In this document: positions 1 to 64,000 of the stretch, piece by piece
How the letters are laid out: each line of letters starts with the position of its first letter
How positions within the stretch are numbered: the stretch's first letter is position 1
Origin: Tubulanus polymorphus
Lineage: Eukaryota; Animalia; Nemertea
Length of the DNA stretch: 64,000 nt
Assembly (NCBI RefSeq): GCF_964204645.1
Contig: NC_134029.1
Span: forward strand, 8,768,850 to 8,832,849
Direction: 5' to 3'
Notes under the pieces: model-generated
The model's database searches: none
Told to the model about the DNA's origin: nothing
What the model saw: only the letters and a program-made list of their open reading frames with translations
Made by a program: the position numbers and the translations under genes

Positions 1-1812
1 GCGGCCAGCAAACAATTTTCTGGCCGGGAAGTGGCTCGAAAATCAACCTAACAACTCAAAAAGATGCCCACGCATATCGGGCTCTTTGAAATAGATTCAT
101 TTCATATCATTTCATAGTAACTTCGAAAATAGTATAGTAAACAAATGTATCGTAAGACAAATATGTATAATTACAATACGCATAACATAAATCTGATGGT
201 AATATCAATGGTGATAATAATGATAAGTCATTGCTTCAGTACATTATGGGGATTCAAAAGTTGCTTTCGGTAATCTGCATAATTTGGACACAGTATTTTC
301 AGGAAAATTAATATGTAGCTTATACTGACTGGATCTAGCTAAACCGAAGTGCGGTCAGCTTAAATTTTACATGTATATCCTGGACGTTCAAATATCAAGT
401 GACGTCCATTTCCGATTATATAATGATTGCATTTTCCCACGGGTTACTTAGAAAAATGATGGCTAAACAATATATCGAGCTCTGCCACGGGTTAGAGCGG
501 TATTTCTTAGGATTTTTTAATTATCACCGTAATTAACAGAAATGCACAATTGTATCCATTATGTATTTAAGTAATCACACAACATCCATTAATTACAGTT
601 ATATGTCAGTTAAATAGTACGTGTGTACATGTGTATAGAATACGTATGTGGTAGATTCATGGGTTTGAATGAGCGCCTTGGGCGATACAATTTCCAGTCT
701 CGATGAATATCATTAAGAGGAACCCACAATATCAATTTAAACAACTGTTAATGTTTTTTCTTATTTTCTTTTTCGAATAAACTCTGCAGATGGGTGGCGA
801 AGGATTCCACCCGAAACGTAAGAAAAAGACAATAACATGACCCAGTTCCACAGTTGTAAGTTGAGATTTGATTCCGAGTTAAAACATTGAAAAAAACTAA
901 TCTCAACAAATGTGGAACATGATCCAGTTGTTTGAAATGATGTTTCGGGTTTCTCTTAATGATAAGCATCTCGAATCTTGGTTCTGGCGAGTGCGCCTTG
1001 GAAACTTCCTAAAAATGTCCGCGTAGTGCTTAGCGGTTGCAATTCCCAGTTACCGACCGTGGGATTAGAACAATGACTACCGCATAATCGACTCAATGCA
1101 AACAAAAAATTAACGGGGGCAAATCGCTATATATTCATATAAAGACCATAAGAGATATACTCATAACAGGTCAATGGGATAATTCGAATACATGATGTAT
1201 TTGACTATTGAGCTTAAATCAATGTCACCGTTAAACTGGTAGTCGCAGAGAGTTTCCGACTGTGGTGGAGTTAACAAACAATGAATGAATGCTAACCATC
1301 ATTAATCAAAGACAAACAAACACGCAGGAAACCAGTAAACCATCGCCTAGACCCCGAGCCCGTTCAAATATTGCAAAAAGATTCAAATAAACATCGAAAT
1401 GTGCGTGTACGCACTTATTTTACGTAAACTCCACGATGATCTTGGCATAGTGTATAAAAATCAAGCAGCAATTGAAAAGATTAAGGAAGGCTTTTAAGGT
1501 GTGCACAATTTACATATAATAGCAATAACAACTTCTCTGAGCTTTGGAAAATGATTGCTTTTGGAAAATGATTGCTCTTTTACATTGCACAATTGACTAA
1601 GATGTCAAGACAATTCGAATTGGGCTTAGTGTAAAAGATTCATTGGACAATTAATTATCTATTACAAACATAGTTTCCTTTTAAAAAATATATATATATC
1701 TCATATCTAAGATGAGGTAAAATTAATTTCAGATTAAGTCAAGCATGAATGATATCATTTTATCTACATATATAGTGGTATAGTATAGATATAAAGAAAA
1801 TATAGGACTTAC

Positions 1813-1939
1813 CGATAAAAACAATGGAGAGCATGTGCCAACATCCCGGTACATAGGCACAAATACTTAACAGGGCATAAGATAGCATTTGCCAACGGCT
1901 ATATCTCCCCAACCTGGTCAACGCCTCGTCGACTTCCAT
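1813..1939 (-). CDS. First coding exon of an SLC22 / organic cation transporter (Orct-like) gene; remainder probably lies left of the window
   Basis: Translates MEVDEALTRLGRYSRWQMLSYALLSICAYVPGCWHMLSIVFI(G), matching the SLC22 N-terminal pattern (D..L..LG.(F/Y)..(W/Y)Q, then TM1 ending ..VF). Phase-1 donor G|GTAAGT at 1812; acceptor AG at 1967-1968 upstream of the ATG. Too short for the ORF track. Confidence 0.75.
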
Positions 1940-3539
1940 ATTTATCTATATGTATATACTGATTTCCTAAACAAATATATAGTCCAGTCGTTGTTTCAGA
2001 GAAGTCGGTGTTTCGTGCAGTTCTGGACCCGGAGACTCGTTGTTACATGTTGGCGGTGTGTTGGTTAATATAAAGGCATGCCGCAAAACTTTCCCAAAGA
2101 TCGTTTTTCAGTTGTATCTCGCGTACCGACCGAAGAGTGTGCATTAAAGTGTTAATTTCATCGCAAAATAGGTCGCCACTAATTATAAACTACATTGCGC
2201 CCATCACGCAACGACAAAAACGACAAGTTTCATCGAATTTATGGAGGTTATTATGCACTTGTAGCGACGGTTTCAGAACTAATGATATAATTACTACCGC
2301 CATACATTTTACGATGCAACAGATTTGCACTTTCTGCCTCCGCAGCAATGGCAGCACTGGGGCCGCCAGTTAGAACTTCTGAATCGAACAGATTTATACG
2401 TTTATATATAGCTGACTTGCGGCGCTCAGCTTCACGGGTCTATCTTTATTTTCTTACACGGGGGCACTAAATCAAGGAAAAACTCCGATACAAAAACTCG
2501 ATACAACACGGCGAAGAAACACAGACGGTTCAGGGCAACAGGGAGGCGTGGTATGAACCTCGAATGTATGAGTTGGCTTCGTGGTTCATCTTTCAAAATT
2601 CAATTTCCCTGTTCGTTAAAAGGATAACAAATCAATAAGAGCGAAATCCCGCAAATCAATTTTAAGTGGATATCAAATGATTGCTTATGAAATGGCAAAG
2701 GCGTATCAGCGCCAATAACCTTTGAATTTTTGGCGCTGTAAAAACAGTTACAATGTTTATAATCATTGATACCTATAGGATGCATTAAGGGGAGGTCGAT
2801 ATGCACTACGTCATCGATATTGGTTTTTGAAAATAACAACTGCAGTTGTGAATTTTGGCGTTAATTTTGTAATTAGATATACTTCATGACTCTAGTTTCA
2901 TTTTTGATCAATTTTAATGATTGTTTTTGAGAGGATGTGTCTACTACGTCATCTATATCGGGGCTAGACTGGTTGCCGGTAAATTCAATTCAATTATCGA
3001 TGTACTCAATCAAATCCACTATAAGTTTATTGATCCTTAGCATTATATGATTTATATTATGTCAATCATTGCCGACAATATAAAGCAACATATATGTGTG
3101 GTTTTTCTTGAGGCGTCAATAAACTTTCAAGTTAGTATTTTTGCAACTCTTCAACTCAACTCGTTACTTATACTTCGCACTGATTATTGTGTCTCAAGAA
3201 CTTGTAAACGTGGCTCGCGTACTGAAATCTCAACATTTTGAACTCGATAAATAGTTATTGAAGTGGACAAAACACGAATAGATGAGATATAGAATAGACG
3301 AAAACTATTCATATTCCAAAATACACGAAACCTTGGGATATATCTATATATACGCTGTGTATAATGCGTATTGCCTTCGCTGCCCGTCTAGTGCATTTGA
3401 TTACCCGGTATAGACCTAGCACATACCTTGTTTCCCCCCAGATTTTTCTATAAGATGTAAATTTCAACCGCAACTTATAAGTGTAACTCACATACATGTT
3501 ATGTTTTTGTGGTGCGTACAACAATTAAATACAAGAATC

Positions 3540-3705
3540 TACGGAAGCTCGAATTCGACATAAAAATAAGTCGAATTTCGACATAGTTAACTCGAAATTC
3601 AGAATTCGACTTATTTTGTCGAATTTCGAGATAATAAGTAGAAATTCGACATAATAAGTCGAAATTGTGGAAAAATATCTCGTATGTCACCTAGGAGCTT
3701 CCGTA
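3540..3705. mobile_element. Non-autonomous IS3EU-like DNA transposon
   Basis: TIR TACGGAAGCTC...GAGCTTCCGTA with AGAATC on both flanks (6-bp TSD). Confidence 0.65.
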
Positions 3706-6473
3706 AGAATCTGTGTCTTCGATTTCGAAACAAAGGGTTCGAATGGCAAAAAAACCTTTAAAAAAGTGGTAAAACTTGGCATTTAGTGGGAGACACTTTT
3801 AGAGAATCATCGCGTAGTGACGATTACAAATAACCTCCTCTATAAACCCATTTCGTGGAAAAGCAGAATTTTAGATCATTAGGTAATGGATTATTTGCAG
3901 ACTACGCCAGTCGCTTGTTCTTCATCGGCGTAAGAATTTTCCACTAGTATGGCCCATATTTTCGCATCAAGAGTAAATGAAACTCAGATGTAGTAATAGA
4001 GGTGAATAATCGAGATAACTGTTGCACGACTACATAATTATGTCGAGTGGGATCCAAAATACCGTAATGAGCACCATCGTGGTAGGAATAAATGATAATC
4101 TCCGAACTGTTCTCTAAGATATGATCATTCATAGAATCAATATGCTGTATAGTACAATGTCCAATTGATGGTTTGATCGATTGATTTAGTTTGATAGAAC
4201 ATAATTACGTATATCATCTTTACATATTATTTTGATGAACTTTTAAAGGATGTAGTGAGAGCCTGACGGCTGTTACAGCAATCATACCGTAACATAAAAA
4301 CATATCTATTTTTTTTACTTGTTTCAGTCGTGGCAAATTGTATAATTCATGTATATATATATATATAATTATATATATATGTATATATTTATATATATAT
4401 ATAATTAATTCAACGAATACTATCATGCCCGTCAGTGTTTGGCCTTGGCACATCGCGTGATGATGTTATTCGGTTATATGGGAAATGATGATCGAGTGAA
4501 GATAATTTCCTTTTAAAAAAAGAGACATAATGATCAGGTCGTTTTAGGAAATGCGACATACATAGTCTAGCCTGATGCGGTTTGACACCTGAGAAAAATG
4601 AATGACCTGGCACATGTATGAACGTTTAGCCTGACGCAATAACCGTAATGATTGAATAGAAAAAGCAAACAATTTTAAAAGATAGCACAGAATATACATG
4701 ATATTAAAAAATGATGGCTTGCCTGAGTTGGGAGTTTATCAAAACGCCAATGTAGACAAATGCATTTAGCACTAAAATAATTTCCTCTTCTGCATAAGAA
4801 ACCATAATATTTTTGTGTTGTTGCAGATTTTTATTTACTCTCTTCGGATCGTGCGAAGCCTATTCATCATGTCCAGAAACAGGGGCACCAGTTTGGTTAA
4901 TTCGTACTAGCTAACATTGTTCAGCAAATGCATTCGCATTCGTATTTCGGTTTCTATAGTCGATGCATATTTCATCATAGACAATTTATCAGCATTGGCT
5001 TGATATCTAGAGCAGTTAACTGTTAAAGCTAGAATACAATACGGAGGTGAAATTTCCAAAAAAAACAAACAAAATGAGGGTACCACTTTTTGCTACGACT
5101 CAGGTATCGATTTCTGAAAGACTGTCAGAATAGGGTGTTTATCGATGTTTATTTTTCTGAAGAGCATCAGCTTGCGTATCGATTACATACTTTTACATAT
5201 CATCTTAATTATCGTTAACTGATTTGTTATTTTTTGCTATGTTTTGTTTATGGCCAGTTGCCGTCTAAATGAGTTCAAAACGGAAGGACGGCCTTTTCAA
5301 AATTACTTATCCTACGATTCGACTTACGTCGGTGTGGTTTCCGAGTCACTGTCATTTGAGTTTGATTGGGGATCGCGATACGCATTGAAACGCTTTTTAT
5401 TTCACAAAGAAATCTCTACCAAAAACTTGGCCTAAGGTCGTTTTAAAACTGTTCCTTCTCTCTTGCATCATCAGTGCTCAGATGTTGAGGCGCGACATCA
5501 GTCCAAAAGTGTATCTAAAGACTAGTCTAACTTTAAGTTGTAAGATTGGCTTAAACCAAAAAGAAGTAGAATTCTTGCTTAAGCCTAAACTGTAACTGTG
5601 CAACTGGCACCTGGTATATGCTATTTTTGAGCATGCTGGCTTGGTAACAAATCTGTCCCTTTGAATTAAATTTTCGACAATTTTCTTATTTGCAGTTTAT
5701 GTTCTTTGACGCCTACAAAATCGTTACAATAACGGTTTTATACGATGAGACCCCGCGTGTGTAAAGGATTCTGTGTGATTCAAGTGCACTACGTCATCAA
5801 TACATCGGAGCTAGACTGGTTGCCGGTCAATTCAATTCAATTACTTGCATATGCGAATCCAAAATAATTTCATCGACCCTTAATATCACGTAGGCCTAAT
5901 GTATATCATATCATGTATTGTAGACAAAATCAAAGCCGTATATGGATTGTTTTGAAGGCGTCAATAAGTTAGTATTCTTGTTCAGTTAATCCAGTGGGGA
6001 TCTGAAATATTTTTTCATGTATCATCTTCCTGTTTTTTGTACTATATCATTCAGCTTTCACTACTGACTTCACTGGTAATGTGCAAAACACCGGCAGTAT
6101 CATTCTGCCGGCTTCGAATCGTATGCAACTGTTTACTTTTCTTATTTATGATTCTCAATTCGAGACGAGCATAAACACTATGATCCGTTGTTTAGCATTT
6201 TTCAACGCCGTGTTTAACAGAGAAGTGTCTGCATTTTTCTGGCCTAGCGAGCAAGTTTTATCGTCAGTCGCGGGATCGTTTAACGGCGATTGACGCGAGA
6301 AACTGTCTAGGTATCCAGAACAAAATCTAACTAAAGATGCGCTTTCCCAAATACATGTAGCTTGCTTCTGAGAAATGATTGAACTGCCAGTCTTTGAAAG
6401 GGTGAAACAGGCAGGCAAGTAATAAAACTATCTGAAATAAGCAACACTTTTGGTTGAGACTTATCGACAACCG

Positions 6474-6479
6474 TTTATT
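6474..6479 (-). promoter_or_regulatory. Polyadenylation signal of the multi-vWA gene
   Basis: AATAAA on the minus strand about 150 nt after the stop codon at 6631. Confidence 0.55.
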
Positions 6480-6630
6480 GCGAGTTGTTGATATGATTTG
6501 CACCGGTGAAAAAGCGGGAACATAGATAATAAGATGTATAAGATATATAGGATGCTAGGCATGTATAGATATATAGGAAACGAGACTTCAAAGGTCCCGA
6601 TTCGAGATTAGAAGAGATGATTTAAAAAGC

Positions 6631-9600
6631 TTATTTGCCACATCCACCATGGCAGCCCTTTCCACCTGAGCTACTGGACATCTGACCACTCCCCAGAGAC
6701 ATCATTTTTCCACTGCCCGATGACATCATTTGTCCACTGCCGGATGACATCATTTGTCCACTGCCGGATGACATCATTTGTCCACTCCCCGATGACATCA
6801 TCTGACTGCTACCACCACTATAACTAAAACTACTCATCGCCATCCCACTTGAGCTTTGTACCATCCCAGCCCTCATCTGCATGGCCTGTTGCTTGACGCT
6901 GGCTAAAGAGTAACCTTTGGGATAGCAGATAAGCAATACTGCATTACCAACCTCTTCCTTGTATGACTCTAGTCCACTAGCACATGTACGCGCTGAAAGG
7001 ACAAAGCGAAAGTCTTTACCACACGCTAGCATAAGCCTAGCACATTTTAAGTAATTAGCCTGTATAGGCCAAAAGGCTACCATGCTTTTCACCTTTAAGC
7101 GGTTGTGTCGGTGAAAGGTATGCAGATTTTCACTAAGTAGATAATCTTGTTGAAGTTCAAATAATCTTCTCAAATTCATATCTAAAAATTTGGGTCTTGG
7201 TCACCGACAAGGAGTGTCCACCCCTAGAATAACCCATGAGATCGTAATCGTTCAACAAATAAAGATCTCCCTACCTGCACCCTGTTTGAAGCATTGTCCA
7301 CTGCCAACCTTCTGATATCCAGCCGGACAGCTTGCGGATTGGATTGTGGATGATTGGGACGTTGAAAATGAGCTCTTAACATAGACAGTCATCATGCCTA
7401 TGAATTACATATAGATAATATTCAATGGTGATCCTTATAACGGGTTTGTTCAGTTCAACGAATCAATTCATCAATCCAATTCAGTTACAGATAAGACTTC
7501 CGTGGTCTCATGATACTCAATGAAATACGAATTATATCTTCAGTAGTACATACTTTGCGTAATCTGCATGAAGTGCTGAACGACGTTTGCGGGAATTGAC
7601 ACATACTTTACTGAAAATTGAGCATTCAATAGTTCACACTTGACTCTTGATATGTTATATCCAGAGATAAAACCGACGAAAAAGGCTAGGACATGTTGCA
7701 AATGTTTCAGTACCTTTGACGAAAATTGTTAATTTGCTGACAAGGAAAGTCACGAATGAACTCGGGGAATAAGAAGTCACTATGAACATGCTCGCAGGTT
7801 TTAGTGGCGCGATGACTTGCGTTTCAAGGACAGTTTTCGGCATCATGAACATAAACCCGAAATATTTCACGAGGTCTTGCATTGTAGTCTTCATCTGAAG
7901 CGATACAAGAATTGAAGCTAATTATTACTTTGAAATTTGACGTGTTTAATGTTAACCAGTTTTGTGTCCGCATTTTCATTATATATATTCATTAGAATTA
8001 CTAAAAAACTACCACAATTTGATTCACCTTTGGAACAGTTGCTTGGGGAATGTTAAATTTCCCTGCAAATAGCAGTAGACGATTTGATCCAGGACGAAAG
8101 CCATTCGGTTGCTGCATCACATTGGCCAGAGTCGTGAATGCCAGTGCGAGATTCATCTGGTCATCTTTACCGGAATATACTATCTTTAATAAAGACAATC
8201 ATTTTCAATCATTCGCAGTAGCCACTGATTACCAATTTAACAGTGCTCTGTTAGTATGTATTTATAAAAAAAATACAGTTGCTCTTTTTGGCAATTTTGG
8301 AAATGTTCCCTTTGTGCAAATATTATTATTATAGACTTTAGAACTGCCCTTTTCGGGTTTCTCTGCCCCCCTTAAAATTCTTATGCTAGGTACGGCCCTA
8401 AGGTAAGGAAATATTTATTTTCAGTAGATATTACGGATTGGCATGACGGATGGAAAATGAATATATGGTGGGTCCATGACTTCTTTTTATCATTGACAAG
8501 AAGAATACACGAATACATGTTCACCACCTGTATTCACACATTAAAATATGCAGGTTACCTCTTTCAGAGATGTGGTGACCATTTCTGTCAGTCCGCTTTG
8601 ACCGTTAGCCATTGTTGGCAATGACACGTATTTTATTCCGCTGCCATCGCCGTATATGATATGAATCGTCATGAATTCTGGCGAGATTTCGTACTGTTTT
8701 ACGATTTCGATAATGCCGGACTTATATCCATCGAACTCGGACTTTTTGGTGTCTTTCGACGTATCCATTATGTAAATCAGCTCCATTTTCACTTTATGCG
8801 CTACAAATATGTTTTTGTATAGGTTTTTGAATTCATACATGTGTTTATCGATAGCAAACACATTTACCCTACGGTATCATTGATAAGTTTTACTGTTCCC
8901 AATTTCCAAGGCTAAGCTTGAACAAAATAGATATTTCTCAATATTTCACTTGGTATTGACCTAATTGGTTCTTTCTATTAGCCAAAATATTAGTAGAATT
9001 AGTCATCATTTTAAGAATATACACTCCTACAAGCTAGACAAAATGTCTACCAAAAAATCAAAATAATTCCAGTAACTTTGAAGTAGCAAATAGCTTACTC
9101 ACCTTTAGGTTTTTCTTGAGCTGTTGGGAAAAATGAGAAAAATGACTTAACATATCAAAGCAGGCCCTTTCAAAATTTTCAAATTGATTTATTCTCTCCA
9201 GATTTTCTGCCCCAAAGTAATATTTAATTCTTATTTATATATCTATATATCTCCTTATTAGAACAATCCTTTTTTGAGCTATTCACTGTTGACCTGACTC
9301 AATTGATGTGATTTACCTGTGAATCTTGATGGCAGAACCTTTGAAATAGCTTTAAAAATGAAATAAGAAAATATATTAGTAATTACTTCCTTTAGTTATC
9401 CTGTCAGCAGTTTTACCTATCGCTTAAATTTTTTGTTGACACTTACCAGAAGGGGTATACATCGTTTTGAATGTCGTTAAATCTTTTATATTTATCGGCT
9501 TCATTGCCAAAACTAAAATTGAAGGTAATCGATCAAGGAACAAAGCAACCATGTACTTGGCAAATTACTATCAAGAAAATTTCTTGAAGAAAAATGCATT

Positions 9601-12600
9601 TAATGTTCATAAAGATATGTTGAGGTCATTCATCTGGATTGACATAGTGACTCAATCAGCCGCTGGCAGGCATGGCAGTAGTGACTTAACAGCAGCAAAA
9701 TGTTCTTGAGTAAAATATAGAGGAATCTACAAAGTGTGACTTACCACAAGATACTTAATGTTGGATTCACTTACCACGGTATGTTGGATTTCGAACGACC
9801 TTGATGAATGAAGTGAAAATCGATACTGGCGTCATGCTCGGTTTATACGAGATAGAATGAACGGACTTGCTGGTCGGAATTATGCGACTAAGATAGCCCG
9901 TATCATCGGGTGTCGTACCGGCTGGTACCGTAAACGTCAAGTACATTTGCGATAACTTTTGCAGCAGCGTTTTGAATTTCGGCTCGTCACTTTTCGGTCT
10001 AAACGAGCCGAAGAGGTAAAGGTTACTTAGTAGGTTTCCATTACTTCTCGGTTTCGACACCAACTAAGAGAAAAAGATCGTTGATGATAAGTTGGGTGAT
10101 AAATTTGATAAATATGGATATGAACTTATATGAATGAGATAATCTCGGATACGAAGGAAGGTGGTGTCCTAAACGATATGGAAAGGCGTATCAAAATTTC
10201 TTACCGCGGCTACAACTTGAGTGAGCTCTGCTATATTCGGTTCTTGGTCCGTGTGTGGAAGATCGTTGATTTCTTTGATCATCTGCGCCACGGGTTTCAC
10301 GCCATCGACATTGATGACCTTGACATTCGAGCCTCCAACATACACAATGATTATGGTGGTAGCAGACGGGCTGATTTCGTATCTGCGAGCGTAAAACAAA
10401 AGACCCCACTATGGAAAAAGGTGATCCAAGGTATTTCGGTTTCGGTGAAATGTATGGTAATACCGGATACCTGTTAATCATATCGATGACTAGTGTTTTG
10501 AAATTCGTAAACGTTTCTTTCGGAACTCTCTTCGATCCGTCGAGCAGAACGAAAAACTGATGAGGTCGTTTGTCTGTAAATGGAAATAAGTATGGGCAGC
10601 CCCATAATCGTATTCATTTTACCAAGCTAATCATCACGTTGGTTTTTATTATACCTTTGTTAGATTCAGTAGGTATCTCGTTGGCAGGACTGCCTTGTCC
10701 TGATGGCTGTTTCGGTGTTTTCCCACCTGTCTTGGACGGCTTTGGATTTGTCCCTATATGAAAGATAGGTCGTCTGTTCAAACCGAATTCGATTCGAGCA
10801 AAATATCAACAAATCGTCGAAGATTTTTGATGAATCATTAGACAAGTTATGAGAACAGCATTCATGAAATGGCGTACCGGGGGATCCATCAGGTTTGCTT
10901 GGATTACTGGGCGAACCCTTCGAAGGTGTATTGGGTTTTGTCGGGCTGCTTGGTTCTGATGGCTGTTTCGGTGTTTTCCCACCTGTCGTGGACGGCTTTG
11001 GATTTGTCCCTATATGAAAGATAGGTCGTCTGTTCAGACCGAATTCGATTCCAGCAAAATATCAACAAATTGTCGAAGATTTTTTATGAATCATTAGACA
11101 GGGTATGAGAACAGCATTCATGAAATGGCGTACCGGGGGATCCATCAGGTTTGCTTGGATTACTGGGCGAACCCTTCGAAGGTGTGTTGGGTTTTGTCGG
11201 GCTGCCTGGTTCTGATGGCTTTTTCGGTGTTTTCCCAGATGGCTTGGATGATTTTGGATTATTTCCTACAAGAAAAATCCGTCGAGTTTATCAGGCTGAA
11301 TACGATTCGAGCAAAATATCCGCGCATTATCGAGGATATCCGAGAAATTACGTACCGGTAGATCCACTAGGTTTGCCTGGATTACTGGGTGAACCCTTTG
11401 ATGGGGTTTCGGGTTTTGTCGGGCTGCTTGGTTTCGACGGCTTTTCTGGTGATTTCCCAGCTGGCTTAGATGGCTCAGATTTTCCTGTATGATATGAGAT
11501 TCGTCATTTTATTCAGTTTGAATTCGATTCGAGGCAAAATATCCACTATCATCGAGTACATTGGATGAATCGTACGAATCGGCATAGTATTCAAGAAAAT
11601 AATGTACCAGGTTTGTCGTTAGAACCATTTGGATTACTCGGTGAACCCTTCGAAGGAGTGTTGGGTTTTACTTTCCTTACAGTAAGTTTTGGATTAACCG
11701 ATTTGACCTTTTTGTCCGTCGTATCTGAATAATTGAAAATATTTCTTTTGAAAAATCGTTAGATCGTGTCATTAAACTGAAATTCGTTCAACGCAAGATC
11801 TCACCAATGCTTTTCTTGACATCGACTGTAAAGAATAAAGAAAATGTTCATTGGTTTCAAATCATCACAGGAGTTAAGTATTGTGAAAACCAAAATGGCT
11901 AGAGGCGAAATACCTGTTACGGTTGTAGATGGTAGTAGATCGCCAGAAACCAAGCTGCCTGACTTTGGAATAGCCTTCGGAGTTTCTAAAAAACAAAGTA
12001 AAAAGTAGTGAATAAATGTCGAAAAGCGCTTTTACTTAAAACGACACACTTGGTTGAATATATTGAATTATAGAAGAGAAATGTGCTCAAACTAAATCAA
12101 ATCAACTGTCAAAGTGAATTGAATTAGAGGAGTTGCCGGGCTACAAATGGTAGTCTACTAGCTCTAGTATGAGCAGTTTTGATATTTCTATTCATTTATT
12201 TATCTATTGATTCAATATAGTTTTAATATCTGCGTAAACCTTAATTTACAATCAGGGCTGTAAGCAGTAACTGAAATATATGGTGGCAAAATGTCGGAAA
12301 AGATGTTTCCGTAGCCCGAGTGGTATAGCACATATCTTGAAACTATCATAGATTTTACTTACTGGGTGCTTTTTTAACTATCGTAGAGACGTATGTGACG
12401 ATGCTAGTGATTTCGGTTTTGGGCGCTAAACTTCCAGCTGGCACAATCGATGTATAAAAACTTTTATCAGCGGGTACAGATGCGATTGGTATCATTATGA
12501 TATACACGTATTGCTGCAAGATAGTGAATATCTGTACTATCTTATCTTTTGGTTCACCTGAGCCAGGTTTGAAGGAACCTATAAGCATCGTGGGCCGAGG

Positions 12601-15600
12601 GGTGGGTGCATCGGTCCTCCAGATGTAGCCATTGACGTCTTGGATAATGGTGACGATGAATTTCATGCCAAGATACGTCGTCGGTTTCGAATTCGGGAAT
12701 TTTACACTTTTCACCATCGATAGGTATGCACTCGTCCAGTCCATTTGATTCTGATCGGAATCGTCATTCGGTCCCAATGCACCGATAGGTAGAATCAATA
12801 CACTGTTTCCTTGTAGGATGAAAACCCATATATTTGTGAATTTCGGCGATATCCAATACATGTTGATCAGTTTCACAATGATAGAAATCGATTCCTGGAA
12901 ATTCTTCTGGCCAGTGTTCGATGAACCGTCAATGACGATGAGAAAATCGTAGCGTTCTTTCACTGTAAATGGATTGTGCCATTATAGATATTATATATTA
13001 TAATAGATTATATTAATATAGATAGGACATTATAGATATGTCCTATGCATGTTTAGGATCATTGTAATATGACGACGGATAAAAGCCTAGTTTTCAAGAA
13101 CGTCTTCTAGCCACGATAAAAACGCTCGTGAATTCAACATATTTGGCCTACGGGTAGAATCGCTGGCAAAGCAATCATACGGTGAGAAACCGCAGCGAAA
13201 ATATTATCTCATAAAAACAAACAAAGCAACGGTTCCCTGTCTGACAATTGCCAGCATTTGCCGTAATGAAAAGGCTGCGTTATTGTAATTAGATAGTTGT
13301 GAGGCAACCTTCCGCAAAAAACGTGTGTCTCTAAGATCTGCTTTTTTCGATTTTGCGACATGTTTGTGTTGCGAGAAAAACCGCTACATATTCGCCGCTT
13401 AAGGAATCTTGTAAAACCATGTTGAGATAAATACATCCTCCCACGGCAGGGATTCGAACCTGATGGCATCGCTACACTCAGCCACGGCACAAACCCCTCA
13501 GTGCCACAGTAGACCGGGTGCGCAGGTACATGCGCAGCTTTGCCGCACTTGCGGCACCAAACAGATTGCTCGTTGTATAATCGCTGAGGTAAATTTCACG
13601 GAAGAACTATAAACACAACTTGCCTATAAATGGGTTGGCTGACAATGACGTCATCTAAGCAACGCGTGTAGCTGCGCACTCGGTCTAGTGTGGCAGGGTT
13701 TCGTACCGTGGTAGTCTCGTGGCAGTCTCCCTGTCGGGGGAGGATGAGATACATAATGAAATGGTATTTCTACATACCTTTCTTTGACACGTCAACTTGA
13801 GCACCATTGCTTCCTCCCGCACCTCCTTTCGTTATCGTTTTGGCGGTTGTATACTCCGATGGTAGACTCATTCGATCTCCAGTAATTATACCTAAATGAA
13901 GACTCAGTCAAAATAATGCTGCTTATTTTAATGATACGGACAGATCATCGTATTAATACATAGACAAGGCGATTTCAAATCAAAGTTAAGGACAGGAACT
14001 ATCGAATATCAACGTTGATTTCAAAATATTTTCGATACCGGGGTTAGACTTAATCCATAACTGTGAAGCTTTACCAGAATTTGTTACCTGAATTTTTGAA
14101 TGGTTGGACTGAAAACAGAGAAACAGATGAAATAAATTTCAGATATCAACGTATCCCATCAGTTATATCAGTCTAAGGCATCGGCTTTCTAAATAAACGA
14201 TAAATCGCAGGCCCACTTACTTTGCATCACGAAATATCTCGAATCGATGAAATATTTGGGGGATTTCGGATACGGTTCTGAAACAGAGACATGTATTAGA
14301 TATGAATCGACTCCGCGTTTAAACGTAAACGACAATGGATTTCGTTTCAAAGCGATATGATATATTACGAGATTTGTAAGTTGTGACGCTCGATTTGATG
14401 TTAGAAATGATAGCGTCCGGTGAACCAGCACTTAAAGTCGTCTTAACTCCTAGGGTTTTGAAGAAAGCCGCGTTATTCGTTTTGCCAAACGGGATGTATA
14501 TCGGAAACATGTAGACGGATATGTATTTCGTCCACAGTTCGATCATCAGCGATCGCCACGACGGTTCTACCGGGGTACCGATATCACCTGCAAAAAATAT
14601 ACCGGTACATCGTTACCCAAAATGGAACATGTACTTCTTAATGAAAACAGTGTGCAGGCTAACTGACAGTTAGAACTCATTGCCGCAGCTATCAAGTCTT
14701 ATAAAAAATCCCTAAAATACGCTGGCTTTAGGGGCCACATTTTCCCTGAAAAATCTGCTTCGAAATCAAGTTTTAGAGTGAAAAACGATTCATATCAAAG
14801 TTGTCTTGATGCTTGCCTTGTTGTTATTTGGTATGGGTTAGAAAATGCAGATAATGTCATAGGAAAAAGATTTCGCTATAGTTAAATGCTGCTTCATGAC
14901 GAATTCCTGACCAAACGCTCTTCAATTTACCAGGTTTTATTTTGAACGAAAATGGTAACACTCACCAATAATGAAGAACAATTTCGTCACGTCCGTTTCC
15001 CTTGACAGAAAGCGTTGCAGTAACAGCATAGCCAGACTTTGCGTGGTAGCGTCAAAATTAGGCTCTGCGTTATCCTTGTAATGCAAATCCTTGTCTATTT
15101 GCTTAGTATACGCGTCAACGTAAGCTTTCTCTAACTTGTCTTCGGCTCCAAATTCTGGAATTAGTTGGACCATATTTCCGGACGCCTCAATGACAAGCAA
15201 ATGAACGTAGTTTTTGGAGATGAAGAACGTTTGCAGCAATGCCTTCACGAAATCATGCGACTGTTCGTAGACCTTTTTACCGGTAGCTTTATTGTTGCCG
15301 ATCAGAATAACTATATCAAGTTTCATCTTGGTACCATCGGCTACAAACAATATAATGGATATTACGAATGAAAAAAAAAGAAATTAGAAATTGATAGTTG
15401 AGATCTATTTGAAAATAGTGATGAATTATATTCTAAGTATGGAATGAATTATACGATCTGCACAGTGCCCAACTCATTCCTCGAATTACAACGAAACACT
15501 GAGCAAGACCAAATTTTCTTCTAAACGCAAATTGGACAGAAAAGAAACTATACCACCTTCAGTTTCCGCAGCTAAAATCCATTTCAAGGATCTTTGTCAG

Positions 15601-16120
15601 GAGGTCTTGGAAACCCCAATCAACATTGCATCTTTCCGAAGAACCTTAAAGCCAAGATGAGGCCTTCAAAAAGTCCCAGAAAAAGGCCTTGTTATAAGAG
15701 TAAGTGTAGAAGAGTTTGTTATTTAAACTGACGCAAATAAAGCGTATTGGTTATTATAGTATGATACTCATTTCAGTGCGAAATATAACTTTGGATAATT
15801 GGTTCCATTGGCAAAGATCATACACTTACCGGATCCACCACTGGATTCCCCTCCGCCGCAGCTGCCACCCATACACCCGCCAGGCCTTCCATCTACAACA
15901 AAAAAGTGATTTATCATTTCGATGGTTACCCTTTAACCTGCTTATCAAAAATTGAATATTTCACAATAATTTTGAACAGTTACATTCGTGTTCTTAAAAA
16001 TAGCGCTATTGATTGCTATCGATAGTGTAGTTAGGCTGTTTATACGTATAGACTTCACTTACGGATGACGCTTGTTGTGATAATCAAAGTTAGTAATAAC
16101 ACAGTAACGTGCGACGCCAT
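6631..16120 (-). CDS. Secreted multi-vWA-domain protein (4 divergent vWA domains, P/S/K-rich linkers, Met/Ser/Gly repeat tail), about 1325 aa, 27 coding exons
   Basis: GT-AG exons: 16120-16063, 15892-15830, 15571-15554, 15340-14966, 14587-14369, 14108-14088, 13891-13778, 12962-12363, 11985-11914, 11825-11805, 11724-11608, 11484-11356, 11265-11134, 11009-10878, 10753-10655, 10573-10471, 10382-10205, 10063-9775, 9512-9447, 9349-9317, 9120-9103, 8800-8559, 8183-8028, 7894-7714, 7610-7554, 7397-7275, 6992-6631. Sum 3978 nt, open throughout. Signal peptide MASHVTVLLLTLIITTSVIHG. vWA beta-A strands LDIVILIGNN, YDFLIVIDGSSN, FFVLLDGSKR, ELIYIMDTSKD, each followed by an (F/Y/W/E)-IS(P/K) motif. Microexons are less certain. 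Confidence 0.8.
6675..6810 (-). repeat. Coding 24-nt tandem repeat encoding (Q/K)MMSSGSG
   Basis: About 5-6 units of gatgacatcatttgtccactgccg on the plus strand inside the last exon. Confidence 0.9.
10655..11724 (-). repeat. Tandem exon+intron duplication (period about 256 bp) encoding P/S/K/G-rich linker repeats
   Basis: Acceptors at 10754, 11010, 11266 (256-bp spacing); donors at 10877 and 11133; introns near-identical between the youngest copies; peptide unit like GKTPKQPSEPSSPTKPNTPSKGSPSNPSKPDGSP. Confidence 0.9.
12363..12962 (-). CDS. vWA domain 2 exon (600 nt, phase 1-1) of the multi-vWA gene
   Basis: YDFLIVIDGSSNTGQKNFQESISIIVKLINMYWISPKFTNIWVF...; acceptor tttacag at 12963, donor GTAAGT at 12362. 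Confidence 0.85.
13436..13744. mobile_element. Interspersed element with inverted tRNA-like ends (other copies 41322-41703 and partial about 52674-52862)
   Basis: Shared core gttgtataatcgctgaggyaaatttcacgga..actataaa; outward-facing ends carry TGGCTGAGTG and GGTTCGAATCC. Confidence 0.65.
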
Positions 16121-16310
16121 CGTTACTACAATACTGTGTCTGAAAGGAACGAGGTTAGATCGTTTTAAATTCGAGAATCTCAATTCAATAAGGTGGTTCC
16201 TAAAGTGTAGAAATGTTTTGGGAAATATATTTTCATTGAACAATGTCCAATGTTTATTCCGAGTAAGTTACTCGAAGTTCTCAGTTAAAAGTGATTTTGG
16301 AGGTGTATGC

Positions 16311-17153
16311 TACGGAAGCATCCCGGAGACATCATTAAGGAAAAAGGGGACATCATTAACGAACAAATTGAAATTTGATTTAATATCGAGATATGTCTTA
16401 ACATGAAATCATTTACGATTGATAAATCGATTTCCCGATTATGTCGAGTTATCATCTCAACATGGAATCAGAAATTCTTTTATTTAATTCTAATTTCGAC
16501 TTTTCGTCCGGATCCTCTGCCATCTAGGATACATAATTTACCATTAATAAAAAGTTTTGCCGTTTTCGTGTTGAGACAACACAACTCTCCTTATGAATTT
16601 GATGTTGAATTATTATCTCCACTTAAGAGGATTTACGAAAGGTTTGATTTTATGTCGAGATAATAACTCGAAATAAAAACAGAAAAACTTGTTGGTGAAT
16701 CGTAAATGAATAAATGTCAAAATAAAAAACCATCTTAATTGCACTAAACATGTGGTTAATAGCTCTTGTCTTAAACAACTGTATGACAATTACGTTACCT
16801 CTTGCCTTAAGCAATTGTATGACAGGCCTCTTGCCTGAAACAACTGCATGACAGTTACGTTACATCTCGCCTTAAACAACTGTATGACAGCTACGAGCAA
16901 TCATCTAAATAATAATTTAGATAATTGCTCGTAGATGACAGTTACGTTAAAAAAAGATTATCGTTAATCAAAATTTTCTTGATCGTAAACGACGTCTCTG
17001 AGACGGCAGTGGATCTCGACAAAAAAGTCGAATTTTGAAATTAAAGAAAATTTCTGATTTTATGTTGAGATAATAACTCAACCGTACATGATTGGGATAC
17101 ATCTCGACATAAAATACCATTTTCCTAGATTATGTCCCCAGGACGCTTCCGTA
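16311..17153. mobile_element. Non-autonomous IS3EU-like element with an internal minisatellite
   Basis: TIR TACGGAAGCATCC.GG.GACAT / ATGTCCCCAGGACGCTTCCGTA; flanks GTATGC / GTGCGC; internal cttaaacaactgtatgaca repeats at about 16770-16890. Confidence 0.6.
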
Positions 17154-17242
17154 GTGCGCCGAGTTATCAACTCGAAATTAATTCAGTTTTCTCAGAACAG
17201 ATTTTTAGAAGTTTATTAATTTGTTAATACACGTCTGTAACC

Positions 17243-17426
17243 TACGAAGGCCTCCTGGGCACATTGATTGATTTTTAAAACATTTTTTCAGCCATATCTA
17301 TCCGCGTCTATATAAAAAGCACAGATAAGCATGGCGGACTTTTCTGCACCTTTATAAAGACGCATATAAATATGTCTCGGAAAATGTAAACAAAAAATAA
17401 ATCAATGTCCCCAGCGCGCCGTCGTA
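17243..17426. mobile_element. Palindromic IS3EU-like MITE
   Basis: TACGAAGGCCTCCTGGGCACATTGATT ... AATCAATGTCCCCAGCGCGCCGTCGTA with GTAACC on both flanks; arms pair almost end to end. Confidence 0.65.
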
Positions 17427-20106
17427 GTAACCGAACATTAATGGAGTCTTTTAATCTCAAAAAACATTTTTATTTAAAGAGTTTTATAACTAGTCCCTGT
17501 TACAACAAAATGCATAAATCGTAAAGAGCTTTGAGATTGTTTTAATGTAAAGCGCTTTTAGAATGATCATTATCATTGTTATTAATTCCTAGATAGTAAG
17601 TCGTAATAAACCAGGTTTTTTCAGTTAAAAGTGATATTGGGGTGACGTATATGCCGAGTAAGCAACTCGAAATAAACTTCAAAAATTACTTTCTACCGAG
17701 AAAATATCATATTCCGAGTTGTTGCTAAGTTGAATAAACCTCAAATTGCTTTTCAGATTGCTGTTTGACTTAAAATATTTCTGTGGCCTCCGATGAATTT
17801 TTTTTTGAATAATTCAAAAAATGAAGCGCGTCAGATGACCAATGCGAATCTTATAGTAGATTCATTAAGTAATTTGGGCATATTTTGGACCGACATCATA
17901 ATGCATTTATGTATCACATGAGATACTAATTCTGCAAAAATCATAAAGAATAAGATGAAAAAAGTAGAATAGTTCTTACCTGTAAACAACAGACCCCAAC
18001 TTGGACTGATTGAACTACGTGTACGAATAACACTCTTATATAGACCAAGTAAGAGCTTAACTTTGCAATTACCTAACATAATTCTATTCAAATCTAGACA
18101 TCGTTAAAATTGGTAAGGTAATTGCACAATTGAATTATCGTTCTTTTAAACCGCGTTACTCCAATTAATCTTTCTTCAACGGAAAGAATTAGCAGTAATC
18201 AATAGCTTTACAAAGCCGGCATCCAGAAATAAGTCGTATTTTTAGTTTGTAAGGCGGTTAATTCGAAGTACGTGAAATAAATCTATCATAGCCATCTGTC
18301 CGTTACGATATAGAATAAAAACCGTCTCAAGTAATTCGTACTAATTAATTTGTACATTGTCTGTAAATAGGATTTCTGTATTTATTTGTGTCCAGTAAAG
18401 ATATTAATACAATAACAATAATAATAATAACAATGATGATAATGAAATTTCATATGATTCAATCTTATATAGCGCTCAATATCACGATGAGTCAAAGCAC
18501 TGTACAGAAAAATATACCACATTACAGATCCATTGAGCTAAAACATTTCAGTTGTAAGATTCATTAAAAAATGTGTGATTTATTAAGTTTTTTCTTAAAA
18601 ATTTGAACTGACCCAATCTCCCGAATATATTTTGGAAGTAAGTTCGATAGTATTGGAGGGATAAAACTAAAAAATTGGCTAACAATATTTCTCTTTCGGG
18701 TAGGAGGTTTATACGAAATAGATTTATCATGACCAGATCTAAGATGACGACTATAGGACCCAGGACCCAATTCAACAGTTGTGAGTTAGAGTTAACTCTG
18801 AGTTAAAGTTAGTTCATTTTAAATTAGTTAATTTCGAGTTGACCCAGTTCCACAGTTGTGAGTAAAGATTTAACTCAGTTAGCTAGGAGTATATTATACG
18901 GTAATAAAAGCTGAGACAGATAAGTTGTGGCAATGGGTTTTAGTCAAGGGAAACAAAGAGATCCGAACGATGTAAAGCAATATACAAACAGACAGGCATC
19001 ATTATTTTCATTAATTTTGGATAACTCTGTATCTTCGATTCTGGTGCACGGTCTAACTGGGAATTCATTTCTTGTGAAGAAAATAGCATGCACGGTGTTC
19101 CTGAAAATTCAATTTCATTTTCAGCTAGAAATTTATCTCAGAAAATAAATTCACTTTAAATTTACTTTAAACAAATCTTTAATTATCTGCAAGAAAAAAG
19201 GACATTGCTACCAATTTCTTTCTCATATATTTCGTGATCAAAAAATCTTGGCGTGGCTCGAATCAGCCACTATAGTATGCCGACTGTAATACATTGACAT
19301 ACCTCGGCTACCTGCAAACGGAATACTGCTAGTTGAAAGAACTACTGCATTCGCTAGGACTCGCAAGCCTGTGAAAAACACTGGTGGCATCGTGGCATCT
19401 CCATTACCACTAAGCTGCAAATGCTGCTCTCATTGGCCCTCAAAGGTGTGCCGATATTGGAAAGCATATCGACGCCTCTGAGATAACTGTTATCGTATCG
19501 GCCATACAGCGCTGAAGCTATATGAGTGTGTTACTGACCTCCCAGACCCTTCCTTTCATCAGCATCAGAAAAAAACTGAATTGATTTGTGCATGTAAAGT
19601 GAGAAAAAACGGCTCTAATGTAAATCATCTTTGGTAGCATCACTCTTGAACGGCTTCACAAAATCATGGACCGCACTGGGGATGATGGCCTGGCGAGCTG
19701 AAAACATGGTGATAAAATGCTGTTGTCGGCTATTCCTCTTTTCTGTGAAATAGGACTAAACCGCTGTTGTCTCTTTAGTCGACATCCTGGGACAAGATGA
19801 CAGGCTCTGAGACTGACGATGATTCTGACCGTAATAACTGCTGATGACGTGGCATTCACATCTGAACTATACATTGAACATGCTTTATAGATATAGATGT
19901 AGATGTCAAAAATCATGAAACAAATCTCTTTTATTTCATAAGATTTTAAGTATTGTGCATACACAATGTATAGAATGCATATTTTACAGGTTCAATCAGA
20001 TGCATAGCGTGAAATACTCTAGTAAAAGAGAAAGTCATTTTACAGTAGAAAGCACCCTGTTAATATTCCGCACAATCAGAAAACAATTTACCACTGTGAC
20101 AGGTAT

Positions 20107-22678
20107 CTACGGGTTTAAGGGCCTGATTTTCATTTCAGCGCGTTTTAGTGAGTAAAAGTCCGATTGTTTTAACGTGTACCACACGGTACCGTCGGCAAAC
20201 GTCTGTCCTCCTCTGGAGTACCAGGATGTATGATAGACCCCGTTCAGGTTGCTGAAATAACAACTATTGTACCACCATCCACCCTTGTTGTCCGTCGCGC
20301 AGTTTCTCGCGTGCAAATCGTTGTCCACGTCCTCGGCGCTGAACGCCATATTATCGTGGTAACTCAAAGAGTCGCCGGCGTTACCTTGGTAACCGTTCAC
20401 GTGAATACGGTATTGGCTGACTTCATCGTCGATTAGGAAGTTCGTGTATTCCGCGTAAGCCCGATTTCCCTCCCAGTCCCACAGGTCGATGCGTAGCATA
20501 TACTTCTTCTGGTTGGTCAACTTGTACAGCATCTCGTTACCGATCCAAAATTCGTCGTACGGGTTTCCGAAACCGAATTTGTATTCCAACCAGCGCCGGT
20601 TGAAATTCAGCGAACCGTGAATGCGTCTCTGCAGAACCAACCAACCTGTCTTGTTGAACATCTCGCAGTATACGCTCTCCCACGTCGTCGAACCTTTCGG
20701 TTTGATCTGATAGACAGCCGGAGTCTTGTATCCGAATCGGTAAACATCGTGACAATCTGCAAAGAGTTAAATAAGGAATACTGCGGAATCGGTATACACT
20801 CTGCCTCACGGAAAGAATGGGACCCGCTATTAGAGGTATTATACATCATATGGACGTCGAATAAGCAGTGAACTGTGAGCGTTTACTACAGTTAACTGCT
20901 TAACAGCCAATATGATGCGCTGTGACATCAGGCGCATTACCAATAGTCGACCTTAAAGAACTAAATGCAGCATAGTAGAGGCCAAATATACAAGTCCAAT
21001 AAGAATGCCCGCTATCATAAATCGATAATCTGTAGACAAAATGAAATGACTGACGCATGAGATTATGTCACTTTTTATACCTGTTGCACAGTCATTTTCA
21101 CCAGTCTAAGGCCGATTTAGTTCTATAGCCAATCTAACAACTCGCTATGTTTTGGACCACTTCTGGACTGAGTCGACTGGACTGTCACGATTGTGGCCTG
21201 TTTCAGTGAATACGTCGTAACGCGTTCTTAAATCGAGTTGATGAGTGATAATATACATTGATAGATCGTTGCCCTCGCCTGTTTGCACGACCTCCGACGA
21301 TGATTCCCGAATCATATCTTACCTTGAGGTACATTTTCATCGGTAATATCCACAGCTGTTTTCGGCGCTCGTTTCTGGTTCGCATTCGGGTCTGAAATGA
21401 ATAATGATCGTCGTTGGAAACACTGGAGTGCGCATTTCGGAAACTTCTATTAATCAAAGAAGATACGAATGGAAGATCAATTGAATAATGCCCACAAAGG
21501 GGAATTTCGTAGAATATTTTGAAGTACGAAAAAAAGGATTTCGAAAATCGGAGTTTGAATTGCTTGTTTGACACGGGAGAGCACGTATGATGCACGTAAG
21601 TGTATGAAGTAATAGGTTATACGCACTCGGCCGGTCAACGGGTATAGTCGTCATGTTGAAGTCGTTATCATTTCCTCCGATTTTGATGATAGCCCTTTGT
21701 AGGTACGAATTTTCGTAACGAAGCAACGCCAGCTGGTCTTGAATCTTCGAATTCGACATGCGAATCCGTGTTTGCAGTCCGCGAAGATCTTCGATTTCCA
21801 TGCGCAGCAGGTTTATGTTTCGTTTGATCTCGTCGGTGATGCCTTGTTGTTCGCTCTGCTGCAACTTCATCGCCGTGCCTTGCGACAGTATCTCTTGTAG
21901 CGTCTCTTTGCCGGAATTTTTGAATTTCACCATGTCCGACTGCAGATCGCTGTGGGCCAGCGTAAGCTGTTGGATGCCGCGTTGAAGGTCTTGGATCTCC
22001 CGCTTGATCAGAAGCCATTCGGCTTTCAAGTCGCCTATCTCGTTACGGAGTGAGGCGAACTTCGTCTGCAGACTGTCGGACTGAACTTTGAGGTCGTCCC
22101 CTAACGAAATCAGCTGCTGTTGTCCGTCGGTGGTCAGGGTAGCACCGTCGCTACCTGGGCTAGTTGCTCGAGCCTTCAATTTTAACTTGTCTTGCTTGGT
22201 TTCTAAAGCGAGCAGCTAATTAATGGAAAACATATCATAAATATCCTGCCAAACATAATGCCATCTTATTCTCACGTTAGGAATTTACATGTCGAAGACG
22301 GACTGGCTATAGGAGCCAACGAACAATTCGTAAACCTACCTTAACTCGAAGTTCTTGCTGGTCGATTCTCATCTTTACCGATTCGAGTTTATGTTCGAGA
22401 ACTTGCTTCTCGACGTGATGCGTCAAATTCTTCGACTGCAGCAATTCCCTGAGCAGCTCGTTCTTGAAGCGATATAGCTCCTGCGTAAAATACGAAGATA
22501 TGTTGCGATCTCGGATGTCCATCGCTTCCAGGCGTCTGGTGACGTCTTCGTTCGGTTTCCACACGTGGAAACTGTACACGCAATGTTGCTGGTCGTTCGA
22601 AGTGACGGCTACGGCACCGGTAGGAGCCCACGCCACTAAGGCCCCCGAAAGAAATATCGGTATGATAGACAGTAGCAT
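20107..22678 (-). CDS. Angiopoietin-like / fibrinogen-related (FReD) secreted protein, 548 aa, 4 coding exons
   Basis: Exons 22678-22340, 22215-21627, 21391-21323, 20756-20107 (1647 nt, in frame). Signal peptide MLLSIIPIFLSGALVAWAPTGAVA, a CVYSF motif, long heptad coiled coil, then a C-terminal FBG domain (PQDCHD, VYCEM, GWLVLQRR.HGS.NFNR.W.EYK.GFG, EFWIGNE, GGWWYNSCYFSNLNG, SLKRAEMKIRP). Confidence 0.92.
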
Positions 22679-23841
22679 TTTCGTAGAAAGACCACACGTT
22701 ACATCGTACTCCGAACTATCGGAGTTAAATGAGAACGCCAAGTATGATGAATGGTTTACATCCGGATAAGCAATTTAATGAATATAAACATGACCCCGAT
22801 ATCCCCTTCTAAACGAGTGAGGTCTGACGTAACCTGAAATCGATTCAAAACATTCAACTCGAATGCTTGTAAAGAACAAAGGCAAATTCCTTCGGCGCAT
22901 CATTCATGCGCCATTAATTCGCCTATTATTGAATTCCGAACCCCAGATCCACAGTTGTGAGTAAGAGTTAAATTTAATTTTCCTGAATCTGGATCCTGGA
23001 GTCCAAGTTTGACACATTCAAAATTTGCCCTTGTCCGTCACAAGCTTTAGGGATTAAACCCTAGGAATAAATCCAGAAAGAAATCAACCAAATCAAAGAA
23101 TTTTCGTTTAGGAAAAATTCAATTATTTTCTTCATGACAAATTATCAATCCATTATATTGAAATTAAGTATTATATGCGTTAAATGGTCCTTTAAAGACA
23201 TCACATTTTGAATATTTAGCATACATTAATTTGGAACAAACAACTAAATGAAATATTTGCATTACACACATCAGCGAATTTCTGCGAAATAATAACCTAC
23301 TGTTAAAAGCTGAAATTACGTCCTGACAACGAAAATAACAGACCAGCTGTTCAATGAAATGTATACAATCAACATTATCAACAATCAAAAATTATGTTTT
23401 AAGCGTCGGTGCCTAATGCATCAAGGTAAACGAACGACATTGCAATTAACAGCTTCGCAGGCCCGTATTTAGGGGGTGGTTCAGATGCCTACCTTAACAA
23501 CATTTGAGCATTGATTTAAAACATTCACTCATTGGTAACACTTTTTTGTCATTCGTTTTCGCTCAAAACATGCAAATACTTCCAAACTTAGTTCATTTCG
23601 AAGCAAAATTGTAGGAAATAAGAAGCAAACTTCACCCCAAACAAGCTATAGGAGTTGTAATATAGCTTCTCTTTGCATCTCATTTGTCCAAAATTTTCTA
23701 CGTGACATCTCCCATGACCCGATACAGCATGGCTACCTAACAAAAAGTTCCACTTTCTAGAAAAAAGTTCCACTTCCATGAAAAAGGTTCAACGTTCATG
23801 GAAATAAAACCCTCGTTTTGCCCGCAAACGATAAAACGTGT

Positions 23842-24009
23842 AACGCACACGGGACGAAAAACGTTTTCAAATCAAGCAGTGCTTGTTTCGCGAAAAACGT
23901 TTTTCAGTTCGGCGTTTTGTGTTTTGCCTCCCCCGCACACGGCATGGCAAAAAACATCGAAAACGTTTTTTTGACGAGGAAAAAACGTTTTTTCGGTGCC
24001 GTGTGCGTT
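23842..24009. mobile_element. MITE with TIR AACGCACACGG..CGAAAAACG
   Basis: aacgcacacgggacgaaaaacg ... cgtttttcggtgccgtgtgcgtt; internal aaaacgtttt palindromes. Confidence 0.6.
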
Positions 24010-25310
24010 GGGCTTAACGCGTCCATTCAATCAGTTTCACGATGATCTCAGAATCGAGCAAATCCGTTTCATAACATATCGTATATTCATTGGCCAAGGC
24101 ACTGATGATCATAAGTGCTTACATCAGTTGAAGAACCTCTTCGGTTTTAGCACTAGTTCCGATCGAGGTCGGAAGTTTACTCTCATACGAACCCAATTGC
24201 GCAGTAAAGGCGTAGTCTTACGTTGCTGGTGAATTTCATTTGTATTCATGCAAACCCAAAACTGCGAGAAACATCTACGAATTAAAAGACCAGATCAGTT
24301 GAACGTTAAAATCACGACTTCGCATCAGGATCATGGGGCATACTTATGTGCAGTCATCGCTGCAAGGCGAGTATTTAAAACTGCGCAAGTATTCCGTGAC
24401 TTCAGTACATATTCGTAGTCTTAAACGTTACCGAAACAAATAGAGAATATACTCACATTTAACCGAACATTTCATCTAATGGCTCAGAATTTGGGAGAAT
24501 TTATCAATGAAAGTGCGTATAACCTTAATGGGATACTGGCAACAAAATACCGGGTTATCCGTAGTGAAAATCAGTTTGTTTTCGATGAAATTCGAACTTG
24601 ATTTTGAAGATTCAAAATCCGAAAGTTCTCACTCAGTTTATCGTATTGATTTCACTGAAAATTGATTAACTAATCGGATAAGTTGACTTGAATTTATGTA
24701 GAAGAAATTGAAGCGCAGTGTCACTAGCGATCCTTCCGGATTATGGCCCAACCCTCGCTTCCCTCAGTAACCTTGCCGGTATCCCATTGTCTGTAATCTC
24801 AACCTGTGCCTTTATCTTATTTGTTATTCGTAGTGATGTACGCCTTGACTGCGCAAGCGACCAGCGATCGCATAAAATGTCACACTTGATTTTACAACCG
24901 AGAATCTAATATCACGCGATTTAATAAACACATCAGGGGTTTTGTTTTTCTGGCAAATGGCCAACTACAAGCATACAAGTATCATGTATATATTTCAGAT
25001 ATGCGTGGCTCAATATGTTGTTAGTGTAAAAAGCAGCATATCTGACTCTCAGCGAGGAATAAGAAAGAAGTGTTCAGCATTTCGTGAACCGCAAATCGGC
25101 TAACGGCAGAAAGTGCTGATATTACTTTCAAACACTACTTTAAAAGTTTATTCAAGTTACTCTATGTCATAAAATACTAGTTTAAATGTGACGTCTAGAA
25201 ACAAAGTTACCTATATTACTACCATAAACATTATCAAACGTCTCTTAATATCTACCATATACACTAAACTCAAGCTTATTACTCATAATGGAGAAAGTTT
25301 CGACACCGTT

Positions 25311-25568
<258 letters not shown>

Positions 25569-25905
25569 GTAGTGATATAGTCGTAAACAATTTTAAAAAC
25601 GTTAAAATTGTCGCCGTATTTTCATCCCTGATAAATGAACGACCAGTCCTTCACGGATCCTCAGTCATCAGCACTTCTAAATAAATAAATAAATCTCCCT
25701 TTTTCGCCCACTCCCATCATCTTATTCGAAACTGGACTCATTTGTTTTCTGTTGTTTCTAAAATCATCGTTCACCCTTCCATAACTAGACTATTACGTAT
25801 ATGTTTACAGATCACAGACAAATCGGTAGGTTTTGAATTCAGCCGTCACCTACGGTCCCGTTTAAACCCGTTTGATTCCGACAAGACGATCGCCCGCCGT
25901 CCAAC

Positions 25906-28900
25906 TCATAACTGCGTATACAAATGCGTGTGATACAGATCGGAGTTCATAGCCGGTAAATTCGTTCCCAAATGACACGGGCTGTTTTGTATGACGTGAT
26001 TGTGATGAGGCGGTTGCGTTGGGACTACTTCGTGGATGAGATCGGCGATTTCCTGGCGTAAACCGGTCACGATTTCTCGTTTCAGGTACTCCAGTTCGGT
26101 CTGCGTGAGAAACGTACCGGACGTCGACGTGGGCATCGTATTTCCGATCTCGCTAGGCGGCGCCGGTCCCTGCATGTTGCTAGAGCGCAGATTTCGTAAA
26201 ATGTCCCTCTTCAGATTGTCAAGGTGACCCGTAGCGCGTGCTGCCTCGCGCTTCCTGTCCTCCCTTAATTCGTACCTGCAATTAGATCCAGCATGATTTT
26301 CGGCATGATATTCCACGGACACGGTCAAAACACAATTTCAAGCTACGTGAAGTTCATTAATGAATCATTTTCACTTCTTTGTGTTATTAAGTCTACTAAC
26401 ACGACTTAAGAATATCTCAAGAGTTTGCTTTCTGTTCAAAAAAGCCTATGGGAAATCCAAGATATTACAACTTGGTTGTTTCATGTAGAATTACACCCAT
26501 AATGTTATTCCCCGGAGTTTTGAAAATTATTTTCCTCTAAGAAATCAGTTCAACAACCGTTTTACCAGAAACTATGGTGGCTGATTCGGGCCATAATCGT
26601 AATATGTCACTTTTTCTTCTCCGTATTTAATTTTCTTTTCCTTTCTTTTATAGGACTGCTTTCTTGTACAAGCGAACATTCGCATCAAAGCAGTCCTTCG
26701 TCTATAACGTAGTATTACATTTCTAATGCATTTGTTTATTCACTTATTCCGTTAACATTTTACATGAGAATAAATGATATCGTATCATACCATATGATAT
26801 CGTACGGTACCTTAAACTGGATATATCCTGTTTAATTTCCAGTAGATCGTCTTCATTGACGCCATCTTGTCGCAACTGTTTCTTCGTCTGGTGTATGTAC
26901 CTGCTCACAAGGCGTCGCATTACCTCCTTTAAAGAAAAACAGCACGCGACGTTGAGCACCGATTCAATCATGCATATAGTTACAATGCGCCGGTGTGGTA
27001 TCGATTATTTCGAAAAAAGAGCGCAGTACATAGGGGACCTATTAAGAGACACGTTTTTCCGAAAGAACGTTAGATACATTTATACATCTTAAGGATGGGT
27101 CAAACGTAATGACGGGGAAGCTTAAGATCGATACAACGAACTTTTCGAAAGAAAAGCTTGCCGATCGTCGATTGCCGTTGCCCAACTACGGGTAGTTGTG
27201 TGATCTTATGAGTATTTGTCAGAGCAATATACTGTGGATTCTATCAGTGTCTTTTACAAAAACAACAATAGAAAACATTGTAGATATGATTGGCCACCTT
27301 TTGAGTCTGCATCCGTCACAGCGATGCGATGTATACCGTTTGCCTACCGAGCCCCGGAGGTGAAATGATGGAAATATTCTTTTCTTTTCGTAGGAACGAA
27401 AACCACTACATTTTATATGGTGAAAAATATATTCCTTTCGTGCGAACGAAATAATCTATTCGCGGGAACGCATTGTATGACACGGTGAACTAATATTAGT
27501 CGTTTCATTAAAAATAGTTTTGTTTCCTGGGGAATGGTCATCATTTCAAAAATTCCAATGTAAAGATTATATCGTTCCGACGAAAATATACATTTTCACC
27601 CCACACGTCACCTACGCGGGGCTCCGTTTTTACCTGATATATTTGTCGTTCGTTTTCTTTCGCTTGCTCGGCCAGGTCTGAGTTCGGTGAGTTATTCGCC
27701 TGAGTCAGGTTGATCGCGCCGCGCGCTGCTGGTTGACTTTGTTGCGGATGCACAACGTGTCCATGGTGACTATCGCCATTGTAAGTTGGTCTCTGTAACA
27801 ATAACAAATGGGGAATAATAAAATACGCTCAGAGACCACGATAACAGGAAATGATTATTTTCTCAATTACACCATTCGCTTTGATTTTCATTATATTTGC
27901 TATATTGCCGCGGGTACCAATGCCTAGTGGTGGAAAAATATCCCCGGTATAAAAGTTTCATGGCAGAAATCCCCGTCTAACATCTGACAGGTAAAAAAAA
28001 ATCCAACTGGTAGAAAATCCCACAACTCCGTTATCTATCAAACCTAAAAGTTATTGATTCATAATCAATATACCCCGCCCAAGAAGCTCGTTTTTTGCTG
28101 CCGTTTATCTGTCTGCTTGTTTATACGTAAGGAATTTTTTCCGCACGTCAGCAAGTGCCCTTAAAATACAAGATTACTCTTGAGTAAAAATAATTTATTT
28201 TCAACGGCCATTCTTGGTTAGTAGTTCGATTCTACAGACCGAGTTTAAACGATCGAATTAAATCAACCAACTCGAAGAATCAAAATATTGTCGTTAGAGC
28301 AATTATTCCTTTAAATTTATTAATTTTGATAAGTATTCTTGCGAAATTCAACCTGGGGGATTTCTACCAAGGAGATATAACCTTGAGGCTCGCAGCGAAA
28401 CGACGCACCGTAAACTTTTCAAAATACATTCGTAATTTATAGTCTAGTGTAGTCTAGTCTAGTCTAGTGTAGTCTAGTCTAGTCTAGTGTAGTCTAGTCT
28501 AGTCTAGTCTAGTCATAGTCTATACCCAGCTACGCAAAAAAATACCGACCAGTGACCGATCATCAGTACTTTCAAATCACATCCATAATAAATTGAACTA
28601 AAATAAACCACCAAGTTTAACTAAGTGTCGAGACCAGGGTTCACGGTTCCTCAGGTTAAACTGAACAGCGTCGTGTTGTTTAAACGGTTGCGTTTCAGAA
28701 CTGACGAATCTTTTCGATAAGAATCTGTATCAAAAGTTTTTTGTTCTTCACACATCATTGGACTACGTAATTTTCGAAGGGGTAAACCCGAAGTTAGACG
28801 TCCATCTGGTGGAAATATATCGAAAGCGTTGAAGATAATACATATACGAAATATTTGGTGATATACAGATTATAGAAGATATCTGTTTGATACCGCATTG

Positions 28901-31900
28901 AACAGTTCAACGTGATATGACGGTGCAACACAGGTAACAAGCAAAACACAATATCATATAATGCAAACAAAAATATACAATAATTCAGCTATTAGAACAG
29001 ATCGTTTTTGTAGAAGTATCATCATTATCAATAGCTGCTTAAATATGCTATGCATGCCTCGCGTCAATGTGGTTTTAGGTTCATTTTCGGAGCAAAGCTC
29101 GCTAGGCATAGAATAGTTGGTTATCTAGATTCGGTGTTAATTAATTGATTCGCGTTTCAAGCCAATCGGAATGAATAGAACGTCTCGTTGTACACGCATA
29201 CAACAAAGTGTTTATCTAATGTATATGCGGATAATATCCGAGTTCAATCGGAGAGCAAAAGACTCTTTGATAGGGATGGTGATTTGCCGTGAGGAACGAC
29301 TTCAGAACATTTCTACAGAAAGGTGATAAAAGTAATACACGGAGAAAGTTTTTGAGGCTGGTGGCTATTTTCAATTTATTGACAAAGACAACGAGTCCCA
29401 CACCTCTATATCAAAAATGACGACGAACATACAAATCTTTGCTGGAATGTAAATAGTCATAGCATAGCTAGAAAGCAATTCATGTACAATAAGAGCTTAG
29501 TAGTTTCATAAAGGGGAGGGGAAGATAATCGATATAACACAGTAACGTTACCGAACCGAAACCAGTCCCTGTCTTCATATCAGCTTGGAGTACTCAGTCT
29601 GATTACTCCAGGATATGAGTGAATGAATGGAAGTGTAACCTGGATGACACGTCCATGTTCCTGATCACCTTCTCAGTGAAAGAGTGACAGGGAGACACTG
29701 CCATCATCGTGATCTTCACTCCCGAATACGGAATAAAAGAATACAAGTGATAAGCGTATGTCGGCGGTGTCTTTTATAGAATTAGACAGATGGAATAGAA
29801 GTTGCGTATATCTTGTTGAAACAAAAAGAAATATCAATAGCGTTAAGCCCAAACCGAACAGCAATCTGCCACGACGTTAGATAGAGAAAAATAGCATCCG
29901 CAATGTGTTAGAGAAGCGAGAAAGTAGTGCAAAATATAAATATATACATCTATTACCTGGATCTCTACATCTTTACAATTCGTTATCCCATCAGCTGTGT
30001 TCGCCTAAACATAGTTTAAATTGTTCACGTTTACCATTTAAATTTAATTTATTACAGTTTCCAAATAACACCCCGATCAATTCAGTAAATCCGCGCCAGG
30101 ACTCGAACCCAAACCTAGGATATAACGTGATGGTTAGAGTGAAAACGAGATTGTCGTCTGTTTGGCCAATTATTCCCAAATGACAGTTACGATATCAAAG
30201 ATAAATAATTAGCTGTCACCGTTGTTTTCTGGCAATTGTGAAAACGTACCACACGTTTACGGCAAAACCTTGCATATATTTGCACACTACCATGAAAACA
30301 AACAGCTTCATTCGTCAAAATCTATGATCTGGTTACACCATCACGAAAATGGAAATCAACGTGCGCGGGAAATGTTAAATGTTTTGCTAAGATAGTGAAA
30401 CTTTCGATAGATCGCTCGGATCAAAGTAAACAGAGGCAAGTTTAATAGACTGTTTATCTTAAACCCGGGGTTAACTCCTTCATTTTCAATCGAGTTAACC
30501 CCAGGTTAAAGTTGATTAGACAGTCTATAATACCAGTCCACGGGATTTTATGGAGTCTACGATCTTTTACGGAAGCTTCGTGTAGAACTAGGGGGACTGT
30601 CCACGTTTTAGACCGTTGCAAAAAAGCTCACCTTAATCGTGGCTTCGTGAGATTTCCGACGAGCTTTCTTGCGTTTCTTTTTGCCCGTCATACATTTACA
30701 GAGCAGTCTCTTGAACGCGCGCAGCATGTAATAGACGGACTTAGGACTGATGATAATGTTGAACGGAGACGGCAGCGTTGAACCTTCGTCGAAGTATCCC
30801 ATCCATAACTTCGATCTGGCGAACTTCCACTCGCGATCAGCGTGGTCCTGTGTTGGTATAGCAGCGTAAGGAGGATAAATTTCGTAAGAAAAAATTGTGT
30901 AGGAATAAAATCGATTTCACTGCTGGTCGTTCATATGTATTGTGTATTATCATCGGATGAAAAATACAATGCTCATATATACATATGGATCTGTAAGATT
31001 TATAATTTGATAATTTATAGTATTGTGATTGATAGCGATCCAAAATACTCGAAGATATCAAGGAAGAATAATCATATGAAATCTGAAATAGATAATTAAC
31101 GATTAACATTTTCTATATAGTCAATCTATAAAGTAACGACACGGTACAACAATCCCACGTACATGCAAACATGCTTCTATCATATATAATTTTGTCCTCG
31201 ACTATAGGTTAATATTTCTGAGTATATCTCATCGCAAGGTATACGTTGCCAAATATTGTTGCATTTGCAGCATGCTAAGTGCAGAATAGTGTTATCATGA
31301 AGTTATCATATTTGGAATAGATGTATAGAATATGCGCTTCGTGCAGAATCTTAGCCGTCCGTCCGTGGAACTGTCGAAGAATGTTTTCTAATTTGTTTTT
31401 TCCGGAATATTCACGACGAATAGGAAACGATTTAGAATATATACAAGTATTACATATAACATATTTGTTAATCAATATTACGGTATACACGTATTTAGGT
31501 AAATTAATCGTTCTCGATGTATTTCCAAATACACATGTACGTTCGAATATCCCGAGGGTAGAGTTATATTTTTTGTTATGAATATTCCGGATTATGGTCT
31601 TACTATGGCCGCATTTTACCTCGATCGCCTGGAACGAATCGCTCATCATGGCGATTAGCATATTAGTAAGGACCGTGATACCGATCACGTGGTATGAGCC
31701 GAGTAACAACTGGCCAACCGTTTTAACGTACACTGATTCGCTAATATCTAAACTGCTTAGATGAGTAATACCGAATATTGACCAGAACAGCTGTAGAAAT
31801 GTGGAGTCTAATCTGTAAAGAGAATTTTAAGCTTACGTACTACACACACAGAAAGCCCAAGACGACAAGTACATACACAATGTTTGGTGCATATCCTCGC

Positions 31901-34900
31901 TGACCAATGTTTATCTCGGTCTGATGTTTCGTATGAACACTATAATGGTCACGCAACTATGTGCTTTTGTCAACCCGTGATGACGTCATTTGTCATCCCG
32001 CGATGACGTCATATCGCTGCCAAACACACTGTCAGAGTAATTTCATCAGATCTATACGGAATTTCTAAATCCCTAATGATGACGTCACATACAGCAGTGA
32101 TCTGATGTTGTGCAAGAGCCGTTTATTTTGACCCCTACTATGGTTATCACGTGACAAGAGCACATGGCAGAACAACCGACTTATTTTGAAGATAATATCG
32201 AAATTTCAACCATGGTCGAACGAGGTAAGCAAAAAACAAGCTGGGACCGAAACCTGCCAAACAATCGGAAAGCCTGATTGAGTGAGTTATGTAATGAATG
32301 TCGAGACAAATTTCGTCTCGGGGTTATTCTATACAGATTATCGTGAGGACCCTATAGTTGTGGCGTGGCCACATTGAGAAACCATGGCGTTAACTGAAAA
32401 AGATTTGAAATATATGTTCCCTGTAGATAAGGCTTGTACCTATCCGTGAAACGAGGCATTATGAATTATAGACATCATCACATAACAGGTCGTCCAGCAT
32501 CGCGTTGCATGTCGAATGAAATGCCTTCTCTTTCGATAACTCATCAATCAGACAGAGTACGTAAAATCATTCATTCACCGAGAAAAGTCAATGACATCGA
32601 AACAAGTATATATACATATCTAGACACCGCCTAGGGCTAGGAAGCGAGTGTTATATCACCATCAAGCTACATAAAACAACAGGAGGGTAAACGTTCTTTT
32701 AAAGGCACTTAATCGTTCGTTATAGCCGGGGTATTTCAAAAACGATAATATCGTCAATTGTTGGAGCTAGAATGTTATAAGTATACGTGTGACCTCTCGT
32801 ATTGAAAACAAAGTTAATGAAGCCTATTGATGACGCTGCAATGTTTCTGTTGTAGTCACTCTATACGCGAACAAAATTGTGAAACACGTTTTGAGGGGAT
32901 AAAGCTGGGCATTGATACACTTACGTTGTTGCTCGCAAGCAAGCGATCTCAAGGGGTTAACTTCCGAATGTAGCAAATGAAATCGGCTAATCCTATAAAA
33001 GAATATATTGCTGCGACGGTGTACTATAGCTTTTTCAAAAAATATCCCCCAGAAACAGCGCTATCGGGAACCGAGTGAACCACGAGAGCAGAAAGTTTTA
33101 GAATCAACATTACGGTAGACCTATCATTGATTTACTTCCTATTCTGACGAAAAACATTGTTTCTATAGGCGATTCATTTGAAATGTGCAACTCATGCTGC
33201 TTCGGTTATCAACATAACGGAGAAGGAGTAAACAGTGTGCATGCATTTTACGGATAGACAGAGAGTTAACCCCCGGGTAAGATAGCTATTTGAATAATTA
33301 TTTTGTGTACATTTTCTCTTCCTTTAAAGAAAATGTCTCTAAAGTCATTAAGGAGACACTGTGGATAGATAGATAGATAGAGAAAGAGAGGGCCGATTAT
33401 ATTTTTGTAAATTGGCTTAGAGAGTTCGGACGGGCGACTTTTGATAGGACACCTTGCGGGTAACAACATCTTTAGAATATGCATCGGCGCCCTTGCCTGC
33501 CAGAAAGTAAGACGCAGAAGTACTCCGGTGTGCAAAACGGATATTCAAATCATACCTTACATACAAATGAGGAAACTGGCAGGCGAGGAGGCAAATCTAC
33601 GTCTAAGATATAATATGCCAATATAGTATATTGATTATCGACCTTCAATCCAGGAATCCCATCAGTGTAGCTAATGAAACTTTTAACCAGGAACTTTTTT
33701 CAGAAAAAAATAGGCCATGACGAACACATCTGGTGAAGATCGATAGAACCTACATCTACCATAGAATATAAACGTGTAATATCGCTCAGTTTTAGATGTG
33801 TTGCTATATACCTCTATGGTTTGGAAGGAATTTGACATCATAGCTATTAACATATTTATGAGGACGATGATGGTCATTCCGTGATACAGTATGAACATAA
33901 GCTCCCCGATGAATTCCGGGAATTTTCCGTACGACGACGGGTATTTGTTTGGGTTGTTGTTGATCTTCACTTCCGAGCGATGGGCCAAACCAAACAGTGC
34001 CCAAAATAAAGTATGGAAACTCGATGTCAGTCTGTATAAATACAAAGAAGGTTGCGGTGTTTACATATATATAATATAGAATATATGAAAAATGGGTGGT
34101 TAGTGTGTGGGTCAATGGCTAGCGTCGAGCTTTCTATGTTATTTTGCTAGGCTTTGTCAGTCTCGAATGAGTTTGTCAAAAAGGATGGCTGATGAGGGTC
34201 GAACGAATATTGCCTGCATAATTAAATGACTGTACTATAAAGAGAATCCCACAATAATGACGAAAAAAGTCCGAAAATGTTTCCTTGAGCTAGTAGTTTA
34301 TACAACGTTTCGACTATAACCTTAAAGCCATCTTCAGGAATACTGGGTGTTTCTGAGCATCTGAAGATGACTATAGGTCATAGTCGCTTCGTTGAATAGA
34401 CTACTAGCCCAAGGAAACATATCTTCGGACTTCAATTTTTCGTCATTATTGTGTGCATCTCTTTAAAAATTATCGTCATAACACTGATATAGTGTAGTGT
34501 TTTATCAATCCTAAAAAAATGGTTGTACGTTTCTAAAAAAGAACGGTTCCGTCTGCCACGAATCAGCCACTCTATATTTGCTAGAGATTACCACTTTAAT
34601 CGCTGGGACAGAAAATACGAAAAGTCTCTATTTGAATTGCATGCTTAGATAGAAAATTGAACCCTGAATTTATCAATGTACCGTTCTAGAAAAACAAACA
34701 CGAGCGTTCGCAGTTTCCACGATTTAAAGTAAACACAAAAGCCCGACGTGCGTCACGTTATGTACAAGCGTTGATCGATGAAAGAAAAAAGTGCATGCAA
34801 TGTTCGGTTTATACTGAAAAACAACACTGACCGTCTCTGAAAATAATAATAAAAAGTACACATATAAGAGTCTGTTTCTGAGTCTGATTTTTGGGCGTCG

Positions 34901-37900
34901 AAATATCATAGAACGAACAAAACGAACTCGTTTTCAGAGCGTTGCACTTGTATGAATACATAATACACGAAAATACGCGTCACTCGCTGTGGATCCTAGC
35001 CCTATAGTGTCTGAACAGAGTAACATACCTCGATCGACTGAAATGAATTGGACATCATTGCTATCAACATGTTGAGCAGCACGATAATTGCCATACCGTG
35101 ATACACGATAAACAACGTTTCCCCGACCTTTTCCGGGAAATCGTAAACTTTCTGGTGCTGTGAGCGGTCCGGCGTGATATAAATATCTTTGCGCAGTCCC
35201 AGTCCAAACAGCGACCAGAACAGCGTCACGAAACTGGAATCCAAACTGTGGATGCAAAACATAACACACACCGTCATGTAGATAGATTGCACGAAAATCG
35301 AAAATCATTATTACACTTGTTTGAAATATTTTTGGCCAGTTTTGTAAGAATGGTAACCTTAGATTCAAACAGGGGGCTAAATCAATTCATTTTCAATTGA
35401 GTTAGCCCCTGGGTTAAAGTTATTACCAGTCTATGAAACCGGAACCGGGAATATTTGGTTCAGTCACGCGCGCGCATATCAACCAATCACGTGATCCCCG
35501 GTGACTAGTTGAGTCCAGATGCAGGGCGAACCTCGGTTTTCGTAGCTAGTCGACTAGTATGTTCGGAACTAATAACCGAACGCACTATAGTTCGGTCGTA
35601 ACGCATTTCACAGTGTCGGCCATCTTGGAAATATGTCCGAACTACAGCGACCGTGCTCAATCCCGCCGTCGACATTCTGAATCTGCCATTCGGTTTCACT
35701 TAGTTCGACTATAGTCCGATAACCGAAGTTCGCACTGAGCCCAAGTTATTCAATCACCTGACGCCACTATATCAACTAGTTTGGAGTCAAACTGCCTCAA
35801 TTAGCATTCGAATTGATTATATTCTAACTCTACACCAAAGATTCGCGTTGAAATCGGATAGAATAACCATTTCCATGAATGATGCACGTTTGTTAACATT
35901 GAGTCGTAAAAACTGACTAAGTCACCGTTGAAATGCGTTGTATGATATTGCGTTTAATGAACACAATATCGCGATGTATAAAAGAGAAGAGGAACGTTTC
36001 AAGGTTTTGTTTTCATTTGGTTGAACGGTTGACGTTTGATTGGTCATCGTCAGATACTAAAGGTTTAACGTTTAGGGACACTCGTGGGGAAGATAGCCTT
36101 CTTGATATACACATCAAATCCCAAATATCTGTCTTCTAAACAAATTGCATTTGTTAAAAATATCAGATTACCTGGCTGAGTCTATTCGCTAAACTGATTG
36201 GAGTTATCAGTGGAATAATATTAGTCGAATTGAGTGAAAACTGGTCCCAACGTGTTAATGTCACCGATATTTAGAATGTTTGTTTCCGCGTGGTATTTTA
36301 GCACGCATTCTATTTCAATTTGATATTTCGGTTACATACTATTTGCTCGTGTTTTTGATGAAATATGGTACAGCCGCCCTTATTATACAGGGATATATCA
36401 CTGCAACACGAATACATCCAACGTCAGCTTCTCTATCGAAAACTGATCAGTCACTTGAAAGAAGTGATTCATTTAATACTGAAGTAGCAGAGATGTCACT
36501 TTTAATTCTAAGTTAAGAGCCGTTAAATCGCATGCAAGGGATTCATAAAACCCTCGACGTTTTAAGTCCCTCATCAGCATATCGATTTATTCAGTTATCT
36601 ACATTTCGAAAACGCTTCGAAATTATTATCTTGATTTTGACACTATTTAACATGATATGGATTCATCTATTCTGTCAAAACGAATGCAAAAGAAGCCGAA
36701 AAAACCTATGAGAGGATAAAACTGTGATACAGCAGCATCTGACATTGGGTATAGACGCCAGTGTGCAAACTATTCAATTCGAATCTAAATCCATTTACTA
36801 AATCTATCATAATAGGGGCAATAAAGCTAGCCTGTAGTATTCACTTTTCATCGAAATCAAATGATACAATTTATCGGTTATATTACGGATTATATGTCAT
36901 TTCATAAGATTTCCGCTTCAATACAAGTAAAATGTGTTTGTTAATTGTAAAATAAACTTGTGTTTTTAATGTACCATAACAGTTTACGGGAACCAATATT
37001 TCCTCAATGATTTGCGAGATTCATGGCGGAAACAATTTGAATTGGATTTGATAATGTTTTGCTTAATTTCATAGGATTTGATATTTTCTTGCTGAATAAA
37101 ATCTAATTGAATTTGCAATCAAAGCGCATGGCTAATTAGCATATCACACTCATCCGCTCCTACGTTGCCGACATGAAAGAAAAGTGCCTCCGTGGTTCTG
37201 ATTGGCTGGTTGCCTATGAACTCAAGGGCGGCACCACCAGATGGACAACCGGGAATCGCCTTTTATTTTCTGTTCCAAAAATGTCGATGGGTAACATTCG
37301 CACATCTTTGTTTTACACAACCCTTGCATTAATTTTCAAAAACAAAATTTCTATGGTAAAATCAGTAAAGTCATACTCCCAAGAACCAGATCAAATTAGT
37401 ATTTCACGACAATCGAACTTGAAATAAAATTCTCAAGGAGTGAAGAAGTAGACCGCCGTGGGATTGCATGAACACCTGCTGATACGTGAAGCTTACCCAA
37501 TCAGAGAGGAGACATCGCTCTCCGATTGGATTTTGGAACTGGTATTTTCTAGATTCAGATTTTCGTGAAAACCCCCAGTGCAATATAGCCTTGGCCTTTT
37601 TCAAAATTCGGAATTGATCTAGGAATTGGAGTATAGATAATGATGAAATGAATGATTTCAGCGCATGATATTGGACGTCAGGCGCCGTAGTTTACTAGTC
37701 CAATATGACGCACGTGGAACAATTCGTGTGACGCCCATGCACTATCCCTATAGCAATAGACTCAATCCATGGCCTAATAGAATGGTATTAAATCGCTTAC
37801 TGAATGTGCAGCTAAAAGATAAACAAAACCTAAGAAAATACTCATTGAAAAAGGTTGGGCGGAAACCTTTTAAAAAATGATTTGAAGATAGTGCTCAAAA

Positions 37901-40900
37901 TGTCACGCATGCGGCTGACTGCGGAAATGAGAAATGGCCACGACTGCCCGGTATCAAAGAGTAATCTCCTTACTGATAGGATTCATTTTTAGAAAAAAAA
38001 ATGTTAACTCCAATTTGTGATTAAACACGAAATTGACGCGGTCTTATCACCCGTCGCGTGATACTGGTATTACTTACTCGACGAAACTTGAGTCGGTTGA
38101 GCTGACGTAGTAGAAATACAGTTGGTTTAATCCACAGGCGAAAGACGTCAAAACAAGGAAAAATATCAACAGAAACTTGATAATGTCGATGAGCATGCAA
38201 CCTAACGATATTTGCAGTGGACCCAAATGTGGATTCGCTTGGAACAGGTAGATAATCCGCGCGAAGCTGAACACGTTCGCTACGGCGAACAGACCCTCGG
38301 AGATGATCGTCGGGTCCATGTCGGGCCATTCGGATCGGGGCATCTCTCCGCGTCCGAAATCTGCATCCATGTAGTGAAGTTGTATGTAGGCTACGATCCG
38401 CAACGAGAACGTACATAAATAGAGCGATAACATGATAAAATCCATCCAGTTCCACCACTGTCTGATGTACGCTCGCAGGCCTTCTTCCCATAGTTGTTTC
38501 ACTTCGGCCCACACAAAACCTTCAAAAGGAAAATAAGAAATGCATTGTCACATCATTCAAAACACGTTTCTTTTAACTACGGAAGAATCCTGGAAAATGA
38601 CTAGAAATATTTCGAGTTTGGTTGTAATTCGGAACGGAACGAAAATCTCGTTGGTTTTATGAACTATTTTTTCAACAAACTGTCCCTAAAACTGCGGCAC
38701 TCCAGAAATAAACACGAAAGAGCATTTCTTATTTCAGGAAATTTGTTTTGGTTGTAATTCGGAACGGAACGAAAATCTCGTTGGTTTTATGAACTATTTT
38801 TTCAACAAACTGTCCCTAAAACTGCGGCACTCCAGAAATAAACACGAAAGAGCATTTCTTATTTCAGGAAATTTGTACGAATGAATGTACAAATCCGTCT
38901 ATAAAACAGCCTAGATCGAAGGCATACACATAACAAAATATGTCAGTTAATCCAATGTCAATTACAATATATTTCAAAACCTTTGCTATATAACAAAAAG
39001 TACATGTGTACATAATCATAATGGAATGAGGGTGAAGCAGTTTCTATCCTTTTGTTACACAGAAACTTAATTTGTACTTACTGCATGACATATATTTTTG
39101 TGTTAACAAGTTGCAGAACTGAGTGTACACAACTTAAAATGATTTTTTTGGAGGTCGCAGAAATCCTTCAATTTTCGACAATCCTTGTGTTAGACAACCA
39201 AACATTTTGATACCTTTACATGGAAATTAATAATATGAATTACTTAAGACAAAATTTACTTACCTAGCACCCATAAGACAATAAGCCACTCTAACGCATT
39301 GGGCCACGGTCCTCTTATTTTAGAGCGAGCTTGGATATCTCCGTTTTTTACGGCCACGGTGGTTGACATCAATAACAACAACACTAAGAACACGGCAAAC
39401 GACGCACTATGGTACATAAACTTCATGAATGGACTTCGCAGAAGTTGGCCTACGCGACTTCTTGGAACGGTAAGATATATCAATACTAGAAATGGTAATA
39501 TACACGGCAGTCCGATACATATGGCTACTTTCATCACGGTGTTACGAGTTCTCCAGCCAGGCAAACCTTCGTACCAGATCGACGTTAAAAGCTGTTGACA
39601 GTGCGGGTGAGCTACAAACTAACGAGAAAGTCATATGTACAAACATTGCATACTTATTTGCAGTTTAGGACATGTCGAGTTTGCATGGAGTTATTTCAAG
39701 CGAAAGAAAGACAAACCCTTTTCAGAGCAAGGACACCACCAGAATCTTTAAGTGGGGTCCAATATCCTGAATTCGAGAGGGGGTTGAGGAGCAAATGGCA
39801 TCAAAATTGTACTTTTCGTGATAACTTAACCAGATGAAACATTATTATATATATTATGACCTGAGATCTGACTGATCGAAAAAAGTATCTCTTATTAGCC
39901 GTAAATTAGTCACTTATTCATCCTTCACCACGTGTATGAAGTTTGCATACAACCCGCAGTGGTGCTATTTATGATGTTATACCTACAATATTTGTATACG
40001 TTGTTCAAGTTTGTATCAATTTTTCTTTTATATGCTGATTTAATTTTTGTAAATCCTCTTTGTACCAAACGTTTTGGTTAGAGTGTAATAAACTATCTTA
40101 TCCTATCTTATCTCATCTTATCTTATCTATTCCTTCAGGATGTCCAAAACATTTGAAATGGCTATGTTCCTTTAACGTGCCTCTACGAAACACCAGAAGG
40201 GTTTGGCATACGGAATGGTCATAATCATATTGCAAATCAATTATATCACTCAGACTGATTTCGAATTGGAAATTTAGGTCTTCCATTCTGCGGCTTATGA
40301 TACATTAATATTCATGTCTGCGCAACGCTTCCGTAATCTAGGAGATTTTCTCAACTCAATCCTTAGCCTTCCATCCTAAAATTTGCAAATTATCACAATA
40401 TCGTATGCCTTTATTTAGACGTTAATTTTTAAGGATACCGAACTTAAGATACGAATATGGATATTGACACCAAATATCGGTAAATCATGAAGTTTCGAAA
40501 ATACGTTGAACCACGGCCATTACGATGATTAGATATCGGTGCTAAAACATCAGAAAAAAATGTATAGCCGGTTTTCAGACATCGACTTGATATTTAATCC
40601 AAAAAGCCGGCAAATCGAGAGAATTCATATCCGGTTTCCATAGCTACGTCAAAATAAACCTCTTAGCAAATTTGCGCAAGAGCTTCTGACGGACGTAAAA
40701 CTTAGCCACCGACATCCGGATTTTTAACACGAGTTAGGCTATTCGAACGTGCCACCGCGAATCACTGTTCGAATCCTTAATGCGTCAAGGGATGACGCTT
40801 TGCAAACGACAAGGATGATATGTAAGAAAGCGTTATTCAAAATAGGTTGCTACATAATGAGATAAAAACCCACTACGTACACATAAAAAGATTTTTTTTA

Positions 40901-43900
40901 AAATCGAGAAATAATTTAATCAAAAAAAAGAACAGGATGTTTCGATCTCACCCTAGAGATCATCGTCAGGTGTTGGATCTCTGGGGTGAGATCGAGACGT
41001 CGTGTTCTTTTAATAATTTTATTATAGATTTTCGATTTTTATTTGTACATAGTGGGTTTATTAATCTTATTATTCGTTTACTAATAGGTTGCTACGTAGG
41101 GTGAATGTGATTTGGTTTTATAGTTATTTGGTGTTATTCTCTGATAGTGTTAAGACCAACGTGAAAATAGAAACAAAGATAGTTAAATTGAACTAGGCCT
41201 ACAGTGCACCATAAGGTTCATTATGTGGCGTCACAGGGCCGAATTTCTAGATGGAGCCATACGTTCAGACCATATAAATCGACTAAGGTTTTGAAACCGA
41301 AGACCGCTCGATGATGGTGCGTCCTCCCTCGACAAGGATTCGAACCTAATAGTATCGCTACACTCAGCCACGGCACGAAACCCCTACACCAGACCTGGAA
41401 CACAGAAACATGGGCAGCTTTGCCACAGGAAAAGTTGCCGCACTAATCAGATTACGCGTTGTATAATCGCTGAGGCAAATTTCACGGATAAACTATAAAT
41501 GGAAAAACCCGGGCTAAAATGAAACGGGATATCTGATTGGCTAATAATGACATTGTTTAAGCTGCGCATGTAGCTGCGCACTCTGGCTACTATGTGCATC
41601 CTCGCGTTTGCAAGGCGTCATCCCTCGACGCGAGGTTTCGTACCGCGGTGAGTCTCGATACCCGTCCCCATGCCATCAGGTTCGAATCGCTGCGTCGGGG
41701 AGGTTGTGTCAGCACCTGTTCTATAGCGTATACCGACAGTAAATATACGTATGACGAATCAAGTATATATCAGTATCTTATTTCGTTAGAGCATGGACGT
41801 TAAAAATCTATAGTTTATACGTCCATGATTAGAGTTATTATCGTCTTGTATCCTGGATTCGAATGAATTATTTCGAGTCGAAAATGAATAAAAAAGAAAA
41901 ACGAGGCAAATATTCGTTTTAATGAATTTTTGATTGGGCGAGCGTTTGCGCGATCATTTCCGTGTCGGCGCTTGCGTTTGTTGCATTTTATTCCGATCGG
42001 TAAAAACGGTCGATGAAAAGGTAATTAAGAGCGAAACTACGATAGAATTTTCCTATAAAACACGCATACGCGGGTCGCATCGATCGCTTAGATAATCTCC
42101 AAAATAAATCTCCAAAACAGACCTAACGATATACGACTCGCGGGAAACGAGATTATAGCTCACGAGTCTCCGACGGATCAATCGTCGCTGCGCGCGGACG
42201 TGACAGGTTTCCTATAATGCACCGAACATCCACGAGATCAGCTCAATAAACACAGAATACGCACAAACCTGATGGCGAAATAGTCATTTTTTTTCTCGCT
42301 GGTAATCAGAGATACTATATACGTCATAATAACATTTGATGCGCGAATGGTGATCACATTCGTCGTGTTTACCTAGACCCTAATCACCGACAAACCCAGT
42401 AGATTTTCTTTTCATTTTACATATTCCAAACACGCGTCATGAGTGCAGGGTTTGTCGCTTTATTCCTTTACGGTGATCACATATTGAAACGTGACATCGG
42501 TTATCCCCGTCAGATCAATGAGGACTACGTTCGACTGTGGCAATCGAGGATTCCACTTGTGACAAGCGAGGATCCACCAGGTTCGCTAGTGTGCATTCAG
42601 ACAACAACTCTTGGATTTCTTCTCAGATTCAATTAAAATCTATCCATAATCTCTAATTCTTTGAATGATGATTAGTAAAATCCACCTTATTTATGAACCT
42701 TAAGATCATCTGAGTTTATCAAGAGGAGTAATATAACTAATTTCTGACAAGGGAGGCTAAAAATCTAGATGAAAGTTCATCGAAAATGAATTATATTTTG
42801 ACAGGGTTGTCGTACTGATACGCCCGCCATCTAGCGGGATAGCTGGTGGCACGGAGTCCTCATTGTATGCAAAAACATTGCTAAGAGCTGTTTGGTGCAA
42901 CCAAGGAGGTTTATGCTTTAGTTTAGTATAATTGTTTCTCAACTGATTATCTAAAGGGGCGAATCCGAGGGTAGGGTGTAGAGGGTGCGCATTCCCTTTT
43001 ACAAAGTCGAGTTGCCCTGAAATTTTACAGGAAAATGAAGAAAAAAAAAACGAAACACTGACTATGATAGCAACAGTACCCTTTTAAATGATATGCCCTA
43101 ATTTTCGGGATGCTACCCTCACTGAAATAGAATCTATAGATTCACCCCGGCCTGTTTAAAAGAGTTTGTAACATAAATTTCGCAAATGTTATAAGATTCA
43201 TTTTTGACGACTGCAATCGAATTAAATCGGAAACCTGACCCGATGGTGATTAACAATCTGGTTAAAGTGAAATCCCTTCTCCTCAAGAACTGAACGTCTA
43301 TACATCCACATCTACGAACTGTAGAAAGGCTACCATTTTTAATGCTCGTTTTTCTATTCAAATTCTAGCAATACACTCATTGAAATAAATCAAATCATAC
43401 TCAAAGATGCAAATTCATCTTCAGCGTAAACTGTTTCATTCTCACGATAACTAATTCAGAACATGTTGAATATAGTGCTTACAAAACTAACGGTTATAAC
43501 GTTTAGCGGAACTGCTGAGAAGGAAGTCCGACCATCAATGTAACGCAGTGTCTATGCGTGGTTTCGGTCCTCACTATTTACGATAATTACCCGTTATGTA
43601 CAGCGATCCTGTTTCAATTGTGAAAAATATTTGAGCGGTCTATCAGAGCCGAAAGGAAAAATCAGTTTGGTTATTCGAATGTACACGTAGCACTATATGT
43701 AGGAAGGCGTTACTCAAAATAGGTTGCTACGTATAGTAAGTGAATTGGACATGGTTTTCATTATTGTTTGATAGTCTCTAGATCAACCTGGAAATATCGA
43801 ACGTGTTGCCTGGCAATGCTGTTCGTATATTTTTTGAAAGAGTTGAGACCAGACATCAGGATCCAGGGTCCAGTTCCACAGTTCTGAGTTTAGATTTGAC

Positions 43901-45143
43901 TCCGAGTTAAAACATTGAAAATGAACTAACTACTCTAACTCACAAATGTGGAACTGGGTCCAGACTTTAAACTTAAACTACAGTCGATCGTACGGTTAAT
44001 GATGTGACGTCACAGTGTCGAATTTTGAATTGAACCATAAGTTTTGACCATTAGTTGACTAAGGTCTAAAAACTGAGGACCGCCGAGTAATGGTGTATGG
44101 AATAAGAATGACCAATATCGATATCATGGATATCCAAATAAATCATCGATATTCATGGAATAACTCATAAGAATGTTGTGTCAGCGCATACGTACCTGTT
44201 TTTGTTCATATTTCAAAGCCAATTTCAGGCGTGCCAACGTCAACTTATCGGTATCACCATCTTCCTCGTCGTCGTCCTCGTCATCTGACTTGTCGAGAAC
44301 GGCTATAACCTCTTCGCTGCTGCGACACTGATCCAAAAGATCGCACGCGTACTTTTTACACGATTCGGCGAGTTCCGTGTACGTATCTTTGAATTCGTTT
44401 TCTTTCATCGCCAAGCGCTGGAGTTCCCAGGATAGTCTGAAAGCGGTGAGGATAGGGTCGGCGCTTGTCAGCGAGATCCACGCCGGACTGGCCAAAGCCC
44501 TGAACGTGTGGATGCGCAGCAGCGAATGTCGCAAACTGTCCTCATTCACCTGGTCCAAGCAGCGTTGGCAGGCGCACGACAAAGTGTGCGGATTTTCTAT
44601 CTTCGCCCCGCGAGAAAGGAGAAGTTGCAATATTTCGAATTGGTTACAAGTGGCGGCTAGAATAACCGGCGAGATATCCGGGGAATATTCGTTACTTTGC
44701 TCGGATAGCGGTTTGGATTTCGACCATTCGAACCCTAACATTCCTCGACTTATACTGGGGTGGTCAATCAACATCTCAACGATTCTATACACGCCTTCTC
44801 GTATGGCGTACAAAATGGCGTCGCCAATTTTAACACCCTCTTGTTTGAGTAACAGTTCGACGATTTCTGTATTTTCATTATCGACGGCGATTTGTATGGC
44901 AGACCGGCCGAGTATATTTGTACAGTTGACATTGACGGGACTCGGGCCTTGTAAACACCTGATCATCGTGTGCTTGTCTCCCTTCTCTGCAGCCTCCAGG
45001 AAAAGCCGCTCGTGCGGATCCATCCTGTGGCCTTCTTTCAACGGTTCCAACGGAATGGGAACTGCCCGTCCCGAGCTTTTAGAGCTTGAACGCATTGGGC
45101 GATTTCTTTTGCTCCCGCGGAAGTCAGGAGCTAGATTATCCAT
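25906..45143 (-). CDS. TRPC: TRPC-family (canonical transient receptor potential) cation channel, 932-941 aa depending on pore exon
   Basis: Exons 45143-44196 (ankyrin repeats, H..C.C..C Zn motif), 39618-39264 ([11 protein letters not shown], pre-S1 to S2), 38519-38078 (S3-S5), one of 35245-35029 / 34031-33812 / 31812-31620 (pore + S6), 30847-30632 (TRP box [15 protein letters not shown]), 27792-27634, 26926-26811 ([15 protein letters not shown]), 26275-25906 (ends LYTQL). All junctions GT-AG and phase-compatible. Start context GCCACCATGG. Confidence 0.95.
28440..28521. repeat. (TAGTC)n pentanucleotide microsatellite with TAGTG variants
   Basis: tagtc/tagtg units repeated about 16 times. Confidence 0.95.
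31620..31812 (-). CDS. TRPC: TRPC pore/S6 alternative exon C (193 nt)
   Basis: ttacag|[65 protein letters not shown]|GTAAAA; phase 2 in, phase 0 out. Confidence 0.9.
33812..34031 (-). CDS. TRPC: TRPC pore/S6 alternative exon B (220 nt)
   Basis: atacag|[74 protein letters not shown]|GTATAT; phase 2 in, phase 0 out. Confidence 0.92.
34238..34465. mobile_element. Palindromic Penelope-like element with degenerate hammerhead motifs, between TRPC pore exons A and B
   Basis: Inverted arms of about 100 bp; minus 34342-34299 TATTC CTGAAGAT GGCTTT aaggtt ATAGTC GAAAC GTT GTATA; plus 34361-34398 CTGAAGAT GACTAT aggtc ATAGTC GCTTC GTT GAATA. Confidence 0.6.
35029..35245 (-). CDS. TRPC: TRPC pore/S6 alternative exon A (217 nt)
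   Basis: ccacag|[73 protein letters not shown]|GTATGT; phase 2 in, phase 0 out. Confidence 0.92.
35522..35737. mobile_element. MITE-like element upstream of TRPC pore exon A
   Basis: cagggcgaacctcggtt ... aaccgaagttcgcactg inverted ends, with internal actagt/actatagt palindromes. Confidence 0.55.
38618..38876. repeat. Perfect 130-bp tandem duplication in TRPC intron 2
   Basis: ggaacggaacgaaaatctcg...caggaaatttgt occurs at 38631 and 38761 with no visible mismatch. Confidence 0.93.
40841..41095. mobile_element. Palindromic Penelope-like insertion with minimal hammerhead motif and 13-bp target-site duplication
   Basis: Direct repeat AATAGGTTGCTAC at 40841-40853 and 41083-41095 flanks an imperfect inverted repeat; minus strand 40974-40931 reads AACAC CTGACGAT GATCTC tagggt GAGATC GAAAC ATC CTGTT. 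Confidence 0.7.
41322..41703. mobile_element. Second copy of the element with inverted tRNA-like ends
   Basis: Left end tcctccctcgacaaggattcgaacc...cagccacggcacgaaaccc; right end ggtttcgtaccgcgg...caggttcgaatcg...ggggagg; core shared with 13436-13744. Confidence 0.65.
43867..43961. mobile_element. About 100-bp MITE, possibly PIF/Harbinger-like (family also at about 839-925, 18764-18880, 22942-22980, 53880-53967, 63144-63247)
   Basis: TIR GGTCCAGTTCCACA ... TGTGGAACTGGGTCC; at least six recognisable copies. Confidence 0.75.
44196..45143 (-). CDS. TRPC: TRPC coding exon 1 (ankyrin repeat domain, Zn-binding motif)
   Basis: FLEAAEKGD...[66 protein letters not shown]; donor CAG|GTACGT. Confidence 0.95.
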
Positions 45144-46521
45144 GGTGGCAGACAGCCCACCGACGCCTGTTCGCGGGCTGACGAACTACCTACAAAATAT
45201 AATAATCGTTGGTTTTTCAATACAAACATCAATTTGAATTCCAAGACTGTTCAGATAAATACCTTCATATAACGCTTTAGTGCATAGTTTCATAACTAGC
45301 ATATGACGATATATCTCGCCACATGTAACATTATCTAAATATTAATGGTTGTCGTTGTATACATGCCGAATTTGTGCCTCGAAAATAAACATGTACATCC
45401 GGAATGCCGCATAATTTGAACACGAAAAATAGCTTATAGAAAAAAGAACGTTGATTGAATTTAAAGTTAATATTGCCTAATACTGTCCACAACGAATCAT
45501 ATATTAATGAAATGATATCAAGAGCAACGCATTCCTTACTTGAAGTTACTTTGAATATAAGTACATTGATTTTAATTGAATTGACCGGCAACCAGTCAAG
45601 CGTGACGTAGTGCACATTCCCGCAAAAAATGAATATAAAAAATGGAAACATCCATTTAACAGAAAATAAGGCTCATGAAAAATGTTTGATTACAAAACAA
45701 ATGCCAGAATTCACAATTGTAATTCTTATTTTGGAACGCCAATATTGATGACGCAGTACACATCGACTCACACAGATCCCCTGAATAAGGCATAGTAGTA
45801 AGCAACGTGTAATAACATTATTGTAACGGTTTTACGGCGTCTAAAGATTCTGTGCAACTAGTTACGAGAGTATATAAGGGAATTACTTCCCGGGAATACC
45901 ATTCGGTCAGGTGAAGATCACTTTGCACTAACATGACCAGTGAGGCCCTGCGACCACACCCTTTTATGACACATGCCCGGCTTTCACGAGCAGTTTCAAG
46001 CTAGCTGGAAAAAGCTACTGCAAAATTTCTCGGCAATTGCTGACTGGAACCTGCTACGTTACCTACGCATATACAGCTGAAGACGTTTTCGCGTAGAAGG
46101 AAAAACCATAGAAAAAAGTTACATTGAAACTGGTCGTCAAAACCAGGGGCAGTTGCTCAAAAGTTGGTTGAAAAAAGCTAGAGGATGAATACCATCACAA
46201 CGCACACAAATTGTTACTATGTCAACTATCCGCTACTATTACCACTTTCTGTGCAATTAGACCAGCCTTAAAGGTCACCAACGTCACTGGTGAGTCTAGC
46301 GGTACCGACCTGAACCCGACACCCTTTATAATTAATTGTGTATCTTCTTGATCAACGATATCCATGTATATAATCTGCGTAAAGTCAGTTTCAGGTGCGA
46401 TTTCACAAATCTATTTCGAGCATCTTTCACGCGTAAGTCTTGTATCAAGGAAATGCACGGGTTGTAAACTGTCACTCAGTTGACATTTGCGTGACGTAGT
46501 CTTATCGCCTAAGACTTTCGC

Positions 46522-46830
46522 TACTGGGGGCGGATCTAGGAAAATTGGAAGGCCCGCGTCGAAAAGAAAAGAAAAGGAATTTCTCGAACTTAGCAGGCAT
46601 GTCAAAGGCCACTAGCGGGGTTCGCCATCGCTGTTCAGATTCGCTCAGTTCGCTTTTTTTAGATGAAATACGTCCTAAGAGCAAATTTAAAGAGGATAAG
46701 CGTCAATTATGCAGGTTTTGATCTTAAAATAGCTTTTGATTTTTTTCTGACAACGATCTCTGTCTTGACGAAAAGGGCAACCTCCATGGGAAGGCAAGCG
46801 TCTGGACCCATGAGACCGCCCCGCGCACAG
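46522..46830. repeat. Interspersed repeat family (copies at about 59297-59560 and 63331-63590)
   Basis: Shared gatctaggaaaattggaaggcc, gcatgtcaaag.ccactagc and tcttgatgaaaagg.caac.cc..t.ggaaggca blocks. Confidence 0.65.
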
Positions 46831-48157
46831 TATGATTCTTACCCGTCTATTTTCTATATATCATTTTTTAAACCTTGCGTTAAAATGCGTAATTTCGATA
46901 AAGACCACAAAGCGATCGGTACACACATGCAAGGTGCGTGAATATAAGGTAATTAGCTAAGAGATTTTTACTCTGACTATTAAATTGAATAAATACTTAT
47001 CACTAGTAACGAATCTCCATCTGGTATTCCTTTCACTGAGCGCCGAATCAGCCCAGGGTTAACTGTGGCACTATAAGCGCAAAGACACTCGACGTGTGAC
47101 GCTACGGTTTTTCTAGACAGAAAGATGCAGTAACCACGGCAACGGGATACATCAACTACTCAGACTCTTGAAACCCCTGATAATCTGACCTCGCTGCTAT
47201 AATAAATGACAGATCTGAATTCATTTTCGCAACTTATAAATGTCTATTTGCGACTAACGAACGATTTGCGGGATCGCCTATACAAACGTGCGCTCCGGGA
47301 AATTGATTTGACTCGAAACGAACGTTTGTATCGTCCACGATTGTCAGTTCAGTCATAATATTCCGGTATCTAGGCCTACCACCGAGACATTCGGAAGCCT
47401 ATAACTCGTGTTCCATTCTTCGTCATTTGAAAGAAATACGCTCAAAACTTTAGAAATTATCTTTACATTTCCAAGGTATTTCTACTGTACTGAATATTTA
47501 TTTCTAAATCCAATTCTTGTAACTATCAATTCATGCAGAAACATTCTTTTGTATTTGTGGCGTTAGGTAATTATTTCATAATAAGTGATTTACGTGTGAG
47601 TCTAAATTAGGCCCGGGTACTATATTTATATCTGAGTGTGAACGTTTATCATAAACCTCCTTCTAATATTTAAGCATGTGAATTCTTTCTGCTACGTGTA
47701 TTAGTTACGATTATCACAAATGCCTTAACGATATTTTGATCTAAACATAACGCATAATATTCTAGTAATAAAAACACTGTGCTGGATATCTATATCTTCT
47801 ATTCATGTACATTTTACTATAATAGATAAATAAATAATGAAAAAAAATGTATAAGAACTCAATTTCCTTGATCGGATGACATCGTTCGATTTAATGCGCA
47901 ATATGAATCTATATGAGGGGTTTCTGTGGATGTTTGGATCCGCACCATAAATTCAGAAATTCAAGATTGCAGACCGGGATAAGCGGGCATGCGTGAGTTA
48001 CGATTAGCTTATCTGGAAACTATAATATACGCTAGACTTGTTTTTAAATTGAAATTTCTAAACGATAGTAAAGCGATTTCTTCTCACTACAGGTGCTCTA
48101 GTGAAAGAATAAACTCATTCATCCATCCTGCTTCGTAAGATATCGTTACTAGTTTGT

Positions 48158-48511
48158 GGGGCCAGTTACACAGTCGCGACTTGAGCCCAAAAGTAGTCTT
48201 AAATCTTATAACTGGTCTTAAGTTGTTAGATTGGCTATAGCACTGAGTTGATCTTAGACTTGTCTTAAGTCTAAGCCAGCCATGACTATGCAACGGGCCC
48301 CAGGGGCCAGTTGCACAGTTGTGACTTGAGCCCAAAATTGGTCTTAAATCCTAAGACTGGTCTTAAGTTGTTAGATTGGCTATAGCAAGTTGGTCTTAGA
48401 CTTGTCTTAAGTCTAAGACCAACTTAGTTCTAAAGCCAATCTAACAATTTAAGACCAGTCTTAAGAATCCAGACCACTTTTGGTCTTAAGTCTTGACTAT
48501 GGAACCGGCCC
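48158..48511. mobile_element. Two adjacent palindromic MITEs (related copies at about 5495-5612 and 21095-21200)
   Basis: GGGGCCAGTT(A/G)CACAGT start; internal gtcttaagttgttagattggctatag and its reverse complement; ends ...GGAACCGGCCC. Confidence 0.75.
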
Positions 48512-49483
48512 TGAAGTCTTATGATGTCTGATTCGTATTGTGCCGGTGTGGGTAATAACCGGTTCACGTCATTTCGCTACACCACACCCGGTTACGAATG
48601 ATCTTATACTTCACTTATCTTAGATATGAAATGTCAGCGCGTGGTCTTTGCTGGATATAATGATGTAGCTAGTTATCGCATCTGAGAAATTATCCTATTT
48701 AGTGTCCTCCCCTGTGAATGAGGTAAGTTTAGGTTACAAATACCGCAGATAGACAGTTCTACCGTGGGCGTCGTTTGTTGAACTACATGCTGGCAAACAT
48801 CCGACAACAATCAGGCTACCAGTAACCCCAGGAAATCATTGTACGATTCGCCGACTATGAAACGTATCACTCCCGAGACGATTAGATGTATCGGCTGAAA
48901 CCAGCAGCCCAGCTTATTGTTGACAAGTAAACAGTGCCACGTATATATGTATGCCACTTCGGAACATCGCGAGGAGATGAGAAATGATGGACTTTATATG
49001 AAAAGTAGAGATATATTCACGTTGAGGGACAACGTTATCAAACAAAGCATTGATAAACGATTCCATAGTCGAAACCATTGACAAACATGATTAATATCGC
49101 GGAGTCGTGACCTTATCGCATTAATTTCCAACCTGCTGGGCGGGCGCTGATTATTACTGGTCCCACCTGAAATCTATGAATCGTATCAATAATTCTAACG
49201 TATCACAATCATTCAACATTTTTTAGTGAAAATATCATACCTAAAAAAATGGAAATTGGGGACATTAAATCTATCAATCTAATTAGGTTTTCAATTTTTC
49301 AACTCTCAAACGAGCTTCAGACTTACGACCTGTAACAACTTAGCCCAAGCGCTAACAAGCGGTGAACATTGGTAACGATGAAATAGGCGCTTTACAAATA
49401 TCACTGTTTATTATTTTACTATCGCTGTTTATCATTCTATCAGAAGTATACCCCTTGGGGTCCCTTTTTGTTATTTCTCTTTA

Positions 49484-49761
49484 TTGAACTAGGTAAATTT
49501 CCTTTGACGCTGTAAAAACCGTTACAATAATGTTTATACACATTGATACCGAGTATACGTTACATAAGGGTTATGTGTGATTCGGTGTGCACTACGTCAT
49601 CAATTCTGGCGTTTCAAAATGGTAACCGGTAAATTCAATTAACTGATCCTGGATAATGAATAAATTACAAGATAATATCTATTGTCGACAACATTCGCCA
49701 ATAGGTCTAAATACGTTATTTATCGAGGCGCCAGTAAACTTTCAAGTTAGTTTGCTTGTTC
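49484..49761. repeat. Interspersed repeat family (copies at about 2725-3140, 5700-5982, and reversed 45560-45845)
   Basis: Shared gacgctgtaaaaaccgttacaata, gtgcactacgtcatcaat, ggttgccggt(a/c)aattcaatt and gaggcgtcaataaactttcaagttag blocks. Confidence 0.7.
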
Positions 49762-51767
49762 GTATTGTGATGTGACCGTGTTACTGTATCTTTATTTTTT
49801 AGTAAAAGAGTGAACTTTTAGTGATAGTAATGAAAATAATGATAATAATAATTATTATTACTACAATCATCACATAAATGTAGCTCCTTGGTTACAGTGG
49901 TTGCCCGTACGTGGGACAATGTTTGTTGTAGTTACGTTGAATAAAGTTGGTCGTTTATCCTAATTCGCTCTCGAATCCCCGAGGAGAGCGTCACCATAAA
50001 TATACCCATTGTCAACGTGATCATCGTCATATCGTCGTCCCTATAAATTCTGATTATATTCAAGCCCCTGATAGGAATCTATTGATTGCAGCAATAACGC
50101 GTGTATCGCGCAATCGGAGTATTAACACGAGGACCCGGTAAGCGCATCCCCGTCATCGACGGCGTTCACCCCATTACGTCGTTATATAGAAAAAAAGATC
50201 TGCGCACAAGAGCAAGTTCGAGGTAACTGATGGCGGATTCGAAGTGGAAACCTAGATTGCTCAATAGTAGCGTTGGCGACAAACGCATTGCTTAAACCAT
50301 CGAACTATAAGCGAAAGGGAAGGCCAACTCCGACACGTCACTATACATTAAATGTATGAAATATTTTCGATTATATTAATCTCTGCGAGCATTGAACATA
50401 ACCGTTTTTCAAGATTTGGTATTAAGAATTAAACAAATCAATGAAAAACGTTAAATTAAGAATAGAAACCGGCAACCAGTCTACAACATATATTGTCTAT
50501 CGCCACGGGCGAGGGCGCTGAACAGAACGCAAGATTACTAGCGGTGCCTAGCGGATTTTTGAGGAGTCGGCCTTCCCTTTCGCTTATAGGTTTATGCTTA
50601 AACGCAACGCGGACGGTCAAATATTTTGGCCGAACATTCGTAAAAATATTGAGCCGGTTAAATTGTTCGTCTGTCAGCGCATTACGCATAAATTTTCTCT
50701 TCGATCGAACCAATTAGATAGTCTAAAATCGTTACCACCCGAACATTCTTATGACTGTGTTTGTGTTCTGCATTGGATACTCAAATTCACGGATGTCATG
50801 ACGTATCCTATAGGATAAATATTCCGTACACTTTGACGTGGGGAATAGATAATATATGTAGAAAACCCAATATACACACAATTTAAAAGATTAATTAAAA
50901 GCGGATTTTATTCATCAAAAATTAGAATCAAAATACAAGACATTTCGAACTCTCACAAGAGATCGTTGTCAGATGTCTTTGGTCAGGTGGGTTTAGTTTG
51001 AGAGATAACTTAAACATGAATTCCACCTATGGCTGCTCGGCCAGCATCTTATCTACACGAAGTGGCTTTCGCCCACAAAGTCAGCCTAACTTTCGAAATA
51101 ATCAAACCATTAGCGAAGAGGGGCATCCCAGTACAAGTTTACCAGTACGTCTGGACCGAATATCACAGGGAATCCCCACCATGTTTGGTACTCTAACTCA
51201 AGACAAGTATAATCCGGGGAATCTTGTATTTCATTATCAATATGTCCCTCCGGACCCACGGATTTCATACATTTTAAGAATTCTTCATCACCTTTCCTAT
51301 TTCTAGAACTATGGCAACTTTAACGGGGTTTAATTTTTCGGGTCCTGGCCTACTAACATAATTGTGGTGTCGTGCCATCACTATTGGACAGCGCAATTTT
51401 CAAATCATTTAGCCACGCCAGCGTTTTGTTCGAGTAAAATTGCGGGAAAGTAAAAGAAAAACAATTTGTAGGAAATATCCTGTATTTTTGTTCATCGATG
51501 CTCCGCCATATAGATTTGATTCATATTCACAAGTAGACTCATCTGAATTTCATGATAAAGTAACATATCCCGATGCCATGTGAGAAAGGCAGTTCGAAAG
51601 AAGTAAAGTCACGGACAGTAACGAAAAACCTAACCACCTCAAAACGCGCACAACACTGGAGTGGCGGTACACCCTGTTAGCTTAACCGTGGATAGTAGCT
51701 TATCCGTGGTTGTAAGCACTAACCACCACGATTTGGTGCGGTCTCACTAAATTTGAGCCTAACAATG

Positions 51768-51985
51768 GTAAGGCTAAAAAATTTGATACCTTGTTTCTCC
51801 TTTCTGCTGGAGCTTTTAAGTGGACCCGGACGGCCGCCTGTCTAACATGTACATTACTTCTTTAAGATCATTATCAAGCTAACCATAACGACAGCTATAG
51901 AAATGAACTCACTATAAATTCTATAACGATTTACAAAATGATCCGGCCGATTAGGAGAAATAAGTTACCATATTCTTTGCTTAAA
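51768..51985. mobile_element. TIR-bounded element (second copy about 53063-53276)
   Basis: aaggctaaaa..gataccttgtttctcc ... ggagaaa(c/t)aag(g/t)ta; shared core tgtacattactt...gctaaccataac. Confidence 0.55.
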
Positions 51986-54307
51986 ACTTACAGGATTTTC
52001 CTGTGGCAGTAAAAAAGAAAGCTGTTATGTAACATAATCCGCGGTATCTACTTTATATGGGCGATTTCTTTAAGGTTATCATAGTTTACACGTATTAATT
52101 AATTCTGACTCACTGCAGATAAATAAATAACTAATCAGCCTCACGTCCGTTGTCACCAGTTGATCCTGTCTACAGATTAGACACACCCATATACGAAAAT
52201 ATGATCAAAACAAGCTCAACGTGCGTCGTTATAGGTGTCACACCCGTGGCATGTAGAATTACCGGCCGTTTACTTAGTAGAAAAAATAATGTCTTCTAAG
52301 CAAGGAAGTGTCTGTCTATCCTTGCCGGAAATAGATTAAGTCTGTTTCATCGTTCGCAAAAGTAGAAACAAATTTCTTAATGCGGGATGGATGCCACAAG
52401 CTCATTCGATATCGATATCGTATTTAGACTATGTTATTCATTGACGCAAGACGATGTTGGGAATTATATAAAATTTGCTGAAGGCCAACAGGTCGCTGAT
52501 ATCATCCGACGATCGGCTTTATTAGAATACAATTTACCGCGGCATTCGTCGTGATATCTTCAATTATGTCATATATACGTGGTGTGAATGATACGCTTAC
52601 CTAATTGGGTATGGACGGTGTGAAATATTGGTGGATCTAGGCATCAGAAAGAGGCATTCAACGTGGGCTTGAAAAACCTTGTCTGTCATCCGGGTGCGCA
52701 GGTTTGCCGCGCAAAAACTTGCCGCACCAGTCCGATGGCCAGTTTTATGATCGCTGAGACAAATTTCACGGAAAGACTATAAATGGATGAATATGGCAGG
52801 GTCCCGCACCGAGGCGAGACTCGATGTCATCAGGTTCGAGAGGATGTCATTCAGTAGAGGATACATTTACGCGAGACGACTTGTCGCCGGTGCAAACACC
52901 GTAAATCTGTAAATGATGAATCTGTCACTCAGTCTGACGCCGGTTTGGAAAATATGGTAGATAACCGAGTTTCTTGGTTGAAAGTGCGTCAATGGATTCT
53001 TCGAAATTGTTTAATTTCTTTATCGCTTCACATTAGAAAAAAGGAGCCCCAAAATCTTCGAATAAGGATAACAAATTGATACCTTGTTCCTCGTTTCTAC
53101 TGAGCCTAAAAATGCCTAACCTTTACATCTGAAAAAATCTAACCTGTACATTACTTTCTGAATCATGGTCAGGCTAACCATAACATACCCGGCAGCCAAA
53201 GAACTGATTAGAAATTTCATTGCAGTTTACAAAAGTGCTCTAGCGACCAGGAGAAACAAGGTATCGTTTTAGCCAAATACCTTGAATGTCTATAGCGCTC
53301 GGCGGGTTGAGAAATCTAGAAATATTAATATTGTGTATAAAGATAACTTCATTGGTGATATACGGGTACAGTTCAGTTCAATAAAACCACGATTTCAGAA
53401 TTTTACTCTGTAATAAGCGAACAAATCTAAATAGGCTTAAAGAAGATCCGTGCCAGTTTTCGGACTGAAATCATTATCATCGAACCCCGGACACTTCAAG
53501 CCGCCGTTAATCACACTGTACCACTATTCATACGTTCATTATACGTATTGCGGTGAACACGACAATATTTCAAGGAGATGCTTTCAATTGAGTTTTAGTT
53601 GAAGCGGTGAGAAGTGATAATCTGGATAACTAGCGGCATTCGTTGTTACTGGTCCACGTCCAATAGCGCATCGAATATGCCGCAGATCAATATAATTCAA
53701 TAACGTTGCGAATCCGCATTCCAATCAGAACTTCGTTGAACATGTTAGAATTATTCAAATATGGATTTAATTTAGCCCGATGACAATATTCAACGGACCT
53801 GTTTCGTAATATGCTAATGCTCTGAATACCTTAAACTTTGAAATCGATATCAGCTTATAATGATATAACGATACGGACACAGCTCCACGGTTTTCTGGGT
53901 AAATTTGACTCTAAAACATCGATTTCAATTCAGGAGTTAACTCTATCTCAAAACCGTGGAACTGGGTGTATGCTAACTATTCACCCAGTCCTGGAAGTGG
54001 TTGTCTCCACATTGACCTCCAACACGATTATGCGTGTAACTGTAGTACATCAGACAGTGAAGTTCTTGGTGAAGTTAACTAATGACGAATATGAGTTTAA
54101 CTGTTACACGAAAGTTGACCCTTTATGTTACATTCTAGAATTTATTTCTTGATTCAGCAATGATTTACATGTCGAAATTAACAAAAGTGATGGATGATGT
54201 GGATTTTCGATCTATTCCCTTCCTAATACTTAATCATTAGTAGTATTCGCTATGACTTCACTACGTAATACGTGGTGGTGATAATTGTTTTAGATGCGTA
54301 CTGTTAA

Positions 54308-55804
54308 TTAGTATTCCCACAGAGTGCTTTTGTCGACTTTATCCGCGCAAGCGCTGAACAATCCATTCTGTTCGCCTTTGATGTATTTTTCATTTCCTGC
54401 TTTGATGGCGAATCTCGCTTGCTCGTGGAACTCCAAACTGAACGGAACCGCGGTCGGACTGTTTGCCAATATCGCTCCGTCATCGGATGCCGCTAAATAT
54501 TTCCCGTTCGATGCTCGTATCGCGTACTTTCCTCCTTCCACATGCTCCAAATGGAAAACGTCAAAGTCGCCTCGGTTGCATTCGATCTTGTCGCTATCCG
54601 AACTTTTGAAACCCACGAAGCCGAATTCACTTTTCAACACTAGAATCGGTCGATTCAACAGTACGACGACGAAACGTTCCTTTTCGGTCGGATCGGTTAC
54701 GTTAGCTGTAAGATGTCCGGTCATTTTAGCCGTTACGAACTTTCCATTGGACCCCTTCAAACCAACCGTACTGGATGAATCGTTGTTCCAAACGAATTCG
54801 AACAGCGTCTCTGGACTTTCGCTCGAACCAGCGGCTTGGACTCCACCGCCTTCGGAGACAATCCAGAATTTGTCATCGCACGTACGCACTCTCCATTTCT
54901 TCTCGGTTTTGACATACTCTAGCTGAAATATTTCCTTTTCGCTTATATCATCCTGATTAGCGCTTATGTCAATGCCTTGCTTTACAGATGCTCGGCGTCC
55001 GTTATGCGCAATCAACGTGATTTGTGGGCGACTTTTTTCGATTGTGAATAATTCATCTTTGCCGATTGTCTTCGCTTTGCCGCTCAGCGTTCCAGTACTG
55101 CCGCTTGCACCGGATAGATATGTGCCGTTGACGTCTTTCAACGCGAAACTTCCATAAACTTGCGCGGACGGATTCAGTTCCATCGTGAAAAAAACCTTAT
55201 CGTCAAGTTTGTCGACTAATTTACCGGAGCAATCGAGGTATCTGTCATCGGCTACGCGTAATGCGTATTTGCCGTCTTTGAATTCAAGAGTTACTAATGT
55301 ATCGTCACCCCATGGCGTCACTTTGGTGCAGTGGATTTCCCCGACATTTTGCACAAGGTGTGCGTACCTTTTACGGTTTACATTACGGAGGTTGATTTGA
55401 GGATGTACGGCTAACTTTGGCATCCAATATTCGGGTGTTTTACTTTTACAATTCAATGCATCGCCTGTTCCAACAAAATAGTCGTTGTACTTAACACTTT
55501 TCAACGCCCATCCGGGTCCATTTGCATCGTATTCTATGTGGAACTTAGCCTCTTCTTCCATTTCTTCGGCATCGCCGCGTATAGCACCGCATTTGTCAGC
55601 GGCAACGTAACGGCCAATGTGACTTTTCAAATACACTACTCCATCTGATCCTTCGCCGTAAACCAAAGTCCAAACCTGTTTCTTGCGGAGCGATGTTGCC
55701 GAGGCATTTATCTGATATCCAAAGGTTTCGGCGGTCAGAAACTTTTTGTCTGAATTCATAAAACCCAACTGCCATTGAGTAAACCCCCCTTTCCCCTGGG
55801 CCAT
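54308..55804 (-). CDS. FSCN: Fascin (actin-bundling protein, singed homolog), 498 aa, single coding exon
   Basis: GFMNSDKKFLTAETFGYQINASATSLRKKQVWTL (region of the conserved PKC-site Ser), HPQINLRNVNRKRYAHL, PWGDDTLVTLEFKDGKY, LLNRPILVLKSEFGFVG, C-terminal LWEY. ATG at 55804 has context AGCAACATGG; the ORF-track start at 55858 is probably intronic. Confidence 0.95.
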   Translation of the reverse strand: MAQGKGGFTQWQLGFMNSDKKFLTAETFGYQINASATSLRKKQVWTLVYGEGSDGVVYLKSHIGRYVAADKCGAIRGDAEEMEEEAKFHIEYDANGPGWALKSVKYNDYFVGTGDALNCKSKTPEYWMPKLAVHPQINLRNVNRKRYAHLVQNVGEIHCTKVTPWGDDTLVTLEFKDGKYALRVADDRYLDCSGKLVDKLDDKVFFTMELNPSAQVYGSFALKDVNGTYLSGASGSTGTLSGKAKTIGKDELFTIEKSRPQITLIAHNGRRASVKQGIDISANQDDISEKEIFQLEYVKTEKKWRVRTCDDKFWIVSEGGGVQAAGSSESPETLFEFVWNNDSSSTVGLKGSNGKFVTAKMTGHLTANVTDPTEKERFVVVLLNRPILVLKSEFGFVGFKSSDSDKIECNRGDFDVFHLEHVEGGKYAIRASNGKYLAASDDGAILANSPTAVPFSLEFHEQARFAIKAGNEKYIKGEQNGLFSACADKVDKSTLWEY

Positions 55805-56254
55805 GTTGCTGTTTCTTTCAGCAGCTGTGTATCTACCAACAATCAGTGTCGCTGTCATTGGTTGTTAAGGACAGGTGAACATCAACATAGACCCATCCAT
55901 TATTAGTTGATAAAACTGAAGAAGATACGTTTCGACTCTACGAGCCATTTCCAACTTTCTCAGTTTTTGAAAATGGCTCACAGAATTGAGTCAAAACGTC
56001 AGACTATACTTCAGTTTTTTTTTTCTTACAGTGGGTTTTATCAAAAAATTGACATTAATAGACAGTCACCTGCCTATGGACACCAAGATAGACCCATGAC
56101 CCCTACATGCGGATTCTCAATAACCCCTGTCAACATCAGCATTTGCTTTTTTGTGAGCATTGGTCTGATAAGAAATTAAACAATACAATAAAAACCAAAG
56201 TTAAACTCATGAAGAAATTGAAATCAATTGTTGTGAAAGATGAAAAATGATTAC

Positions 56255-56359
56255 CTGCTGAGAGTCCCCCATTATGTCTATATCCTTGGTTAACACCAGA
56301 ATGAATGAATACGCATCGCGCGTGTAATAACGAAAACGTTGAACAGCCACGCAAACTGA
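56255..56359 (-). promoter_or_regulatory. Candidate non-coding 5' exon and initiator of fascin
   Basis: Donor CAG|GTAATC at 56254 and an Inr-like TCAGTT at 56359-56354; acceptor AGs lie just upstream of the ATG. Inference only. Confidence 0.35.
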
Positions 56360-59300
56360 TGGCGAGGGAGTTGAGTTGCTCACTGGCTCATCAGATAGAA
56401 ACGGCTACAAATCAACCTCTCAGAATATGATGCGCGAATAACAAATCGTAGTGCCGTCCACATAGTTTCCGCAGTAGCGTCGACGTCTGTTTACTGTGAC
56501 ATTCGCGTCCGTTTGCGCCACCATGTCAAGCGACGATATACCAACAGTCCGATATCAAACTATCAGTAATAACCCAAGCAGTATGCATCTAACCCACGCA
56601 GTACGCAGTAACTATCTCAGACGGCGGTGTGAAACCAGGGCTTAATTCCAAAGATTTAATAGCTCTCGTATCATTCGACTGATTACTATTTAATTCCTCA
56701 CTCAAGCGGCTGACGCAGTACTGGCTAATCGGTAAGCCGTTTAATTCGCTGCCATTAAAGCCGGTAGTTTATGCTAATTCGTTCTACTTCAAAGACAAAT
56801 TGAACGTAACACGATTATCATAGGCTTCGTACAAATAGTTTCTTCGTCCAATCTTAGCACATATCGCTATTTCAAAACTAATTTCACAGCTGACGATTAA
56901 AAAAGCTCAGACAGAAAGAACGGGTCTATCGATACACAGTGGTGGATTCAGGGGGTCCGTGGGGGTCTGGACACCCCCTAGAACGTTGAAATCTTAAATT
57001 CCCATCTTAAAATATGGACTGAACATTTTCTGAAGAAATGTCACAAAATTGATATTGAACAACTGGAAAAAAGTACCCACATTTTGTTTGGTGTGGCAAA
57101 TAGCTTTTTTACCATGAAATAAGAAGATCTATAAAACCTGTGTTTATGAACAACGAAATTGCTGCGAGGTTTAGAAACAGTCCCGTTGGAGTGGACAGAC
57201 ACCCCTTCCTTTGACGCCGGGATCTGTCCCGGCTACATGTATGAGTTAAATGGAACTCTACCCGTTAATATTGAACTTGGAAAATACCGAAACATGTAAG
57301 GATATACACTGCAAATCTAGAAACAAATGAATTTATTTTGATGCAGATTCCTATGAGTCCAGGTAACTGCAATTTGAAATACAATTTCATCCTATGATTA
57401 TGACTGTCATATTGGGATTCCCGCTTACGTACTAATTTCAATCAACCACATCCAATCGCATACAAATTATGGAGAACGAATTACGCTGAATGAACTTATT
57501 TCGCGGTAATAAAAGAGGACTCAGTACTACCGAGAGTTCAGGGTGGGAATAGACGCGCGGAGCGAGCTCACGCCCATATTATGGAATGACTCTGTACATG
57601 TGAGATAAGAGAAAAATCGTGTTGCAAGATGAATGATTATGGAGTCATTAGCATTGTCAGTTATCTATCCATCGAAGCGGGCAATGTGACTATTGTCCAA
57701 GGAAATTAGGCGCTTTGCGTTTAGAGATGGAGCTGAATAGCTTCTCCGCTGGCATATTTTCGTGCAAATGTTGATATGTGTGATGCAAAAGATGGCGATT
57801 GCAATATTTTCGCACCCCGCATAACGAGGATAACTTAACCTATTAATCATCGAGCCGTTCAAATCCGCCCTTACTTTTTTCGTCTACTATACGCAAAAAT
57901 GCTTACAGTGGGATTCAAACCCAATAGCGATGGATAAACTAGACACCTAAAACTCCATATAGAATTTCACGTCTTTCTATTTGAGATTCTCGAGTATTTG
58001 GAGTATGAACATGACTGATCCGAGCACTCTCTTATATCCAAGTCTGGATGAACCTCGGGGGCAACAGGACACGGTTTTTGTGGCCGACCTGATCAAATCT
58101 TATATCATATGAAATACGAAAGCCTTGACTATTTACTACAAAATAACGCGCACTTGTAGTACATGAGAATCAACTGAAAATGAGCTGTTCGTATATCGTT
58201 ATATAAATGCGAATTTTCCCTGAAATTATCCGAGGATTAATAGACACAAAATCCATTAAAGCTAATGGGTTAAAAACATGGTAACACGCGAGTTGTTATG
58301 ATGGATTAAGTATGACATACGAGTATATGAAAGGTTCCCAGAAACCGATGACTTGAGCTAGCCATGATGATCAGGTACTAATGCCGATACACAACTGTTT
58401 TCAAATTGCTTATTCAAAGCATCTATACAGTACTGTCGTTTTAATAAATTGCTTGAAATGGCAATGATGTTTGCAGAAGGTGTGCCGGAAATTAGCCTAA
58501 AGACTCAGTTGAGCCAATAACGTAGATTTTTTAGGTAATGCGTGTACTGTAGCACACACTAGATGACTGTGAGCTTGTGCGCGCGCAACAGACAAGTAGA
58601 TCGGATTACGTTACGAGGAGGGAGTTTGTCAAGAAAGCAAAGCCTGATAGTAAAATCATTAAGGTGCAACCCACGGAAGATACGACAGCACATTCAATTC
58701 TACGAAATTTCGTTATCATGTCTTATAACGGACGTGATCTTTATCCTTCACTGGCGCGATTACTTTTAAGAGCGATATCTATTTTTTGAGTGTGGGAGAA
58801 CGATATCCAAATAAACAAGTGAAGGATTTGTGTCCTCTCTTCATTCTGATCGCAATCAGTTCAAGTGCGATCTGACCCTGTCGAATGTCATCAAAAGAGA
58901 GTTTGCGAGTGGTTTACCAACCTTAAGCTGCATATCCATCACCCTGGTATACTGGTTCTCGCAGCCTCCGCTATACGGATAAGCCGATATAGAATATGCG
59001 CGGAGAGACGGATGTGACATTTTGTTATGACATTATCGAAATTGTTGCCAAATGTAATTTCTTTTCCTTCCTATCGAAAAGTAACCCGAGTATTTCTCGC
59101 TGAAACCGAATCGAACCTCATAAACAGGCAATACGCCAGTTTATCGGCGATGAAGGCGTCGATTAAATCGTGTTTGACGAACGCGCGTCACTTCCGTTCG
59201 GGTGTTCGTAAAACTCGAGAGCGCACATCATAAATTCAACGGCTACTGTGGCAATCGAGGATTCGCGAAGTGAACTAACAGGGTTCACTGTGTGATAGCA

Positions 59301-60315
59301 TGATCTAGGAAAATAGGAAGGCCGCGCGGGGTCCAGAAGAAAATAAGGCATATCTCGGAAAAAGCAGCCATGTCAAAGCCCACTAGCCCGGGTCTAAAAC
59401 TCTCGGTGTTAAGATACTTTAGAAGAAATTCACTTTAAAAAAATGGAAATCGCGAGGTTTGCAGATTTTAACTAACTCTGTCCTGATGAAAAGGACAACC
59501 CCAATAGGAAGGCAGGGGTCAGTACCCCCGAGACCATCACCCACTAAATCTGCCCGTGGATAAATGCCTTCTTAATCCAACATCCCCTTGGTTCAAAAAA
59601 CCACTCTTGCAGCAGACACTTATGTGCTGAAGTCTTGTATAGAGGTCGACAAAAAGATTTCAAAACTTTGGAAAATTGAGGGCCCAAACTGCCCACTATA
59701 CTGTCGTAATTAATTCGCTAAAAGGTGAAGTAAAAAAGCAGATAAATCATTTTGAAAAATTACTTTGGAAAAAAGTTCAGTCGCCGATGAATTTGTCCCC
59801 GTCTTTTTTAAATCATCACTATTGACGTCATGTTGCAAGTGATGTCAGCTGAGTTGAAGCCTGATTAATCTTGATGAATTGATTAAATGCATCGGCCGAA
59901 ACTTGCTTTTTGTGAATTCGGTTGACGCTTAAGCCTTGTGTAGGGTAGAAAAAATGATTTCAAAACTCTGGAGACAGGATGTCCCAGTGTTATTTTCGGA
60001 TCATCGCAAAATAGTAACGGGTGAATTCATTCCTAGACTTTTAATCTAATTTCTGTCGGACAATGCTTATTTGTTATTTTACGTAAATTACTTCTCATCG
60101 ATTTCTTTCAAAAGATTATTTAACTTAAATTTCTTGAAACGATAGATCTGCGACTTGATTAATTCTTGATTCATCCGCTCGATTCATCCGGAATGCATGC
60201 ATACTACGTATGGATTGTTTACACATCAGGGGCCGACATTCACATACACATTCACGAAGCACCCGTAGGCCTACGTGTCGCATAAGTCTGCCCGTAAGTT
60301 CACACGCAGAGAAAA

Positions 60316-60482
60316 GTCCGTCTTCACGAAGCACCCGTAACTTACGTGTCAGGTAAGTCTGCCCGTAGATCTAGCAAGAATTTACGGTCATACTCGCCTA
60401 CCTGTACCCGTAAGTTCCCTCGTACGTTCACCCGTAAATCTTACGTGACACGTAACTTACGGGTGCTTCGTGAATACGGTCC
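60316..60482. mobile_element. MITE with about 35-bp TIRs, preceded by a partial copy at about 60228-60300
   Basis: gtccgtcttcacgaagcacccgtaacttacgtgtc ... gacacgtaacttacgggtgcttcgtgaatacggtcc. Confidence 0.7.
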
Positions 60483-63400
60483 TAGCGCGTGGTAAAATAC
60501 GGGGCTCGGTCTCGGGTATTTCTATGGGTCATGGGTATTTCTAACCCATGCGCAAGGGCTGCATTCTTTAGAGGGGATCAGAATTAATACAGGCGTTTTC
60601 TGTTAACTTAAAGGCATGTTTATGAAATTTCCGGAATATGAAATTTTGGAACTTAAAAAGTGCAGAACTTAAGTTTTAAAATGGGGGTCGTCCACACACT
60701 CCGAGCTCCTCGGGTGGTGCTCATGACCAGGGCCAGTTAATCAAACCGTTTTTGACTCAATTAGTTGACGCCATCAACCGAACGAGTCAAAGTTAAAATT
60801 AGACTATAAAACTGGCCCAAACAGTTTCAACACTTGGTATCTATATGAATTTACCCTCAACAACCCGAGAAAAACTACAAAAAAATGTTTGAATGGACAA
60901 AATAATCTTCAATCTAGTAGTATAGTTATTTCCAAAATCTCGATGCACAGAATTAGGAAGCCAATCACTTCGATTTAATAAAAAAATTCTGTAATTTCGA
61001 CCGCCGATCACTATATCTGTACTTTGATTTTTGATTTCAAATCAAACCCCCTGTTTCACTCCCGGCAGATGTGACTGGTTTGTAAGGGATACCAAATCAA
61101 ACGAAAAAAAAATCAAACGAAATCTACCAATAAAATAAACAATAGGGTCAACCCCTTTTTCAAGATCAAAAGGATGAATTAACCATATATTTATTACTGA
61201 CACCACAGTATTACTGCGCACGACATTTCCAAAAACATTGTCGAATTAAAACGATCTTTTCTAGCACATCATGATCAAACATTCGCTCGAGACGAAGATA
61301 GGGGGACAATAAAAGGCAATATATGATATTTTGGGGGGATACAGGAGGCTCTCCGAAACCGTGCATCGATACTAGACAATTCAACACATTGTCTATCCTC
61401 GGAGTAACTACTCCATGGACTATCGCGCCTTAACTGCCTCATTTACTATCGTAATTCATTCGCTAAAATAGCGAAGTCGCATAAAATCATTTTGGAAAAA
61501 CTTCGGTTGACGATGAATTGGTCCCTGTTTTTATATTATCACTATTGACTTCATGTTCCAAGTGATGTCAGCCGAGTTCAAGCTTGATTAATCTTGATGA
61601 ATTGATTAAACACATCCCTCAGCCGAAACGTGTTTTTGGAATTTGGTTGACGCTTAATCGATTAAAAAAGTACGAAGCTCGCCTTCCCGAGAACCAATGG
61701 AATATTGTCGATCTGTTGAGGATATTGCGAAGATCTAGTAGCCACATCATCGAACAGCACAGATACCCCAGCTCATATTGTTCCCTTATAGGTGGACTCT
61801 CTAACATAACCGTTTTATGGAAGGCTTTTACTGTATATGACGAGAAGTTACGTTGAGAAACATCTGTTCATTGACCCGGTTCGGCAGTTTCAATTTGCGA
61901 TACGCGACGCGTCGAGATGCATATACTCTGCTCGTACGTACAATTCCTGCTGGAATCTGTAACAGGAAACTGATCACTTGCTGCGACGATGTAACTTCCG
62001 CGACTTGATCGATCGAGCGATCTATACGTCGATAAATCGATTCAGTTTTAAGAGTCGGCTATTAATTCGCTTGGACTCTCGAGATAACGGCATAAAGCGG
62101 CCAATCCAATTAAACGCATCGGGAAACGATATCAAACGCTCCCGGACTCAAAGCATTAACATACATACACATGAACATGCAATAATTGATAGAAAATATG
62201 CGCAAGTATTCGGGAATTTGAAGAGCACGCCGCAACAAGGAATCGTTAGTTCATACGAGTCCGCTAAAACCACCAAATCGGTTCAGGCTGTTTGGACGGT
62301 TGTTCGCACCGGAACCGATATTTCCAATTATGTAGCCTACTTCGATTTAAACAAAAATGTCTGTAAATTCGACCGCCGATCACACAACTATATTTGTACT
62401 TCGAACCCCCTGTTTCGCTCCCGGCAGGTGTGGTGGACTTGAAAGGGACACCAAATCAAGCCAAACCATACAAAATCTACCGATCAAATAGGTAACAGCG
62501 TCAATCCTTATTCAAAGATCGAAAATCATCTAATGTTGGTTTCCTATTGACAAACTCCGTCCGTTGGTGATTTATTCTAGACTATTGACATTCGCCTCTC
62601 GTTCTTGTGAAATATCAGCCAAAATGAATTATTCTTATCTCGATGTGTTGTTTCTTTTTCCCAAAATGAGAAGGAGGAGTGCCCCTTATAAACACGTGGC
62701 TCACATGGTCTAAAACATTTCTTCAACCATTCGTCAACAACACTAGGGGAATGTATCGACCACGGTAGGAAAATCGGCCATCAGAAAAACTGTATCTATT
62801 GGCAACTGCGCAAATTCTAAAACCACCTAGGGAAATTTCGCAACATTTTTTTCATATCCTGTATAATTTCAAGAATATAAATGAAAATGGGAATACGCAA
62901 AAGAATTTTATCGATTTGTGCATCTTCACGGTACAAACATAATAATTTAAAATTGAAAATGACTAATATTTCGTCGACATAAGTGGTAAAATTACACTAA
63001 TTCAAAAGGCACCGATATCGATTGAGATAATTACTAACGCTAATGATTGCCAATGTCCCCAGTTACTCGAACGAATTCTTCGTCTTCCATAGCAAATTAT
63101 AGTACCAGCTCCTTCGAGTTGAGCTGGGATCGCAACACTGCAGGATCCGGTTCCACAGTTGCGAGTTGGAATAAACTCTGACTTAAGATTAGTTCATTTT
63201 CAATGAGTTTGACACCGAGTAAAATCTTAACTCTGTGGAACTGGGTCTAGATTATATCCTACCCATAACCGTAACTTCTGCTAGGGACTGCTCAAACATT
63301 GAAAACCGTATTTCAATTTCAAAATCTTCTCAGCGGATCGAGGAAAATTGAAGGCCGGGGCCCAGAAGAAAACAAAAGGCATTCATCGACTGCTCTAATC

Positions 63401-64000
63401 GAGCATGTCAATATAGTCACCAGTTAGGTGCCTTCCTCGATTTTAGATGTTATTAAGAAATGTAGCCAAAAAGATGCAATTTCGTATAGGATGAGCGACA
63501 AATATGCAGGTTTATATTCTCAGTCTTGATGAAAAAGGTAACATTGGAGAGGCACGGCCCACAGACCACCCTAAACCACCCCCGCAATGTTCAACGAAAT
63601 TCTGCAGCCACCATGTGTTGACCTTATGAACCCTGATGTCGATAAGACGCGCGTTCTAGTGTAAAAAATGTCGCTGCTGCATTTTGATGCCACACGCCAT
63701 CCGCCATGATTTATAACATCATTATCAGTGACATTGGTACATGATCAAAAACCCATAAAACAACCTGTGCAAGCAATCAGCGGGCACCGGTGGTGAAAGC
63801 CTACACGAAATCTGTACGGTTTTTTTCTGTTATCTCTCGAACAACGGATAGAATAAATGATACCACTGTCCGCATAAAAATCTACATCTCTCAACATAGT
63901 CTATTCGAAGTATTCCAAGTCGTGAAATCATCTACGATATCTAAAGCTTGATAGGATAATCATCGTGATTCGAGTATACGTTTTAAATCCAAATAACGTA

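Follow-up and report, generated by a model that had tools for sequence, protein, structure and literature searches.

Splicing choices that alter the pore region are known in other channel families. The insect nicotinic receptor alpha6 offers a three-way choice (exons 8a/8b/8c) and the snail Cav3 channel a choice between exons 12a/12b; pore splicing in TRPM3 relies on alternative donors rather than on exon duplication. Drosophila TrpA1 has mutually exclusive exons, which in the accessible part of the source are choices at exon 1 and exon 10, not at the pore (PMC11471635). In NALCN, exons 15a/15b and 31a/31b are tandemly duplicated, mutually exclusive, and run from the pore helix and filter into S6; the accessible part of that paper finds these pairs in a range of invertebrate phyla but not in the usual model animals, and with more than one origin (Senatore et al., 2013, PMC3557258). 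The TRPC gene of the ribbon worm Tubulanus polymorphus described here resembles NALCN in carrying tandem exons, predicted to be mutually exclusive, over the pore helix and filter into S6. As far as the accessible text of that paper goes, NALCN is a four-domain channel in which a two-way choice exchanges one filter residue (E/K) in one of the four domains, whereas the Tubulanus protein is tetramer-forming, its choice is three-way and includes the whole of S6, the filter glycine is fixed and a lipid-site residue is changed. Mixed tetramers are possible for the Tubulanus channel, unlike NALCN.

Closer relatives of this arrangement exist among gene models. RefSeq models of Ptychodera flava (XP_070554377/8), Centruroides sculpturatus (XP_023238515/7) and Eriocheir sinensis (XP_050695273/5) contain the same unit with the same protein-level borders in an either/or fashion. 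These are undescribed and have two versions each, whereas the Tubulanus gene has three and its own annotation one. Bandyopadhyay and Payne, in 2004, reportedly found a Limulus TRP, 896-923 residues long, whose nearest relative is a trp gene of C. elegans and whose variants include alternative pore sequences as well as a deletion at the C terminus. The horseshoe-crab members of the clade discussed below have 921/894 and 923 residues, and one isoform carries a 27-residue C-terminal deletion; these lengths and the deletion fit the reported variants, so the Limulus work probably describes two pore variants in the same clade. It would amount to a two-way choice seen in cDNA from a single species, with no account of genomic structure, phylogenetic spread or function. 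The original prediction, which knew of no three-way pore swap described for TRPC genes, set the novelty too high, given the published NALCN pairs and the probable Limulus variants. A duplicated TRPC pore exon was not found in the accessible text of the literature searched, including PMC13483504, PMC2865541, PMC7143563, PMC6137742 and PMC3342872. The cassette appears to have been missed both in the Tubulanus annotation and in invertebrate TRP gene catalogues, which count one pore per gene.

The gene lies on the minus strand of the window, the whole 64-kb stretch of DNA that was analysed, and corresponds to the T. polymorphus RefSeq protein P0002. Its first coding exon (44196..45143, aa 1-316), which encodes the ankyrin repeats and the TRP_2 domain, matches P0002 exactly (Pfam Ank_2 1e-11, TRP_2 1e-26). 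It is followed by a constitutive exon for pre-S1, S1 and S2 (39264..39618, aa 317-435) and another for S2-S5 (38078..38519), which is 100% identical to P0002 and ends in phase 2 (GA/GTAAGT). Beyond the pore exons come the constitutive TRP-box exon (30632..30847, phase 0, EWKFAR), two C-terminal exons (29957..30004, short, aa 727-742, and 27634..27792, aa 743-795), a rib-helix/coiled-coil exon (26811..26926, 3' border approximate) and the last coding exon with the stop (25906..26275). The product contains a six-helix Ion_trans domain (2e-28), the LFW pore helix and the EWKFAR TRP box, and every one of the 34 PDB matches it has at E<=1e-30 is a TRPC1/3/4/5/6 or TRP-gamma structure. In a quick tree of 43 rows, built on the backbone without the pore unit, it pairs with Lineus (98) within a 27-row clade (99, SH-aLRT) of nematode, arthropod and deuterostome genes, which stands apart from the TRPC3/6-like and TRPC4/5-like genes. 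Source names inside this clade include onychophoran Eka-Trp1 and arthropod trp-1, and one of its rows, P0118, we take to be C. elegans TRP-1. Judged by sequence, the gene is a TRPC channel and a member of the invertebrate Trp1-like clade. As a TRPC channel, it would be predicted to carry a non-selective cation current downstream of phospholipase C or diacylglycerol.

Three exons had been proposed between S5 and the TRP box, and all were found at the predicted positions, each preceded by CAG and followed by a GAG/GTA donor. Exon A (35029..35245, 217 nt) encodes the pore helix, the filter, a 26-aa outer loop (net +1) and S6; exon B (33812..34031, 220 nt) has a 27-aa outer loop (net +2), and exon C (31620..31812, 193 nt) a short one of 18 aa (net -1). 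Each is 1 mod 3 in length and has no stop in the frame dictated by the phase-2 donor at 38078. Only three of the eight possible subsets, all single-exon, read through into the TRP-box exon; the remaining five (none, AB, AC, BC, ABC) run into a stop upstream of later junctions. The frame therefore forces single inclusion, as had been claimed, and mutual exclusivity as a splicing pattern stands as a prediction. Motifs of the LFW..FG type are likewise present, with the wording for C corrected to LFWSIFG and a second motif (15 protein letters, not shown). When seven exon peptides, those of the three pore exons and of the ankyrin, S1-S2, S3-S5 and TRP-box exons, were compared with the 64-kb window by tblastn, the pore exons matched one another (E 1e-25 to 7e-13; protein identity 60% for A-B, 47% for A-C and 42-44% for B-C). 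The other four exons of this set had no duplicate, as expected from the original prediction (best second match E >=0.17), and the pore-exon peptides revealed no fourth pore exon in the window. Synonymous sites are saturated in pairwise comparisons among A, B and C over 51 alignable codons (pS 0.86-0.93), dN is only 0.17-0.40, and the motifs are kept in all three, bearing out the proposed strong synonymous divergence under purifying selection. Under simulated neutral drift of 0.5 changes/site, a single exon remained stop-free in 7-11% of 3000 runs. This gene carries three tandem, intact, long-selected copies of a pore-helix/filter/S6 exon. We consider it probable that they are used one per message, to give three channels with a shared sensing scaffold that are predicted to differ in the charge of the outer pore and in the adjacent lipid pocket.

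To map these differences, A, B and C were aligned directly to TRPC3/4/5 chains. The idea of a different selectivity filter and S6 gate in each exon proved overstated: the filter F-G is identical in A, B and C, and at the lower gate the positions equivalent to TRPC4 I617, N621 and Q625 are occupied by I, S and Q in all three. Variation lies in the outer loop and its charge, in the residue three past the filter glycine, and at the glycine of the S6 lipid site. The TRPC3-G652 position is Gly in C and Ile in A and B; the TRPC5-E598 position, in the outer pore, is Glu in A and B and Lys in C; and C has an Asp after the gate serine. The residue three past the filter glycine is Leu, His and His (A, B, C), with no acid in any, the residue of A being uncertain because its loop aligns two ways to TRPC4. 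A NALCN-type acid/lysine filter switch was considered and rejected, since the filter is invariant and the E/E/K exchange lies in the outer pore. According to the accessible part of one source, TRPC3 G652 belongs to a diacylglycerol site and its replacement by Ala weakens activation by endogenous lipid (PMC9253791), and the consulted text of another has calcium permeability set by E630/N584 (PMC7565274). By residue comparison, the swap may change lipid gating no less than selectivity. A and B would form one functional class (Ile at the G652 site, Glu at the E598 site, long basic loops) and C the other (Gly, Lys, short loop), C being the likelier diacylglycerol-responsive form. With no acid three residues past the filter glycine in any of them, A, B and C would all give cation channels of weak calcium permeability, differing by degree. 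The functional effects of the swap may be small, because the filter glycine and the lower gate are invariant. A bulky M, L or I at the G652 position is the norm in the Trp1-like clade (43 of 67 units), so that the mammalian G652 result, and with it lipid gating of the clade by analogy, may not carry over. The lipid sensing and calcium permeability of TRPC channels are usually probed with engineered point mutants. The predicted A/B/C isoforms have an identical scaffold, differ only in a pore-S6 module of 64-73 residues and exchange the very residue (TRPC3 G652) of those studies, which makes them a ready chimera set for the roles of the outer loop and lipid pocket.

The same exon unit is alternative in orthologues. 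Isoform models that differ only within the pore unit occur in four of the 20 clusters examined: Ptychodera X1/X2 (31 differences inside the unit, 0 outside), Centruroides X1/X2 (40 and 0), Eriocheir X2/X3 (36 and 0) and two annotation versions of Parasteatoda (37 and 0). These RefSeq isoforms are gene models from automatic annotation. The other 16 clusters, including three Lineus isoforms and all molluscs examined, have one pore version only among the members listed (up to 15 per cluster). Among 120 listed models, two (Penaeus monodon P0076 and Ephemera P0114) carry two different pore units in tandem, as do the read-through frames P0242, P0243 and P0244. Of the proposal that one gene yields three channels, the single gene with three old, selected copies, one usable per message by frame, thus holds, and orthologue models swap the same unit; the splicing of B and C in Tubulanus itself is a prediction, since RefSeq has A only.

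Whether the exons differ functionally is a separate matter. All three may be spliced into near-equivalent channels, the copies being kept by tissue or stage partitioning and their differences being tolerated drift in a variable loop; we regard this as the strongest competitor, though distinctly the less probable one. It would agree with the likeness of the filter and gate residues, with the free variation of the loop between single-exon lineages, and with repeated exon duplication, including some near-identical pairs (the P0242 units, sisters at 97/88, and P0251), as expected of a mutational hotspot. Two observations speak for functionally distinct exons instead. Both arthropod types are conserved across crustaceans, mayflies and chelicerates, with fixed-site differences between them, all 16 type 2 units having Gly at the G652 column and all 11 type 1 units Met. 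Moreover, a small residue is set against a bulky one at this position in four of five duplicated sets (the window, the arthropods, P0243, and Ptychodera with Ala/Leu), the exception being P0242 with Leu/Leu.

Within Tubulanus, B is the nearest relative of A; these two would have separated more recently than C, whose branching may go back as far as that of the arthropod pair. Exon C groups with arthropod type 2 at 89/68 and 83/77, groupings that were unstarred and flagged as long branches meeting, and all seven Gly-type rows or groups fall on one branch at 62/82 only. At the 11 sites fixed between the arthropod types, C shares the type 1 residue at six and the type 2 residue at two, and agrees with neither at three. 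The tree tests are compatible with a single origin of the three exons within the lineage (p-AU 0.135 and 0.118). Deep homology is neither shown nor rejected, because the tree groupings are weak and the site pattern mixed. It is tempting to speculate, and we do so tentatively, judging it rather doubtful, that invertebrate TRPC and TRPN channels have since ancient times, and more than once, exchanged a complete pore-S6 module by splicing, a design that has gone largely unrecognised. The "glycine" and "bulky" exons of the Trp1-like clade would then go back to the ancestor of the protostomes or of the bilaterians and act as a toggle on the diacylglycerol pocket, so that one gene yields both a lipid-gated and a lipid-insensitive channel. 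The ribbon worm would have gained a third pore on top of these, and mixed tetramers could then show graded gating.

Exons B and C are absent from the annotation, whose Tubulanus model carries exon A only in a cluster of one member. This would suit a reading in which only A is used and B and C are silent leftovers, as would the donors of B (GTATAT) and C (GTAAAA), which depart more from consensus than the A donor (GTATGT), and the failure of a word-index search with exon C, a weak search, to return a C-like protein. We find this improbable: saturated synonymous sites with low dN, an open frame, a 1 mod 3 length and both splice sites are found in all three exons, and the pore unit is alternative in gene models of four other species. 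A branch-point-like consensus, CACTAAC, whose function is putative, also precedes B (34099..34105, approximate, ~74 nt before its acceptor). None of the 24 listed non-repeat allelic differences falls in the exons, a weak indication as the differences are clustered.

As for how three functional exons might be kept apart, the introns across the cassette measure 772-2832 nt and are all GT-AG. Steric hindrance was rejected, as the A-B (997 nt) and B-C (1999 nt) introns are too long and the branch-like site of B is near its own acceptor. A docking-site scan of 250-nt flanks in this one genome gave best scores of -20.1 upstream (12 shuffles, -22.0 to -18.9) and -19.1 downstream (20 shuffles, -24.9 to -17.7), and inverted repeats in 30800-38100 formed no three-way pattern, the longest ones belonging to a high-copy element. 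Exclusivity could be enforced by regulated splice-site choice with nonsense-mediated decay of wrong combinations, given an entry phase of 2 against an exit phase of 0, introns beyond the reach of steric exclusion, GT-AG borders throughout and docking pairings no better than shuffles. The stops met by all five non-single combinations would also fit double inclusion or skipping as a regulated event, in which frameshifted messages are destroyed or truncated dominant-negative subunits are made. This is very improbable, since such a role would not maintain the protein motifs that B and C carry in the productive frame.

In one DNA run, depth was 30.8 for C, 33.9 for B and 37.2 for A, against 37.4 for the constitutive S3-S5 exon; C, B and A lie on separate contigs, with C and the TRP-box exon on one contig. 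That the cluster is an artefact of assembly, or what is left of separate tandem genes, as the lack of any single contig spanning the whole stretch might suggest, is a negligible prospect and already largely refuted by the one-copy depth and the contigs overlapping across C-B, by copies merely 42-60% identical as protein with flanking introns that do not align to one another, and by four other exons without a second copy in the window.

Multi-stretch matches numbered 15 among the 150 listed, and five of these (P0241, P0256, P0266, P0281 and P0345) were dropped because the repeat was partial or identical, or the match was split. Tandem pore-like units were also seen in TRP-gamma-like and NOMPC-like sequences.

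The original prediction placed three tandem exons on the minus strand of a TRPC gene, A (35245-35029), B (34031-33812) and C (31812-31620), each encoding the pore helix, selectivity filter and S6, and re-inspection of the window sequence confirmed these positions. All three are preceded by CAG and end in GAG|GTA, their lengths are all 1 mod 3, and the frame is open from the upstream phase-2 donor. When the 8 possible exon subsets were joined by script, A, B or C singly read into the TRP-box exon, as had been proposed, and the remaining five subsets stopped early, upstream of four later exons. Just one of A, B and C fits a message. The encoded peptides share 42-60% mutual identity (E 1e-25 to 7e-13), the introns flanking A, B and C do not align to one another, and for the peptides of four other exons the window holds no further copy (best E 0.17), which agrees with the claim that no other exon is duplicated. 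The proposed age and selection of the copies were also upheld: synonymous change reaches saturation (pS 0.86-0.93) in the 51 codons compared, with dN of 0.17-0.40. The depth of one DNA run over C, B and A (30.8, 33.9 and 37.2, respectively) equals the level of a constitutive exon. The three-way pore-exon cassette, which annotation has overlooked, is a real feature whose copies are old and evolve under selection.

P0002, the 956-residue Tubulanus polymorphus RefSeq protein, matches the S3-S5 exon at 100% identity; it aligns to the window in ten segments, with A as its pore exon. The P0002 cluster has one member, so neither B nor C is represented by a recorded isoform. TRPC domains are present in the gene product, and strong PDB matches were to TRPC or TRP-gamma in all cases (34/34). 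In a backbone tree of 43 rows, built by a quick method with the pore unit left out, the gene stands beside Lineus (98) within a 27-row Trp1-like clade (99) that also takes in genes of nematodes, an onychophoran (Eka-Trp1), arthropods, molluscs, annelids and deuterostomes. Of the best 120 protein matches listed, none came from Drosophila or a vertebrate.

The notion that the exons provide different pores was assessed by alignment to solved TRPC chains, and it held in part: the F-G of the filter and the lower gate are the same, and the outer loop, its charge and a lipid-site residue differ. At the equivalents of the TRPC4 lower-gate residues I617, N621 and Q625 (PMC7017149), A, B and C alike have I, S and Q. 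The position reported to set calcium permeability, E630 in TRPC3 and N584 in TRPC5 (PMC7565274), is occupied by Leu in A, where the alignment is ambiguous, and by His in B and C; all three channels are predicted to be weakly calcium-permeable. The outer loop has 26, 27 and 18 residues in A, B and C, with net charges of +1, +2 and -1, and the TRPC5-E598 position holds Glu, Glu and Lys. TRPC3 G652 lies in the L2 diacylglycerol site, where Ala is described as blunting endogenous-lipid activation (PMC9253791); the equivalent is Ile in A and B and Gly in C. Arthropod orthologues have two versions of the unit, with Met at the G652 position in 11/11 type 1 units and Gly in 16/16 type 2 units, and at the E598 position Glu in 11/11 type 1 units and Lys (9/16) or Asp (4/16) in type 2. 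A small-versus-bulky contrast at the G652 position was found in four of five duplicated sets, and a bulky residue is present in 43 of 67 aligned units, which warns against over-reading the lipid-site contrast. This residue mapping predicts two channel classes, A/B and C, which would differ in lipid control and in outer-pore electrostatics. Given the length of the introns, their GT-AG ends and the lack of any intronic docking-site pairing that scored above shuffled sequences, the pore exon may be chosen by regulated splice-site use combined with decay of mis-spliced messages.

Two versions differing solely within the pore-S6 unit were found in 4 of the 20 clusters examined, with no differences outside the unit: Ptychodera X1/X2 (31 differences inside), Centruroides X1/X2 (40), Eriocheir X2/X3 (36) and one Parasteatoda gene in two annotation versions (37). 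No second pore version was seen among the listed members of the other 16, including three Lineus isoforms and molluscs. Both arthropod units stand in tandem in 2 of the 120 models listed (Penaeus monodon and Ephemera). An A+B+C profile searched against 1.84 billion representatives gave at least 150 matches; 15 of the 150 listed had several matched stretches, and 10 of these 15 contained two distinct units. Three belong to the Trp1-like clade, namely P0242 (grouping with echinoderms), P0243 (first unit with leech) and P0244 (spider type), and the others comprise two from another TRPC branch, two TRP-gamma-like and three NOMPC-like proteins. Most of these frames apparently read through introns, and thus they show tandem copies, not splicing. 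Two-way versions of the pore exon recur across phyla in the clade of the gene. Isoforms of Eriocheir, Procambarus, Portunus and Argiope also have an optional segment of 9-15 residues in the outer turret, directly before the pore exon.

A and B pair as sister exons in two trees (97/83, starred, and 85/87), and B may be a younger variant of A. C falls beside arthropod type 2, in an unstarred position (89/68, 83/77) flagged as long branches meeting. An older protostome exon pair behind the cassette is possible, and the tree tests are compatible with A, B and C having arisen locally from one exon (p-AU 0.135 and 0.118). An ambulacrarian group (98/92) holds the two Ptychodera exons as well as the two P0242 units, the latter being each other's sisters, which indicates several independent duplications of the exon. 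The Gly exon comes first in arthropods and last in the window and in P0243. We read this history as that of a phase 2-to-0 module which was duplicated again and again. The Gly-type exon was alone among the listed members for six chelicerate proteins (P0047, P0063, P0065, P0078, P0061 and P0084), which include second gene copies of scorpion and spiders as well as tick and horseshoe-crab models; here the two pore types were possibly sorted after gene duplication.

Horseshoe-crab proteins of the Trp1-like clade have 921/894 and 923 residues, and one isoform carries a 27-residue C-terminal deletion. The Limulus TRP of Bandyopadhyay and Payne (2004) is reportedly a channel of 896-923 residues that is most similar to a C. 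elegans trp gene and occurs with alternative pore sequences and a C-terminal deletion. Since the lengths and the deletion fit, two pore variants of this clade have quite probably been in print since 2004. Searches of full-text papers, TRP gene papers included, found no duplicated TRPC pore exon in a body of text that lies mostly outside the subscription journals. Tandem exon duplication is a recognised, recurring theme in ion channels (PMC3342872), and NALCN is described as having either/or pore exons across invertebrates (PMC3557258). The Tubulanus cassette would resemble NALCN in working as a pore-exon switch, but it leaves the filter unchanged and exchanges the lipid-site residue instead.

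Tandem units were also seen in other TRP channels. The NOMPC-like P0247 (best PDB match NOMPC, E 2.5e-26), P0289 and P0326 (a moth model named TRP-gamma at source) have two different pore-S6 units, and are candidate cases of either/or pore exons in TRPN, the mechanosensory channel; a literature search found no description of such exons. The TRP-gamma/TRP-like P0251, P0395 and P0313 have two near-identical units, and the P0251 spacer, only about 12 codons, is short enough for steric exclusion. Other TRPC frames, P0245 (a cluster of 8), P0246 and P0242, have units about 13-25 codons apart and are candidates for steric exclusion, in contrast to the long introns of the window cassette.

A high-copy element (34238-34465) lies in the intron between A and B, some 200 nt upstream of exon B. 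It has nested inverted repeats with arms of 46 and 30 nt, and its contig depth runs to tens of thousands; one contig skips 34217-34471. Two exact tandem copies of a stretch of roughly 120 nt (about 38620-38870) were seen by eye in the intron before the S3-S5 exon. A neighbouring minus-strand gene (20110-22215) encodes a fibrinogen C-terminal domain (Pfam 1e-64) together with a coiled-coil region. Several minus-strand open frames at about 8000-15400 resemble von Willebrand A domains, with one weak Pfam match below the cut-off (E 5e-4), and include a repeated Pro/Ser-rich segment near 10600-11500. A long AT dinucleotide run (25250-25570) lies immediately downstream of the TRPC gene.
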